In this document: one piece after another, positions 1-54,439 of the stretch
Position numbering within the stretch: the stretch's first letter is position 1
How the letters are laid out: the number at the start of each line of letters is the position of its first letter
IMG/VR virus record: IMGVR_UViG_3300025674_000054
Location: 1 to 54,439 of that record
Length of the DNA: 54,439 nucleotides
Source of the DNA: a virus
Lineage: Duplodnaviria; Caudoviricetes
Reading direction: 5' to 3' (one strand)
The notes under the pieces: model-generated
Told to the model about the DNA's origin: nothing
The model's input: the letters and a program-made list of their open reading frames with translations, nothing else
Databases searched by the model: none
Translations under genes and position numbers: made by a program

Positions 1-56
1 ACTATAGGTGCCATTACTATATTGATTTGGTATAATTTTCTACATTGGTTATTTTA

Positions 57-318
57 TAGGGTCTAGTTCTACACAAGTGTGACCAACTAGGGTACAAACC
101 TAACCAACGGTTAGTTGACTAACTGTATTGGTTACGGTTCTATATGTTGTATATGACCCTAAACTGTGGAGTGACTGTTCTAAATGCAAGTGGGTGTTAA
201 CCCCTTTACACCGCGCTCCAACCCCTTTCGACTCGACGAGTATATATTTGTGAACACCGCAATGTTCATAGGTGATCATAACGTTTCACTTGGGGATACT
301 GCAATGAAACATTAGTGA
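57..318 (+). ncRNA. candidate structured non-coding RNA of unknown family (may extend past the window start)
   Basis: No ORF of 60 aa or more. Nested stems: 57-63/155-161, 64-68/85-89, 97-114/119-139, 167-173/214-220, 193-197/208-212, 249-256/263-270, 276-292/302-318. Several need G-U pairs that form only on the + strand. Confidence 0.6.
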
Positions 319-360
319 CATTGAATATTTAACAATTCAGTTAAAATAATGTATAAAAAA

Positions 361-392
361 TTTGGATACATGAGTGGGGGTTCGTATATTTA
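361..392 (+). promoter_or_regulatory. early/host-sigma-type promoter (TTTGG-N15-TTCGTATATTTA)
   Basis: One of 8 copies with identical spacing, each just upstream of a gene start; resembles the Bacteroidota TTTG-N19..21-TAnnTTTG consensus. Confidence 0.75.
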
Positions 393-411
393 CGTGTTGA
401 TAATTAAGGTT

Positions 412-510
412 ATGGTTGAATTAAATAAATTGATTGAGCAATACAATAACGATGAAATTACGTTTGATGAGTATCATGCGGGATTAGATCGTATTGGTTG
501 GATGAAATAA
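412..510 (+). CDS. small hypothetical protein, 32 aa (MVELNKLIEQYNNDEITFDEYHAGLDRIGWMK)
   Basis: Manually translated; directly follows the promoter at 361 and has the AAGGTTATG start context also seen at 3609 and 46983. Confidence 0.65.
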   Translation: MVELNKLIEQYNNDEITFDEYHAGLDRIGWMK

Positions 511-545
511 TAAATATCAGACATATTAAATGTTACGGTGGTAAT

Positions 546-614
546 CCTTACCGCGGTGACACTTCCTTACGTGTACCTTACTACCCCCTTATTACATACT
601 GAATGCATACTTAC
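546..614. repeat. short phased direct repeats (C/A)CTTA(C/T) in a non-coding, C-rich stretch
   Basis: Copies at 546, 565, 576, 587, 609; CATACT at 595 and 606; mostly 11-bp multiples apart. Confidence 0.4.
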
Positions 615-777
615 TACCACCGTTGGCCATACCGCCGTACGCACATATAATACTATAATACCACGCGCGTTGATGTCCATATAGCGTGTATATGCAAAGA
701 AAAGGGTGTAGGGCCATTTATGAATCGAACACGAATCTATACCTCGGATTGTATATACTTATATTTAGGAAATAATT

Positions 778-801
778 AGCCCCCAATTAAGGGGGCTTTT
801 T
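778..801 (+). terminator. rho-independent terminator, possibly bidirectional
   Basis: AGCCCCC-AATTAA-GGGGGCT followed by a T-run, between convergent transcription units. Confidence 0.8.
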
Positions 802-883
802 CCATTTAACGCCAAATGTTAAAAATAGTAAAATGGCAACCTTCTTTTTTTAAAACCTCTTTGGCGTCGAGGAAAATATATAC

Positions 884-1486
884 TTATTCTATATAATCTT
901 GGAATACTTTTACGGCATCATCCCAATACAAATAACCATTATCATTACCTATAATAAAACATAAAGTCCATCTACCTACATTTGTAGGATTATATGATGA
1001 ATGGAATGTACCTACGTTTACTAAACTTGGTTTGTTTGTGTTTGCTTCATATATTAATTTGCAATCTTCTTCTTTCAACCTTATACTTCTATGTTGTAAG
1101 TAAGTATCCTTTAAACCAGAAAGTGCTTGGGTATCTTCATTACTCAATTCATTATCAAATTGATCATTATATTCTTTTTCATGATCAAAATTTAAAGGTT
1201 CCCACCACCTAGTAGTCCCTTCAGGTGGCCCATAAGAAATATTAATTTTAACATGATTATCTAACTCAGAATTATCTATATGAATAGGAAGTGATTTACC
1301 CCCAGGGGTAAAAAACACTTCAGTATTTAAAATACGTAAATTAAATTTATTTATAAAACTCTCTATTTGAGGATCAACATGATAAGGAATATGTTGATGT
1401 TTTAACTCTTTTAATGGAATATTACATATAGGAGGTTTTGTAATTTTAAAAGGTAAATTAAGATATCTATGATATATATTATTCAT
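884..1486 (-). CDS. cupin/2OG-Fe(II) oxygenase-like protein
   Basis: HxD motif (PIHID) then LVNVGTFHSSYNP..RW. Start moved to the ATG at 1486 (MNNIYHRY), overlapping the upstream gene's stop; ORF track gives 1522. Confidence 0.6.
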   Translation of the reverse strand: MNNIYHRYLNLPFKITKPPICNIPLKELKHQHIPYHVDPQIESFINKFNLRILNTEVFFTPGGKSLPIHIDNSELDNHVKINISYGPPEGTTRWWEPLNFDHEKEYNDQFDNELSNEDTQALSGLKDTYLQHRSIRLKEEDCKLIYEANTNKPSLVNVGTFHSSYNPTNVGRWTLCFIIGNDNGYLYWDDAVKVFQDYIE

Positions 1487-2288
1487 CTTCTTCAATTTGA
1501 GGTTTAATATAACCCAAAGCAATACCTAACTCATTTTTTCTTTCCTCCGTTGTTTCCCTAGAGTAATATTCACTTACCATTTTCATTAGTTCCTCATCCG
1601 ATATTACATCATTAACAGTATTATTTCTTAGATTTTGAGTTTGCATTTTTGAAGCATATGGATAAAACTTATCCTCATCAAACACGCTTGATCTATTCCA
1701 CATCGGATTCTCCTCTATCGGTTTACAATCTGGATGCATCCAACCTTTCTTTTTAACTATTTCCTCATCCACATAATGTCCTATGCTAATCATGATACGA
1801 TCTTTTTCCCCTTCAATTTTAGTAGTACCATGTAAATTCAACCCAGCTAAACATAACCATACTTCATTTTCCTCCACACCTAATGTTTCTCCAGATATAA
1901 TAGGTAATCCACCTTTAGTAGGTTTTTGGATCATAAAATTAAATCTAACATTGATTTTACCTTTACGATTAGCATCTCTATGTGGGGTAACTTCTTTACC
2001 TTCAGATTGCCAACTAACCATATAACCAAATTCATCTAATGGGGTATCTCTATCTAAACCATAATGGTCTAAAATTATATGATCAATTTCCTCAATAGCA
2101 TCAACATCAATCCCTACATATCTAATTTGATCAAAATCTTCTTTCCAAAAATTCTTCGATCTCATATTATCGGGTTGATTTTCCGGAGGTGGTGGTAAAT
2201 ATGTCTCTCTATTTTCCTTAGAAGACATCCAATCTCGTATATACGTAGTTAATTCCTTGTCAATAAATAAGCCTTTTGGTTTACTCAA
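1479..2288 (-). CDS. 2OG-Fe(II) oxygenase superfamily protein
   Basis: PHRD (HxD), LHGTT (distal His), DRIMISIG (RxxxS co-substrate binding). Confidence 0.75.
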   Translation of the reverse strand: MSKPKGLFIDKELTTYIRDWMSSKENRETYLPPPPENQPDNMRSKNFWKEDFDQIRYVGIDVDAIEEIDHIILDHYGLDRDTPLDEFGYMVSWQSEGKEVTPHRDANRKGKINVRFNFMIQKPTKGGLPIISGETLGVEENEVWLCLAGLNLHGTTKIEGEKDRIMISIGHYVDEEIVKKKGWMHPDCKPIEENPMWNRSSVFDEDKFYPYASKMQTQNLRNNTVNDVISDEELMKMVSEYYSRETTEERKNELGIALGYIKPQIEEDE

Positions 2289-2607
2289 AATTTATATCTT
2301 CGTTATTAATAATTTTTTCTATATCCATAAAAACAGTTTTACTGTTTAATGTTCCTTTATAATACCCATTTTCAAAATAAGCTATAGTTGGGTAATACCT
2401 TATTGATCTAGGATATAACATACTTGATTTTGGGAAAGTTCTTGCATCCACATAAACCATAGGAAGTAACCCACTTATTTCCCTTAACATAGGCTTTATC
2501 TGCTTACACCCCTTACAAGTTCTAGAACCAAAAATCACCAATAATTTTGGTGCTGTTATAAAACTAGATAAATTATCCCTAGTTAATTCAATAAAATTTG
2601 TATTCAT
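2281..2607 (-). CDS. thioredoxin-like protein
   Basis: CKGC (CxxC) after a hydrophobic strand, cis-Pro loop YPT, 108 aa. Confidence 0.85.
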   Translation of the reverse strand: MNTNFIELTRDNLSSFITAPKLLVIFGSRTCKGCKQIKPMLREISGLLPMVYVDARTFPKSSMLYPRSIRYYPTIAYFENGYYKGTLNSKTVFMDIEKIINNEDINFE

Positions 2608-3015
2608 TTAATACCTATTTAAAAAATTAGGATCTTGCCCTAATGCCTTTAAATTACTTTTTAACTGTTGAATTTCATTAATATTATTTGAAACAGTACT
2701 TGTTAATGATTTATTACTATCCGAAACCTTACCGTTTATAACATTTATAAATTCTTCTAATTCGCTTACCCTTTTATTTATCTCAGAAACAGACTCATAT
2801 TGATCTTTTTCCATATTCGCCTGAATGTCATTTATCAAAACATTTACATCCTGAAAATCCTGTTTAAATTCCTCATATCTAATAGAGGAGATATTCGATT
2901 GTGATTGATATCGCGCCAGTAAATCCGTATGTGAAGACTTTACCATACGTAATAATTTAACCCCATATAATATTCCAACAGATAAAACCCCACTTATAAA
3001 GTATAATATTTCCAT
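2608..3015 (-). CDS. membrane-anchored coiled-coil hypothetical protein
   Basis: N-terminal hydrophobic helix then heptad-rich segment; first gene behind the minus-strand promoter. Confidence 0.75.
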   Translation of the reverse strand: MEILYFISGVLSVGILYGVKLLRMVKSSHTDLLARYQSQSNISSIRYEEFKQDFQDVNVLINDIQANMEKDQYESVSEINKRVSELEEFINVINGKVSDSNKSLTSTVSNNINEIQQLKSNLKALGQDPNFLNRY

Positions 3016-3031
3016 TTTTCTACATTTTGAT

Positions 3032-3063
3032 ACAATATACGAACATTTATTATTGGGTCCACA
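3032..3063 (-). promoter_or_regulatory. early/host-sigma-type promoter (TGTGG-N15-TTCGTATATTGT)
   Basis: Reverse-strand copy of the bipartite motif, 16 nt upstream of the ATG at 3015. Confidence 0.75.
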
Positions 3064-3149
3064 TAATTTTTGTAATCTTCTTGTAATCGAGTAGTATATA
3101 CGGATAGATAGATGTGGATATGTAGAAGAGAAAAGGACGTCTTTTTCAT

Positions 3150-3160
3150 ATATTTATAAT
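3150..3160 (+). promoter_or_regulatory. putative late promoter ATATTTATAAT
   Basis: Motif recurs just upstream of 11 gene starts, many structural. Confidence 0.7.
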
Positions 3161-3170
3161 AAAATTTAAA

Positions 3171-3527
3171 ATGGCATCTTACACAGCAGAACAATTATAT
3201 GGAGAAGGAACACCTATAGAGGCTTTAACTGGGGGAGTTTCGTATGTTTTTACTATTACAAATACCACTAGTACTGGATCCGCTTATTTTACGGTTGAAA
3301 CCGTTAAAAATTATAGTGGTTCAAATGCTGGGGCCCCTACTAATGCTTTAGGTTCTTATGCTTCATTTTCCGATATTGATCAAAATACTTTAATTACGTC
3401 ATCTTATATTTCTTCTGTTGTAGTACCTGGCGGTGGAGGAGTATACCAATTTACTCCTGATGCTACTGTTGCTGTTAGTTCTTCTATGTTAAGAGGGACT
3501 GGTGGGATATCTCTTACTATTTCTTAA
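3171..3527 (+). CDS. putative virion structural/decoration protein
   Basis: Ser/Thr/Gly-rich beta-type sequence with 4 [ST][GAS]S motifs; late-promoter motif upstream. Confidence 0.6.
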   Translation: MASYTAEQLYGEGTPIEALTGGVSYVFTITNTTSTGSAYFTVETVKNYSGSNAGAPTNALGSYASFSDIDQNTLITSSYISSVVVPGGGGVYQFTPDATVAVSSSMLRGTGGISLTIS

Positions 3528-3544
3528 AATCTCCTGCGTACTTA

Positions 3545-3577
3545 TTTGGCTACCCAGGAGATCGTTCGTATATTTAG
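3545..3577 (+). promoter_or_regulatory. early/host-sigma-type promoter
   Basis: TTTGGCTACCCAGG...TTCGTATATTTAG with conserved spacing. Confidence 0.8.
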
Positions 3578-3608
3578 CCATAGTTAAAAAGTTAAAATAA
3601 TAAAGGTT

Positions 3609-3953
3609 ATGACAAGTACAGAAGTTAAAAATTTCAGAAGTGATTTTCAAAATGCAGTTACTCAATTGCAAAACAAGTATGGTGTTAACATTAATACAGG
3701 TACTATTCGTTACACAGATAGTGAATTAAGATTTAAAGTTACCGCTCGTAAAGGTAAAGTTACTCCTAAATTAACAAAAGAAGCTTTTCAAGTAGGCGAT
3801 ACAGTTAAAATTAACCATAAAAGTGCTATTGGTAAGCAATTTAGGGTTGAGAAAATTATGACTAAAAATATTAGGGTTACAGAAATTAATCCCCCTAAAG
3901 GTCGTATTGCAGGTATGGTTAGAGTTTCACCAAGTTTATTAGAAAAACTTTAA
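3609..3953 (+). CDS. hypothetical protein with C-terminal SH3/KOW-like segment
   Basis: FQVGDTVKI...FRVEKIMTKNIRV...VRVSPSLL; own promoter. Confidence 0.75.
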   Translation: MTSTEVKNFRSDFQNAVTQLQNKYGVNINTGTIRYTDSELRFKVTARKGKVTPKLTKEAFQVGDTVKINHKSAIGKQFRVEKIMTKNIRVTEINPPKGRIAGMVRVSPSLLEKL

Positions 3954-3970
3954 AAGTAATACACAGGTAG

Positions 3971-4002
3971 CTTGGCTCCCCAGGCTACCTTTCGTATATT
4001 TA
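3971..4002 (+). promoter_or_regulatory. early/host-sigma-type promoter
   Basis: CTTGGCTCCCCAGG...TTCGTATATTTA with conserved spacing. Confidence 0.8.
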
Positions 4003-4029
4003 TCCAGTATTAATTATTAAAATAAAGTT

Positions 4030-4833
4030 ATGTTAGATTTATCAAATGTTGAGTTTAAAAGTTTAGAAGAGTTAAAAGAAATTACTCCTAGTATTTTTAC
4101 TAAAACCCCTTCAGGAAATGTTACTAAAAAGTATACACATATTCCTACTGATCAAGTTATTAAAGATATGGAATTACTTGGTTGGGGTGTTGTGGATGCT
4201 AAAGAAGTTAAAGCTAGAAAAGATGTTGGTTTCCAAAAACACTTAGTTGTATTTAGAAATCCTGATGTTGTTATTAATGGTGATGATGGTGATACTGTTT
4301 TCCCACAAGTATTACTTACTAATTCCCATGATGGTAAAAATGCATTCACCTTTACTGCAGGTCTTTATAGAATGATTTGTGAAAATGGTTTAGTTGTTGC
4401 TGATACTGAATTTGAAGATTTTAAGGTTAAGCATATGGGTTATGATTTTGAAACACTTCAAGATACAATTAAAGATATTGTTGGTAGTTTAGATTTAACT
4501 GTTGAGTCAATGAATAAAATGAAAGCTACCGAGTTGAATGAAAAACAAATGTTTGAATTAGCTAAATCATTCCTTGATATGAGAGTTGAAGGTTCACTTG
4601 CTAGCTATACAGATGAAGCAATTGAGGATGTTTTAGAACCACAACGTAAGCAAGATAAAGGAAATGGCTTATGGGAAGTGTTTAATAGAGTTCAAGAAAA
4701 CATTATTGAAGGTAATTTCCAATATCATGTTGGTAAAGGAGCTCCTAGACAAGCTCGTGTAATTAAGAATTTTAAACAAGATCAAGTTCTTAATAAGAAA
4801 ATGTTTAGTAAAGCTTTAGAATTTGTAGCATAA
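4030..4833 (+). CDS. DUF932 family protein
   Basis: LLTNSHDG...AGLYRMICENGLV and LWEVFNRVQEN motifs typical of DUF932. Confidence 0.85.
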   Translation: MLDLSNVEFKSLEELKEITPSIFTKTPSGNVTKKYTHIPTDQVIKDMELLGWGVVDAKEVKARKDVGFQKHLVVFRNPDVVINGDDGDTVFPQVLLTNSHDGKNAFTFTAGLYRMICENGLVVADTEFEDFKVKHMGYDFETLQDTIKDIVGSLDLTVESMNKMKATELNEKQMFELAKSFLDMRVEGSLASYTDEAIEDVLEPQRKQDKGNGLWEVFNRVQENIIEGNFQYHVGKGAPRQARVIKNFKQDQVLNKKMFSKALEFVA

Positions 4834-5483
4834 TGAGATTATTTATTTACATTAGTTTAGTAATTTCCCTCCTTGCGTGTAGTAAGGAGGAGATTACTTC
4901 ATCTCCATATCCATGTTTAGATGGAGATTGTGATACTTTATTCTATATTGACCCAGCAGTTTCTCCTGGGGTTTATCAAGATGAAAATGGGTATTGGCAT
5001 ATTCAACATTGGGGATATCAATATTTTACTATTAAAGGTGAATTAGATGAAATCCATCCAGATTATATTATTAATGGTACTCCTTTAGTTGAAACTATAT
5101 TCGATTCTAATTATTGGCTTTGGATAGATGGGCTTACTTTTACAGTACCTTTATATAGTGTTCTAAGTTTTTTTACTAGTGGAGATTACTTAAATCCTAT
5201 TCCTGTTGGTGATTTAACTTATACTATTGAAAATATGACTGAACTTCATCCTCCACTTAATATTGTGGGTTATGAAGTTAGTAAACATCAATGTTTAGAT
5301 TGTCCCTATACTCCTACATTATTAGGTACACGTAGTAAATACACTACATTTCCACAACAACAAATTTTCTTTGATAGTCAAATGGTAGGAGATACAGCTA
5401 CTGTATTTATAAAAACTATATTTAATACAGATATAGGACCTAAAGTTGAAGTTGAAAAAGAATTTAAAATAGTATTTGAATGA
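4833..5483 (+). CDS. lipoprotein, putatively surface exposed
   Basis: Signal peptide with lipobox LLAC followed by SKEE. Confidence 0.75.
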   Translation: MRLFIYISLVISLLACSKEEITSSPYPCLDGDCDTLFYIDPAVSPGVYQDENGYWHIQHWGYQYFTIKGELDEIHPDYIINGTPLVETIFDSNYWLWIDGLTFTVPLYSVLSFFTSGDYLNPIPVGDLTYTIENMTELHPPLNIVGYEVSKHQCLDCPYTPTLLGTRSKYTTFPQQQIFFDSQMVGDTATVFIKTIFNTDIGPKVEVEKEFKIVFE

Positions 5484-5956
5484 GTTTAAGTAAAATTACA
5501 ACTAAGGAGGCAAAACAGTATATCCCATTAAAAGAAAATTATGGAAATACGGATTTAGAGCATGCTAGATATTTTACCCTAACACCCAGTGAAAAAGGTG
5601 ATGGATGGGAAACAGTAACGTATTATACCGATAAAAAATATGGTTTATATGCTGATAAAGGGGATGGAGATCAATGGGTTTATGTTTTATCAAACCCAAC
5701 AACCCCAGGTTTACTTAAAATAGGTTATACTAAAAAGTTACCTGAAGAAAGAGCAAAACAAATATCTGCAGCTACAGGTGTTGCTTTACCCTATAAAGTA
5801 GAATGGGCTTATCAATGTTTTAATGGTGAAACTGTTGAGCGTGAAGTACACCATAAATTAAAATCCCAAAGGGTAAATAATAGTAAAGAATTTTTCCAAA
5901 TTAGTTTGGAAGAAGCAAAAGAAGTAATTAACTTAATTGGAAATAAATTTAAATAA
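5480..5956 (+). CDS. GIY-YIG superfamily protein (T5orf172/MUG113-like)
   Basis: WVYVLSNP..PGLLKIGYT...EERAKQI...VEREVH...KEFF. Confidence 0.85.
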   Translation: MSLSKITTKEAKQYIPLKENYGNTDLEHARYFTLTPSEKGDGWETVTYYTDKKYGLYADKGDGDQWVYVLSNPTTPGLLKIGYTKKLPEERAKQISAATGVALPYKVEWAYQCFNGETVEREVHHKLKSQRVNNSKEFFQISLEEAKEVINLIGNKFK

Positions 5957-5958
5957 AA

Positions 5959-6138
5959 ATGTCGAAAGAAGAACAAAGAGCGGAATTAATTAATGATTTA
6001 ATTGCTGTTAATACAGTAATGGAAGAATTATGGAACTACCACCCAGATAATCCAGATAAAAAAGATGTAGTTACCGAATATAATACACTTCAGAATATTC
6101 AAAAGGATATTGAAAAAGAAATTGAGGAACTTAGTTAG
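5959..6138 (+). CDS. small hypothetical protein, 59 aa
   Basis: Manually translated MSKEEQRAELINDL...WNYHPDNPD...EIEELS; fills the gap before the tRNA. Confidence 0.7.
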   Translation: MSKEEQRAELINDLIAVNTVMEELWNYHPDNPDKKDVVTEYNTLQNIQKDIEKEIEELS

Positions 6139-6144
6139 TAAATT

Positions 6145-6229
6145 ACCTTGGTGGCGGAATTGGTAGACGCGCCGGACTTAAAATCCTGTGGGCTGAAAGC
6201 TCGTGTGGGTTCGATTCCCACCCAAGGTA
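6145..6229 (+). tRNA. trnL: tRNA-Leu, anticodon UAA (CCA not encoded)
   Basis: Acceptor stem ACCTTGG/CCAAGGT, D-arm GGCGGAATTGGTAGACGC, anticodon loop CTTAAAA, long variable arm, T-loop TTCGATT, discriminator A. Confidence 0.95.
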
Positions 6230-6230
6230 C

Positions 6231-6241
6231 ATATGTATAAT
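6231..6241 (+). promoter_or_regulatory. putative late promoter variant ATATGTATAAT
   Basis: One mismatch to the consensus, 11 nt upstream of the ATG at 6253. Confidence 0.5.
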
Positions 6242-6252
6242 TAAACGTTATT

Positions 6253-6597
6253 ATGTATATTTACAATGCTAAATGTTTAAGAGTTGTTGATGGGGATACT
6301 ATTGACGCTCAAGTTGATCTTGGTTTTAATACATTTAAAAAAATTAGAATTAGATTAGTAGGTATTAATACCCCAGAATCTCGTACTAGGGATTTAGAAG
6401 AAAAAGCTAGGGGATTAGCTGCTAAACAATTTGTAAAAGATATTCTTAAAAAACATAAAGATAATTTTATATTACAGTCTCAGGGTGTTGGGAAATTTGG
6501 AAGATGTTTAGGAGAAATATTTTTAGGTGATATTAAATTAAATGATTTACTAATTACAGAGGGACATGCTGTAGAATATTTTGGTGGAAAACGATGA
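6253..6597 (+). CDS. thermonuclease (SNase-like)
   Basis: RVVDGDT, IRLVGINTPE, GKFGRCLG, LITEGHA. Confidence 0.9.
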   Translation: MYIYNAKCLRVVDGDTIDAQVDLGFNTFKKIRIRLVGINTPESRTRDLEEKARGLAAKQFVKDILKKHKDNFILQSQGVGKFGRCLGEIFLGDIKLNDLLITEGHAVEYFGGKR

Positions 6598-7019
6598 TAG
6601 ATAAAGATAAGATTTTTCAATTATTTGTTGATGGAAAGGAAATAACTGATGAAAGTACAAAAAAAGAAGTATTTGATTTTATGAATGGTCCTTTTACTAA
6701 AATTGGGATGTTTGTAAAACTTATAAAAAATCATTATGTATTCCATCAAAAATTAGAAAAATTCCTTAAAAAAGAAGAACCAAATTATAATATAGAATCT
6801 ACTAAAGAGGCTTCTGAATTTACAGTTTATAATAGAGCTTGGTACTATATTAAACATATTGATATAGATGAACCCGATTGTATTAATGCTATTATTAATT
6901 TTGATTCTGAGTTGTTTTATAATGCTTTAGATAGTGCAATATCTTATTTTGAAAGAATAGAAGAATATGAAAAATGCGCCCATCTTTATAGAATTCAGGA
7001 ACTAGTAAAAGAAATTTAA
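6594..7019 (+). CDS. hypothetical protein with UVR-like C-terminal motif
   Basis: C-terminal YFERIEEYEKCAHL; ATGA overlap with the upstream gene. Confidence 0.7.
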   Translation: MIDKDKIFQLFVDGKEITDESTKKEVFDFMNGPFTKIGMFVKLIKNHYVFHQKLEKFLKKEEPNYNIESTKEASEFTVYNRAWYYIKHIDIDEPDCINAIINFDSELFYNALDSAISYFERIEEYEKCAHLYRIQELVKEI

Positions 7020-7025
7020 AAATTC

Positions 7026-7057
7026 CGTGACTTATTCCTTTTTTTCTCGTATATTTA
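7026..7057 (+). promoter_or_regulatory. early/host-sigma-type promoter
   Basis: CGTGA-N15-CTCGTATATTTA with conserved spacing. Confidence 0.65.
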
Positions 7058-7142
7058 TACCACGGGGTTTAGGAAAAAAGGGGGATAGATAAAGGATGTA
7101 AAATAGGGGGTAAAAATACCTCGGTTATAAATAAATAAAAAT

Positions 7143-7307
7143 ATGAGAAATAAAGATTACGTTATAAGGTTATTAGAAAAATTAGAGGGTAAATTATCAC
7201 AATTAGATTTTATGACTTCTAGACAAGAACCATTAGAAAATTTCAAAAATAAAATTACTGAAAGTAAAGAAGTAATTGAAAATATTAAAACTGAAGTCAA
7301 TAGATAA
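7143..7307 (+). CDS. small coiled-coil hypothetical protein, 54 aa
   Basis: Manually translated MRNKDYVIRLLEKLEGKL...IKTEVNR; A-rich start context. Confidence 0.7.
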   Translation: MRNKDYVIRLLEKLEGKLSQLDFMTSRQEPLENFKNKITESKEVIENIKTEVNR

Positions 7308-7326
7308 AATATTAATAAATTAGGTT

Positions 7327-8100
7327 ATGAAATTATCAGCAGAGCAAATCCAAGCAAATTGGGAAAGATTCCTATCTAACATTGAAGAACACATCCCAGG
7401 AAATAGAGGAGAACAATTACTTAATTTCTATAAACGTTATGAGGAACGTATAATCCTAATGCCAGCTGCTCATAAAAAAGAGTATCATGGTGCATTTCCA
7501 GGAGGTTATGTTGCTCATGTTAATAGAGTGGTTGATGGTGCCCTTCATTTATATGACACTTGGGATCATTTTGGAGCAGATATGACTACATTTACTAAAG
7601 AAGAATTAGTATTTTCTGCTATTAACCATGATTTAGGTAAACTAGGAGATAAAGACCATGACGCCTATATCCCACAGACTGATCAATGGAGAAAAGATAA
7701 ATTAGGTGAAGATTATATGTTTAATAAGAAATTAGCGTTTGCATCAGTACCTGATAGGGGTTTGTTTTTATTACAACAGCATGATATTTCTTATACGTTT
7801 AACGAAATGATAGCCATTCAAACACATGATGGTCTGTATGACGATGCTAATACTAAATATTTAAAAACATTCATGCCAGAACAAAAACCACGTACTTCAC
7901 TTCCATATATTCTCCACCAGGCAGATTTAATGGCTGCTCGTATAGAATTTGAACAAGAATGGTTACCTAAATTAAAGGGAGAAAATAGCGTGGAGCCCCA
8001 AAAGAAAAATTTTACATTGAAGTCGAAAACAAATTCGAAATCTAAGGCATTAAATACATTATCAAGCCCTGGATTAAAGAATATGCTAGATAACTTATGA
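7327..8100 (+). CDS. HD-domain phosphohydrolase (YhaM-like HD domain)
   Basis: PAAHKKEYHGAFPGGYVAH, AINHDLGK, THDG, LHQADLMA. Confidence 0.88.
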   Translation: MKLSAEQIQANWERFLSNIEEHIPGNRGEQLLNFYKRYEERIILMPAAHKKEYHGAFPGGYVAHVNRVVDGALHLYDTWDHFGADMTTFTKEELVFSAINHDLGKLGDKDHDAYIPQTDQWRKDKLGEDYMFNKKLAFASVPDRGLFLLQQHDISYTFNEMIAIQTHDGLYDDANTKYLKTFMPEQKPRTSLPYILHQADLMAARIEFEQEWLPKLKGENSVEPQKKNFTLKSKTNSKSKALNTLSSPGLKNMLDNL

Positions 8101-8372
8101 TATTAGAAATTATAATTGGAATTTTAGGTTTTTTAGTCGTTATCCTTGGATATACGACTTTTAACCTTTTACGTAAAAATGAAAGAGCAGAGGACATTTT
8201 AGTTCAATATAATGAATATCTAACAGAATTAAATAAGCAAATTACATATACTAGTAAGCGCCTTAAAAAAATAGACGAAAAAGGTATTTTTGAAAGCGAT
8301 GATGAAATTGGTTGGTTTTTCAAACAAATAAAAAATTTACAAGAAGGAATAGATAGATTCCGAATCAACTAA
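8097..8372 (+). CDS. membrane-anchored hypothetical protein
   Basis: N-terminal transmembrane helix then coiled coil. Confidence 0.75.
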   Translation: MILEIIIGILGFLVVILGYTTFNLLRKNERAEDILVQYNEYLTELNKQITYTSKRLKKIDEKGIFESDDEIGWFFKQIKNLQEGIDRFRIN

Positions 8373-8375
8373 CCA

Positions 8376-9080
8376 ATGGTAAGAAAAAGAAGAAAAAAGA
8401 GTAAAAATTACTTTACTCAGGAGACAGAGGACTATATTGTAAGATATAATAATGAACCAGATCCAGAAGTAAGAAGTAAGATATATGAAGACCATATCCA
8501 TTATCCTTTCTTTAAACTCACCCAAAATATCATTCATACATTTAAATTTTACCATACAGAAGTAGAAAATTTAGAACATCTACAACATGAAATAATTACA
8601 TTTCTTTTATCTAAAATGCATTTATTTGACCCATCTAGAGGAGCAAAAGCATATTCTTATTTTGGAACTATAGTTAAGCGTTGGTTAATATTATATAATA
8701 CTAAAAATTATAATAAAAAGATTAAAAAAGTAGGAGTGGATGAATTAGTTAAAGAAAATTCCTCACACACTTATAATATGGGGGATGATAAAATAAAAAG
8801 TGATTTAGATAAATATGTAGATATTTTTGTTACCCATGTATCAGATAATATACTTGAATTATTTCCTAAGAAAAATGATGCCCAAATAGCAGATGCAATT
8901 TTAGAGTTATTCCGTAAAAGAGAATCATTAGAAGTTTTTAATAAAAAAGCACTTTACATATACATAAGAGAAATGGTAGATGTAAAAACTCCTAAAATAA
9001 CCAAAATAGCTGATAAACTTCATGACATATTTAAATCCCAATATATATTTTATTTAGAAAACGGGTATACTAGATTCTAA
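8376..9080 (+). CDS. phage sigma-factor-like protein, candidate late sigma
   Basis: Sigma region 2-like FDPSRGAKAYSYFGTIVKRWL; N-terminal NYFT; sits just before the late gene block. Confidence 0.7.
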   Translation: MVRKRRKKSKNYFTQETEDYIVRYNNEPDPEVRSKIYEDHIHYPFFKLTQNIIHTFKFYHTEVENLEHLQHEIITFLLSKMHLFDPSRGAKAYSYFGTIVKRWLILYNTKNYNKKIKKVGVDELVKENSSHTYNMGDDKIKSDLDKYVDIFVTHVSDNILELFPKKNDAQIADAILELFRKRESLEVFNKKALYIYIREMVDVKTPKITKIADKLHDIFKSQYIFYLENGYTRF

Positions 9081-9095
9081 ACCTTATCTATATCC

Positions 9096-9106
9096 ATATT
9101 TATAAT
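9096..9106 (+). promoter_or_regulatory. putative late promoter ATATTTATAAT
   Basis: Exact motif 10 nt upstream of the ATG at 9117. Confidence 0.7.
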
Positions 9107-9116
9107 CAAAAACATT

Positions 9117-9473
9117 ATGGGAGCATTAGATAACATTGTATTTAAAAAGAAAAAATTCTCTGATATTCTTAGTGAGATTTATGACAATCAAAAAAGAAAA
9201 GAAGCCCAAATCACTGGTCTGATTTCAGAACTAAAACCACTTATAAACGATATAGGTGACGCTACTTTAATCGTTCCATTAATTAAAGAATATATGGAAA
9301 TTGGCGTTCGTAACGATGAACAATTAATTAAAATGGCTACTATAGTACAACGTGCGCTTAATAATAGTGGTGGTGAAGATTCACTAGGAATAACAGATGA
9401 AGAAAAAGCTGAACTAATGGCTGAGTTAGATAAGCTTAACGAAAATTTCGAACAAAATAAAGATGGCAAATAA
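9117..9473 (+). CDS. hypothetical helical protein
   Basis: Clean ORF, first gene of the late operon; no motif recognised. Confidence 0.75.
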   Translation: MGALDNIVFKKKKFSDILSEIYDNQKRKEAQITGLISELKPLINDIGDATLIVPLIKEYMEIGVRNDEQLIKMATIVQRALNNSGGEDSLGITDEEKAELMAELDKLNENFEQNKDGK

Positions 9474-10779
9474 TTTAGGATTTAGTGGATTAAATAATAC
9501 CCTTAATTCTCAAGACCCAACCCAAGAAATTTTTCAAAATTTAGATATTTTAAACTCTAAATTTATTACGGGTAGAGTTACAGATATTATTATTAGTAAT
9601 ACCCATCCCTTATTTGATGATTACGGGGGGTGGAATGGTTTAGGTACTATATTTTTTGAATCAACGGATAATTTAACCCCTATTGATTCTTCAAAAAATT
9701 CTGTCGCATATCCATTAATACCCTATTTAAAAAATTATCCTTTAGTTAACGAAGTAGTAATGATTTTCCAATTACCTTCTACTAATGTAAATCCACTAAA
9801 TAATAATTCTTTATCTAATCAATATTACTATTTAAATCCTATTAGTCTTTGGAATAGTACACATCATAATGCGTATCCTAATACATTCCAATCTAGTACA
9901 TCAAACCCCCCACAAAAAAGTTACCAAGAAATAGAAGGAGGTTCCCCTAGAATTACAACCCAAAACCAACCAGAGGTAAATTTTAATAGTCCTTTAGTAG
10001 GGGGGACATTTGAAGAAAAATCAGATATCCATCCTCTATTACCTTATGAAGGAGATATTATAACAGAAGGAAGATGGGGAAATTCTATTAGATTAGGTAG
10101 TACAGTTTCAGGGTCTACAAATACAGAAAATTATCAAAGTACATGGTCTAATGTAGGTGATAATGGAGATCCTGTTACTATTATAAGAAATGGTCAACCA
10201 ACAGATGCTAGTAAAACAGGATGGTTACCAATTATAGAAAATATAAATAAAGATTTATCATCAATTTATCTTACTTCATATCAAAAAATCCCCCTAAAAG
10301 CATCAAGTGAAAACTTTTCAGCATTATCACCAACCCCATTACTACCAAGGGAATATTATAATCCCCAAATTATATTAAATTCAGGACGTTTAGTGTTTAA
10401 TGCTTCTAAAGATAGTATTATTTTAAGTGCCCAAGATTCAATTGCTCTTTCTTCTAATAACCAAATAGGAATAACTTCTAATAATGTTAATATAGCAGCA
10501 GATAGTATAAAAATTGGAGGACCAGATGCAACAGACCCTGCTTTATTAGGTGGGGCATTTATTAATCAATTTAGAGAACTAGTTGAACAAATTCAAACAT
10601 TAGCTTATGCTTGTTCTGGTTTGGAAGGATATGATAGTGAAGTAACTAATATAGAAACATCTGGTATAGATGTTGCGGGTCAATCTTTAGATGAAGTGTG
10701 TCAAAATATTTTAGATTTATTACCCAATGAAAATAAAATTACTTCTCCACTTTTATCTAATACAATTAGATTAAAATAA
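9463..10779 (+). CDS. baseplate hub/spike (gp5/VgrG-like) protein
   Basis: OB-fold-like N-terminus (GRVTDI...YPLVNEVV), EGDIITEGRWGNSIRLGS, C-terminal beta-repeat LNSGRLVFNA...; upstream of gp25. Confidence 0.6.
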   Translation: MANNLGFSGLNNTLNSQDPTQEIFQNLDILNSKFITGRVTDIIISNTHPLFDDYGGWNGLGTIFFESTDNLTPIDSSKNSVAYPLIPYLKNYPLVNEVVMIFQLPSTNVNPLNNNSLSNQYYYLNPISLWNSTHHNAYPNTFQSSTSNPPQKSYQEIEGGSPRITTQNQPEVNFNSPLVGGTFEEKSDIHPLLPYEGDIITEGRWGNSIRLGSTVSGSTNTENYQSTWSNVGDNGDPVTIIRNGQPTDASKTGWLPIIENINKDLSSIYLTSYQKIPLKASSENFSALSPTPLLPREYYNPQIILNSGRLVFNASKDSIILSAQDSIALSSNNQIGITSNNVNIAADSIKIGGPDATDPALLGGAFINQFRELVEQIQTLAYACSGLEGYDSEVTNIETSGIDVAGQSLDEVCQNILDLLPNENKITSPLLSNTIRLK

Positions 10780-10781
10780 TT

Positions 10782-12242
10782 ATGTCAATAGCAACTCAAA
10801 CATATTTAGCTTCTTCTTCAACCATTACTGATGGTGTTAATGAGGTTGGAGTAGTTAATATACTAACCCTTGATGATGGGGCTCTTCAAACAGAAACAGT
10901 TCCCACAGCTGAGGGTGTGGAAACTTTTTATTCATCCCCACAATTTAGTATTCCCAATGACGAATTAATTATTGACGCTATACAGCAATTAGAAATAAAT
11001 ACAAATGTAGCCCCTGATACCTATGTAATAAAGGATACACAATATTTTAATGTTCCAAATACTATAAAAAAAGAATTTATTATTAAAGGAACAATAATTG
11101 ATTTTTATCAAAATATCCCAATAAAAGGAGCTAATGTTATATTACCCCTTCCTGGGACTAAATTTAATACTAAAACAGACAAAAACGGTAAATTTACTAT
11201 TAAAGCAATCTACCCAGTTAATAAAAACACAGAAGTAGCTACATTACGTCCCCCTATTCTAGTAACAGCCGAGGGATATATACCTAAAAAACTAACTCCT
11301 TATGCCCTAGATCAAACTGTAAGAGAAGATCTAAATACAACACAATTAAAATCCACAGAAGGATTAATAGAGGAAGAAAAAGCTAAGGTAGCAAAAATTA
11401 AGAAAAAAACCATTACATTAATTCAAGCTTTAAAGGCATCAAAATTAAGTATAAAAATATTAATAAAATCTTTTATTTCAGTTCTTAAACAAAGATTAAT
11501 ACCTTTTATATTAGCTTTATTAGGTCCTTTTTTAATAGGTAAAATTGGCGATATTTTAGCATCAAAAATTTCAGTAGATGATGCTCAGGGGGAATGTCCA
11601 TCACCTGAAGAAGTTGCTAGGATAAGAGCACAAAGAAACAAAACAGTAAGAGAATTAAATAATATCTATAGTGTAGTAGACACAGCTCTTACAGTTGCGG
11701 GGATTTTAGGTGGATTAGCTATTATTTTAAAAGTAGCAGCAGGAATTATAAAAAATATCCCCCTACCAACTTCAGTCCCTCCTGGTATTGGTTTCCCAAC
11801 TAGTTTAATTTTAAAATTCCAAGAATTAATTACAAAATTAGAAGGGGTAGCTGAAAAAGTAATTACTATATCTTTAGGCATAAGTGCAGTATTATTAGTA
11901 CTTTCTTCACTGTTATTACAAGCACTTAGATTATTAAAATTATTAGATCAACAGTTAGAAAGATGTAGTGCTGAAGGTGATTTAGAAGCTGTTTCATTTG
12001 AAGCTATACTAATAGATGAAGAATCACAACAACCAGGGGATGATATAGTAAATGGTTTTAAATTAGGAATTAAAACTGATGACAAAACACCAATAGGAGA
12101 ATTAAAAAGAAGATTTGCCATAGCAACTAATGCCCAAGGGGTAGTAGTGTTAAAAGGAGAACCATCATTTAGTGCAAGTGAACAAATCCTTAAAGATGAA
12201 CTTGCATTTTATATACGATCAAATAATTTAAAAGCTAACTAG
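10782..12242 (+). CDS. membrane-associated protein with carboxypeptidase-regulatory-like beta-sandwich
   Basis: IKGTIID...PIKGANVIL...TKTDKNGKFTI...AEGYIP, then about three hydrophobic helices. Confidence 0.6.
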   Translation: MSIATQTYLASSSTITDGVNEVGVVNILTLDDGALQTETVPTAEGVETFYSSPQFSIPNDELIIDAIQQLEINTNVAPDTYVIKDTQYFNVPNTIKKEFIIKGTIIDFYQNIPIKGANVILPLPGTKFNTKTDKNGKFTIKAIYPVNKNTEVATLRPPILVTAEGYIPKKLTPYALDQTVREDLNTTQLKSTEGLIEEEKAKVAKIKKKTITLIQALKASKLSIKILIKSFISVLKQRLIPFILALLGPFLIGKIGDILASKISVDDAQGECPSPEEVARIRAQRNKTVRELNNIYSVVDTALTVAGILGGLAIILKVAAGIIKNIPLPTSVPPGIGFPTSLILKFQELITKLEGVAEKVITISLGISAVLLVLSSLLLQALRLLKLLDQQLERCSAEGDLEAVSFEAILIDEESQQPGDDIVNGFKLGIKTDDKTPIGELKRRFAIATNAQGVVVLKGEPSFSASEQILKDELAFYIRSNNLKAN

Positions 12243-12246
12243 TTTA

Positions 12247-12257
12247 ATATTTATAAT
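12247..12257 (+). promoter_or_regulatory. putative late promoter ATATTTATAAT
   Basis: Exact motif upstream of the ATG at 12270. Confidence 0.7.
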
Positions 12258-12269
12258 AAATCATTATAT

Positions 12270-12611
12270 ATGAAAGTAAGTCAATTAAAATCAATTGTAA
12301 AAGAAGCTGTAAAAGAAGCTATTCAAGAAGAAATGAAAGACATTTTGCTTGAAGCGGTACGTGTACCAAGAGCTGTTGTAAAAGAAACAGTTACCCAAGA
12401 ATCTCTTCCTAAAGCTGATAAAGCTCAATTAAGAGAAAACATGATGAATGTATTAGGAAGTATGAGACCTGGTGCAGATGGTAATATAAATGCAACAACT
12501 GCTAATATGCCATTACAAGTTAGTTCATTTGGTGATACCACATCTCCTAATGGTAAATTACCTGAAGGAAATGTAAGTATGGATCAAATTATGGGATTAA
12601 TGAATAAATAA
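12270..12611 (+). CDS. hypothetical virion-associated protein
   Basis: N-terminus MKVSQLKSIVKEAVKEAIQEE with repeated V/I-x-E; late promoter upstream. Confidence 0.7.
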   Translation: MKVSQLKSIVKEAVKEAIQEEMKDILLEAVRVPRAVVKETVTQESLPKADKAQLRENMMNVLGSMRPGADGNINATTANMPLQVSSFGDTTSPNGKLPEGNVSMDQIMGLMNK

Positions 12612-12619
12612 TTTATTAA

Positions 12620-13027
12620 ATGGCATTTGGAGCAACTAGAATATTCCCAAACGATCAAAGGCCTAGAGTAGCCATTGGTTTTAACCTTCCTATGAATGAG
12701 GCAGGGGTATTTACTTCTAATTACCAAACAAAACAAGCTATAAAAAGCAATCTAATAAATTATTTTTTAACAAACCCAGGGGAAAGACCAGGCAATCCAG
12801 CATTTGGTGCGGGGTTAAGAAATTTTATTTTTACTCAAATTGACAATCAGGATTTATCTTTTATAAAAGAAGATGTACAATCAAAAATAACGGAATTTTT
12901 CCCTGATGTTGAAGTAAGTGAAATAACAGTTTTACCAACTGAAACATCAAATACAATTAAAATAAATATAAATTATAGTGTAAGAGACACAGGAATAAAC
13001 GATGCACTATCATTAAGCTTTAACTAA
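12620..13027 (+). CDS. gp25: baseplate wedge subunit, gp25/GPW family
   Basis: IKSNLINYFLTNPGERPGNPAFGAGL motif. Confidence 0.9.
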   Translation: MAFGATRIFPNDQRPRVAIGFNLPMNEAGVFTSNYQTKQAIKSNLINYFLTNPGERPGNPAFGAGLRNFIFTQIDNQDLSFIKEDVQSKITEFFPDVEVSEITVLPTETSNTIKININYSVRDTGINDALSLSFN

Positions 13028-14916
13028 TGGCAGTAAGAAGAACAATAAATTATTTAAATAAGGATTTTAGTGATTATAGGTCTCAACTTATAGATTTCTC
13101 ACAGACATATTTTCCTAATACTTATACAGACTTTTCGGAAGCATCCCCAGGAATGATGTTTATGGAACAAGCATCTTACATAGGTGATGTTTTATCCTTT
13201 TATATAGACAATCAAGTTCAAGAAAACTTCCTACAATACGCAAGACAAACAAGCAATTTGTACGATTTATCTTACATGTATGGTTATAAACCAAAAGTAA
13301 CAGGATTAGCTTCAGTAGACTTAGATTTTTACCAATTAATCCCTTCAGTAGCATCCTCAAGTGGAGCAGATACAATTTATGTTCCTAATTATGATTATGC
13401 CATTTTTATTGATGCTAATACTACTTCTCAAACAGAACAAGGAACTTCTTTTATTATAGAAGATGCCATTGATTTTACAGTTTCTAATTCCTTAGATCCT
13501 ACAGAAATATCTGTAGCCCAAGTAACAAATGATAACCCAGATTATTTTTTATTAAAGAAAACCAGAAAAGCACTATCTGGAGAAATAAAAACAGTAACTT
13601 TTCCATTTACTACCCCACAAGAATTTCCAACAGTTTTAATTAATGATCAAAATATAGGAGGTATTATTGACTGTTTTGATACTGAAGGATATCAATGGTA
13701 TGAAGTAGATTATTTAGGGCAAGAACAAGTTTTTGATAGTATTAAAAATACTAATACTAATGATCCTAACAATTATACTGAAAGTGACGATACTCCTTAT
13801 TTACTCCAAACAAAACAAGTACAAAGAAGATTTAATACTAGATTTTTAAGTAGAGAACAATTACAAATACAATTCGGATCAGGAAATCCATCTGATACAG
13901 ATGAAGAAGTTATACCAAATCCAATGAATGTAGGTTTAGGATTACCTTTTGAACGTAATAAGTTAACAACAGCTTATAGTCCTACAAATTTTATATTTAC
14001 TAACACATATGGAATTGCCCCAAGCAATACTACTTTAACATTAAGATACTTAAAAGGTGGGGGTGTTTCTTCTAATGTAGCTGCTAATACAATAACAACA
14101 TTAAATACAAATTTATCTAAATTTTTAAAACAAAGTTTAGTGTCAAATACTGCCCAATATATTTTTAATTCTTTACAAGTAAATAACCCAAGAGCAGCTA
14201 GTGGGGGTATGGATGGGGACACGGCAGAAGAATTAAGGCAAAATTCTATATCCCAAATATCAAGCCAGCTAAGAAATGTAACGGCAGATGATTATTTAGT
14301 TAGAGCTTTAAGTATGCCTCCAAAATTTGGTATAATTTCAAAGGCAATAACCCAAAAACCAACAGCGGCACAATCAGATTCTACTTTGTGTATTTATGCT
14401 TTATCGCAAGATAGTAATGGAAATTTAACAACTCCTTCAAATGCATTAAAAAATAATCTAAAAACCTATATCAATCAATACAGAATGATAGGGGATTCAA
14501 TTGATATTAAAGATGCTTTTATTATTAATATTGGTGTTAATTTTGAAATTGTAACATTACCTAATTATAATAATAACCAAGTAATGGCAAATTGTATAAG
14601 TGAACTTAAAGCATTTTTTAATATAAATAATTGGCAAATAAATCAACCAATAATTTTAAAAGATATTAGCGTAATATTAGATAATGTACAGGGGGTTCAA
14701 ACAGTTAATAATATAACAATAGTAAATAAAGCGGGTACAGTAGCTAATTACTCTCAATATGCTTATGATATATCATCTGCATCACAAAATGGAACAATTT
14801 TTCCTTCTATAGACCCAATGATATTTGAAGTAAAATTCCCAGATACTGATATTATAGGTAGAATTGTAAGTCTTGGTCAAACTAGTACACTTAGTGGTGG
14901 AGGTAGAAACTATTAA
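13027..14916 (+). CDS. baseplate wedge protein (T4 gp6 / baseplate J-like)
   Basis: YLNKDF...YTDFSEASPG...YIGDVLSFY, IQFGSG, ASGGMDGDT.EELR, RNVTADDY. Confidence 0.88.
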   Translation: MAVRRTINYLNKDFSDYRSQLIDFSQTYFPNTYTDFSEASPGMMFMEQASYIGDVLSFYIDNQVQENFLQYARQTSNLYDLSYMYGYKPKVTGLASVDLDFYQLIPSVASSSGADTIYVPNYDYAIFIDANTTSQTEQGTSFIIEDAIDFTVSNSLDPTEISVAQVTNDNPDYFLLKKTRKALSGEIKTVTFPFTTPQEFPTVLINDQNIGGIIDCFDTEGYQWYEVDYLGQEQVFDSIKNTNTNDPNNYTESDDTPYLLQTKQVQRRFNTRFLSREQLQIQFGSGNPSDTDEEVIPNPMNVGLGLPFERNKLTTAYSPTNFIFTNTYGIAPSNTTLTLRYLKGGGVSSNVAANTITTLNTNLSKFLKQSLVSNTAQYIFNSLQVNNPRAASGGMDGDTAEELRQNSISQISSQLRNVTADDYLVRALSMPPKFGIISKAITQKPTAAQSDSTLCIYALSQDSNGNLTTPSNALKNNLKTYINQYRMIGDSIDIKDAFIINIGVNFEIVTLPNYNNNQVMANCISELKAFFNINNWQINQPIILKDISVILDNVQGVQTVNNITIVNKAGTVANYSQYAYDISSASQNGTIFPSIDPMIFEVKFPDTDIIGRIVSLGQTSTLSGGGRNY

Positions 14917-14926
14917 AAAATAAAAA

Positions 14927-16078
14927 ATGGCAGTATATAAAATTTTTCCATTACAAGACGCAGCATTATATTCAAGATATCCTGAAATGAATACCGGGAT
15001 TGATTCAATATTAGAAATATCAAACCTTAACCCTTCAACGGTTTCTACTCCTGTAGTAGCTAGATCTATAATTGAATTTGACCAATCAGAAATTAATAGT
15101 GCTATAGATACCCTTAATACAGGATCAACTGCAATTTCTGCTAGCTTAAGATCATTTATAGCTAACGCAGAAGGAGTAGTAATGCAATCAGATTTATACG
15201 TTTACCCAGTTTCGGGTTCTTGGAATAATGGTAGTGGTGAATTTTTAGATAATCCCCATACTACTAATGGAGTTAGTTGGGAATTTAGATCTAATTCTGG
15301 TTCTAATGCTTGGACAACTGAAAGCTTTGCAGAAAATGTAACAGGATCTTACATATCTGCTTCACCTGGAGGAGGTACTTGGTATACGGCTTCTTCAGAC
15401 ACTAACCTTACTTTAGAAGTAAGCCAATCTTTTAACCTTAGAACAGAAAAAGACATTAATATTAATGTAACTGATATAGTTAAAACTTGGTACTCAAGTT
15501 CTAAATCAATAGCAGGAACTTATACTAATATAGAAAATAATGGGTTTTTATTAAAATGGAGTGATGATATTGAATTTGATTCTAATTTATCAACTCAACC
15601 TAACATGCAATTCTACTCAGTTGATACAAACACTATATACCCTCCTCAATTGGAAATTAAATGGAGAGATTTTGTGTATAATACTGGTAGTTTACCTGTT
15701 ATTAATACCCCTGATTTATTTGTTGCAGTGGATAATAACCAAGGAATATTTTATAGTGAAAGTATTAATAATTTTAGATTAAATGTTAGACCAGAATTTC
15801 CAGTTCGTACATTCCAAACAGCTTCATTATATACTACAAATCACGCTTTACCAACCTCTTCTTATTATGCTATTAAAGATTTAGATACAAATGAATTTAT
15901 TATAGATTTTGATACTGAATTTACACAAATTAGTTGTGATGAAAGTGGTAGTTATTTTACAATTTATATGAACGGTTTAGAACCAGAAAGATATTATGAA
16001 ATTTTAATACAAACTACAATTAATGGGAATACTATAGTAAAAGATGATCAGTATTATTTTAAAGTTGTAAATGGGTAA
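14927..16078 (+). CDS. virion structural protein, baseplate-associated (DNRLRE-like N-terminus possible)
   Basis: DAALYS...NTG, RSIIEFD, NVTDIVKTW, NNGFLLK, PQLEIKW; inside the baseplate operon. Confidence 0.6.
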   Translation: MAVYKIFPLQDAALYSRYPEMNTGIDSILEISNLNPSTVSTPVVARSIIEFDQSEINSAIDTLNTGSTAISASLRSFIANAEGVVMQSDLYVYPVSGSWNNGSGEFLDNPHTTNGVSWEFRSNSGSNAWTTESFAENVTGSYISASPGGGTWYTASSDTNLTLEVSQSFNLRTEKDININVTDIVKTWYSSSKSIAGTYTNIENNGFLLKWSDDIEFDSNLSTQPNMQFYSVDTNTIYPPQLEIKWRDFVYNTGSLPVINTPDLFVAVDNNQGIFYSESINNFRLNVRPEFPVRTFQTASLYTTNHALPTSSYYAIKDLDTNEFIIDFDTEFTQISCDESGSYFTIYMNGLEPERYYEILIQTTINGNTIVKDDQYYFKVVNG

Positions 16079-16080
16079 TC

Positions 16081-16545
16081 ATGATTCAAACAAAAAATGT
16101 AGATTTAATAAAAGAAGTTTTTGATAAAAACCAGTATGAACAAGTAATTGATACTAGTTTTTCTCAATTGGGAGTACCTTCAATTAGTTCAAGTGCAGAA
16201 AATCAAGTAAGCGTTGAAGAATTCTTTGGATATTACAATAATCTTTTTTATGATATACCCGCAACTGGTGAAACTAATTCTCATGAATTTTTAGTTAAAA
16301 ATAGTGGTAGATATATTAATTTTGATCAAATATCAGATGAAATTAGAGCACTACAAGAAGAAATTACAGGACTAAGGGAAGATTTGCTAGCAGAACAAAT
16401 AAAAGTAGCAGAACTAGAATCTGGTATAACAATAGATACTGGTTCATTAGATTTAGGAACTAATACCTCAATTGTAGGTAGTAACATAGTTAGTAGTGGG
16501 GGTTCAACAGCAACCGGTACTTCTAATTTAAATACAAGCTATTAA
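16081..16545 (+). CDS. hypothetical structural protein with coiled coil
   Basis: Clean ORF in the baseplate operon; heptad segment IRALQEEITGLREDL. Confidence 0.7.
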   Translation: MIQTKNVDLIKEVFDKNQYEQVIDTSFSQLGVPSISSSAENQVSVEEFFGYYNNLFYDIPATGETNSHEFLVKNSGRYINFDQISDEIRALQEEITGLREDLLAEQIKVAELESGITIDTGSLDLGTNTSIVGSNIVSSGGSTATGTSNLNTSY

Positions 16546-16548
16546 TAA

Positions 16549-19500
16549 ATGAAAGAACAAATAATAATCCAATCAGTATCACCAGATACTTTTGAATTTC
16601 AGGACTATTCTAGTAGTGATCAAACTTTAATTACTACTAATGAACTAGATACTGTATTTTCAGGTTCTATAGATTATATTGAAGCTTATGTTTTTGATGC
16701 TAATAAAGTATCAATAACTAGTGCTGTTCCTTTTACTAATTATAAAGTTACAGAAGGAAATGTTGTGTTAAATCCTTCTGAAGATTTAGAAAGATTTGGA
16801 TTTGATGTTGGTGAATATTTTATATCTTATGAATTTTATAGACCTAGATTAGGTTCAACATTAAACACTACATATTACATTAGTGAAATTAGTTCTGATA
16901 GGACTGAAATAAGATTAGATACAACAGTAATAGATAACGCTTTAGTAATAAGTTCAAGTTTAGAATTTATAGAATATAGAGATACTGCTGAATATTTTGT
17001 AGACTTTTTTCTTAATTTTGGTGATAACCAACAAATTATAGCTAATAACTTAGAATTAGATACTACAGATGAAAATAATCCTACTTTATTAGTTAAATTA
17101 TATGACCCACTCCCAAGTGAATTTGATTTAAAATCAGTTTGTAGTGTAGTAGAAGAAATTTCAACCCCACAATCTTATAAAGTTACATTCCCTCCTTTAG
17201 AATTTACTCAAGATGATTTTACTTATATATCGGGACCAAATTATAGCCTAAATATTAAAGGACAATCAGGTACTCCGGGTATGGATTTTTCTTATTCAAC
17301 CCTTATATCATCTGATGTAACTAGTTCTACTAATCAAATTGATAGTTTATTAAATAAAAAAGAAATTGAGATAAGTGTAGATTATGAAGATTATAATGAT
17401 TTTATTTATTTTTCATCTGCATATACTAGACTTCAAAACTTTTATTATAAAGTAGGATTAATTCAATCTGCAAGCGCCCAATTAGGATCTATTACTTCAG
17501 CAACAACAGGATCAGTAGTTTATAGTGCTAGCCAAGCAACATTATCTAATATAGTTTCTGATACTATTAAAAACTTTGATGGATATGAGTATTTCCTTTA
17601 CTTTAATAGTGGTTCACAATATTCTTATCCAAAATCTAATAGTGAACCTCCATATATTTTATATCCAACAGGGAGTACAGAAGCTTTAAATTGGTTAGGA
17701 TCTACTGATGCTAGCAGTGCTTATTATGGAGGGCAAGCAGTATCTGCTTCTAATTATGATGAAAATAACCAAGATTCATTATATTATGCTATCCCTGAAT
17801 ATTTGAGAAGCGATCCCCAAAATGCTAAATATGAATTATTTGTTGATATGGTTGGTCAACATTATGATAATATATGGCTTTATACTAAAAATATTACTAC
17901 AAAATTTGATGCGGATAATAGATTAAATTATGGTATTTCCAAAGACATGGTTGCAGATGCAATTAGAGATTTTGGTGTAAAACTTTATTCTAATAATTTT
18001 AATACTGATGATTTATATGTAGCCTTTTTAGGATTAACTCCATCTGGTAGTTCATTCCCTTTCCCATATATAACAGGTAGTACACCCGCAGATACTGGGT
18101 ATGAGTATGTAAATTCTCAAATATCTGCTTCAAATGATATAATCCCACTAGACGATATAAATAAACGTTTATATAAACGAATTTACCATAATATACCATA
18201 TTTACTAAAAACTAAAGGTACAGTAGCTGGTTTAAGAGCATTAATTACATCCTATGGAATCCCAGATACAATTTTAAGAATAAATGAATTTGGAGGTAAA
18301 GATAGAAATAATTCTCAAGATTGGGATTTAAAACAAGATTTTTATAATGTAGGACTAAATACAACTAGTTCAGCATTTACATCTTCATTTGTACTAAACA
18401 GTGCTTTTTCTTCATCAATCATTCCTCCTTCATCGGATCCAACTCCAATTGTTTCACGACCAGGAGCTATGCAATTTAGATTTAAAACTAATGGTATTCC
18501 ATCAGCTTCAAATTCGCCAACAACTCAATCTTTCTTTGAAACTGATTCAACTAGTACAGTTGCTATGGGCATCGAATATAATGAAGCATTATTAGTTACA
18601 GGTTCATATTCTGGTTCAGTCGAAAGTCAATATAAAAATTATGGAACTATAAAATTTTGGCCTAATATTGATACTAACCCTACTAACTATGCCTCTTTAT
18701 ATTTACCATTTTGGGATGGGAATTGGTGGTCAGTACAAGTAAATAGAAATTCAGAAAATGCAACATTTACTTTACTTGCAGCTAATAAAATAGGTGAAAA
18801 CTTAGGGTTTACTGGAAGTGATACCATTAGTGCTGATTTAGGTCCTTGGAATAGTTCTGATTCTATACTTTGGTTACCTCAAACTTATAAACAATTTGCA
18901 GGAATATATTATTTCCCTCTTACAGGTTCACTTCAAGAAGTAAGATATTATACAGAAGCTATAAGTGAAAGTATTTTCCATGATTACGCAATGAATCCAT
19001 ATTCATTTGAAGGAAATAGTACTAATAGTGCCCCTGATAAATTAGCCTTCAGACTATCGTTAGGAACATTATTAAATACAGGATCATATGAAGATTCAAT
19101 TCATCCTAAAATAACTGGATCATGGATTACTACTTCTTCTTTTAATGGACAAAGCTCAGCATCATTTTCAGGAACACCAACTTGGTTAAATAATGTAGAA
19201 GATATTTATCTTGACCAAACACCTTCAGGAATAAGAAATAGAGTTACAGATAAAATTCAAACTGAAGAATTAATATTACCTGAAGGAGATACTTTATCTG
19301 CTTATAGATCAGTCCAACAAAACTCTTATTCAAGTGGTAGTTTTACTCCTAGTGTTAATTATTTAGAAGTAGCTTTTTCACCCCAAGATCAAATTAATGA
19401 TGATATAACAGCCCAAATGGGTTACTTTAATTTAGGAGATTATATAGGAGACCCTAGATTAATATCATCATCAGCTACAAGTTATCCTGACTTAGATTTA

Positions 19501-22500
19501 TTAAGGGATGCTTATTTTGAAAAGTATATTACAAATTATGATTTAACTGATTTTATTAGGTTAATTAAATTCTTTGACAATTCATTATTTAAAATGATAG
19601 AAGATTTTACACCTGCAAGAACTAGTTTATCATCTGGGGTAGTAATAAAACAACATTTATTAGAAAGAAATAGACAACGTCCTGCAATTGTAACATCTTC
19701 ATTTGAACAATTTTCGGGATCAGTTAAAAATTTACCAAAAGATTACAGTACAGGTTCTTCAGATCAACCACAATATGCAACCTCAGGATCTGCTATTTAT
19801 GTATTTAAAGGAGGAACAGGTGGTTCATTTGAGCCTTTTAATGGGTTACAAACTTACCCATCAGGTACTTTAGGAATTGGTCCTGATAATAGATATTTCT
19901 TAACTCAAAGTTGGGAAGAATCATGGATGACTTTTTCGGGATCTGCTCCTATTCAAAGAGTTGATCAAAGAGAATTTTATAATGGGGAATTTAGTGGGTC
20001 AATTATACCAGTAGGAATAGAAGATATTTGTAGTGCTTATTTTAAACCTGGAATGCAAGAATATAGGTATGTTCCTGTATTTTGGAGTGCAGATGGCAAT
20101 AATTCAACATTAACTATTAGTGAATCAGAATTTTTATCTCCTACAAACCAACCTCCAACAGGGTATGTTTGGTTTTGGAATAATGGAGATAATATTGTTT
20201 ACATTAAACTATCATTAGAAAGTTATAATGGTATTAATATTTCAACTTTTATACAAAATGTAGAATATGTTACCTTCCAGTTTACAGCTCCAGTAGATAG
20301 TAATGGAGAATTTATAGTTCCAAATACACCCCAAACTTTTTACTTAGAATCTATTGTAATACAACCTGGGACATCAGCAGTCCCTCCAGGGGTTGGAGAT
20401 GCATTAGCATATACAGTACCAGGAATTTCTTCAACAGTAGTTTCCTCTGCAGATGCTTCATTTTATAATTTTAATTTTTCAGCAAGTGGGGATTATCAAT
20501 GGCATGCTACACAAAACACAGCTACAGATCCTAACCCAGTATTAGATACTGGAATTTCTGCCTCTGTACCACAAGGTTATTTTCCGTTAACAGCAGATTA
20601 CCCAACTGAATCTTTCTTTAGAGGATGGGCTTCATCTAATTTTTATACAAATGGTACTTATAATTCCTATAATGGAATTTTATATGATCCTTTAGATAAT
20701 TTCAATACAGGATCTCATGAAAGAGATAATACAGATACTACTTTATTAAGTGGTGTTGATCCTGCAAGTAATTTCCCATGGTTTATGAATGCCGGAGTTG
20801 AAGGTGAAGGATTAAGTTGGATACAAGTCCCATCAGAATCATTCCTAGATTATGCTAATATACCTGATTCAACAGTAGGACCTGTTGCTACAAATAATTA
20901 TTTTAATATAGCTTGGACAAGCCAAAGCTCAGCTGAATCCCCAGCAATACAAGGAGTAAATTATTATTATAATGCTAGTAATAATGCTATTTATATGTCT
21001 GGTTCAGAATATCAAAATGAACTTAAAATTATAAATCCATTATATTCTAGTAGTTTAATGTTTAAAATTAGTGGAACTAGCCAACTTTCAAGCACTGCTA
21101 CATCATATACTCCATTAGGTCAAACTAATTTAGTTATTCCTATTGACCCATCAAGAGGTCAAGAATTATGGGTTTACAGAGGAGAATCATTTGCCCCAGT
21201 TGCAGACTCAAATGCTTGGAGATATAATAGATATATCCATAGACCTTATAAGGTATACTACCTAACAGAAACAGGATCTGGTTCTCCATCTGATCCTTAT
21301 GGTGAATATGATCCTATGGTAAGATTACCTTTAGCACCTAATCCACTTGATAGACCTACTCCATATACTACTATATGGCATGGTGAAACTGTAACTATGT
21401 TAGGTACTCAAGGAGATTCAATTCAAAGAGCATACCAAAAACCATTAAATGCAACAGAAACCCTTCCATCACTTGAAATGGTATCTGGTAGTTTTAATGT
21501 ATTTAGTAGTTTAAGACAAGTAAAACCATTTATATTTACAACTTATAAAATAGTAAAACCAAACCCACCAGTAGGAGGTGCTATTGGTAGTGGATCATTT
21601 GTTTCAATTTCACAATCAGATGGAACACCATTTGCAAGATTACAAATGTTCCAATACCAAAACCCAAATTTAATTCTTTGTCAATACCAATTATATATGG
21701 TTCACCAAGTTGGTGGAGGATCTACTACTATAAATTATTTTGATGGTGATGGAATTCAACGAAGTGAACAAGTTAATGCTGGAGAATTTTTTGCATGGTG
21801 TGTTGATGGTTTATTAGTTGCCCCATATCCTGGTGGTCAATATTACCAAATAGACTCAACTTCCGGAGGTGGGCTTTTAGTTGGAGATTTTTATGATTCA
21901 CCTATATGGAATTCATTTAGCCCACCAGCGGAATCAACTTTTGAAAATTGTAACCAATATTGTTTATCAGAAACAGATGGTAGTTCAGGTACACTAAGTG
22001 TTACATCAGAAAACACTCAACCTTATTTTTATTATCCTCCTTTCAAAACATTAAATGCTCCAACTGTAGGTCATCAAAATGGTCAGTATAATATTCCATA
22101 TGGTGGAAACTTTGATGGACTAAATACTTCTTCCTTATCACTAACAACAGGAACTTCTCCATTTGGTAATAATTTTCAACCACAAGGGTTAGTATTCCCT
22201 CCTGGTAGTTATATTTTTACTATGAGTGCATTTGATACAAATCAAATGGAAGGTGGAAAAACTGAATTTGGTTTATGGACAACTTATGGAGATTATGCTC
22301 AATATGATTTACAACATCTTGATGGATCAGGAGTAAGTTCTTATACCTTTAATTATACAGATCAACAAGGCAACTCAGTAAATAATACTATTGGAGAAGA
22401 TAATGAAGCTTACGTATTTGCACAATTAGGTACACCAAATGTATCAGGAATTTTTGATCCAGATTATGTTGTAACTAGTTCAATCTCAACTCGTTATGCT

Positions 22501-25422
22501 TCAGGTGTAGCTTTACCAAGTTCTTTTGCTACTAAAGTAGTTGATGCCTATTTAGTTTATTCACAATCGGCTTCAGGTAGTTTAGATGGTGGATACTTAT
22601 TTGATGTAGTTCCTACTTTAACTAATATATCATTTACAGCTTCAGTTGTAGTGAGTTCATTTACAGATGCTCAATCAGCCCTTTATGGTAATGCTATATA
22701 TGGAACAGATGAATATGGAGGTGGAAATAGTGGAGGAGGAACAACATGGACAACAGCATCTATACACCTATATTCTGGATCGGCTAATAATTTCCCAAAT
22801 AAAATGCCTGTAATTGGCGATGGTAATATTTTAGCTTCTACTAGTTCTTATAGTCTAACCCACCATGAAGGAGAAAGAATAACTTTAATGGCAGATTTCC
22901 CTGCTGGTAGCTTTGAATATAATGAAGTATTAAAATTAGCTTTAAAAGTTGAAAGTGGGTCAAATGCATCTTCTGTTGTACAAAATTCATTAGTAGTAAC
23001 AGAATATAGTATGAGCTTTTCAAGTTCATATGATCCAACAATAGATCCTTCTATCCCAACTGTATTTGATAGTGATAATAACTTTGCATTAGCTTATGAT
23101 TGCCAACCTTTATTAAATAACTACCAGGACGGAAGATTAAATCTTAGATTACAAGATATAGATTATAATGATGGAATTTTAACACCTAGTAATTTCCAAC
23201 AAATTATAGAATTTTCAGCTTCTAGAGCATCTGTACCTGAATCTAATTATACAGCTATAAGATCAAGAGGACCAAGGTATATTGGAAAACAAAGCACATC
23301 AGCAATAATAAACCAGTGGAGTGCCGGGGATGCAGGTTCATATGGTAAATTACCTAATGTAGAAATTGCAAGAGCATACACGACATATTTTAATGCTCTT
23401 TCAGACCCTTATCCTTTATTAAATAATAAAGTACAATATAGTTTACAATATTTAATTGGACAAGATGGAGATATTTCTCAACCAAAATTATCTAATACTT
23501 CTATTTATAATATACAAGGAACTTTTGATGAGTGGGGAATAAATAGAGTTGTTGAAAATCCTCCTTATACATCAAGTGGGGTTGTTTCATTAGTAAACCC
23601 TGATGATAATAATTTATTACCATTACAAGGAGAAGTTCCAATATATAAAATAGGACAAAGATTAGTACCTGTAATTTATACCCAACAATCAGGAGTATTT
23701 CCTTTTATGATACCTGGAGAAACTGCAGGTGTGTTAACAGCATCTATTCAATTAATAGGTAATGAACCTGTTGATGTAAATATTCAACCAGAATTTAATA
23801 ATTATACTTCTACGGCTATTGGAGAAAGTTCTCAATCTGGTAACCAAAGTACTTTTGGTCCTGTAACATTTAAAGCAAATAATGTCACACCGTCATCAGA
23901 TGGAAACTCCTCAGCAACATCCCCAACAAGGAATGTTACAGCATCTGTTACTAATACAGGAACAGGCTTACCTGTGTATCAAACTTCTACTGGTGCCTCA
24001 CATGGATTTTTAACAATTCCAGTTACAGATGGTACAGCATTTGCTGCAGACACTGGTATTACCCCTGGTACTGGTAATGATTTATCACAACCTTATGATT
24101 TAAACTTTAGTTTAGGTATTGATACAACACCACTAACATATAGAGTACAAACCACAAACCCAAATAAATCAAACAACTTCAATACAAATCCAAATGTTGG
24201 GTCCTTAAATGTTATACTTGATAGAAAAGAAAATTATGCATCTGGTGTTTTTGCAGGAGCAAGACTCCAAAATGTTAAAGTAACATTTACTAATTATTAT
24301 TCTGCAATAGGTGGTTCAAATAGACAAGTTACATTTGATTATGGGTCAGCAGCATCACAATTTGTAGAAGTAAACGCTGGTTCAGGAACAGGAGGTGTCA
24401 CAGTTAGGTTTAATACAGATATTATTGAAGAAATTATAACAGATGTAGGTGAAAGTGCAAAGGCAGTATCAGATGGTGGTGGTTTATTAAAACAAAGATG
24501 GACAATATCAGCTAAATTAAGACAAACAGGTGGTGGAGGATTTTCCGCATATCCTGCTAATCCTTTAAAACAAGGACAACAATTTAGAATAGAAGCATCC
24601 GGAGATTTTATAACAGGAGCTTCACAATTTAATGCTAATTTAAATCCTAAATTTTTCCCATCAGCTCAAGATGGTTCAGCTTTTTATAAATTAGAGCTAC
24701 AAGGTAGATCTAGTAACCCTATTGAAGATGCAATAGCACCATTCTGGGAATTTTCGGGAAGTTCTCAATCTACTTTAATTTGTGTTTCACCTCAATTAAA
24801 TAAAGCATACGGTAGAGATTTTAAACAAAAAGATTTAATTTATACCGCAAGTCAAAATAAAGATTTCCCTGGTGGGTTAGAACCATTCTATACTTCTTTT
24901 CCAACTGTACAAGAAAATTGGAGTGTACAACAAGGAGATCAAATTAGATTTAAGAATGACGAGGAACATGCTTATACTATAACTAATGTAACAACCCCAG
25001 AAGCAAATACGGATAGTAACACTTGGGTTGATAATTTCCCTTCATTAATAATTGAAGTTGATGGGGATATTCCTACAAGTTTTGATCAAAGATATACAGC
25101 TTCTTTAAATATTTTAGGTAGAGCTCTTAACCCATTATTTAGTCAATCTTTATTTGATACTGGCCCAGAAACGGTAGTTCCCCAATATGAAGACATATTA
25201 GTTGATGGAGCAAGAATTGTAAGAGGGTTAGATTTCTTTGTACTTAGAAGATTTAAAGATGATGCTGGGGTTATAATAATGGATCAACAAGTTCCTTATA
25301 ATAATCCACCTAATACAGGTTCATCAGCTGGATTTATATTTCCACCATACCCAACGGAACCTTTATCAGTAGAACCAGATAATTTATTAGAAGACCTTAG
25401 AAATAATAAACTAATTGAATAA
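16549..25422 (+). CDS. very large baseplate wedge-like structural protein, 2957 aa
   Basis: IPYLLKTKGTVAGLRALITSYGIP resembles gp7/P2-gpI-type wedge motifs; long S/T/G-rich beta region; operon context. Confidence 0.7.
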   Translation: MKEQIIIQSVSPDTFEFQDYSSSDQTLITTNELDTVFSGSIDYIEAYVFDANKVSITSAVPFTNYKVTEGNVVLNPSEDLERFGFDVGEYFISYEFYRPRLGSTLNTTYYISEISSDRTEIRLDTTVIDNALVISSSLEFIEYRDTAEYFVDFFLNFGDNQQIIANNLELDTTDENNPTLLVKLYDPLPSEFDLKSVCSVVEEISTPQSYKVTFPPLEFTQDDFTYISGPNYSLNIKGQSGTPGMDFSYSTLISSDVTSSTNQIDSLLNKKEIEISVDYEDYNDFIYFSSAYTRLQNFYYKVGLIQSASAQLGSITSATTGSVVYSASQATLSNIVSDTIKNFDGYEYFLYFNSGSQYSYPKSNSEPPYILYPTGSTEALNWLGSTDASSAYYGGQAVSASNYDENNQDSLYYAIPEYLRSDPQNAKYELFVDMVGQHYDNIWLYTKNITTKFDADNRLNYGISKDMVADAIRDFGVKLYSNNFNTDDLYVAFLGLTPSGSSFPFPYITGSTPADTGYEYVNSQISASNDIIPLDDINKRLYKRIYHNIPYLLKTKGTVAGLRALITSYGIPDTILRINEFGGKDRNNSQDWDLKQDFYNVGLNTTSSAFTSSFVLNSAFSSSIIPPSSDPTPIVSRPGAMQFRFKTNGIPSASNSPTTQSFFETDSTSTVAMGIEYNEALLVTGSYSGSVESQYKNYGTIKFWPNIDTNPTNYASLYLPFWDGNWWSVQVNRNSENATFTLLAANKIGENLGFTGSDTISADLGPWNSSDSILWLPQTYKQFAGIYYFPLTGSLQEVRYYTEAISESIFHDYAMNPYSFEGNSTNSAPDKLAFRLSLGTLLNTGSYEDSIHPKITGSWITTSSFNGQSSASFSGTPTWLNNVEDIYLDQTPSGIRNRVTDKIQTEELILPEGDTLSAYRSVQQNSYSSGSFTPSVNYLEVAFSPQDQINDDITAQMGYFNLGDYIGDPRLISSSATSYPDLDLLRDAYFEKYITNYDLTDFIRLIKFFDNSLFKMIEDFTPARTSLSSGVVIKQHLLERNRQRPAIVTSSFEQFSGSVKNLPKDYSTGSSDQPQYATSGSAIYVFKGGTGGSFEPFNGLQTYPSGTLGIGPDNRYFLTQSWEESWMTFSGSAPIQRVDQREFYNGEFSGSIIPVGIEDICSAYFKPGMQEYRYVPVFWSADGNNSTLTISESEFLSPTNQPPTGYVWFWNNGDNIVYIKLSLESYNGINISTFIQNVEYVTFQFTAPVDSNGEFIVPNTPQTFYLESIVIQPGTSAVPPGVGDALAYTVPGISSTVVSSADASFYNFNFSASGDYQWHATQNTATDPNPVLDTGISASVPQGYFPLTADYPTESFFRGWASSNFYTNGTYNSYNGILYDPLDNFNTGSHERDNTDTTLLSGVDPASNFPWFMNAGVEGEGLSWIQVPSESFLDYANIPDSTVGPVATNNYFNIAWTSQSSAESPAIQGVNYYYNASNNAIYMSGSEYQNELKIINPLYSSSLMFKISGTSQLSSTATSYTPLGQTNLVIPIDPSRGQELWVYRGESFAPVADSNAWRYNRYIHRPYKVYYLTETGSGSPSDPYGEYDPMVRLPLAPNPLDRPTPYTTIWHGETVTMLGTQGDSIQRAYQKPLNATETLPSLEMVSGSFNVFSSLRQVKPFIFTTYKIVKPNPPVGGAIGSGSFVSISQSDGTPFARLQMFQYQNPNLILCQYQLYMVHQVGGGSTTINYFDGDGIQRSEQVNAGEFFAWCVDGLLVAPYPGGQYYQIDSTSGGGLLVGDFYDSPIWNSFSPPAESTFENCNQYCLSETDGSSGTLSVTSENTQPYFYYPPFKTLNAPTVGHQNGQYNIPYGGNFDGLNTSSLSLTTGTSPFGNNFQPQGLVFPPGSYIFTMSAFDTNQMEGGKTEFGLWTTYGDYAQYDLQHLDGSGVSSYTFNYTDQQGNSVNNTIGEDNEAYVFAQLGTPNVSGIFDPDYVVTSSISTRYASGVALPSSFATKVVDAYLVYSQSASGSLDGGYLFDVVPTLTNISFTASVVVSSFTDAQSALYGNAIYGTDEYGGGNSGGGTTWTTASIHLYSGSANNFPNKMPVIGDGNILASTSSYSLTHHEGERITLMADFPAGSFEYNEVLKLALKVESGSNASSVVQNSLVVTEYSMSFSSSYDPTIDPSIPTVFDSDNNFALAYDCQPLLNNYQDGRLNLRLQDIDYNDGILTPSNFQQIIEFSASRASVPESNYTAIRSRGPRYIGKQSTSAIINQWSAGDAGSYGKLPNVEIARAYTTYFNALSDPYPLLNNKVQYSLQYLIGQDGDISQPKLSNTSIYNIQGTFDEWGINRVVENPPYTSSGVVSLVNPDDNNLLPLQGEVPIYKIGQRLVPVIYTQQSGVFPFMIPGETAGVLTASIQLIGNEPVDVNIQPEFNNYTSTAIGESSQSGNQSTFGPVTFKANNVTPSSDGNSSATSPTRNVTASVTNTGTGLPVYQTSTGASHGFLTIPVTDGTAFAADTGITPGTGNDLSQPYDLNFSLGIDTTPLTYRVQTTNPNKSNNFNTNPNVGSLNVILDRKENYASGVFAGARLQNVKVTFTNYYSAIGGSNRQVTFDYGSAASQFVEVNAGSGTGGVTVRFNTDIIEEIITDVGESAKAVSDGGGLLKQRWTISAKLRQTGGGGFSAYPANPLKQGQQFRIEASGDFITGASQFNANLNPKFFPSAQDGSAFYKLELQGRSSNPIEDAIAPFWEFSGSSQSTLICVSPQLNKAYGRDFKQKDLIYTASQNKDFPGGLEPFYTSFPTVQENWSVQQGDQIRFKNDEEHAYTITNVTTPEANTDSNTWVDNFPSLIIEVDGDIPTSFDQRYTASLNILGRALNPLFSQSLFDTGPETVVPQYEDILVDGARIVRGLDFFVLRRFKDDAGVIIMDQQVPYNNPPNTGSSAGFIFPPYPTEPLSVEPDNLLEDLRNNKLIE

Positions 25423-25436
25423 AATTATAATTTAAC

Positions 25437-25464
25437 ATATTTATAACATATAACAATATTTATA
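25437..25464 (+). promoter_or_regulatory. tandem putative late promoters (ATATTTATA twice)
   Basis: Copies at 25437 and 25456 upstream of the ATG at 25477. Confidence 0.65.
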
Positions 25465-25476
25465 TAAAAATACACA

Positions 25477-26142
25477 ATGGGATACTTAAACAACGCAGTA
25501 ATAACAGTAGATGCTATTCTCACAAGAAAAGGTAGAGAAACATTGGCTGCTAATGATGGTTCATTTCGAATTACCCAATTTGCTTTAGCTGATGATGAAA
25601 TAGATTATACATTATATAATCCTACACATCCCTCAGGTTCTGCTTATTACGGTGAAGCAATCGTAAATCAACCTTTATTAGAGGCATTTCCTTTAGAAAG
25701 CCAAATAATGAAATATAAACTAACAACGTTACCTAGAGGTACAGCTAAAATGCCAGTATTAAATCTTGGATATGCAGCAATTACTCTTCAACAGGGTGCT
25801 CAATTAGCAATTACTCCTCAAACATTAAACTATTTAGGTAATGATCAAACATTTGAAACAAGCGGATATTCAGCTACAATTGGTGATGTAAGAACTATGG
25901 CTTCATTTGAAGGTTTAGGTATCCAATCTACAGCAGCAGCTGATGCTAATGCTACTGCAACAACAACAATTGGAACAAATGTATCTGCAACAGTAATTGG
26001 TACTCAAATTAACTTAAGAGCTACTACTGTTAACACTTTATTTGGTAATCAAACATCATTAGTTACAACTTTAACTGTAATTGGTTTAGATAGTGGGGCA
26101 AGAATAACAGTTCCTGTAACAATAACTAAAACCGCTACTTAA
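25477..26142 (+). CDS. baseplate/tail-fibre attachment structural protein
   Basis: AILTRKGRETLA...ITQFALAD resembles the N-terminus of DUF3751 tail-collar-fibre proteins. Confidence 0.6.
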   Translation: MGYLNNAVITVDAILTRKGRETLAANDGSFRITQFALADDEIDYTLYNPTHPSGSAYYGEAIVNQPLLEAFPLESQIMKYKLTTLPRGTAKMPVLNLGYAAITLQQGAQLAITPQTLNYLGNDQTFETSGYSATIGDVRTMASFEGLGIQSTAAADANATATTTIGTNVSATVIGTQINLRATTVNTLFGNQTSLVTTLTVIGLDSGARITVPVTITKTAT

Positions 26143-26155
26143 AAAAATATTATAA

Positions 26156-27202
26156 ATGAGCTTTAAAAGATTAGATCCAGAAGATTTTGTAGTAAGTGCA
26201 GATGCTGTTTCATCAACAGTTTGGTCTGGGAATGTTCCTAACTTAACTACTTTTTTCACCTCTTCTACCCAAGAAACAGGACAATCAGGTGAATATTATT
26301 TAAATGTATTAAACACGGCCTCAGATGAAGCTAGTTCTGCTATACAATATGCAATAGCTTATGGTGATGATACAGGTGGAGGAGCAGCAGCATATAATTA
26401 TGCAGTTAATTCCTATTCTCCTTCTACTACAATTTATGGTTCCTATAGAACCTTAGTTTTAGAAGATGAAAATGCAGAATTTATTTTTGGTGATGTATCT
26501 GGTTCCTATTTTTATGCCCTAAGTGTAGATAGAGCTCGTTATAAAGAATCATTATTTCCTGGTTCTTTAAATTTACAACTATCAAGTAGTGTGAGTGGAC
26601 AAACTAATGCTTTAGTTTTAACTGATAATTCCCAAGATGTTACTACACCTACCTATTATGGAACACAAAGAGCTTATCAAATAGTAAGTGGTTCAAATGG
26701 TAGTGCTTATAATAAAGCATCTGGTGGGACAGGATACACAACAAACTCAGGATCTTATGGTTTATTTTTACCAGATATTTCAACTATTATTTTAAATGGA
26801 GCAGCATTAGATGAAAATTCTGTAGAAGGAATTAATCTAGGAACTGATAGAACAGAAAATACTGATGCTAACAATGCCCAAAAATTATTCTTACACATGT
26901 CAGGTAGTGCAACATCTGGTGGGTCTTTCTTTGGATTAGGTTCCCAAGAAACAATAACATCAGATTATGTATTTGTAAGAGCAAGAAGTTCTGAATTTAA
27001 TTATTCAGAAAACCCATCATTTATATCGGGTTCAACAGGTGAAGTAATATATTCTTATTTTATAAATAACCCTAATGTATTTCCTACAACAGTTGGTTTA
27101 TATAATGATAATAATGATTTACTTGCTGTAGCAAAATTATCAAAACCAATTTTAAAAGATTTTACAAAAGAAGCTCTAATACGAGTTAAACTAGATTTCT
27201 AA
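26156..27202 (+). CDS. baseplate/tail structural protein
   Basis: C-terminal TTVGLYNDNNDLLAVAKLSKPILK (DUF3751-like); paralogous to the next gene. Confidence 0.65.
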   Translation: MSFKRLDPEDFVVSADAVSSTVWSGNVPNLTTFFTSSTQETGQSGEYYLNVLNTASDEASSAIQYAIAYGDDTGGGAAAYNYAVNSYSPSTTIYGSYRTLVLEDENAEFIFGDVSGSYFYALSVDRARYKESLFPGSLNLQLSSSVSGQTNALVLTDNSQDVTTPTYYGTQRAYQIVSGSNGSAYNKASGGTGYTTNSGSYGLFLPDISTIILNGAALDENSVEGINLGTDRTENTDANNAQKLFLHMSGSATSGGSFFGLGSQETITSDYVFVRARSSEFNYSENPSFISGSTGEVIYSYFINNPNVFPTTVGLYNDNNDLLAVAKLSKPILKDFTKEALIRVKLDF

Positions 27203-27207
27203 GATGA

Positions 27208-28170
27208 ATGGCGGCTTTCAAACAATTCAATTCACAGGATATAATTGTATCGCCATTAGAAGTAAATAAATCATTTACTTTTAAAGGTGACGGCGAGCTC
27301 TCTGCTTCCAATGCCGATGTTAATAGATTTTTAGGAAAAAATGTAAATTTTACAGCTTCGGATAATTATATAACAGGATTTAATTCTGGTAGTTTAATTT
27401 TATCCCAATCTTCAGTATATGATTCAGTAAAAGAATTATATTATTCTAATTACTTAACTCAAAGCTTTGGTGATGATGCAATAACTGCTAGCGTACTTTT
27501 AGGCGCTGATAGAGCTGGCGATGTATTAATAGGTCCTAATGGATCTAACGGAAGATACGTAAATTATTTGCAATCTACATTAACACAATCACGTTACTTT
27601 CCAACAGGATCAAGTGAACAGGTTTTAGTATTTTCTATACCCTCTAAATTATATGGAGATTATATCCAACCAGAATCATTTGTATTAACTCTTGGTTATG
27701 ATAGTACTAATTTTACTGATTTAGCAGAAATTACAGATGATGGAGAAGGCAATTTATTATCTGCTAGTATTAATGTAGGACAAATATTTTATCCTCATGG
27801 TATTGCTGTAATAACACAACAAGATTTTGATGGAAACAGCTTAGAAAATGCATATTCTAATACAGAAATATCTTGTTCATTTTCAAGTTCATATACAATT
27901 TATGAAACACAATATAAATGTACTATAGATGAAACTGAATTTAATTTTTCACAAAATCCAAGTATAATATCAAGTAGTGTAACTAATAATGTTAATACTT
28001 CAAGTGGGGTGCCTTATGATTTTGCAACTGGTTCTTATTTTAGTCCTTATGTAACAACAGTAGGTATGTATAATGAAGACTTTGAATTATTAGCTGTGGG
28101 TAAATTAGCTCAACCTTTACCTACTTCACAAACAACTGATACAACAATTTTAGTAAATATAGATAGATAA
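27208..28170 (+). CDS. baseplate/tail structural protein, paralog of 26156..27202
   Basis: EFNFSQNPS...TTVGMYNEDFELLAVGKLAQP shared with the upstream gene. Confidence 0.65.
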   Translation: MAAFKQFNSQDIIVSPLEVNKSFTFKGDGELSASNADVNRFLGKNVNFTASDNYITGFNSGSLILSQSSVYDSVKELYYSNYLTQSFGDDAITASVLLGADRAGDVLIGPNGSNGRYVNYLQSTLTQSRYFPTGSSEQVLVFSIPSKLYGDYIQPESFVLTLGYDSTNFTDLAEITDDGEGNLLSASINVGQIFYPHGIAVITQQDFDGNSLENAYSNTEISCSFSSSYTIYETQYKCTIDETEFNFSQNPSIISSSVTNNVNTSSGVPYDFATGSYFSPYVTTVGMYNEDFELLAVGKLAQPLPTSQTTDTTILVNIDR

Positions 28171-29303
28171 TGGCTTGTACTCTTTCAAATGTTGGAATTC
28201 AGACAGGATGTGTAATACAACCAAAACACGTATCACAATCTGTAGATGCTTTTACTAAAGCAGAAGCATATGATGTTACACTATCAGGTTCATTAATTGT
28301 AACAGGTAGTGTTGAATTTACAAGTTCTAATAGCTGTGTTATAGTAAAAGGAATTCCTCAAGTATCCCAAGATCATGTATTATCTTATAATTGTAATACT
28401 GGTAATATAAATTATGTTGCAGTTAGTGCACTTGGAATAGAAGCAGCTGCAAGTCCCTATATAACAGGAAGTAATTGTGTTATTTTACCTCGAGATGGAG
28501 ATAATGAATTAACAGGAGAACTTTCAGTAATTGGAGGTGGATATAGAAACTGTATTTTTGGTGTTTCAGAATACTCTGGGATACAATCCGGAATAGATAA
28601 TGTTATATCTGGTTCTAATTTTAACAATCAAAATTATATTGGAGGTGGAAATACAAATATAATGTGTAGTTATGACCTTCTTAGAAATACTATAGGAGGA
28701 GGATCAAATAACAAAATATGTGGGGATCTTGGTAATCTTACAGGAGGCGGTATTCAAACTAGTGTAATAGTAGGAGGAGATCAAAATATAATTTCCGGTT
28801 CTGCAGCTAGAACTGTAATTGTAGGTGGATTTAGAAACTGTATTATAGGATGTCAATCTTCACCATCTGCAAATGTAATTGTAGGTGGTATAGATAATAG
28901 TATTAAACCTAATTGTGTATACTCTAATTTTATTGGAACAGGAGGTAAAAATACTATTGATCCCACTATTGCAAACCCATCATGTGACCATATAGCTAAT
29001 GCTGTTATTGTTGCTGGATGCCTTAATACTGGCTCATGTCATAATACTTTTATCGCTGCAGGATGCTGTAATTACGCGTGTCATGAAGAAGCTTTTATTT
29101 TAGGTTCTTGTATTACAAGTTGTGCTGCATGTACAACCCACGTAAATAATTTAAATGTAGGATGTACTACACAAATGCAATTAAGAGATCCTATTGGTAC
29201 AGGCCAAATAGGAATGTTAGTAGCTTGTGATGCAGGGGGTGGAGCAGCTGAGTTGTATTTTCATGATGGAACTTCATATAAAAAAGTTTGTTTAGTACCA
29301 TAA
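28170..29303 (+). CDS. short Cys-rich tail fibre / adhesin
   Basis: (I/V)GGG-x-x-N repeats; N-terminal HVSQSVDAFT..AYD...SGS shared with the giant fibre. Confidence 0.7.
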   Translation: MACTLSNVGIQTGCVIQPKHVSQSVDAFTKAEAYDVTLSGSLIVTGSVEFTSSNSCVIVKGIPQVSQDHVLSYNCNTGNINYVAVSALGIEAAASPYITGSNCVILPRDGDNELTGELSVIGGGYRNCIFGVSEYSGIQSGIDNVISGSNFNNQNYIGGGNTNIMCSYDLLRNTIGGGSNNKICGDLGNLTGGGIQTSVIVGGDQNIISGSAARTVIVGGFRNCIIGCQSSPSANVIVGGIDNSIKPNCVYSNFIGTGGKNTIDPTIANPSCDHIANAVIVAGCLNTGSCHNTFIAAGCCNYACHEEAFILGSCITSCAACTTHVNNLNVGCTTQMQLRDPIGTGQIGMLVACDAGGGAAELYFHDGTSYKKVCLVP

Positions 29304-29316
29304 AAGAAAAAAGTTA

Positions 29317-29327
29317 ATATTTATAAT
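29317..29327 (+). promoter_or_regulatory. putative late promoter ATATTTATAAT
   Basis: Exact motif 8 nt upstream of the ATG at 29336. Confidence 0.7.
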
Positions 29328-29335
29328 AAAACCTG

Positions 29336-32300
29336 ATGGCCAAACAGTTAGAAAATATTTTTGACCCAAATGTTGATGAAATATCACAAGGGTTTACTAT
29401 TAATTCTTGGCATGTATCTCAATCCGTAGATGCATTTACAGCTCAAGATGCTTATGATATTTCAATATCAGGTTCTTTTAATAATACAGGTTCAGCAGGA
29501 TTTTCAGGAAGTGTATTTACCCCAGATTTACCAGACACAACAGCAGATTTTGAAGTAGTTGTTGTAGATAACACTTCAAAAGAATTAAAGAAAACAAACT
29601 TATTAAATGCCGGTTCTTCAGGTACAAGTGGTTCTTCAGGAACTTCAGGTAGCTCAGGTACATCAGGTTCATCAGGAACAAGCGGATCAAGTGGAACAAG
29701 TGGATCTTCAGGTAATAGTGGTTCTTCAGGTACATCAGGTGCGGATGGAGATAGATATGCTACTACTTCAGGTACATCAGAAACATTAGGAGATGGTAAT
29801 CAATGTATAACTGTTGAAACAGGACTAGCTTATACTGCAGGTCAAGAAATGATAATGGCCAACAGTGATACGGCTCTTCAAACAGCTTTAGTTGTTAGTT
29901 ACGACTCAGTTACTGGAATTTTATGTTATGGAGCTATTATACTTCAAATTGGTTCTGGAACTTATAGTAGTTGGCAAGTTAACTTATCAGGAAATGTAGC
30001 AGGTTCAAGTGGTACAAGTGGTTCATCAGGTACTTCAGGAACTTCTGGCTCATCAGGTCAACAAGGAGATCCAGGTACCTCAGGTTCATCGGGTACATCA
30101 GGTTCATCAGGAACAAGCGGATCAAGTGGTACCTCAGGATCTTCAGGTGAATCTGATAAATATGCAACAACTTCAGGTACATCATTTACTTTAGGTGGAA
30201 ATGGTACTATTACTGTAGAAACAGATTTAGCTTATACGCCTGCTCAATCTATTATTATTGTATATGATGTTAATAATTTTCAAGAATGTGAGGTTATAAC
30301 CTATAATAGTTCAACTGGTGAATTGGTATTTGGCTCACCTACAAGAACAGTAGGATCAGGAACATATTCAACTTGGACAGTTAACTTAGATGGTGCATCT
30401 GGTGGAGATGGTTCTTCTGGTACAAGTGGATCAAGTGGAACTTCAGGTTCTTCTGGTACAGCAGGTACAAGTGGCTCAAGCGGTACATCAGGAACATCTG
30501 GTTCTTCAGGAGTAAGTGGTTCTTCTGGTTCATCCGGAACATCAGGTTCAAGCGGTACGTCAGGTTCATCTGGCACTTCAGGTAGTTCAGGTAGTTCAGG
30601 AACAAGTGGTTCAAGTGGTAACTCTGGTACTTCAGGTTCTTCAGGAACTTCAGGCTCAAGTGGTGACTCAGGTACAAGTGGTTCTTCAGGTACATCAGGT
30701 ACATCAGGTACAAGTGGAACTAGCGGAACTTCTGGTTCATCTGGAACTTCAGGATCTTCAGGAACATCTGGTTCTTCAGGTACTTCTGGAACAGATGGAA
30801 CATCAGGTTCATCAGGAACAAGTGGTACATCAGGTTCAAGTGGTACTTCAGGAACTTCTGGAACTTCAGGAACAAGTGGATCAAGTGGAACTTCAGGTAG
30901 TTCAGGTGAAGATGGAACTTCGGGTAGTTCAGGAACAAGTGGTAGTTCAGGAACAAGTGGAACAAGTGGAACTAGTGGTTCTAGTGGAACAAGTGGTACA
31001 TCAGGTTCAAGTGGAACATCTGGAAGTTCTGGTTCAAGTGGAACTAGCGGAACTAGTGGTACAAGCGGAAGCTCAGGTACTAGTGGTACATCTGGAACTT
31101 CAGGTACATCAGGTTCATCAGGAACTAGTGGAACTTCAGGTTCAAGCGGTACAAGTGGTACTTCAGGAACTTCTGGAACAAGTGGAACTTCAGGTTCATC
31201 TGGCTCTTCAGGTACATCAGGAAATAGTGGTACAAGTGGATCGAGTGGTAATTCTGGAACTTCAGGTTCAAGTGGTACTTCTGGTTCATCTGGGACGTCA
31301 GGTACATCCGGTTCTTCTGGAACATCAGGAACAAGTGGTACATCTGGAACTTCGGGTAGTTCAGGAGAAGATGGTACTTCAGGTTCAAGTGGTACAAGCG
31401 GTTCAAGTGGTACATCAGACAAGTACGCAACAACTTCAGGTACATCATTTACTTTAGGGAATAGTGGGACAATAACAGTAGAAACAGGCTTAGCTTATAC
31501 AACAGCACAATCTATTATTATTGTATATGATATTGATAACTTCCAAGAATGTGAAGTTACATCTTATAATAGTGCAACAGGAGAACTTTCGTTTGATAGT
31601 CCTACTAGAACAGTAGGTTCAGGTACGTATTCAACATGGGAAGTAAACCTTGATGGTGCTTCAGGTGGAGATGGTAGTTCAGGTACAAGTGGTACTTCAG
31701 GTACATCAGGTTCAAGTGGTACAAGTGGAACATCCGGTACTAGTGGTTCATCAGGAACAAGTGGAACATCAGGTTCATCAGGAACAAGTGGTACATCAGG
31801 AACATCAGGATCATCAGGTAATTCAGGAACTTCAGGAAGTTCAGGTACAAGTGGTACTTCAGGTACATCAGGTACTTCTGGTACTAGTGGTACAAGTGGA
31901 TCTTCAGGTACATCAGGTACTTCAGGTTCATCGGGAACAAGTGGTACAAGTGGAACAAGTGGTTCAAGTGGAAATTCTGGAACATCTGGTTCATCAGGTA
32001 CATCAGGTTCAAGTGGAAATTCTGGAACATCTGGTTCATCAGGTACAAGTGGTACAAGTGGAACATCAGGTACAAGTGGATCAAGTGGTACTAGCGGTAG
32101 TTCTGGAGAAGACGGTACTTCAGGATCTTCAGGAACAAGTGGAAGTTCAGGTACAAGTGGTTCATCAGGAACAAATGGTACTTCTGGTACTTCAGGTTCA
32201 TCTGGAACAAGTGGTACAAGTGGTTCTTCTGGAACATCTGGGACATCTGGAACTAGTGGTTCTTCAGGAACTTCTGGTACATCAGGTTCAAGTGGAACTA

Positions 32301-35300
32301 GTGGTACAGATGGTACTTCTGGAACAAGTGGAACTTCAGGTTCATCAGGAACATCTGGTTCTTCAGGAACTTCAGGAACAAACGGAACAGATGGTACATC
32401 TGGTTCTAGTGGTAATTCTGGAACATCAGGTTCAAGTGGTACTAGCGGATCATCAGGAGATAGTGGTACAAGTGGTTCTTCAGGAACTTCAGGTACAGAC
32501 GGAACCTCAGGTTCAAGCGGTACAAGTGGTACAGATGGTACTTCAGGAAGTTCAGGTACGAGTGGGACCAGTGGAACTTCAGGTTCTAGTGGAACTAGTG
32601 GAACTTCAGGAACAAGTGGATCTAGTGGTACAAGTGGAACATCTGGAACTAGTGGTTCATCAGGAACAAGTGGTACAGATGGTACTTCAGGAAGTTCAGG
32701 TACTTCGGGTACAAGTGGAACTTCAGGTAGTTCAGGAACAAGCGGTCAAGATGGAACTTCAGGTTCATCAGGAACTTCTGGAACATCTGGTACATCTGGA
32801 ACAAGTGGATCTTCAGGAACTTCAGACAAATATAGAACAACTTCAACTACTTCGTTTACCTTAGGTAATAGTGGTACTTTAACAGTTGATGTTGGTTTAG
32901 CATATACACCTGCACAATCTATTATTATTGTTTATGATGTAGATAATTTCCAAGAGTGTGAAGTTATAACTTATAATGATGCAACAGGTGCTTTAGCATT
33001 TGATACCCCTACAAGAACAGTAGGTTCAGGTACATACACTTCTTGGACAGTTAATTTAGATGGTGCTTCAGGAGGAGATGGTTCTTCAGGTACAAGTGGA
33101 TCTTCTGGTACATCAGGTACTAGTGGTACAAGTGGTTCAAGTGGAACTAGTGGCTCAAGTGGTACTTCAGGTACATCTGGAACAAGTGGCTCTTCGGGAA
33201 CTTCAGGAACAAGTGGCTCATCAGGAACAAGTGGAACAAGTGGAAGTTCAGGTGAATCTGGTACAAGTGGAACTTCAGGTACTTCAGGTACATCAGGTAC
33301 TAGTGGTTCATCAGGTACAAGTGGATCTTCAGGAGTATCTGGTACATCAGGTTCAAGTGGTACAAGTGGTACAGATGGTACTTCGGGTACAGACGGAACT
33401 TCAGGATCAAGTGGAACTAGTGGAACTTCAGGAACAAGTGGTTCATCTGGAACTTCTGGTACTAGTGGAACATCAGGTTCAAGTGGTACAAGTGGTACAG
33501 ATGGTACTTCAGGAAGTTCAGGCACTTCAGGCACATCAGGAACTTCAGGTTCAAGTGGTACATCAGGTACTTCAGGAACAAGCGGTTCATCTGGTGCAAG
33601 TGGTCCAATAGGCCCTTATGAATATAATATTCCAGGAGACGAAGATTCAGGTATCCATCCTGTAAGTGGTTCAAATACTGCTGCAGGTTGTTGGTCAACT
33701 ATTGCTGGTGGTGAAAATAATTATGTTGGTCTTGGGGGTACAAAATACCACTTTATAGGAGGTGGTTGTGATAATACGGTAGGAACTTGTGCTGCAGGTC
33801 AAGTTATTGTTGGAGGATATTGTAACTATTCACAAGGTAGTGTTTCTGCTAATAAATCTGATTGGAACTTTATAGGAGCTGGTATTGAAAACTGTAATAT
33901 TGGTGGTGTAGCTGCTATTGTAGCTGGTAGAAATAATAAAATAGAAGGAACAGGCTTAGGAGCAGCTTATACGGGTGCATCTGGTAGTTTTATTGGAGCT
34001 GGTGCTAATAACTGCATTATTGCTGCATGTTGTTCTACAATTGTAGGAGGAAAATCAAACGTTAACTGTGGAGATCATAGTTTTATAGGAAGTGGACTTG
34101 AAAATAGTATTTCTAATAATGTTAGTGGAGGACCTCATGTTTTAGTAGGTGGTAGCTGTAATAAACTAGTTTCTTATGCAACAGCCTTTTTAGGAGGTGG
34201 ATCTAATAATACAATTGAAGTATCAGCAAATCAAACATCAGGTAACGTTTTAGTAGGTGGTAACAGTAATAAAATAACTGGTAGTTGCCAAGCCTACATG
34301 TTTATTGGGGGTGGTGCAAGTAATGTAATTTCAGGTAGTGATTCTGTATGTTATAGTAGTATTGTAGGTGGTCGTGGAAATATTCTAAAAGAAACTGAAA
34401 GATCCTTTATTGGAGGAGGTCAAGAAAATACAAGTTCTGCAGATTATACTTTTATAGGAGGTGGTTATCAAAACCGTGTTTTAGGAATATGTAGTACTAT
34501 AGTAGGAGGAAGAAATAATATAATAACTAGTGGTTGTAACTTTATAGGAGGTGGTCTTATTAACTGTATTTGTACAAGTACAACATCAGTAATTGTTGGT
34601 GGGATATATAATGAAATTCAAGGCTCACATTCTGGTGGATTTGTTGGAAGTGGTAATTGTAATACTATTTTAGGTTCTACAAATTCAGGACATGCAATTG
34701 TTACTGGTACATGCAACCGTGTTAGTAACCAAAACACTGGTGGGGGACATAATTTCATAGGAACTGGATGTCATAACCTTGCTTCAGGTTGTGCTGATAT
34801 TATTGTAGGAGGTTTCCATAATACAGCTTCTGCTAATTTTGCCTTTATAGCAGGTGGATGTGATAACTGTGTTACTCACCAACACTCTGTTATTCTAGGA
34901 TCAGAAATAACTTCAGTTTCAGATTGTACAACACACGTAAACCAACTTAATATTGGTACAGTTTCTACAGGTACAGAAAATGACGTACTAATCATTGCGT
35001 CAGATGGTACTGTTAAAAAGAAAACAGCAGCAGCAACTTCAGGTACATCAGGTACAAGTGGCTCAAGTGGAACTTCAGGTACTTCAGGTTCTTCAGGAAC
35101 AGGTGGTACTTCAGGTTCTTCAGGTAATAGTGGAACATCTGGTTCTTCAGGTACAAGTGGCACTAGCGGTACTAGTGGTACAAGCGGAAGTTCAGGTAAT
35201 TCAGGAACAAGCGGTTCTTCAGGTACATCAGGTACATCAGGAACAGATGGTACTAGTGGTTCAAGTGGTACTAGCGGAACAAGTGGTACATCAGGTTCAA

Positions 35301-38300
35301 GTGGTACAAGTGGTACAGATGGTACTTCAGGAAGTTCAGGCACTTCAGGTACATCTGGAACTTCAGGAACAGATGGCACTTCAGGTTCAAGTGGTACAAG
35401 TGGTTCTTCTGGAACTTCAGGATCAAGTGGTACAAGTGGAACTTCTGGATCAAGTGGTACAAGTGGTACAAGTGGCACTTCGGGAACATCAGGTTCAAGT
35501 GGTACAAGTGGTACATCAGGAACTAGTGGTTCAAGTGGATCATCAGACAAATATGCAACTACATCAGGAACTTCGTTTACATTAGGTAATAGCGGAACTA
35601 TAACTGTAGAAGCAGGTTTAGCATATACCCCGGCACAATCTATTATTATTGTATATGATACATCAAACTTCCAAGAGTGTGAAGTAATAACATATAACGA
35701 TTCTACAGGTGTTTTAGAATTTGATTCACCAACTAGAACAGTTGGTAGTGGAACATATTCAGTTTGGACTGTAAACCTAGATGGTGCTTCAGGTGGAGAC
35801 GGTAGCTCAGGTACAAGTGGTACTTCAGGTACATCTGGTTCTTCAGGAACAAGTGGAACTTCAGGAACAAGTGGTTCAAGTGGAACATCTGGTACATCAG
35901 GAACTAGTGGTTCTTCAGGAACAAGTGGCACTTCAGGAACTAGTGGTTCAAGTGGATCATCTGGTACATCAGGAACATCTGGTACTAGTGGTTCAAGTGG
36001 AGATTCAGGAACAAGTGGTTCAAGTGGAACATCTGGTACATCAGGAACAGATGGTACTAGTGGTTCAAGTGGTACTAGCGGAACAAGTGGTTCAAGTGGA
36101 ACATCTGGTACATCAGGAACTAGTGGTTCTTCAGGTAATAGTGGAACAAGCGGTTCTTCAGGTACTTCAGGAACAGATGGTACAAGTGGTACTTCTGGAT
36201 CTTCTGGAAATTCTGGTACATCAGGTTCAAGTGGTACTAGTGGTACTGATGGAACAAGTGGTACATCTGGAACTTCAGGAACAGATGGTACTTCAGGTTC
36301 AAGTGGTACAAGTGGAACAAGTGGAAGCTCAGGTACTTCAGGAACAAGTGGAACATCAGGAACCTCAGGTAGTAGTGGTAATTCAGGAACCAGTGGTTCA
36401 AGTGGAACTAGTGGTACAAATGGTACAAGTGGTACATCAGGTACTTCTGGTACAAGTGGTTCATCTGGTGCAAGTGGTCCAATAGGTCCTTATGAATATA
36501 ATACACCAGCATCAACAACTTCAGGTATTCAACCTGTAAGTGGTTCAAATACAGCTTCGGGTTGTATGTCAAATATTGGAGGAGGAGAAAATAATACTTC
36601 TGGGGGAGCTTGTTCAGTAATAGGAGGAGGAAGACAGAATGTAAATTGTTCAAACCTTAGTTTCGTAGGTGGTGGAGCACGCCATACTCTTGGAAGCGAC
36701 GTAACCCAGGATGTTTATAGCGTAATTGTAGGTGGTCTTTGTAATTGTGCTTTTGATTTTTACAACTTTATTGGTGGTGGTAATAAAAACTTTATCTCTT
36801 CTAGTGTAGGTGAAACTGGAACTGCAAATGTTGTAGTTGGAGGACAATGTAACCGTATTGGAGGTGCGTATAGTTTTATAGGAGGTGGTATTTGTAATTT
36901 CCTTACTGGTTCACGTGGTATTATTGTTGGGGGTTCAACTAACAAAAGTGTTTGTTTTGCTAATGATGATTTTGTTATAGTTGGAGGTTTTAGTAATGAA
37001 AACTGTGCAGATTATACTTTTATAGGGGGTGGTTGTTGCAATATAGCAAATCATAATCATGCTTTTATTCTTGGATCAGATATAACTTCAGTTTCAGCTT
37101 GTACAACACACGTAAACCAACTTAATATAGGCACTGTTAATACAGGTACAGAAAATGATGTTCTTATTATAGCATCAGATGGTACTGTTAAAAAGAAAAC
37201 AGCAGCAGCAAGCTCAGGTTCTTCTGGTACATCAGGTACAAGTGGCACTTCAGGTACAAGCGGTACTTCAGGTACATCTGGTTCTTCAGGAAACAGTGGT
37301 ACTTCAGGTTCATCGGGCACTAGTGGAACTTCAGGAACTAGTGGAACAAGTGGTTCATCAGGAAACAGTGGTACTAGCGGATCTTCAGGTACATCAGGAA
37401 CTAGCGGTACATCAGGTACTTCAGGTTCAAGTGGTACTAGTGGTACAAGCGGAAGTTCAGGCACAAGTGGTACTTCAGGAACATCAGGTACTTCAGGTAC
37501 AAGTGGTTCAAGTGGAACTTCAGGAACTTCAGGATCAAGTGGTACATCAGACAAATATAGAACAACATCAACTACTTCGTTTACTTTAGGTAACAGTGGA
37601 ACAATAACTGTAGAAACAGGATTAGCATACTCACCTGCACAATCCATTATTATTGTTTATGACGTTGATAATTTCCAAGAATGTGAGGTAACAACATACA
37701 ATAGTGGAACAGGTGCCCTTTCATTTGATAACCCAACAAGAACTGAAGGATCAGGAACATATACAAGTTGGACAGTTAACTTAGATGGTGCTTCAGGTGG
37801 AGACGGTAGCTCAGGAACTTCTGGTACTAGTGGATCATCAGGTACATCTGGTACAAGCGGAACTAGTGGTACAAATGGAACAAGTGGTTCATCTGGTACT
37901 TCTGGTACTAGTGGATCATCAGGTACATCTGGTACAAGTGGAACTAGTGGAACTAGTGGTACTTCTGGATCTTCTGGAAATTCTGGTACTTCAGGATCTT
38001 CAGGAACAAGTGGTACAAGCGGTACTTCAGGAACAAGTGGTTCTTCAGGAAACAGTGGAACAAGCGGTTCAAGTGGAACATCTGGTACAAATGGAACAGA
38101 TGGTACTAGCGGTTCAAGTGGTACAAGTGGTACAAGCGGAAGCTCAGGTACTTCAGGTACTAGTGGATCATCAGGTACTTCTGGAACAAGTGGAACTTCA
38201 GGTACGTCAGGAACAAGCGGTACAAGTGGATCTTCAGGAGTATCTGGAACATCAGGTTCATCTGGTACAAGCGGAACTAGTGGTACAAATGGAACAAGTG

Positions 38301-41300
38301 GTTCTTCAGGTGTATCAGGTACATCTGGTTCAAGTGGAACAAGTGGTACATCAGGTACAAGTGGAACTTCAGGAACTTCAGGTACATCAGGTTCAAGTGG
38401 TACTTCTGGTACTTCTGGTTCAAGTGGAACTAGTGGCACAAGCGGAACTTCAGGTACATCAGGTACAAGCGGAACAAGCGGTTCTTCAGGAAATAGTGGA
38501 ACTTCAGGTTCAAGTGGTACTTCAGGATCTTCAGGAAACAGTGGTACAAGTGGATCAAGTGGAACTTCGGGAACCAGTGGCACATCAGGTACATCAGGTA
38601 CAAGTGGTACTTCTGGAGCAGCTACTATTAATAACAATGCTGATCATAGAGTAATAACTGGAGATAACACAGCTGGAGTTTTAAATGCTGAAAGTTGTTT
38701 TACTTTTGGCCCTTCATATAGAGTTACAATAGGACAAGGCCATACTAATAGTAATTCAACTTGGGCAGCAGTTCTTAGTGGATGTGGTAACCAAGTTTGT
38801 ATGCCTGCTGCTGTAATTGGTGGTGGATTAGATAACTGTATTCAAAACCTAAGTGGTGCTGGATGTATTGATGTAATTGGAGGAGGACAAAATAATAAAA
38901 TATGTGGATGGAAATCAAATACAATTTCAGGTGGATGTAATAACACCATAGCAAATTATAATACTGGGACTTTCAACTATCAATTAGGTCATACAATTGG
39001 AGGAGGATATAACAATGATATATCAGGTTCAGGTGGAAATGAATTTGCCAGTACTATAGCTGGTGGTAATGATAACTGCATATTTGGATCAAGCACAGGG
39101 GCTATTGGAGGAGGAGCAGGTAATGATATTATTGGAGGTAGTGCTAATACTATTGCAGGAGGGTGTTTCAGCAGAATTATTGGTAGTGTTTATTATACAA
39201 CTATAGCAGGGGGAAATTGTAACTGTATTAGCGTTAGTTCAAACTATGCTTCTATTGGAGGTGGTACTTGTAACTGTATTATTTCTTCACACTTTGGAGC
39301 TATAGGAGGAGGTTATGATAATGAGCTTAATGGTGGTCAATGTGCTGTAATTGGAGGTGGGTATAATAACTGTATAAAATCTAATGAAGGGTTTATTGGA
39401 GGTGGTAGACTTAACTGTATTGTAAGTTCAGTTTGTTCTGTTATTGGAGGTGGTTATACTAACTGTATTAGTACTTACAGCTTTAGTACTATACTTGGTG
39501 GTTGTGATAATTTCGTTGGAGGTTGTTTATCTTTTATAGGTGGGGGTCATGGTAACAACATAACCCTTGCTTCATCAGGTACTGTTATAGCAGGAGGAAT
39601 TGGCAACACTGTAGATGGATGTATGACTAACACTATTGGAGGAGGTTGTCAGAATTGTATTGATGGGGAACAGTATGGAAGTCATAATACAATCCCAGGT
39701 GGTGCATTAAACTGTATAATAGGTAATTGTAGTGAAGCTTATAGTACTATAGGAGGAGGACTTTGCAATACTATATGTGTTGGTGATAGTAACGTTATAG
39801 CTGGTGGTAGACAAAACAAAACATCAGGAGAATGTTCCGTAATCGGTGGAGGTTATTTAAATACAGGTTCATGTAGTTTCTCATTTATAGGAGGTGGATG
39901 TAGTAACTTTAATGCAAGAGAATGTGCTACTTTAGTTGGTGGACATAATAACTGTATGAATGGTATTGCATCATTTATAGGTGGTGGTGACACTAACTGT
40001 GTTACTTACTGCTCAGCTTTCACTAATATAGTTGGTGGAGCTCATAACACAGCTTCGGATGCAGCTTGTTATTCATCTATAGTTGGTGGGTGTAAAAATA
40101 GTATTAATAGAGCTGACTACTCTGCTATAGTTGGAGGGTGTTTGAACTTTATTTCAGGTAGTAATGGAAATCTTGCTGATTTTAGTACAATAATTTCAGG
40201 TAAAGAAAACTTAGTTGGAGGATGTTATGCCGTAGCAGGTGGAGAATTTTCACAAGCATTAGGTAACCAAGCAATTGCTTATGGGTATGCAGTATCAGCC
40301 TCAGGTGGTGCTAGTGCGGCATTTGGAGCTTTATCAAAAGCAATAGGTGATAATTCTTTTGCAACTGGTAGAAGTGGAAGTGCTGGGGGTTGTGATTCAT
40401 TTGTAGGTGGGTTTGGTAACGATATTGATGCTGATGCTCCTCAAGCAGTTGCCTTTGGGTATGAAAATATAATTGCTTCAACTGGTGATAATTCAGTAGT
40501 ATTTGGTTCTTCTAACTGTATAGGTGGGGCGAATAACTTTGTACAAGGTACTAATAATGATTCATTTTGTGATCATAATGTTATAATAGGAGGATGTAAT
40601 CATAGAATTTCAAATGTTGGTGGTTCAACTAGAGCTACACTTAGTGCTATAATAGGAGGAATTAACAACTGTATAACTTGTGCAGATAGTAACTTCATTG
40701 GAGCTGGTGCAGGAAACTTAATCAATAGAGGATGTAATAGTATTATAGCTGGTGGTAATAACAAAATATGTATTGACACTCTAACCCAAGGTTATTCAGC
40801 AGTATTTGGAATTTGTAACGTAACAAATGGAGATGGTAGTTACTCATTCATGGCAGGAGGTTACGGTAATAACTTTGGAGCATATAGTGCAGTTATTGGA
40901 GTTGGATCAGTAGGAAGTAAAGGTGATGTTCAAATTGCTCTAGGTTGTGGTATTACTACTCCAACAGGTGCAACAGCAGCTAGAGGAGATTCTCAAATTG
41001 TTGTTGGTAAATTTAATGATTATACTACCAGTTGTATACATAGATTTGCTGTTGGTAATGGTACTTCCGATACATCCAGAACTACTAAATTTGCTGTAAT
41101 AGGAGGTGGTACATCTAATGGTCAGGTAGCAGTTAACTCTTCAAATGGATGTTCTAGTTATAATTTCTTTGTAAATGGTAGTGCAGCTAAACCATTTGGT
41201 GGAAGTTGGACAAACTCTTCAGATGAAAGATTAAAAACTAATATTCAAAACTATACTAAGAGTTTAAGTGATATTATACAAGTTCAACCAAGAACATTTG

Positions 41301-41548
41301 ATTATACTGGTGCAGCTAATCATCCGACAGGAAGTGGAATTGGTATCGTAGCCCAAGAAATACAAAGTATCTTCCCAGAAACAATTCATAACTTTTCAGC
41401 TAAACTAAATGAAAATGATGAAGAAGAAACTACAGATTTATTAGGTTTCCAACAAGATCCACTTTTATATGCTGCTATTAACTCAATAAAAGAATTAAAT
41501 ACTAAAATAGAACAACTAGAACAACGTATCCAGGAACTAGAAGGATAA
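29336..41548 (+). CDS. giant tail fibre, 4070 aa, with Gly-X-Ser triplet tracts, repeated spacer domains, Cys/GG-rich heads and a C-terminal peptidase S74 chaperone
   Basis: (GTS/GSS)n tracts; SDERLKTNI autocleavage motif at about 41219; GIVAQE and terminal coiled coil. Confidence 0.9.
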   Translation: MAKQLENIFDPNVDEISQGFTINSWHVSQSVDAFTAQDAYDISISGSFNNTGSAGFSGSVFTPDLPDTTADFEVVVVDNTSKELKKTNLLNAGSSGTSGSSGTSGSSGTSGSSGTSGSSGTSGSSGNSGSSGTSGADGDRYATTSGTSETLGDGNQCITVETGLAYTAGQEMIMANSDTALQTALVVSYDSVTGILCYGAIILQIGSGTYSSWQVNLSGNVAGSSGTSGSSGTSGTSGSSGQQGDPGTSGSSGTSGSSGTSGSSGTSGSSGESDKYATTSGTSFTLGGNGTITVETDLAYTPAQSIIIVYDVNNFQECEVITYNSSTGELVFGSPTRTVGSGTYSTWTVNLDGASGGDGSSGTSGSSGTSGSSGTAGTSGSSGTSGTSGSSGVSGSSGSSGTSGSSGTSGSSGTSGSSGSSGTSGSSGNSGTSGSSGTSGSSGDSGTSGSSGTSGTSGTSGTSGTSGSSGTSGSSGTSGSSGTSGTDGTSGSSGTSGTSGSSGTSGTSGTSGTSGSSGTSGSSGEDGTSGSSGTSGSSGTSGTSGTSGSSGTSGTSGSSGTSGSSGSSGTSGTSGTSGSSGTSGTSGTSGTSGSSGTSGTSGSSGTSGTSGTSGTSGTSGSSGSSGTSGNSGTSGSSGNSGTSGSSGTSGSSGTSGTSGSSGTSGTSGTSGTSGSSGEDGTSGSSGTSGSSGTSDKYATTSGTSFTLGNSGTITVETGLAYTTAQSIIIVYDIDNFQECEVTSYNSATGELSFDSPTRTVGSGTYSTWEVNLDGASGGDGSSGTSGTSGTSGSSGTSGTSGTSGSSGTSGTSGSSGTSGTSGTSGSSGNSGTSGSSGTSGTSGTSGTSGTSGTSGSSGTSGTSGSSGTSGTSGTSGSSGNSGTSGSSGTSGSSGNSGTSGSSGTSGTSGTSGTSGSSGTSGSSGEDGTSGSSGTSGSSGTSGSSGTNGTSGTSGSSGTSGTSGSSGTSGTSGTSGSSGTSGTSGSSGTSGTDGTSGTSGTSGSSGTSGSSGTSGTNGTDGTSGSSGNSGTSGSSGTSGSSGDSGTSGSSGTSGTDGTSGSSGTSGTDGTSGSSGTSGTSGTSGSSGTSGTSGTSGSSGTSGTSGTSGSSGTSGTDGTSGSSGTSGTSGTSGSSGTSGQDGTSGSSGTSGTSGTSGTSGSSGTSDKYRTTSTTSFTLGNSGTLTVDVGLAYTPAQSIIIVYDVDNFQECEVITYNDATGALAFDTPTRTVGSGTYTSWTVNLDGASGGDGSSGTSGSSGTSGTSGTSGSSGTSGSSGTSGTSGTSGSSGTSGTSGSSGTSGTSGSSGESGTSGTSGTSGTSGTSGSSGTSGSSGVSGTSGSSGTSGTDGTSGTDGTSGSSGTSGTSGTSGSSGTSGTSGTSGSSGTSGTDGTSGSSGTSGTSGTSGSSGTSGTSGTSGSSGASGPIGPYEYNIPGDEDSGIHPVSGSNTAAGCWSTIAGGENNYVGLGGTKYHFIGGGCDNTVGTCAAGQVIVGGYCNYSQGSVSANKSDWNFIGAGIENCNIGGVAAIVAGRNNKIEGTGLGAAYTGASGSFIGAGANNCIIAACCSTIVGGKSNVNCGDHSFIGSGLENSISNNVSGGPHVLVGGSCNKLVSYATAFLGGGSNNTIEVSANQTSGNVLVGGNSNKITGSCQAYMFIGGGASNVISGSDSVCYSSIVGGRGNILKETERSFIGGGQENTSSADYTFIGGGYQNRVLGICSTIVGGRNNIITSGCNFIGGGLINCICTSTTSVIVGGIYNEIQGSHSGGFVGSGNCNTILGSTNSGHAIVTGTCNRVSNQNTGGGHNFIGTGCHNLASGCADIIVGGFHNTASANFAFIAGGCDNCVTHQHSVILGSEITSVSDCTTHVNQLNIGTVSTGTENDVLIIASDGTVKKKTAAATSGTSGTSGSSGTSGTSGSSGTGGTSGSSGNSGTSGSSGTSGTSGTSGTSGSSGNSGTSGSSGTSGTSGTDGTSGSSGTSGTSGTSGSSGTSGTDGTSGSSGTSGTSGTSGTDGTSGSSGTSGSSGTSGSSGTSGTSGSSGTSGTSGTSGTSGSSGTSGTSGTSGSSGSSDKYATTSGTSFTLGNSGTITVEAGLAYTPAQSIIIVYDTSNFQECEVITYNDSTGVLEFDSPTRTVGSGTYSVWTVNLDGASGGDGSSGTSGTSGTSGSSGTSGTSGTSGSSGTSGTSGTSGSSGTSGTSGTSGSSGSSGTSGTSGTSGSSGDSGTSGSSGTSGTSGTDGTSGSSGTSGTSGSSGTSGTSGTSGSSGNSGTSGSSGTSGTDGTSGTSGSSGNSGTSGSSGTSGTDGTSGTSGTSGTDGTSGSSGTSGTSGSSGTSGTSGTSGTSGSSGNSGTSGSSGTSGTNGTSGTSGTSGTSGSSGASGPIGPYEYNTPASTTSGIQPVSGSNTASGCMSNIGGGENNTSGGACSVIGGGRQNVNCSNLSFVGGGARHTLGSDVTQDVYSVIVGGLCNCAFDFYNFIGGGNKNFISSSVGETGTANVVVGGQCNRIGGAYSFIGGGICNFLTGSRGIIVGGSTNKSVCFANDDFVIVGGFSNENCADYTFIGGGCCNIANHNHAFILGSDITSVSACTTHVNQLNIGTVNTGTENDVLIIASDGTVKKKTAAASSGSSGTSGTSGTSGTSGTSGTSGSSGNSGTSGSSGTSGTSGTSGTSGSSGNSGTSGSSGTSGTSGTSGTSGSSGTSGTSGSSGTSGTSGTSGTSGTSGSSGTSGTSGSSGTSDKYRTTSTTSFTLGNSGTITVETGLAYSPAQSIIIVYDVDNFQECEVTTYNSGTGALSFDNPTRTEGSGTYTSWTVNLDGASGGDGSSGTSGTSGSSGTSGTSGTSGTNGTSGSSGTSGTSGSSGTSGTSGTSGTSGTSGSSGNSGTSGSSGTSGTSGTSGTSGSSGNSGTSGSSGTSGTNGTDGTSGSSGTSGTSGSSGTSGTSGSSGTSGTSGTSGTSGTSGTSGSSGVSGTSGSSGTSGTSGTNGTSGSSGVSGTSGSSGTSGTSGTSGTSGTSGTSGSSGTSGTSGSSGTSGTSGTSGTSGTSGTSGSSGNSGTSGSSGTSGSSGNSGTSGSSGTSGTSGTSGTSGTSGTSGAATINNNADHRVITGDNTAGVLNAESCFTFGPSYRVTIGQGHTNSNSTWAAVLSGCGNQVCMPAAVIGGGLDNCIQNLSGAGCIDVIGGGQNNKICGWKSNTISGGCNNTIANYNTGTFNYQLGHTIGGGYNNDISGSGGNEFASTIAGGNDNCIFGSSTGAIGGGAGNDIIGGSANTIAGGCFSRIIGSVYYTTIAGGNCNCISVSSNYASIGGGTCNCIISSHFGAIGGGYDNELNGGQCAVIGGGYNNCIKSNEGFIGGGRLNCIVSSVCSVIGGGYTNCISTYSFSTILGGCDNFVGGCLSFIGGGHGNNITLASSGTVIAGGIGNTVDGCMTNTIGGGCQNCIDGEQYGSHNTIPGGALNCIIGNCSEAYSTIGGGLCNTICVGDSNVIAGGRQNKTSGECSVIGGGYLNTGSCSFSFIGGGCSNFNARECATLVGGHNNCMNGIASFIGGGDTNCVTYCSAFTNIVGGAHNTASDAACYSSIVGGCKNSINRADYSAIVGGCLNFISGSNGNLADFSTIISGKENLVGGCYAVAGGEFSQALGNQAIAYGYAVSASGGASAAFGALSKAIGDNSFATGRSGSAGGCDSFVGGFGNDIDADAPQAVAFGYENIIASTGDNSVVFGSSNCIGGANNFVQGTNNDSFCDHNVIIGGCNHRISNVGGSTRATLSAIIGGINNCITCADSNFIGAGAGNLINRGCNSIIAGGNNKICIDTLTQGYSAVFGICNVTNGDGSYSFMAGGYGNNFGAYSAVIGVGSVGSKGDVQIALGCGITTPTGATAARGDSQIVVGKFNDYTTSCIHRFAVGNGTSDTSRTTKFAVIGGGTSNGQVAVNSSNGCSSYNFFVNGSAAKPFGGSWTNSSDERLKTNIQNYTKSLSDIIQVQPRTFDYTGAANHPTGSGIGIVAQEIQSIFPETIHNFSAKLNENDEEETTDLLGFQQDPLLYAAINSIKELNTKIEQLEQRIQELEG
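29609..38618 (+). repeat. degenerate 9-bp tandem repeats encoding Ser-Gly-Thr/Ser-Gly-Ser, interrupted by globular modules
   Basis: Units such as TCAGGTACA, AGTGGTTCA, TCTGGAACT with mixed synonymous codons. Confidence 0.95.
29750..37807 (+). repeat. six copies of an ~85-aa spacer module (DKYxTTS...TVxxGLAYTPAQSIIIVYD...NLDGASGGDG)
   Basis: Copies start near 29750 (divergent), 30152, 31415, 32822, 35543, 37547. Confidence 0.9.
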
Positions 41549-41554
41549 AAATAT

Positions 41555-41565
41555 ATATTTATAAT
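41555..41565 (+). promoter_or_regulatory. putative late promoter ATATTTATAAT
   Basis: Exact motif upstream of the ATG at 41577. Confidence 0.7.
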
Positions 41566-41576
41566 AAATACAAATT

Positions 41577-41921
41577 ATGGAACACATTTGGAAAGTTTAT
41601 GAATTGAATAGAACTATAGCTGATGGTGTAGTTAATAAAGTTACATATGCATGTGAATCTACAGTTACTAGTGGAAGCGAAGATTATTCAACAAGAAAAA
41701 TAGGAGAAATAGAATTATCAAATGGTAATCCATCTGATGGAAACTTTATCCCTTTTGAAAACTTAACAGAAGGTGATGTGCTAGCTTGGGTAACTGGTTC
41801 TATTGATTATGAATCATACCAAACATGGAATTCTGCTTCTTTAGCATCTAGACTAGTAGAAATAGCAGGTATAACAGAAGCAACAGGAAAACCTTGGGAT
41901 AACGTGGAAAACCCAGAATAA
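41577..41921 (+). CDS. tail-fibre-associated small protein (possible assembly/tip factor)
   Basis: FIPFENLTEGDVLAWV...GKPW motif; immediately after the fibre; late promoter. Confidence 0.6.
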   Translation: MEHIWKVYELNRTIADGVVNKVTYACESTVTSGSEDYSTRKIGEIELSNGNPSDGNFIPFENLTEGDVLAWVTGSIDYESYQTWNSASLASRLVEIAGITEATGKPWDNVENPE

Positions 41922-41933
41922 TATTGTATATTG
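41903..41933 (+). promoter_or_regulatory. early/host-sigma-type promoter
   Basis: CGTGG-N15-ATTGTATATTG with conserved spacing, upstream of the ATG at 41957. Confidence 0.6.
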
Positions 41934-41956
41934 TTTTTACTAAATTAAAGTTATAA

Positions 41957-42835
41957 ATGAATATATTCTTTCAAATAGACGGCGGTCTAGGTAAATCTAT
42001 TATGGCAACTGCCATGACTAAGGTTTTAAGAAAACGCTATAAAAATGCTCATATTATAGTAGTTACAGCTTATCCTGATGTATTTTTAAATAATCCTAAC
42101 ATCAATGAATGCTTTAGACAAGATCAAATAAATGGAGCTTATTTAAAATATATTAAGGATCAAGATTGTAAACTTTTTGTTGAAGACCCCTACCGTAATA
42201 CTGCTTTTTTAACGGATAAAGAACATTTATTTAGAACATGGTGTAGAATTTATGGACTTCATTACAATAATGAACAACCAGAACTTTATTTAACTCAACC
42301 TGAAATAGAATATTTTACCCCTTTTTATCAAACAGATAAACCTATTATGGTTATTCAACCTCATGGAGGCCCACAAGAACAAGGATTCCAATATTCTTGG
42401 ACTAGAGATATTCCACAACCTATAGTTGAACAAATAATTGAGCATTATGCAAATGATTATACACTTATTCATATAAAGAGGCAAGATCAACATGCTTATC
42501 CAAATACTATGCAAGCTTTAGATGGGTTTAGAAGTATAGCTATATTGTTACAATTATCTAAAAAACGATTATTAATAGATTCTTTCGGTCAACACTTAGC
42601 AGCAGCTATGAATAAAAAATCTACTGTATGTTGGGTTACTACTAAACCTAAGGTGTTTGGTTATAAATTACATGACAATATTTTAGCAGAACCCTTTACA
42701 AAAGAACCTCAAATTCAAAATTCTATTTACCAACCATTTAATTTAGCACAAGATATTTCATCTATTCCTTATAATGATTTAAGAGAAGTGTTTGATGTAA
42801 ATAAAATAATAGAATCCTTAGATAAACAGTTATAA
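41957..42835 (+). CDS. glycosyltransferase, GT-B fold, family 9 (heptosyltransferase)-like
   Basis: GGLGKSIMAT, YPDVFLNNPNI, IDSFGQHLAAAMNKKSTVCW (GT9 DSxxxHLAAA motif). Confidence 0.8.
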   Translation: MNIFFQIDGGLGKSIMATAMTKVLRKRYKNAHIIVVTAYPDVFLNNPNINECFRQDQINGAYLKYIKDQDCKLFVEDPYRNTAFLTDKEHLFRTWCRIYGLHYNNEQPELYLTQPEIEYFTPFYQTDKPIMVIQPHGGPQEQGFQYSWTRDIPQPIVEQIIEHYANDYTLIHIKRQDQHAYPNTMQALDGFRSIAILLQLSKKRLLIDSFGQHLAAAMNKKSTVCWVTTKPKVFGYKLHDNILAEPFTKEPQIQNSIYQPFNLAQDISSIPYNDLREVFDVNKIIESLDKQL

Positions 42836-42843
42836 ATTTACCC

Positions 42844-42854
42844 ATATTTATTAA
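42844..42854 (+). promoter_or_regulatory. putative late promoter variant ATATTTATTAA
   Basis: Core ATATTTAT upstream of the ATG at 42870. Confidence 0.5.
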
Positions 42855-42869
42855 CACAAAATTTAAACT

Positions 42870-43352
42870 ATGAGTTGGACCTATAAAACACACGAAATAG
42901 GCGACATCACTCAATTTCCAGAAAATACATTTGGTTTCGTTTATATAGTTACTCATAAACCTTCTGGGAAGTCTTATATTGGAAAAAAAGTATTATTCCA
43001 TAACAAAAAGCAAAAAATTGGAAAACGAGAATTAGAAAAACTATCAGGTGTAGTAGGACGTCGCCCTGCCTATAAATTAGTAGTTAAAGAATCAGACTGG
43101 CTTAATTACTATGGTTCCCAAAAAGATATTAAACAATTACTTTTAGAAGGTAAAAAGGATGAATTTGAACGTACTATTTTAAAATTATGTCCTAATAAAA
43201 AATCACTAACTTACTTTGAGATAAAATATCAAATGATATACCAAGTATTAGAAAAACCAGATGAATTTTTCAATGATAATATTTTAGGTAAATTTTTTAC
43301 TAAAGACTTAACAGATATAGAATTTGAAGATTTCGTGTCTGATACAGTATAG
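42870..43352 (+). CDS. GIY-YIG endonuclease-like protein
   Basis: GFVYIVTHKPSGKSYIGKK, ESDWLNYYGS, FERTIL, FNDNILGKF. Confidence 0.85.
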   Translation: MSWTYKTHEIGDITQFPENTFGFVYIVTHKPSGKSYIGKKVLFHNKKQKIGKRELEKLSGVVGRRPAYKLVVKESDWLNYYGSQKDIKQLLLEGKKDEFERTILKLCPNKKSLTYFEIKYQMIYQVLEKPDEFFNDNILGKFFTKDLTDIEFEDFVSDTV

Positions 43353-43365
43353 TTTTGTATATTAG
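43334..43365 (+). promoter_or_regulatory. early/host-sigma-type promoter
   Basis: CGTGT-N15-TTTGTATATTAG with conserved spacing, upstream of the ATG at 43388. Confidence 0.55.
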
Positions 43366-43387
43366 TTATGTATAAACTAGTTATTGA

Positions 43388-44836
43388 ATGCAATCAAACG
43401 ATTTAATCTATAGGCAAAAACAAGAAGCCCATAAATATACATCTACTAACCAATATCCTCCTTTTAAGTGGCAAGTAGATTCTAATCACATGGAAACTAA
43501 AAATGGTATCCCTCAGGGAAATATCCGTTATAGTTTTTATGATGATGATAATAATCTAAAATATGAAGGTGATATTCGCATAATTGAATGTGAAGATGGT
43601 TTAGTTAGACAAGATATTGATTTTAAATTAGTAGATGGTCAATATGAAGATGTAGTAAATTCTTTTAACATTTATAGGTTATACTCTACTCAAATAGCTA
43701 TTGGTTATTGGGTTTGTGATAATTACCAACATATTAATATTATTTGTTTAAGAGGTTATGGTGAAAAAGCTGATATTAGAGCCAGGTTAGCAGCTCGTTA
43801 CTGGAAGAAAATCTTAGGTATAGATGCAACCCCAGGTAAATTTTTAGGTGAAGATGTTTTAGAGGTTAAATTTAATATGCCCGAACCTTATTTTTATCCT
43901 ACAGATGATATTCCTATACTTCAAGAAATAAAAGCTAACTTTCCCCAAATAAAAAAAGAAATATTAGAAATGATAGAGGCAATTAATTGGGAAGATTTTC
44001 CTAAATATGAAGCCCAATATCATCCTAAATATGGGGGTTCATTATATGAAAATGATTGGAAAGTAATACCTTTAAGTTCTTTTAAAGGTATTTATGGTGT
44101 AGAAAAATATGCAAAAGGAGAAGCTGAAAAATTATTTCAAAAAGTAAAAAAATTAATCCCAACTTATAGAAGTATAATTAAAAAAGGTGAAAAAGAAGGA
44201 TGGATTGCCAATTCATTTTTATCAAAGCTTGTTCCCGGGAGTATTATCAATCCTCATAAATCATGGACAGAAGATTACCTCAGAGCCCATATTTGCATTA
44301 CAGAAGATAAAGATTGTATTATTTCAAAATTTCACCCTGATACCCCAGAAATTAAAGAATCCCGAACTTGGAAAGAAGGTGAATTACTTGCGTTTCATGA
44401 TGGGGGTAATTATTTGCATGCTGTAAAACATAAAGGTAAAAAACCAAGAATTATTATATCTTTAGATTTAAAAATAGACCATATATTTGATGGGCATTAC
44501 TTAAAATATGCTAATTTACCTATCCGCCCCTCTAAATTTAAGTTTACAACTACTATTATTAAAGGAGTTCAAATTGATTCTATTATAGGTTTACCTTCTG
44601 CCAATCTTAAAGAACAACCTGATTTAAGATGTGGTATTTATACTGTTGATACTAATTTTGGAAAAGGGGTTTTAAATAATTATGATATTAAATCTACTGT
44701 TCATATATTAGACTTTGATAAAGAAATCTATGGGGAAAAAATTACAATTACAAACCCCCAACTAATTGATAAAAAACATAAATTTGCAAATCCATTATTT
44801 GATTTTTATAATGAGTTTTGTGATAAATGTGAATAA
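43388..44836 (+). CDS. fusion: unknown N-terminal domain + Asp/Asn beta-hydroxylase-like oxygenase + degenerate riboflavin-kinase-like domain
   Basis: WKVIPL, SKLVPGSIINPH, LRAH, WKEGELLAF....YLHAV...PRIIISLD; C-terminal GLPSANL, GIY, VHILDFDKEIYGEKI. Confidence 0.75.
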   Translation: MQSNDLIYRQKQEAHKYTSTNQYPPFKWQVDSNHMETKNGIPQGNIRYSFYDDDNNLKYEGDIRIIECEDGLVRQDIDFKLVDGQYEDVVNSFNIYRLYSTQIAIGYWVCDNYQHINIICLRGYGEKADIRARLAARYWKKILGIDATPGKFLGEDVLEVKFNMPEPYFYPTDDIPILQEIKANFPQIKKEILEMIEAINWEDFPKYEAQYHPKYGGSLYENDWKVIPLSSFKGIYGVEKYAKGEAEKLFQKVKKLIPTYRSIIKKGEKEGWIANSFLSKLVPGSIINPHKSWTEDYLRAHICITEDKDCIISKFHPDTPEIKESRTWKEGELLAFHDGGNYLHAVKHKGKKPRIIISLDLKIDHIFDGHYLKYANLPIRPSKFKFTTTIIKGVQIDSIIGLPSANLKEQPDLRCGIYTVDTNFGKGVLNNYDIKSTVHILDFDKEIYGEKITITNPQLIDKKHKFANPLFDFYNEFCDKCE

Positions 44837-45766
44837 ATGGTAAACCAATTATTAGTAACATTAGTTAATTCTGTATTAGGATCAGGCAAGGCAACTGCTA
44901 GAAACAACTACGCATACCATTGTCCCTTTTGCCATCACCATAAACCTAAATTAGAGGTTAATTTAACAGAAAACCGTGAAGGGAAAAACCCTTGGCATTG
45001 TTGGGCTTGTGATGCTAGAGGTACTACTATATATAATTTATTTAAACAACTTAAAGTAGAAGCTAAAAAATTTAGTGAACTCAAATCATTAGTTAAAACT
45101 TCTAAATCCATAAAAGAAACACAAGTTGTTAGTAGTGTTACATTACCTAATGAATATATTAGTTTATATAACGGTGATAATAGCGGGATAATGGCTAGGC
45201 ACGCGCTGGCATACTTAAAAAAGAGAAACATCAGTAAACACGATATACTCAAATATAATATAGGGTATTGTAAAGAAGGGTTATATAAAAATATGATTAT
45301 ATTACCGACTTACAATAAAGACGGAAATATAAATTATTATATCGCCCGCTCATTTGAAAAAGAACCATATATAAAATATCGTAACCCACCAGCAAGTAGA
45401 GATATAATTCCAAATGAACATTTAATTAATTGGAATATACCAATTATATTATGTGAAGGAATGTTTGATGCAATTGCTATTAAACGAAATGCAATACCAT
45501 TATTAGGAAAAAATATTCAAAGTAACTTAATGAAAAAAATAGTTACTTCTGTAGTAGATAAAATTTACATTGCGTTAGATAGGGATGCAATTAAACAAGC
45601 TTTAAAATTCTGTGAAAGATTAATGGCGGAAGGAAAAGAAGTCTATCTTGTAGATTTACAAGATAAGGACCCGAGTGAAATGGGTTTTAAAAATTTCACT
45701 AGACTTATACAAAAAACAGTTCCACTAACCTATTCTAATCTATTGGAACAAAAACTAGCTTTATGA
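44837..45766 (+). CDS. dnaG: DNA primase (zinc finger + TOPRIM)
   Basis: CPFC...HCWAC, LCEGMFDAI, ALDRDA, KDPSE. Confidence 0.9.
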   Translation: MVNQLLVTLVNSVLGSGKATARNNYAYHCPFCHHHKPKLEVNLTENREGKNPWHCWACDARGTTIYNLFKQLKVEAKKFSELKSLVKTSKSIKETQVVSSVTLPNEYISLYNGDNSGIMARHALAYLKKRNISKHDILKYNIGYCKEGLYKNMIILPTYNKDGNINYYIARSFEKEPYIKYRNPPASRDIIPNEHLINWNIPIILCEGMFDAIAIKRNAIPLLGKNIQSNLMKKIVTSVVDKIYIALDRDAIKQALKFCERLMAEGKEVYLVDLQDKDPSEMGFKNFTRLIQKTVPLTYSNLLEQKLAL

Positions 45767-46530
45767 TCAAAAAATCATATGATAGAATACTAGAGGTCTC
45801 AAATGACCACAAACAAATAACTCTACCAGATTCACGTTACTATAGACGTAATGGAGAGTATTATCCATCTATAACTTATGTTCTAAATTGTTATCCTAAA
45901 GGCAAACATTTTCAAGATTGGCTTAAAAAAGTAGGTTATAGCGCAGATTGGATTGTTAAAAAGGCATCTGAAGAAGGTACAGCAGTACATGAATTAATAG
46001 AAGAATATTTCGAAGGTAAAGAAATGAATTTTCTAAACGATTATGGTAATCCTAAAATGAATCCTGAAATATGGAGAATGTTTTTACGTTTTGTAGATTT
46101 TTGGGAAACATATAAACCTACATTGATAGAAACAGAAGTACATTTATTTAGTGAAGAACTTAAAGTAGCAGGTACTTGTGATTTGATTTGTGAAATTGAT
46201 GGTGTGTTATGGGTTATCGATTTTAAGACAAGTAATCATCTCCAAACAACTTATGATTTACAAGGTGCTGCCTATGCTCAATGTTATAAAGAATGTTTTG
46301 GTAAAGAAGCTGAACGTATAGGGGTATTATGGTTAAAATCAAAATCTAGAGGAAAAGATAAATCCGGAGTTAGATTAAAGGGTAAAAACTGGGAGATTTA
46401 TGAATCACCAAGATCCCAAGAAGAAAATCTTGACATATTTAAATCAGTAAAAAGAATTTTTGATCTAGAAAATCCAAAACATAAACCAGCTACTACTTCA
46501 TTTCAAACAACAGTGAAAAGAACAGTTTGA
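45763..46530 (+). CDS. PD-(D/E)XK exonuclease (RecB-family nuclease domain)
   Basis: YPSITYVL, GTAVHELIE, AGTCDLI, VIDFKTS, QGAAYA. Confidence 0.88.
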   Translation: MIKKSYDRILEVSNDHKQITLPDSRYYRRNGEYYPSITYVLNCYPKGKHFQDWLKKVGYSADWIVKKASEEGTAVHELIEEYFEGKEMNFLNDYGNPKMNPEIWRMFLRFVDFWETYKPTLIETEVHLFSEELKVAGTCDLICEIDGVLWVIDFKTSNHLQTTYDLQGAAYAQCYKECFGKEAERIGVLWLKSKSRGKDKSGVRLKGKNWEIYESPRSQEENLDIFKSVKRIFDLENPKHKPATTSFQTTVKRTV

Positions 46531-46540
46531 TATTTATAAT
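46530..46540 (+). promoter_or_regulatory. putative late promoter ATATTTATAAT
   Basis: Exact motif 3 nt upstream of the ATG at 46544. Confidence 0.6.
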
Positions 46541-46543
46541 AAA

Positions 46544-46918
46544 ATGGAACCTAATCAAATTCAAAAAATTGCAAACAAAGTATACCCTAAAATTAGGGCT
46601 CACTATGGTTTAGGTAAAAAAGAATATCCACAAATTGAAGTTCACAAAAATATTTTAGTTAGATTAACAGGCGAACCAGAAGCTGAAGGTGAACCTGCTG
46701 ATGCTGAATTTGATAGAAAAGAAAATAAGTTATTCCTATATTCAGATTATAATGATAGTGTTGAAGATGTAATTAGGGGAATTATACATGAATATATACA
46801 TTATTTACAATCTGGATCTTGGATGAAAAGATACTACAATATGGGTTATACTTATGGCAATCACCCATATGAAATTGATGCTCAAAAAGCTGAGGAAGAT
46901 TGGAAGAAATTCGTGTAA
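46544..46918 (+). CDS. zincin-like metallopeptidase domain protein
   Basis: IIHEYIHYLQ (HExxH) and downstream HPYEIDA. Confidence 0.8.
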   Translation: MEPNQIQKIANKVYPKIRAHYGLGKKEYPQIEVHKNILVRLTGEPEAEGEPADAEFDRKENKLFLYSDYNDSVEDVIRGIIHEYIHYLQSGSWMKRYYNMGYTYGNHPYEIDAQKAEEDWKKFV

Positions 46919-46921
46919 AAA

Positions 46922-46953
46922 TTTGGCTACCCAAGTAACCTTTCGTATATTTA
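46922..46953 (+). promoter_or_regulatory. early/host-sigma-type promoter
   Basis: TTTGGCTACCCAAG...TTCGTATATTTA, nearly identical to the copy at 3545. Confidence 0.8.
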
Positions 46954-46982
46954 CCCTGTAAATGAGTAAAAAAATAAAGGTT

Positions 46983-47249
46983 ATGTCAATTTTAAGTAAA
47001 AAAATCAAAAATTTAAAAGAAGGAGATAAATTCATCTTTACCTATGGTGATAAAGATTATGAATTTTATTGTCATTCATATTCAGAAAATTTTGGTCCTA
47101 GTTTCTCAATCCATGAAGCTGGTAGTTTTTTAGGTAGATCAATGAATGTTGATAAAGTTACTAAAAAGTATATCACATTATATGATTATAATTTATTTTC
47201 AGTTAGATCATCATTTAAAATTCCAATTAACTCAATAGAGATTAAGTAA
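46983..47249 (+). CDS. hypothetical protein
   Basis: ORF track start 46962; ATG at 46983 preferred for its AAAGGTTATG context. Confidence 0.7.
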   Translation: MSILSKKIKNLKEGDKFIFTYGDKDYEFYCHSYSENFGPSFSIHEAGSFLGRSMNVDKVTKKYITLYDYNLFSVRSSFKIPINSIEIK

Positions 47250-47716
47250 TGAAAAAAATAGTTTATCTTCACGGTTTAGAAAGCAAAGCAGGTGGTCCTA
47301 AGGTTGATTTCCTTGCTACTAAAGGTATGGTTTATGCCCCTGAGATGGATTATGAAACATTAGATTTAGAAGAGTTAATGGGTAAAATTGGTAAACCTGA
47401 TATAATTATAGGTTCTAGTATGGGTGGTTATATTGCCGATATATTAGGATCTCAATTGGGAGTAGATGTTTTACTGTTTAACCCTGCTTTGCATAGTAGA
47501 AGTATTGAGTTTGATTTTGATGGTGGAACTGGTTATGGAAATAAAAATTATAAACGTACTATTATTTTAGGTACTGAAGATGATGTTATAAATCCTGAAG
47601 TGACCAAAAAACTATGGCCAGTTTATGATAATTCTGCTAAATTTGAGGAAATAGAGGGCATGGGTCATAGAACGTCACTTGATGTGTTTGTTAATATGTA
47701 TAATAAACATGCTTAA
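47249..47716 (+). CDS. alpha/beta hydrolase, YqiA/UPF0227-like esterase
   Basis: YLHGLES, GSSMGG nucleophile elbow, LFNPAL, EDDVI, MGHR. Confidence 0.88.
   Translation: MKKIVYLHGLESKAGGPKVDFLATKGMVYAPEMDYETLDLEELMGKIGKPDIIIGSSMGGYIADILGSQLGVDVLLFNPALHSRSIEFDFDGGTGYGNKNYKRTIILGTEDDVINPEVTKKLWPVYDNSAKFEEIEGMGHRTSLDVFVNMYNKHA
47694..47704 (+). promoter_or_regulatory. putative late promoter variant ATATGTATAAT
   Basis: Embedded in the 3' end of the esterase gene, upstream of the ATG at 47719. Confidence 0.55.
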
Positions 47717-47718
47717 TT

Positions 47719-48252
47719 ATGATCAAGTTAGTAGATCTTCTTAATGAAATAGATATACCTAAGAATGAATGGAAACCTATTTCTAAAGATGAATTAAAGG
47801 GTATTGAAAAACAAATTCTAGATTTAATTAATACAGCTTATGGACCTATTGGTGGTCATCCTAACTATAAATCTGTAGATGATTTAGTAGGTTCTGAATA
47901 TCAAGTAATCGATTTAGATAGTGATCCTGAATTAGATGCTGTTACAGTAACTAAACAAAGATCAGGAGGTACAAAACATGTTGGAATAGGTCATGATAAT
48001 TCAAGCCCAGCTAAAAGAGCAACTATAACTCGTACAATTGATAAATTAGATGAACCTGGAAATTATATAGAAGCATCAGGTGCTATTGAAGGTATCTTAC
48101 GTAAAGCAGGAGTAGTACAAGTTACAGATGAAGAAACTATTCGTAAAGCTTTAAAAGGCAAAGAAATAGAAATGCATAGTGATGGTTCTTACGATAGAAT
48201 CTTAGGTGGTAAAAAATATAAAAAAACAATGTTTGGAATTCCAAGAGTATGA
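47719..48252 (+). CDS. hypothetical protein with MIKLVDLLNE leader
   Basis: Clean ORF; leader resembles that of the next gene. Confidence 0.75.
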   Translation: MIKLVDLLNEIDIPKNEWKPISKDELKGIEKQILDLINTAYGPIGGHPNYKSVDDLVGSEYQVIDLDSDPELDAVTVTKQRSGGTKHVGIGHDNSSPAKRATITRTIDKLDEPGNYIEASGAIEGILRKAGVVQVTDEETIRKALKGKEIEMHSDGSYDRILGGKKYKKTMFGIPRV

Positions 48253-49049
48253 TAAGTTTAATGCAATTATTAAAAGAAGCACAAGGCGAACCTAAAGCCA
48301 TTATATTAGCAGGAGCACCTGGAGCAGGTAAGGGGTTTATCTTACGTGGTCTAGATTTAGGAGGTTTAAAAGTATTAAATGTAGATAATATTTTTATTGA
48401 AAAATTAAAACAGGCTAATGTCAGTTTGGATTTAAAAAATGCTACACCTGAAGAAAGAAGTGAGCAAGCAAAACAAATGGCGGCAGCTAATAAAGAGTTT
48501 AAAGGTGAATTACAAAATGTAATAGATGGTAAACAATCATTTATATTAGATGGAACGGCAGCTTCAGTTAAAACAACAACTAAATTAAAGGATGAATTAG
48601 AAGAAGCGGGATATGATGTATTTATGCTTTATGTTTATACTGATTTAGAACGTTCACTAATGCAAAATCAAGATAGATTTGAAAAATCAGGTGGTGAAGA
48701 TAGAAGTTTAGCACCTGCTATTGTAATGCGTACTTGGCTATCAGTAACTAAAAATTGGGCACCTTATAAAGAAATGTTTGGTAATAATTTTGTTTCCGTA
48801 GCTAATACATTAGAAGATGAAAAATTAAAAGATGTTGCTGATGTAATTAAAAAATATTTAGACCCATTTAAACCAACAGGAACTAAACCTAAAACAGCAG
48901 CTCAACAAGCTAGAAGTGATAAACAAAAGGCTGAAACAAATGCCCAAATACAAGCTTTATTAAGTGATGATGGAGCTAAAGAAATTATAGATGGTTCTGT
49001 ATCTAAAGAAGAAGCACAATCTAAAATTAAACAATTTTTATCTAAATGA
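48249..49049 (+). CDS. P-loop kinase (zeta-toxin/AAA_33-like) with MISLMQLLKE leader
   Basis: ILAGAPGAGKG Walker A, FILDGT Walker B, LEEAGYDVFMLYV. Confidence 0.8.
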   Translation: MISLMQLLKEAQGEPKAIILAGAPGAGKGFILRGLDLGGLKVLNVDNIFIEKLKQANVSLDLKNATPEERSEQAKQMAAANKEFKGELQNVIDGKQSFILDGTAASVKTTTKLKDELEEAGYDVFMLYVYTDLERSLMQNQDRFEKSGGEDRSLAPAIVMRTWLSVTKNWAPYKEMFGNNFVSVANTLEDEKLKDVADVIKKYLDPFKPTGTKPKTAAQQARSDKQKAETNAQIQALLSDDGAKEIIDGSVSKEEAQSKIKQFLSK

Positions 49050-51940
49050 GTTTAGTAAATGAGTTAGTAAAAGGGTTATTACCTGAAGAAGAAAAAAAGG
49101 TAGTAGCAGTATATGGAGGTGGTTTTAAACCACCAACTAAAGGTCATTTTGAAGTTGTAAAACAAGCAATTAAAGAAAATCCTAATATTGATGAGTTTGT
49201 TATTAACATAGGTGGTAAAGCTAGAGATGGTGTTACACCTGAAGAATCAATTCAAATTTGGGATATCTACAAACAATACCTCCCAGTTTCAGCTAACATT
49301 AATATCCAATATAGTAGTACTCCTCCTATAAAGGCAACTTATGATTATGCTAAAAACCACCCTGATGAAGAAGTATTATTTATTTTAGGTGCTAGAGAAG
49401 GTAATGAAGATGATTTTAAAGATATATCTTCTAGAACTAAATCTTTAGATAAATATCCTAATTTAAATTTACGTACTATAGTAACCAAAGGAGGTGTATC
49501 TGGTACAGCGGCTAGAAATGCTGGTAAAATAAGCAAAGAAAAAATAAGACCATTCCTACCAGATGAATTAAAAGACGAAGAAGTAGAAGAAATTTACCAA
49601 ATGGTATCTGATAAAGTAACTGAAAATATAAGTGAAAGTAAACAGGTTGGTACTTTATATCATTATACATCAGCTAATGGATTAAAGGGTATACTTCAAT
49701 CTAATAGTATTAAAGCTTCTGAGGAATACTATTTGGGTAATGATTTATATTTTGTATCTTTTACTAGAAATAAAAATTTCCATAAAAAAGGTTCAGCATT
49801 TGATGTTTCAATGGATTATAGAATTGCATTAGATGGTAATAAATTATCTAATAAATATAAAATTACACCTTTTGCTTATATACCTGGATGGAATTACAAA
49901 GACAATTGGGAATATGATTGGTTAGATGACGAGCCAGAAAGTGTGGTAAGGGATTTTTTAAATGCTTCTGGAGATTATGATGAACAAGAAGAAAGAATAA
50001 ATTTTAAAAAACCAGGTAGTTCAATAACTAATATAAAAGATTATATTTTAAAAATAGATAAGGTATCTGAATTAACTGAAGGTAGAAAAAAGAAAAAAGA
50101 TCCTAAAAAAGGTACAGGTAAAAAACCAGAAGGTTCAGGACGTAGATTATACACAGATGAGGATCCAAAAGATACAGTTGGTATTAAATTTAGTACTAGA
50201 CAAGATATAGTAGATACTTTAAATAAAAAATCATTTAAAGCTAAATCACATGCTAGACAATCTCAAATTATTAATTTAATTCATCAAAGAACTAGAGCAG
50301 CTTATAACAGAGCTAAAGATCCTAAAGTTAAAAAACGTTTAAAAACAGCTTTAGACTATATTACTAAACGTAAAGAAGCATCTAAAAAGAAAACACAACG
50401 TTTGAAAAATTTAAAAGAAAATGCTACCTATTCTCAACACATAGACATAATTGAAAAAATAGCTGAATTAACTAACTATATGATAGAAAGTGGTTTAAAT
50501 ATTGAACCACTACCTAGTATGGAATTTATAGATGGGGATACAGAAAATGCTAAAGATTTTTTCGGTAAAACAGCATATTACGATCCCAATAAACAACATA
50601 TTGTTTTATATACTGAAGGTAGACATCCTAAGGATATATTACGTTCATATGCACATGAAATGATACATCATATCCAGTATTTAGAAGATAGATTACATAA
50701 CATCACTACTACAAATACTAATGAAGATGAAGATTTAGATGCTATTGAAAAAGAAGCATATGTAAGAGGTAATATGACATTTAGAAATTGGACAGATTCA
50801 ATTACAGGTGATAAGTTAGAAGAAAATTTAAACAATCCTAATTTAACAAAGCAATTAAAAAATTATATAGAGGATTACACAGATATTAATATAAATTTAT
50901 TAAAAGACCTACTTAAAATAAAAAATAAATATCCTAAACAATTAGACCCTAGAGTTGGAGGTAATAAATTTGGATATAGAGGTACTACATTTAGTAAAGA
51001 GTTTATAGATAAATTAAAAGTGAAATCTAAGGTTAATGGAGTAACAGAATATGAAGTTCCTCCTAATTTAAAAATTAATTCAAGAGGAAAAAGAGGTTTT
51101 TTAAGTTTTTCAACAGATGAAGAAGTAGCAAAGGGATTTGGACACTATTCAGGATATGTAGATTATAAAAAATCAGATGATAGAGTAGGGGGATATGTAA
51201 AAGTATCTTTAGATAATCCTAACTTTATTATCCATCCAGATTATATGGGAGAACTTTCTAAAGATATGGAATATTCTAAAGATAATGAAAAAGAAACTTT
51301 ATATGTAGGTAATTCTTTTACACCCGAAAGTATATTTGTTATTGATAAAGATATATATGATACTTTAACAGAAGGTAAGAAAAAAGATCCATTTGGTTTA
51401 TTAGCATATGCTCAAGAATTAGGTCGTTTAAGAGAGGAAGAAAGCGAGTATAAAGTTTATTTAGATATGGATGGTGTATTAGCTGATTTTGATCAACGTT
51501 TTAGAGATATATCTGGAATGGAACCTAAAGATTTTGAAAATAAATATGGTACAAAAGAATTTTGGAATCTTATAGACGAAGAAAATAAAATTAAATTTTG
51601 GGTTGGTATCCCCGTAATGTCAGGTGCTGCTGATTTAGTAGATGCTGTTAAAGATTATAATTATGAATTATTAACATCACCATCATCTAAAAAGCAATCT
51701 TATTTAGGAAAAATACTTTGGGTAAAAAATCATACAGGTGACGTGTTTCCCTCAAAACCTCGTATTAACTTTAAGAAAGCAAAAGAGAAACACCTTGTTA
51801 AACCACAGCTAGCAAAAACAGATATTCTAATAGATGATAGAGAAGATACTATTGGAAGGTGGAATGCATCAGGTGGTACTGGTATAGTGTATAAAAGTAT
51901 AGGTCAGGTATTAGGTGATCTAAAAAAATTAGGTTTATGA
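49046..51940 (+). CDS. multidomain polyprotein-like ORF: HxGH nucleotidyltransferase, ART-like, basic domain, zincin, ART-like, HAD nucleotidase
   Basis: GGFKPPTKGH..VSGT; LYHYT/VSFTR/EQEE; RRLYTDEDPK; AHEMIHH; YRG/SFST/EKE; YLDMDGVLADF..LIDDR. Confidence 0.8.
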   Translation: MSLVNELVKGLLPEEEKKVVAVYGGGFKPPTKGHFEVVKQAIKENPNIDEFVINIGGKARDGVTPEESIQIWDIYKQYLPVSANINIQYSSTPPIKATYDYAKNHPDEEVLFILGAREGNEDDFKDISSRTKSLDKYPNLNLRTIVTKGGVSGTAARNAGKISKEKIRPFLPDELKDEEVEEIYQMVSDKVTENISESKQVGTLYHYTSANGLKGILQSNSIKASEEYYLGNDLYFVSFTRNKNFHKKGSAFDVSMDYRIALDGNKLSNKYKITPFAYIPGWNYKDNWEYDWLDDEPESVVRDFLNASGDYDEQEERINFKKPGSSITNIKDYILKIDKVSELTEGRKKKKDPKKGTGKKPEGSGRRLYTDEDPKDTVGIKFSTRQDIVDTLNKKSFKAKSHARQSQIINLIHQRTRAAYNRAKDPKVKKRLKTALDYITKRKEASKKKTQRLKNLKENATYSQHIDIIEKIAELTNYMIESGLNIEPLPSMEFIDGDTENAKDFFGKTAYYDPNKQHIVLYTEGRHPKDILRSYAHEMIHHIQYLEDRLHNITTTNTNEDEDLDAIEKEAYVRGNMTFRNWTDSITGDKLEENLNNPNLTKQLKNYIEDYTDININLLKDLLKIKNKYPKQLDPRVGGNKFGYRGTTFSKEFIDKLKVKSKVNGVTEYEVPPNLKINSRGKRGFLSFSTDEEVAKGFGHYSGYVDYKKSDDRVGGYVKVSLDNPNFIIHPDYMGELSKDMEYSKDNEKETLYVGNSFTPESIFVIDKDIYDTLTEGKKKDPFGLLAYAQELGRLREEESEYKVYLDMDGVLADFDQRFRDISGMEPKDFENKYGTKEFWNLIDEENKIKFWVGIPVMSGAADLVDAVKDYNYELLTSPSSKKQSYLGKILWVKNHTGDVFPSKPRINFKKAKEKHLVKPQLAKTDILIDDREDTIGRWNASGGTGIVYKSIGQVLGDLKKLGL

Positions 51941-52512
51941 GCAAAGATAATGTCTTAAAAAAGCAATTTCAAGAAAAAGATGTACAACGTTTACGTAATT
52001 TAATAACTGGTAAACATGGTGCTAAAACACGTTCTAGTGTTGGTTTCTCTAAAGCAGATGAATTTTATGCCGAAGGTGACATTTGGGAAGCAGATGGCCG
52101 TACTTGGACTATCAAAGATGGTATTAAACAAAATATAACAAAGCTAGATAAAGCTAAAAAAGCACATATTATGCCTTTACTTTGCCCTAAATGTAGCAAA
52201 GTAATGAAAAAACGAAACGATAAACCTGCTTACAATTTACATAAAATGTGTTTTGATTGTGTTGCTAAAATGGAACATCAAATTAGATTAGATGGTAAAT
52301 GGGAAGATTATACTAATAAGCTTCATAATCAGCAAATTGACCATAATTTAGAAGAATTTAAAGCTTTTATAGAAGAAAAATTGGTAGAATCAAATAATTC
52401 ATTTGTATCAGAAGATGGAGATGTTGAAAAGTGGGTAGGTAAACTAGATAAAGAAAAAGTAAAAGAATATGTAGATTCAGTAGTTGAATATGCTAATTCA
52501 CTTAAAAAGTAG
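51937..52512 (+). CDS. hypothetical zinc-finger protein
   Basis: CPKC...CFDC; EGDIWEADGRTWTIKDGIKQ. Confidence 0.75.
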   Translation: MSKDNVLKKQFQEKDVQRLRNLITGKHGAKTRSSVGFSKADEFYAEGDIWEADGRTWTIKDGIKQNITKLDKAKKAHIMPLLCPKCSKVMKKRNDKPAYNLHKMCFDCVAKMEHQIRLDGKWEDYTNKLHNQQIDHNLEEFKAFIEEKLVESNNSFVSEDGDVEKWVGKLDKEKVKEYVDSVVEYANSLKK

Positions 52513-52518
52513 CTTTAT

Positions 52519-52529
52519 ATATTTATAAT
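52519..52529 (+). promoter_or_regulatory. putative late promoter ATATTTATAAT
   Basis: Exact motif upstream of the ATG at 52542. Confidence 0.7.
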
Positions 52530-52541
52530 AAACACTCTATT

Positions 52542-53807
52542 ATGAAAGATAATTTTGACCTTTATTCATGGAATAAAAATCGCTATTTGGGGAAAGCTCA
52601 TGTAGCTAAAGAAACTAAAGACGAAAATTTCGATTTACATGAATGGAATAAAAAACGTTATTTAGGTGAATTGGATATTAATACCACTGGTGGTGATACT
52701 GATGTTGATAACCTAAATATAGATAAAGGTGGAGATGATGCTAAAATGGGAGCGGAATTAGAATCAGATGCTAATGTAGTAGGAGAAAACCAATCTCATT
52801 TAGAGTTTTTACAAAAGTATTTATCAAAAATGCACCCTGAATTAAGGTGGGAAATTAGTTTTGGAGAAAGGCTTGATGCATACGGCTCAGCCCAAGACTT
52901 AGCAAATTTTGGAAATAAATATCATGGTAAAAAATTTGGTGACTATGAAGTATTTCATGTAGATGATGATGATAGATTAGATATTGTTCGTGTTATTAAA
53001 TCTTCTAAATTAAGAGAAAATAAATCTTACCATACAGAAGAACATGCTAGATTTTTAACAGCATTGAGAGACTCAGGTGTTACTAATATGTTTGGTGCTG
53101 GTCCTTATTTAGCAGCAGAATTTGATTTAGACCAAAGAGAAGCTAGAAAAATATTAGCTAGTTGGATGGAATCATTTTCAGAAAATTTAAATGAAAGTTA
53201 TATGTACAAAGGATATAAAGACAAACATTTTGATATTTGTCCAACAGCTGAGGCTTTAAGAGATAGATTATTAGCAGGTGAATTTAAAGATACTAGTTGG
53301 GCTACAGGAACTGATTTTGAGAAAGAAGTAGGTGAGTGGCTTTACCAACATGATATTTTATTTGGTACTGAAAAACAAATATTAAAAGATAAAGAAGGGG
53401 ATGAAAATGATTTAGAAGTAGCAGAACAAGCTGTAGATAGAATTGTAAATTTATCTCGTGATTTAGGTATTCCTGCTAGTGAAATAAATGCTTATATTCC
53501 TGCTCATATTAAAAAAATTAAGGATATAGTTGAATATAGTTCATTAACTGAAAGCATTAAAGAAACAATTCGTTTTATCAAAGAAAACAACCCAGAATTT
53601 ACCAATGAAGAGATTAAAGCTGAATTAAAAGAAATTAAAGCATTAGGTGAGCAATTAGATGAATCTATGTGTAAAAGAGGAAAAAATTATATGGCTGCTA
53701 GAAAAAGAGCAGGCGAAAAATCCTCAGCTTACTTATCAGGTCGCGGTGTTAAAGTATGTAAAGGTCAGATTAAAGGAGCTGATGGTAAAAAGAAAAAATC
53801 ATATTAA
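52542..53807 (+). CDS. multi-segment hypothetical protein with duplicated N-terminal motif and L-x-E linkers
   Basis: NFDLxxWNKxRYLG twice; LRE, LNE, LTE, LDE junctions; basic C-terminal domain. Confidence 0.75.
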   Translation: MKDNFDLYSWNKNRYLGKAHVAKETKDENFDLHEWNKKRYLGELDINTTGGDTDVDNLNIDKGGDDAKMGAELESDANVVGENQSHLEFLQKYLSKMHPELRWEISFGERLDAYGSAQDLANFGNKYHGKKFGDYEVFHVDDDDRLDIVRVIKSSKLRENKSYHTEEHARFLTALRDSGVTNMFGAGPYLAAEFDLDQREARKILASWMESFSENLNESYMYKGYKDKHFDICPTAEALRDRLLAGEFKDTSWATGTDFEKEVGEWLYQHDILFGTEKQILKDKEGDENDLEVAEQAVDRIVNLSRDLGIPASEINAYIPAHIKKIKDIVEYSSLTESIKETIRFIKENNPEFTNEEIKAELKEIKALGEQLDESMCKRGKNYMAARKRAGEKSSAYLSGRGVKVCKGQIKGADGKKKKSY

Positions 53808-54079
53808 TGATTCCAAATTACGAAGAAATATTACGTGAATCTTTAAAAGATTGGTTTGGCAAAGAAGATTGGGTCCGAATTAACACTTCAGGTAATATAG
53901 CTGGTAAATGTGGTACAATGAAAAAAGGCAAAGCTACAACAAGATGTTTGCCTAGAAAAAAAGCACAATCACTTACAAAGGCAGAGCGTAAAGCAACTGT
54001 AGCTAAGAAAGTACGTGGTAGTAAAAAAGGCAAACAGTTTGTGAAAAACACAGATAAAGCCGAATTTAAAAAGAAATAA
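53807..54079 (+). CDS. small basic protein (DUF5872-like) with ILRE leader
   Basis: SLKDWFGKEDWV...CG...RCLPRKKAQSLTKAER; Lys/Arg-rich. Confidence 0.7.
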   Translation: MIPNYEEILRESLKDWFGKEDWVRINTSGNIAGKCGTMKKGKATTRCLPRKKAQSLTKAERKATVAKKVRGSKKGKQFVKNTDKAEFKKK

Positions 54080-54439
54080 ATGAAATTTATATATTCATTA
54101 TTAATACTACTTCTTACTAGTTGTGGTGTCCAATGGCAATACACAACCTTAAATCACGCTGCTCAAGTAGATTCTATCTATAGTTCCCCAAATATTCAAA
54201 TTGATACTATCAATTCAGCATCAGATTTAAGATGGAAATTAAGAACCGATTTTAATTTTAGATATGATTTTGCACAATATGCAATGCAACAACCTTATTC
54301 TTGGTATTGGAATAATCCAAGATTAGAAGGTATTTGGAGACCATATAATAGATTTGATGTATATTTTTATAGTAATTGGTTTTGGAATGATTGGGCATTT
54401 AATTATCCATTTCATCATACTTGGGGCTGGAATAATTGG
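54080..54439 (+). CDS. lipoprotein, partial (runs off the window end)
   Basis: Manually translated MKFIYSLLILLLTSCGVQWQY...; lipobox LTSC; Trp/Tyr/Asn-rich; open to the end of the window. Confidence 0.75.
   Translation, partial: MKFIYSLLILLLTSCGVQWQYTTLNHAAQVDSIYSSPNIQIDTINSASDLRWKLRTDFNFRYDFAQYAMQQPYSWYWNNPRLEGIWRPYNRFDVYFYSNWFWNDWAFNYPFHHTWGWNNW

Follow-up and report, generated by a model that had tools for sequence, protein, structure and literature searches.

A conserved non-coding spacer between small genes of uncultured myophages, with candidate 3'-end signals ahead of a predicted early promoter

Introduction

The tR1 terminator of phage lambda, with which we compare the spacer described here, is a Rho-dependent terminator made up of a rut site and a pause site. 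The boxA and boxB elements of the lambda nut sites, and the put sites of phage HK022, are RNA sites of processive antitermination. Rut sites are usually conserved in composition, not at fixed positions. In an excerpted account of Rho-dependent termination, rut sites are said to lack structure, to be rich in C in some cases, and to lie exposed in intergenic RNA; the account places Rho-dependent sites of phage T4 between immediate-early and delayed-early genes (PMC2988021). In T4-type phages, the elements called PeSLs combine, according to excerpts of two reports, an early promoter with a terminator stem-loop between small genes (PMC2839356, PMC4122927).

The locus analyzed here lies at the very start of IMG/VR record IMGVR_UViG_3300025674_000054 (Duplodnaviria; Caudoviricetes). 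The window, which is the whole stretch of DNA that was analyzed (54,439 nt) and also the whole record, is linear, AT-rich, and estimated to be 34% complete. A preliminary description of the window proposed that positions 57 to 318 are a structured functional RNA of several domains. The DNA from 67 to 360 is indeed non-coding and conserved and has kept some plus-strand pairing, but the comparison did not support a single large multi-domain RNA. Judged from its relatives, the stretch from 57 to 318 is not one large RNA, and consists instead of 10 nt that end a small gene, followed by most of a spacer that extends from 67 to 360. The small genes on either side are both encoded on the plus strand. 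On this strand, a stop codon is followed by hairpins, a C-rich tract, clade-specific hairpins, and a host-type promoter. Based on this layout, we read the region as a terminator or attenuator plus an early promoter. We assign a probability of roughly 0.4 to the reading that the spacer carries 3'-end and termination-control signals of an early transcript, within a terminator-promoter spacer that would resemble a PeSL.

Results

Carriers of the spacer

The window contains baseplate genes and a tRNA-Leu(UAA) gene. The closest match to its baseplate wedge protein, with 45.5% identity across 97% of the query, comes from the 160-kb myophage vB_FspM_immuto of Flavobacterium. A distant blastn search of public phage genomes found no match to positions 1 to 900. 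An exact 22-mer search of the metagenome collection yielded three contigs: L104, which is 99.76% identical to window positions 1 to 3706 and supplies 453 nt further upstream; L106, which is 96.8% identical over positions 1 to 312, where the contig stops; and L105, which is 78.4% identical over positions 1 to 613, with zero indels within 1 to 395 and a mosaic of identity that ranges from 20/20 down to 9/20 per 20-nt bin. Contigs L107 and L108 were reached through a 112-aa gene upstream in L106. A 22-position core pattern derived from five contigs then recovered IMG/VR records G001, G002, and G003, and a pattern for a second non-coding element (see below) recovered six more records, among which G008 has the spacer from about window position 169 onward.

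In total, the spacer is carried by ten DNA contigs in two clades of five: the window's clade (the window, L104, L106, L105, and G008) and the L108 clade (L108, L107, G001, G002, and G003). We conclude that the carriers are uncultured myophages of two clades; the phages in culture that are nearest to them infect Flavobacterium, namely Flavobacterium sp. LMO8. The core pattern had 0 matches in GTDB genome contigs (185,579 species genomes), and an exact 20-mer from 213 to 232 had 0 matches in IMG/VR. A pattern of two AACCCCTTT copies separated by a gap found 97 stretches in IMG/VR, with extended similarity in none, and no homologous spacer was found in L002 or L100 to L103, which are distant relatives reached through neighboring minus-strand genes.

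The stretch from 57 to 318 and its core each occur once per record. The neighbors of the spacer are mosaic, and its flanks are barely alignable between the two clades. The assemblies of three data sets break at 312 to 322, and the loose ends join other sequences inside the promoter cassette described below. RNA runs X9 and X16 yielded contigs over parts of 376 to 865 and over genes, with none over 1 to 375. All four runs compared with the window consist of contigs, in which no transcript ends were seen; the RNA contigs carry no strand information and have no bearing on expression.

Limits and non-coding status of the spacer

The spacer is preceded by the following gene.

1 to 66, plus strand: 3' end of a membrane-peptide gene (21 codons and the stop codon TAG at 64 to 66; 33 codons in all, MKRNWLKSVTWLTIGAITILIWYNFLHWLFYRV)

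Extending the sequence upstream with L104 revealed this 33-codon gene, the start of which lies 36 nt upstream of the window. Bases 57 to 66 are the end of the gene (last three codons and stop), so the 5' arm of the stem proposed to close the RNA (57 to 63) is coding, and the first 10 nt of the proposed RNA are coding rather than RNA only. The 33-aa product has one hydrophobic stretch, predicted to be a single membrane helix, and is conserved at the protein level in four lineages (91% identity in L105, 36% in L107, and 30% in G002). The gene differs from its L105 counterpart at only 8 of 102 nt, although the overall identity of the two sequences is 78%. Different membrane-peptide genes precede the spacer in different contigs. 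A promoter-like site at 8 to 36 was rejected, being internal to the gene and altered in its second hexamer in L105.

The G+C content is raised, as described at the outset (0.425 in 101 to 300 versus about 0.25 to 0.33 in genes to the right). The description of the stretch as free of ORFs is wrong in detail, and three are listed: 100 to 279 on the minus strand (59 aa), 128 to 253 on the plus strand (41 aa), and 184 to 315 on the plus strand (43 aa). We considered whether the region might be a small protein gene, namely the 59-aa minus-strand or the 43-aa plus-strand ORF. An open minus-strand frame that begins at an aligned ATG is shared by the window, L106, L105, and the lineage of P0003, which is a predicted protein only (79 aa, 58% identity to the ORF product). 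The two inter-clade indels are 3 and 6 nt, and some changes in the core look synonymous in the minus frame. However, the minus frame contains a TAG in G008, while 5 of 5 L108-clade contigs have a stop and no start just before the core; only two of its seven library matches are true relatives, the remaining five being multi-stretch repeat proteins. As for the plus-strand ORF, its ATG at 184 is absent in L105, G008, and the whole L108 clade (7 of 10 contigs), its frame has an in-frame TAG in L107, G002, and G003 (three of the five L108-clade contigs), and no homolog was found among proteins of 23 to 76 aa. Substitutions relative to L105 are distributed over the three codon phases as 10/11/9 (67 to 183), 12/13/13 (100 to 279), and 9/7/8 (238 to 318). 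On neither strand did we find the combination of kept start and stop, a frame open in the relatives, and an excess of third-position changes. Because there is no three-base rhythm, starts are lost, and in-frame stops occur in the relatives, we conclude that 67 to 360 is, on this comparative evidence, a conserved non-coding spacer of 295 nt.

Folding of the stretch and known RNA families

The stems that had been named are present in the sequence. TAGGGTC (57 to 63) can pair with GACCCTA (155 to 161) around an irregular hairpin at 97 to 139 with the loop TTGA, TGGAGTG (167 to 173) pairs with CGCTCCA (214 to 220) to close a second domain, and further hairpins are found at 249 to 270 and 276 to 318. 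The two copies of AACCCCTTT (199 to 207 and 220 to 228) and GGGG (292 to 295) are likewise in place, and all of the named stems occur in the minimum free energy (MFE) or centroid fold of 57 to 318. The folding energy does not set this stretch apart. The plus strand has an MFE of -71.5 kcal/mol (z = -1.54), and 13 of 200 dinucleotide shuffles are as good; for the minus strand, z is -1.55 and 17 of 200 shuffles are as good. A multi-stem fold of one sequence in a G+C-richer spacer overstates structure.

Of known families in Rfam 15, the window matches only tRNA, at 6145 to 6229, above the gathering threshold. Over 1 to 900 at E <= 10, the sole overlapping match is rli52, at 20.2 bits versus a threshold of 70, and six homologous loci gave at E <= 1 only terminator-driven or snoRNA chance matches. 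Consistent with the initial view that hallmarks of tmRNA, RNase P, and group I introns are missing, ARAGORN found no tmRNA and Rfam gave no match to any of these three families. No promoter or end of its own was found for an RNA spanning 57 to 318.

Two short hairpins are common to both clades

The upstream part of the spacer contains the following features.

57 to 161, plus strand: domain 1 of the preliminary description; its closing stem (57 to 63/155 to 161) is specific to the window's clade

88 to 102, plus strand: hairpin H1, UAGG (88 to 91)/CCUA (99 to 102), with the conserved loop GUACAAA (columns 25 to 28/36 to 39 of alignment A5)

97 to 139, plus strand: irregular hairpin of about 18 bp with loop UUGA, of which only the inner stem, H2, is common to both clades

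109 to 114/119 to 124, plus strand: hairpin H2, the inner stem of the irregular hairpin (A5 columns 46 to 51/56 to 61)

141 to 153, plus strand: small hairpin UAUAU-GUU-GUAUA, in the window's clade only, with no L108-clade counterpart

194 to 196/201 to 203, plus strand: mini-stem GGU/ACC, invariant and common to both clades

Domain 1 folded alone has a z of -2.69 on both strands (1 of 200 shuffles as good on the plus strand and 2 of 200 on the minus strand), and the hairpin region from 93 to 145 has a z of -3.80 (1 of 200 shuffles). The homologous domain is near shuffle level in L105 (z = -0.68), L107 (-0.45), and L108 (-0.48). Within the window's clade, the fold with the originally named stems has four compensatory pairs, versus 1.2 +/- 0.9 in shuffles, of which 5 of 500 reach this number. 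Domain 1 holds three of the four (59/159, 99/137, and 110/123), and many pairs are broken in L105. The alignment fold of 57 to 161 has a z of -4.4 on the plus strand (0 of 100 column shuffles as low) and -5.5 on the minus strand, a score that is dominated by two near-identical rows. In the closing stem, G59-C159 becomes A-U in L105 and C63-G155 is broken in both L106 and L105, while the L108 clade closes domain 1 by another stem, CAUAURAC/GUURUGUG. The lower stem of the irregular hairpin is largely lost in L105 (-3.5 versus -18.6 kcal/mol), and the substitution G114A, found in L106 and run X2, opens the closing pair. In the small hairpin at 141 to 153, L105 has C-G in place of both U143-A151 and U145.G149.

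In the cross-clade alignment A5 (8 sequences, window 64 to 232), the RNAalifold consensus across both clades retains three helices only: H1, H2, and the GGU/ACC mini-stem. In these helices, 97.1% of 104 cells pair, versus 82.4% in shuffles, and the covariation score is 0.503, versus 0.235 in shuffles; in both cases 0 of 500 shuffles are as high, and sliding the partners lowers the covariation score to 0.04 to 0.16. H1 is paired in 32 of 32 cells in the 8 sequences, with three of its four pairs changed on both sides. H2 is paired in 45 of 48 cells, with three of six pairs changed on both sides. The claim that G-U pairs favor the plus strand holds for H1 and H2. Since 13 of their 80 cells are G.U, full pairing is possible on the plus strand only; 77 of 80 cells pair on the plus strand, and 64 of 80 would pair on the minus strand.

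The L108 clade alone shows no covariation in its consensus fold (0 compensatory pairs; 452 and 311 of 500 shuffles as high). Because there is no signal within this clade, most of the double changes in H1 and H2 are single events between the two clades. Covariation among homologs is found for two short hairpins but not for domain 2 or the proposed pseudoknot (see below), and the predicted pairing that survives comparison amounts to only about 30 of 262 nt.

A C-rich block with fixed positions

Most of the conservation in the middle of the spacer falls in one block.

171 to 247, plus strand: conserved sequence block, C-rich and G-poor, with core 197 to 232 (TTAACCCnTTnnCAnnGnnnnCCAnnCCnnnTCGAC), holding both AACCCCTTT copies

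From 171 to 237, the block has one base change relative to L105, and identity in its flanks falls to 9 to 13 of 20. The core has 22 positions that are fixed across both clades in the contigs found by the pattern, with free positions between them; G008, with 8 core changes, falls outside the strict 22-position pattern. The core contains 17 C and 3 G in 36 nt. The GC skew is -0.25 to -0.44 in 181 to 260 (-0.44 at 201 to 260). A G-rich tract precedes the block, and the switch from G-rich to C-rich is also present in L108 (skew of -0.47) and G003 (-0.33). Except for the 3-bp GGU/ACC mini-stem, the block has no conserved pairing. A C-rich, G-poor, weakly structured, and untranslated tract upstream of candidate pause sites is rut-like, and the block resembles such a site by composition only. 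Its positional conservation suggests a sequence-specific partner, and its 22 fixed positions would count against a rut site.

AACCCCTTT is not enriched in the window (18 found with up to one mismatch versus 21.9 expected), and its direct repeat is not kept in the second clade, which has AACCCATTC and ACGCCTCTT instead.

Four other assignments for parts of the block were rejected. A reading of CGCUCCAAC as a lambda boxA-like sequence does not hold for the other clade, where the sequence is not kept. The core could pair with the G-rich GGGUGUAGGG of the second element in the window (6 + 3 bp), but ACACC is CCAGC in L108 and the partner is invariant. For a duplex between the core and the GGGGG within the promoter spacer, G008, L105, and L108 show no covariation. 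Finally, TTCGAC is not a tRNA remnant or T-loop: the flanking stems are not complementary, and there is no match to a tRNA model.

Domain 2 and the downstream hairpins

The hairpins downstream of the block's core are as follows.

245 to 274, plus strand: hairpin, in the window's clade only and weakly kept (93% of cells paired)

276 to 318, plus strand: hairpin, not conserved (one or more cells broken in 8 of its 17 pairs, 0 compensatory pairs, 8 pairs broken in L105)

The stems of domain 2, with G008 included, have 0 compensatory pairs and 83.9% pairing, versus 83.6% in shuffles (247 of 500 as high), and the closing stem (167 to 173/214 to 220) is 73% paired, with five of its seven pairs broken somewhere. 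The alignment fold of 162 to 318 has a z of -1.1 on the plus strand and +1.0 on the minus strand. The hairpin at 245 to 274 has 3 one-sided wobble changes, 2 pairs broken in L105, and a 10-nt loop insertion in G008, and it cannot be aligned as a hairpin in the L108 clade. The pseudoknot that had been suggested between AACCCC and GGGG (292 to 295) was not borne out, the partner being GAGG in L105.

Promoter cassette, small gene, and second element

Four features follow on the downstream side of the spacer.

361 to 392, plus strand: predicted promoter cassette, TTTGG[A/C]TAC-N13-TTCGTATATTTA, intergenic

412 to 510, plus strand: small gene of 32 codons (MVELNKLIEQYNNDEITFDEYHAGLDRIGWMK), which does not begin at the start listed for the ORF, 349

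640 to 800, plus strand: second non-coding element, more widely conserved, strongest at about 640 to 770

778 to 797, both strands: predicted two-way intrinsic terminator from a terminator scan, following the second element

TTTG is the -33 element of Bacteroidota sigma-A promoters. The cassette has the form TTTG-N20-TATATTTA, that is, TTTG, 20 nt, and then TAnnTTTa, which is of the Bacteroidota sigma-A type. An excerpted report gives the Flavobacterium -7 box consensus as TAnnTTTG (PMC9723704). The site at 361 to 392, which lies outside 57 to 318, matches the consensus of a host-sigma-type early promoter. The window has three copies of the cassette (361 to 392, 3545 to 3576, and 46922 to 46953), all intergenic; there are several copies per genome in G001 and G003 and one extra copy each in G002, G004, and G005.

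For the small gene, L105 has a stop in the frame from 349 and keeps the motif xYNNxEIxxDEY from an ATG aligned with 412, so the start is placed at 412. Relative to G008, the gene has 3 synonymous and 3 replacement changes. A second C-rich tract follows it, with the skew down to -0.67 at 561 to 620. The second element was found at 9 IMG/VR loci by pattern, and a 9-sequence alignment and consensus fold were made; its fold has a z of -2.29 on the plus strand versus -0.81 on the minus strand in the window, and a z of -4.31 in G001. Both RNA runs, X9 and X16, have contigs over 640 to 865. In a scan of 1 to 1000 for a hairpin followed by a U-run, all 3 terminator-like sites were at 778 to 797, with none within 57 to 318.

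Discussion

If the spacer carries termination-control signals, as we tentatively propose, its kept features would act at the RNA level on the early transcript from upstream. The hairpins after the stop codon would be a 3' end, an attenuator, or processing or stability signals; Rho, or some other single-strand binder, would load on the untranslated C-rich tract, which would then be rut-like; and the clade-specific hairpins downstream could be pause sites. Combined, these signals would stop or meter read-through ahead of the next promoter, at 361 to 392, which would start the next unit: the gene at 412 to 510, a long 3' region, and the terminator at 778 to 797. The evidence against termination includes the shuffle-level fold energies of the homologous domain in L105, L107, and L108.

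Should the proposal be right, it would give a first view of the boundaries of early transcription units in large marine Flavobacteriia phages. Host-type promoter cassettes would be reused genome-wide, each preceded by RNA-level stop or metering signals, and the RNA-level signals would be conserved although the surrounding genes are swapped. A testable set of elements is now defined, comprising the loop of H1, the stem of H2, and the C-rich block, with a better conserved second element nearby.

The alternative that survives best, although we consider it unlikely, is a DNA-level site: the block would be the target of a DNA-binding protein of the phage or its host in regulation, replication, or recombination, and the hairpins would be incidental. 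The 22 fixed positions with free ones between them, the 21-bp spacing of the two AACCCCTTT copies in the window's clade, the breakage of three data sets' assemblies at 312 to 322, and the mosaic neighbors all fit such a site. However, the direct repeat is absent from the other clade and the motif is not repeated elsewhere in the window. The distance from core to promoter varies (129 nt in the window versus about 175 nt in L108), and the strand-asymmetric excess of C over G and the G.U pairs point to RNA.

Rather unlikely is a largely neutral spacer, in which the identity blocks come from recent phage recombination and the hairpins are chance in AT-rich sequence. This would account for the mosaic of identity with L105 (20/20 to 9/20 per 20-nt bin), for three homologs that fold at shuffle level, and for the lack of covariation within the L108 clade. 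It is difficult to reconcile with a core that is recognizable in ten contigs of two clades with barely alignable flanks, with zero indels over 1 to 395 relative to L105 at 78% identity, or with hairpin positions that are held while the hairpin sequences differ.

An independent multi-domain structured RNA of about 260 nt, functioning in trans, is quite improbable. Domain 1 beats shuffles in the window (z = -2.69), the window's clade has 4 compensatory pairs, the alignment fold of 57 to 161 has a plus-strand z of -4.4 (0 of 100), the G+C content is raised, and an RNA that matches no known family would be new. Yet that alignment-fold score is dominated by two near-identical rows, the whole stretch has a z of only -1.54, and the domain 2 alignment has a z of -1.1 without covariation. 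The closing stems differ by clade, the first 10 nt are coding, and no conserved promoter or terminator bounds the RNA.

It is doubtful that H1, H2, and the C-rich block are a cis-acting phage transcription-control RNA that acts on RNA polymerase or Rho as a nut- or put-like switch. Such a switch would time read-through from the immediate-early small genes into the next unit. We know of no nut- or put-like element described for Flavobacteriia myophages.

Very unlikely is an arrangement like that of type I toxin-antitoxin systems, in which the peptide would be the toxin and the spacer the regulatory 3' part of its mRNA, the target of an antisense RNA, or both. As in hok/sok-like systems, a small hydrophobic peptide gene is followed by a structured RNA region. 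The 33-aa peptide with its single membrane helix would fit a small hydrophobic toxin (toxicity is only putative), the gene is strongly conserved in DNA (8 changes/102 nt), the closing stem spans the stop codon region, and there is a promoter-like site on the minus strand at 268 to 239. Unlike hok/sok-like systems, the spacer has no conserved antisense promoter, the site at 268 to 239 being of sigma-70 type rather than host type and not conserved. It is also joined to different peptide genes: because it follows different membrane-peptide genes in different contigs, the spacer is not tied to one toxin. The least probable alternative is a small protein gene in either of the two ORFs, given the 12/13/13 phase counts and the lost starts and in-frame stops described above.

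We return to the reading of the spacer as termination-control signals and compare it with described systems. Like nut and put sites, it combines a hairpin, conserved in its loop and covarying in its stem, with a conserved linear sequence alongside, in a putative early transcript upstream of later genes, and, like HK022 put, it has two adjacent hairpins. It differs from nut and put sites in that the boxA-like CGCUCCAAC of the window is not kept in the other clade, and neither an Rfam match nor any N-like or Nus-related evidence was found. The likeness to a Rho-dependent terminator, which is one of composition, consists of an untranslated C-rich, G-poor tract with little conserved structure, after a stop codon in a putative early transcript and with hairpins downstream; in contrast to what is expected for rut, the spacer is conserved by position.

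The spacer was also compared with PeSLs. In both, an intergenic cassette lies between small variable genes, a host-sigma-type promoter is repeated, and a ribosome-binding site and start codon are at the 3' end. Stem-loops, some with G.U pairs, follow the upstream stop codon, the neighbors are mosaic, and assemblies break alongside. There are also differences. Here only the promoter at 361 to 392 is repeated, and 57 to 318 occurs once per genome rather than in many copies. Some 220 nt separate the hairpins from the promoter, a distance well beyond that in the PeSLs described in the excerpted accounts. A conserved C-rich block lies between, the promoter has the Bacteroidota consensus instead of that of sigma-70, and the terminator role is putative. 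By this analogy, we infer that the spacer may be, in function, a stretched version of the terminator-plus-early-promoter cassettes of T4-type phages.

A second conserved non-coding element

640-800, also 531-606, + strand: second non-coding element
802-884: conserved stretch, from the terminator to the stop (884) of the minus-strand gene

The second element (640 to 800) is more widely conserved than the first, the non-coding spacer. A pattern search of IMG/VR found the second element at 9 loci; records G004 to G007 carry it and lack the first. Metagenome depth is elevated across 640 to 800, numerous variant contigs map there, and contigs from two RNA runs also map onto the element. Its consensus fold is a long hairpin, in which AUAUAGCGUGUAUAU/GUAUAUACUUAUAU enclose GGUGUAG/CUACACC, with an intrinsic terminator at the 3' end. 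Folding is biased toward the plus strand in the window (z of -2.29, compared with -0.81 for the minus strand), and the copy in G001, a second-clade record, has a fold z of -4.31. The stems contain no compensatory changes among the loci compared, because they are invariant. Possible identities of the second element are an sRNA and a conserved 3' UTR.

The stretch from 802 to 884 has no obvious ORF and is ~85 to 90% identical in second-clade contigs L107 and L108 and in G008, a record of the window's own clade, which exceeds the identity of the neighboring genes.

Promoter cassette and contig junctions

361-392, 3545-3576 and 46922-46953: promoter cassette TTTGG[A/C]TAC-N13-TTCGTATATTTA, Bacteroidota sigma-A type

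Each of the 3 cassette copies in the window lies immediately upstream of a small gene, and related phage records also hold repeats of it. The cassette interior is a site at which contigs join to other sequences. Contigs from DNA runs X2 and X4 and metagenome contig L106 all terminate within 312 to 322, a pattern suggestive of a strain-level junction. None of the loci retrieved repeats the 32 nt that follow (320 to 351). A hypervariable patch occupies 164 to 170, where L106 mismatches 6 of 7 bases (96.8% identity overall) and where L105 (same clade) and G008 also differ. The invariant C-rich block begins right after this patch.

Neighboring genes

L104 1-417; L106 1259-2067; L105 664-1332 (minus): regions upstream of the window
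L108 1990-2062: extra module, 3' of the L108 membrane-peptide gene
29336-41548 and 16549-25422: two neighboring long ORFs

The sequence upstream of the window encodes a 42- to 43-aa basic peptide, whose gene has an ATGA overlap with the membrane-peptide gene, and a conserved 112-aa Cys-rich protein (CxxC ... CxxC). Membrane-peptide genes form a tandem pair in L107 and G002. The L108 module contains two strong hairpins (z of -2.44) and is terminator-like, since a U-rich run comes after the first of them.

The 4070-codon ORF is packed with 9-nt tandem repeats (Gly-X-X-like, Ser/Thr-rich), has larger internal repeats of 1.2 to 2.7 kb, and lies near the 2957-codon ORF. Both ORFs probably encode tail fibre or surface proteins.

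Follow-up and report, generated by a model that had tools for sequence, protein, structure and literature searches.

Introduction

A single 964-residue chain encoded on a phage contig holds six modules that differ in fold or family, and the question raised by this locus is whether such a chain works as a single protein or is cut into separate enzymes. The chain is encoded by an uninterrupted open reading frame (ORF) at 49046..51940 (+) of the window, by which we mean the whole stretch of 54,439 nucleotides analysed here. Its source is a T4-related aquatic (marine) myophage, the nearest cultured relative being Flavobacterium phage immuto.

Published work bears on this question from two sides. 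For the polyvalent proteins, delivery together with DNA and release by peptidase domains have been predicted, viral polyproteins being named explicitly as an analogous case (PMC5512222, in the sections used here). In T4, gp21 (Peptidase_S77) cleaves after L/I-x-E (PMC9026906, section 2.5), in agreement with the (I/L)-x-E specificity of T4-type prohead proteases on which an initial annotation of this DNA had built its reading of the ORF. In this work, we compared the modules of the chain, and the joints between them, with those of 120 homologs (those listed, out of 3988 matches), and we looked for the protease, the leader peptides and the promoter-like motifs that may go with them.

Results

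Six modules on one chain

The predicted order is a PPAT/NMNAT-like nucleotidyltransferase (module A), a HYD1-type ADP-ribosyltransferase-like module (B), a basic helical module (C), a zincin (D), an R-S-E-type ADP-ribosyltransferase-like module (E) and an NT5C-type HAD nucleotidase (F). The ORF and every motif named in the initial annotation were found where it had placed them. Its division into six domains is matched by the alignment ends in BLAST searches of the whole protein against its homologs, which cluster at residues 193/194 (joint 1, as a peak), 341-345 (joint 2), 453-455 (joint 3), 586-595 (joint 4) and 765-773 (joint 5) and so give the six-module division independent support. That annotation had also proposed structure prediction as a check for independent domains separated by disordered linkers; the AlphaFold2 (AF2) models of A, D and F are confident, the joints are of low confidence, and the models of B and E are poor.

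Module A (49088..49615, +; residues 15-190) is of the HIGH-signature type, since its TKGH (31-34) and SGTAAR (152-157) fit the two motifs, (H/T)xGH and ISxTxxR-like, that such enzymes carry on a Rossmann-like fold. The Pfam family CTP_transf_like scores 14.3 bits here (cut-off 21) and 33.7 bits, above the cut-off, in relative P0129. The AF2 model has a pLDDT of ~80-90, and Foldseek pairs it with PPAT chains at TMt 0.70-0.76 and with NaMN adenylyltransferases at 0.56-0.61. We predict a PPAT/NMNAT-like adenylyltransferase, with phosphopantetheine, NMN and other substrate classes all still candidates.

Module D (50420..50815, +; residues 459-590) is the most conserved module, occurring in 120/120 listed homologs and having 35 invariant columns. 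Its zinc-site residues are HEMIH (537-541) and E568/E570, with H537, E538, H541 and E568/E570 invariant or nearly so. Modelled alone (AF2), it reaches a pLDDT of 85.5, and VIA-align places it closest to Wss1 (5xbn, Z 8.0, 103 aligned residues, 3.9 Å), PprI/IrrE (Z 7.6) and SPRTN (Z 7.0), nearly all the remaining rows being zincins; the top Foldseek match is IrrE (E 0.014). These results predict a peptidase with a Wss1/IrrE/SprT-like zincin fold, which fits an MPTase-like domain without proving membership. A stand-alone D-like ORF (46544-46918; blastp E 0.001; hhalign probability 66%, E 5.7e-5) lies 2.5 kb upstream of the polyprotein gene.

Module F (51437..51940, +; residues 798-964 plus stop) is HAD-superfamily and 5'(3')-deoxyribonucleotidase-like: it carries DMDGV (807-811), matches PHROG 2643 (E 1.9e-24) and scores 16.3 bits with Pfam NT5C (cut-off 24.8), and its model (pLDDT ~90) resembles the human and mouse deoxyribonucleotidases (cdN/mdN) in Foldseek (TMt ~0.55). 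Phage immuto encodes F as a gene of its own, as do four further viral loci (L035, L036, L046 and L049). It is preceded by a mini-module (51374..51436, +; residues 777-797, GKKKDPFGLLAYAQELGRLRE) that ends in LRE/E and lies directly before F in nearly all homologs; at L049, with F as a separate ORF, the mini-module remains on the upstream ORF and F begins just past it.

The other three modules are the accessory ones. Module B (49637..50062, +; residues 198-339) is ADP-ribosyltransferase-like, of a putative H-Y-[D/E] type (Tox-ART-HYD1), with HYT (206-208), SFT (238-240) and EQEE (313-316). PF15633 (Tox-ART-HYD1) scores 22.8 bits on it (cut-off 25) and exceeds the cut-off on the orthologous module B of P0009 (30.3 bits) and on a related module of P0128 (31.6 bits). 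B maps in 14/120 listed homologs, the window's own protein (P0005) counted in, and its AF2 model has a pLDDT below 50. Module C (50081..50410, +; residues 346-455) is rich in Lys and Arg (33% K+R, pI 10.7), its head being basic and disordered and its helices spanning 385-452, and has no family assigned. It is the commonest accessory module and part of the commonest architecture, A-C-D-F (91/120 listed homologs).

The R-S-E class of ADP-ribosyltransferases includes T4 Alt, the C3-like toxins and DraT. Module E (50825..51364, +; residues 594-773) carries the motifs of this class in the correct order, namely YRG (644-646), SFST (687-690) and EKE (748-750), and its ESM Atlas model resembles PF01129 ART and DraT clusters at TM 0.51-0.57, a similarity to be read as a lead only. 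No Pfam family matched module E in P0001 or in any of 54 relatives (0/54), and tblastn with the module against 50,697 phage records returned no match.

Aliphatic-x-Glu sites at the joints

An aliphatic-x-Glu motif closes each module, and G or N opens the next one. Joint 1 (49616..49636, +; residues 191-197) reads VTE and then NISE, and dk[ILV]xE in the homologs, with pLDDT below 50 from residue 190. Joint 2 (50063..50080, +; residues 340-345) reads VSE and then LTE, followed by G346; in the 37 distinct contexts before module C, P1 is Glu in all and P3 is L, I or V in all, with nine different residues at P2. Joint 3 (50411..50419, +; residues 456-458) reads LKE, followed by N459. None of the 73 sequences in alignment A1 departs from its E458, the model falls below a pLDDT of 50 at 451-465, and the distinct contexts before module D have Glu at P1 in 74/74 and L, V or I at P3 in 73/74. 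Joint 4 (50816..50824, +; residues 591-593) reads LEE, followed by N594, and P1 is Glu in 5/5 contexts before module E. Joint 5 (51365..51373, +; residues 774-776) reads LTE, followed by G777, with E776 kept in at least 90% of alignment A1; the last site, before module F, is LRE followed by E (residues 795-798). The zinc ribbon found in relatives is preceded by the same pattern (P1 Glu 23/23, P3 aliphatic 23/23), and P2 varies across joint contexts (six to nine different residues). Stretches of low model confidence, probably flexible, coincide with the joints (190-197, 451-465, 588 onward and 764-799).

All five module boundaries carry a site, as the initial annotation had claimed. The total of [LIV]-x-E in the polyprotein is ordinary (17 observed, 14.9 expected from composition), and it is their placement that stands out: 5/5 homology breakpoints have a site at most 5 residues away (p = 9e-5 for random placement; 7e-4 for 40-residue block shuffles), and the linkers and leader (72 residues together) hold 10 sites, the module interiors (892 residues) 7. 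Across the family, a site ends within 4 residues of 381/756 alignment breakpoints, against 603/4534 positions shifted by 20-40 residues. Sites are enriched at the joints; their depletion in module interiors is weak (7 versus 12.1 expected, P = 0.055). The joints carry the motif cut by T4-type prohead proteases, and we infer from their pattern that they may be used as cut sites.

Exchange of modules among relatives

We counted 11 architectures among the 120 listed homologs, with all six modules only in the window's own protein; gain, loss and reordering of modules take place precisely at the joints. Within one protein, the identities of the modules vary independently (in P0010, A 66%, D 96%, E 100% and F 94%), so that the exchangeability of domains suggested before is upheld by the comparison of orthologs and the architecture is not fixed. 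Viral loci encode forms of 553-1279 residues (79 loci) and longer forms of 1692-2067 residues (8), and the relatives bring in further modules, among others GIY-YIG, Nudix, PAP2, zinc ribbon, Hint, DUF5661 and RegB/BECR-like. The conserved core is formed by the PPAT/NMNAT-like adenylyltransferase, the small zincin and the NT5C-type nucleotidase, A and F being as universal as D among the listed homologs; accessory modules differ from phage to phage, and in the window they are two ADP-ribosyltransferase-like modules and one basic helical module.

Leader peptides

The chain begins with a leader (49046..49087, +; residues 1-14, MSLVNELVKGLLPE) holding V-N-E at 4-6 and L-P-E at 12-14, and most homologs conserve it at their N-terminus. 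Where an extra module of ~110 residues has been inserted ahead of A (P0069/73/88 and P0080/113/119), the leader keeps its terminal place, which shows it to be separable from A. Among 65 locus-encoded homologs, 53 have 17-22 residues ahead of the first strand of A, and the other 12, including that of the complete genome G001, start directly at the fold without a leader. We examined 54 distant relatives of module E, most of them stand-alone: an aliphatic-x-Glu ends at residues 8-13 in 47 and exactly at residue 10 in 23, compared with 29 and 6, respectively, in 189 control ORFs. The two genes upstream of the polyprotein gene begin with MIKLVDLLNE and MISLMQLLKE. Among the 189 ORFs of the complete relative G001, the leader's best match is a 345-residue ORF between the putative portal and protease (Peptidase_S77-match) ORFs, both assigned by position and length rather than by a family search; the same scan in immuto gave mixed top matches.

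Head protease and capsid sites

Peptidase_S77 was found above the cut-off in all six relatives searched, that is, in immuto (E 6.9e-36) and in 5/5 related viral records; the window's own record, a 34%-complete fragment, gave no match for this gene. In G001 and in immuto alike, the major capsid protein has in its N-terminal region the sites GLLE/G and MILE/N, whose P1' residues are the same as at the joints of the polyprotein. In the literature searched, we came across no virion proteomics on immuto or on its relatives.

Gene context and promoter-like motifs

The polyprotein gene lies outside the head cluster, adjoining primase and exonuclease genes, and belongs to a co-directional string of genes (46544-51940). 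This string is headed by a late-type promoter-like motif (TATTTATAATAAA; 46531..46543, +), 2.5 kb upstream of the polyprotein. Elsewhere in the window, the motif lies 13-22 nt before genes that include one of the baseplate cluster and the tail fibre, and in immuto it precedes the tail sheath, tail tube, tail spike and a head-cluster gene. It occurs at most 3 kb upstream of the polyprotein in 31/48 non-redundant loci, and directly before the operon in 21/48. A second promoter-like motif (TTGGCTACCC..CGTATATTTA; 46919..46961, +) lies nearer the polyprotein, just before the ORF at 46962; the CGTATATTTA type precedes, in immuto, small early-looking genes at 63-76 kb.

Discussion

Possible use of the chain during infection

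We consider it an evenly balanced proposition that the polyprotein is a polyvalent cargo chain cut by the head protease inside the capsid. According to this proposal, which draws on the match of the motif, on the leaders and on the promoter-like motifs, the chain would enter the prohead core, possibly by means of its 14-residue N-terminal leader, and the head protease would then cut after the joint glutamates, yielding separate enzymes and short basic peptides. These products would be ejected together with the DNA and might act on host NAD+ and nucleotide pools and on host proteins before phage genes are expressed. In favour of this reading stand the exchange of modules at the joints, the pattern of the joints, the protease of the relatives, the capsid-protein sites, the leaders and the late-type motif. 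Against it count the incomplete record with no protease match, the primase and exonuclease neighbourhood, the closer early-looking motif, the leaderless homologs, the mixed leader matches in immuto, the weak depletion of module interiors, the chance that G or N merely caps a helix, and the zincin of every listed homolog, which could itself do the cutting.

A chain that stays whole, working during infection as one multi-enzyme protein (for instance in NAD+/nucleotide metabolism) and having joints that are simply flexible linkers tolerant of recombination, seems to us rather doubtful. Its neighbours, the primase and exonuclease genes, and the early look of the nearest upstream promoter-like motif suit this reading well, and so do the site total, as composition predicts, and the fusion and fission of F, from which it follows that modules also work unfused; moreover, several joints sit where a terminal helix is predicted to end, a position often capped by G or N. 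Nevertheless, neither capping nor flexibility accounts for a P1 Glu kept in 74/74, 37/37 and 23/23 contexts next to an aliphatic P3 and a free P2, and the double sites with short spacers (VTE/NISE, VSE/LTE), the separable leader and the near-residue-10 leaders of stand-alone relatives are left unexplained.

Where cutting is accepted, the agent and the destiny of the products can still be conceived differently. The cutting enzyme might be the chain's own zincin D or its small stand-alone paralog (46544-46918), acting in cis or in trans, either ahead of packaging or once inside the host, which would agree with the published proposal that polyvalent proteins are released by embedded metallopeptidases (PMC5512222, in the sections used here). 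The confident zincin fold of D with its HExxH plus Glu, its presence and conservation throughout the listed homologs, the invariant E458 just before it and the D-like ORF upstream all favour this; however, A and F occur just as universally, and D is not marked out in this respect. As a rule, zincins select chiefly by the P1' residue, whereas here it is P3 and P1 (Glu) that are conserved, which is the documented grammar of the T4-type serine prohead proteases. Additionally, stand-alone relatives of E carry the same site near residue 10 without any D, and the N-terminal region of the capsid protein has the same type of site. We regard cutting by the zincin as unlikely. Least probable, in our view very much so, is that the head protease cuts the joints and the products then serve within the head (for example as core components or as basic peptides that bind DNA) or are simply degraded. 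Module C (pI 10.7) and the short K-rich peptides are indeed very basic, and T4 core proteins are cut to small peptides, most of which leave the head (PMC9026906, section 2.5), but the modules look like enzymes, with intact catalytic signatures and strong conservation, which argues for an activity after release.

The cargo reading can be extended, more tentatively and with somewhat less than even confidence, to a general "cargo grammar" of T4-related aquatic phages, in which a short address peptide at the N-terminus and aliphatic-x-Glu joints recognised by the head protease would let any enzyme module join a chain, or be swapped in it, and be loaded into the capsid, cut and injected. If this extended reading is true, the polyprotein would be a fast-evolving, pre-made payload for takeover and anti-defence, directed at NAD+/nucleotides and working by protein ADP-ribosylation and proteolysis.

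Comparison with known systems

The initial annotation presented the locus as its best candidate for an undescribed system, which was an overstatement, since the chain fits the published class of polyvalent proteins, for which peptidase release was already proposed (PMC5512222). As in that class, many unrelated effector domains (ARTs, zincin, nucleases, kinases) are combined in mosaic architectures. The proposed release differs: in the sections of that paper used here it is assigned to embedded peptidases (MPTase or a C-terminal assemblin-like domain), whereas the joints of the present chain match a separately encoded T4-type protease. Unlike the polyvalent proteins of those sections, this chain has an R-S-E-like ART module inside it. 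The polyvalent Pfam models (MPTase-PolyVal, ART-PolyVal and the LPD domains) gave no match to P0001 at E <=1, and ART-PolyVal matches a longer relative, P0126, weakly (22.1 bits versus a cut-off of 31.2).

In the giant phages phiKZ, 201phi2-1 and SPN3US, numerous packaged proteins of the ejection and inner-body kind are processed by the phage's own prohead protease at a short Glu-terminated motif, sometimes at several sites per protein (PMC10052503). In the parts of that source used here, these cuts remove or fragment propeptides (13/14 SPN3US sites are N-terminal) instead of releasing enzymes in series; the motif stands in another context, and these phages are not closely related to the present one.

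T4 IPI-III and Alt offer another parallel, having short, capsid-targeting N-terminal leaders that end in L/I-x-Glu and are separable from the cargo, a lineage-encoded T4-type protease and an ADP-ribosyltransferase as cargo (PMC9026906, sections 2.3-2.6). In contrast with the T4 substrates of these sections, which are single proteins that lose terminal propeptides, the motif would here separate up to six or more enzymes of one chain, with modules swapped between phages at the sites; the leader, known here from sequence, has 14 residues and is absent in some relatives. Polyvalent proteins and the processing of T4 leaders by gp21 are thus known already, and what appears to be new, by the literature searched, in which we did not find a protease-site grammar at the joints of a T4-related phage polyprotein, is the cut-site grammar at exchangeable joints. 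If true, this cargo grammar would amount to a natural equivalent of the delivery system engineered with T4 leader fusions.

The polyprotein ORF and its surroundings

The ORF at 49046..51940 (+ strand) comprises 964 open codons, and the motifs that the initial annotation had named in its product were all recovered at the positions it gave. The ORF shares four bases with its upstream neighbour and so belongs to a co-directional gene string. The window is a 54-kb piece of a phage genome, 34% complete by IMG/VR-type record data. Its genes include those for the baseplate wedge, for a collagen-like tail fibre (4070 aa) and for primase and exonuclease. The tail-fibre ORF (29336-41548, + strand) reaches a G+C content of 39-43% (2-kb windows, 30001-40000) vs ~30% elsewhere, and a further giant ORF of 2957 aa (16549-25422, + strand) has no PHROG match; a tRNA-Leu (anticodon taa) lies at 6145-6230 (+ strand), within the intergenic gap 5957-6252. 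Megablast of the region 44000-54439 against cultured phages returned no match, and blastp of ten neighbouring ORFs against the 120 best homologs of the polyprotein, asking whether neighbours recur there as modules, likewise gave none.

The six modules

Module A (residues 15-190) bears the motifs TKGH and SGTAAR of a HIGH-signature nucleotidyltransferase, and its confident model matches PPAT structures (TMt 0.70-0.76) better than NaMN adenylyltransferases (0.56-0.61). Module F (residues 798-964) is an NT5C-type HAD nucleotidase, based on PHROG 2643 (E 1.9e-24) and on its fold. Searched by sequence against the PDB, the full-length chain drew no more than marginal matches to HAD and PPAT entries (E 0.06-0.45). 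Module C (residues 346-455) is strongly basic (pI 10.7) and carries no family assignment; its model shows two long helices behind a disordered head.

Module D (residues 459-590) is a small zincin, modelled by itself with AF2 at a pLDDT of 85.5. Its nearest structures are Wss1 (Z 8.0), PprI/IrrE (7.6) and SPRTN (7.0), with metallopeptidases filling almost the whole list; the Foldseek match is weak (E 0.014). A profile search of the PDB yielded no true relative of D, and the DARPin matches that it returned were discarded as chance.

Module B (residues 198-339) scores 22.8 bits for Tox-ART-HYD1, just below the cut-off of 25, which its counterparts in relatives exceed (30.3 and 31.6 bits); among phage proteins its only matches are weak ones to hypothetical proteins (best E 1e-3). 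Module E (residues 594-773) presents R, S-x-S-T and E-x-E motifs, in that order, and its ESM Atlas model resembles ART and DraT clusters (TM 0.51-0.57). Pfam returned no family for E, either in the polyprotein or in 54 relatives (P0139, P0141-P0193), and tblastn of E gave no match in phages. In the whole-protein AF2 model, B and E both have a pLDDT below 50, so this model offers no fold support for either ART. For E, "ART-like" is thus a well-founded lead, short of proven membership.

Aliphatic-x-Glu sites at the joints

The ends of whole-protein alignments with homologs pile up at the module boundaries that had been proposed initially. An aliphatic-x-Glu site lies within 5 residues of 5/5 boundaries (p = 9e-5 for random placement; p = 7e-4 with local composition preserved). 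The 72 linker and leader residues hold 10 sites and the 892 interior residues only 7 (12.1 expected, P = 0.055), the sites being ~18-fold denser in linkers and leader.

Across 194 distinct family proteins, we tabulated the residues preceding module starts (P1 being the Glu after which a cut would fall). At the start of D, P1 is Glu in 74/74 cases and P3 aliphatic in 73/74, while P2 takes six different residues and P1' is N in 68; at the start of C, P1 is Glu and P3 aliphatic in 37/37 each, with nine residues at P2 and G at P1' in 36; and at the start of a zinc ribbon found in some relatives, P1 is Glu and P3 aliphatic in 23/23 each. Constant P1 and P3 with a variable P2 are what selection on a recognition site would produce, whereas co-ancestry of the linkers would predict otherwise. 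An unbiased and noisy breakpoint test placed a site within 4 residues of 381/756 breakpoints vs 603/4534 shifted controls; only half of the breakpoints are near a site because many alignment ends are divergence drop-offs inside modules.

Paired sites with a short spacer (VTE|NISE|, VSE|LTE|) and mini-modules between two sites are common in the family. Such mini-modules, standing between larger modules and flanked by two Glu sites, recur (P0019, P0014 and P0018, among other family proteins) in three types: a ~20-residue peptide containing DGKAAPYGSGY, a ~40-residue four-Cys zinc ribbon (C.KC..W .. CHKCGH), and a 21-residue KKKDPFGL..A.EL piece preceding the nucleotidase.

Module exchange among relatives

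A metagenome protein collection gave 3988 matches among 7998 scored candidates, and the best 120 of these 3988 homologs were analysed for the six modules. Within these 120, the architectures are A-C-D-F (91), A-D-E-F (13), A-B-C-D-F (7), A-B-D-F (2) and seven singletons, the full six-module set being confined to the window's polyprotein; module D is found in 120/120. One homolog, P0010, shares 66% identity in A, 96% in D, 100% in E and 94% in F, and such unequal identities across the modules of a single protein show recombination between modules. Further modules are carried by 48 longer inserts, including GIY-YIG (E 4.7e-24), DUF5661, the zinc ribbon, a weakly RegB-like module and more HYD1-type modules. 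At viral loci, polyprotein forms range from 553 to 1279 aa, with F as an ORF of its own in some, and eight forms of 1692-2067 aa gain NUDIX, PAP2 and Hint domains. The mosaic architectures and the module-wise identities bear out the initial idea that domains are exchangeable between linkers, and this exchange is shown.

Flavobacterium phage immuto (vB_FspM_immuto), grown on Flavobacterium sp. LMO8, is the sole cultured relative among 50,697 phage records. Its locus is syntenic, with a primase, an exonuclease, a protein of 302 aa, a multi-domain protein of 907 aa that has A and D in common with the polyprotein, and a separate nucleotidase gene.

Leader peptides as possible signs of capsid addressing

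In nearly all close homologs the first 14 residues form a peptide with L-P-E at its end, which stays N-terminal where an extra module precedes A; it is missing in 12/65 locus-encoded homologs, including that of the complete related genome G001. The two genes upstream of the polyprotein (47719-48252, encoding a 177-aa protein, and 48249-49049, encoding a Zeta_toxin-family P-loop kinase with Pfam E 1.6e-18; both + strand) start with 10-residue peptides that resemble one another and finish in L-x-E (MIKLVDLLNE, MISLMQLLKE), and may encode leader-tagged cargo as well. The kinase gene sits before the polyprotein at many related loci.

Among the 54 distant and mostly stand-alone relatives of module E, an aliphatic-x-Glu ends at residues 8-13 in 47 and at residue 10 in 23, vs 29 and 6, respectively, in 189 control ORFs. 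Their start consensus (P0141-P0193) is M-I-K-L-K-x-L-L-K-E, followed by (F/I/L)-(E/D)-(Y/F)-G; these stand-alone proteins are ~240-295 aa long.

The best leader match among 189 G001 ORFs is a 345-aa ORF between the assumed portal and Peptidase_S77 (protease) ORFs, both of which were taken by position and length, without a family search. A leader profile scan of the immuto ORFs gave mixed top matches, with no clear enrichment of head genes. The ORFs just 5' of the prohead protease in G001 (120112-121278) and in L089 (23578-24660, immuto gp071) start with MKTLQE.. and MRTLQE.., respectively, and hold several further aliphatic-x-Glu sites up to residue 60; both ORFs likely encode leader-bearing prohead core or internal proteins.

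Candidate cutting enzymes

The T4 head protease gp21 cleaves after L/I-x-Glu (PMC9026906). A Peptidase_S77 above cut-off is present in immuto and in 5/5 related viral records, of which two are complete, and a search of the window's own record found no protease, this fragment stopping short of the head genes. In both G001 and immuto, the major capsid protein bears GLLE|G and MILE|N in its N-terminal part, and the P1' residues of these sites are identical to those of the polyprotein joints. Alternatively, and less probably, the embedded zincin D could be the enzyme that cuts the joints; it is universal among the best 120 homologs and highly conserved, and a probable small stand-alone paralog lies at 46544-46918. 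Cutting of the joints by the head protease, together with packaging, is the best-supported reading; we infer it in its entirety, and give it about an even chance.

The putative D paralog (124 aa, + strand) contains HExxH and begins directly downstream of a late-type promoter-like motif; its relation to D (blastp E 0.001; hhalign probability 66%, E 5.7e-5) makes it probably a stand-alone form of the module.

Promoter-like motifs and timing of expression

The classic T4 late promoter TATAAATA is not enriched (20 matches vs 15.8 expected). The intergenic signal found instead is the word TATTTATAATAAA on the + strand, at 3151, 9097, 12248, 25438, 25457, 29318, 41556, 46531 and 52520, 13-22 nt before start codons (25438 and 25457 form a tandem pair, whose first copy is 39 nt from the start codon). 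In the window it precedes several genes in and beside the structural cluster, among them the tail-fibre gene and one from the baseplate cluster; in immuto it stands before the genes for tail sheath, tail tube and tail spike and before one head-cluster gene. Immuto and five related records conserve the word, and its reversed control has zero matches in six records. It is probably the late promoter of this lineage.

A second motif type, TTGGCT.CCC .. CGTATATTTA, is intergenic (3528-3608, 3954-4029, 7020-7070 and 46919-46961, + strand), sometimes overlapping a hairpin, and in immuto CGTATATTTAGGTAT precedes small, early-looking genes at 63-76 kb; this type is possibly an early, host-type promoter. 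TATTTATAATAAA occurs within 3 kb 5' of the polyprotein at 31/48 non-redundant loci, directly before the kinase-polyprotein pair at 21. In the window, the nearest upstream copy (46531) is 2.5 kb away, and the second motif at 46919-46961 is closer. The timing is therefore no more than suggestive of late expression.

Significance and relation to known systems

If the joints are cut by the head protease, several changeable enzymes would be packed into the virion from one gene, the candidates for injection being the adenylyltransferase, two ART types, the zincin and the nucleotidase, and module shuffling could renew the phage's first-minute weapons. The joints and leaders would also be natural protease-cleavable linkers and address tags for phage-capsid protein delivery. 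The family is large. Since a cultured relative, immuto, exists, the idea is directly testable.

In the openly available full-text literature, including parts of PMC5512222, PMC9026906, PMC10052503 and PMC7824862, we found no description of a multi-enzyme chain with the head-protease motif at its joints in a T4-related phage. The polyprotein fits the class of polyvalent proteins, which their authors already liken to polyproteins freed by embedded peptidases (PMC5512222). The proteases of giant phages cut many head proteins, chiefly for propeptide removal (PMC10052503). The nearest mechanistic model (PMC9026906) is the T4 system of leader and gp21 acting on the internal proteins and Alt, and the present case, if true, would widen this scheme of leader and protease from single proteins to whole polyproteins.
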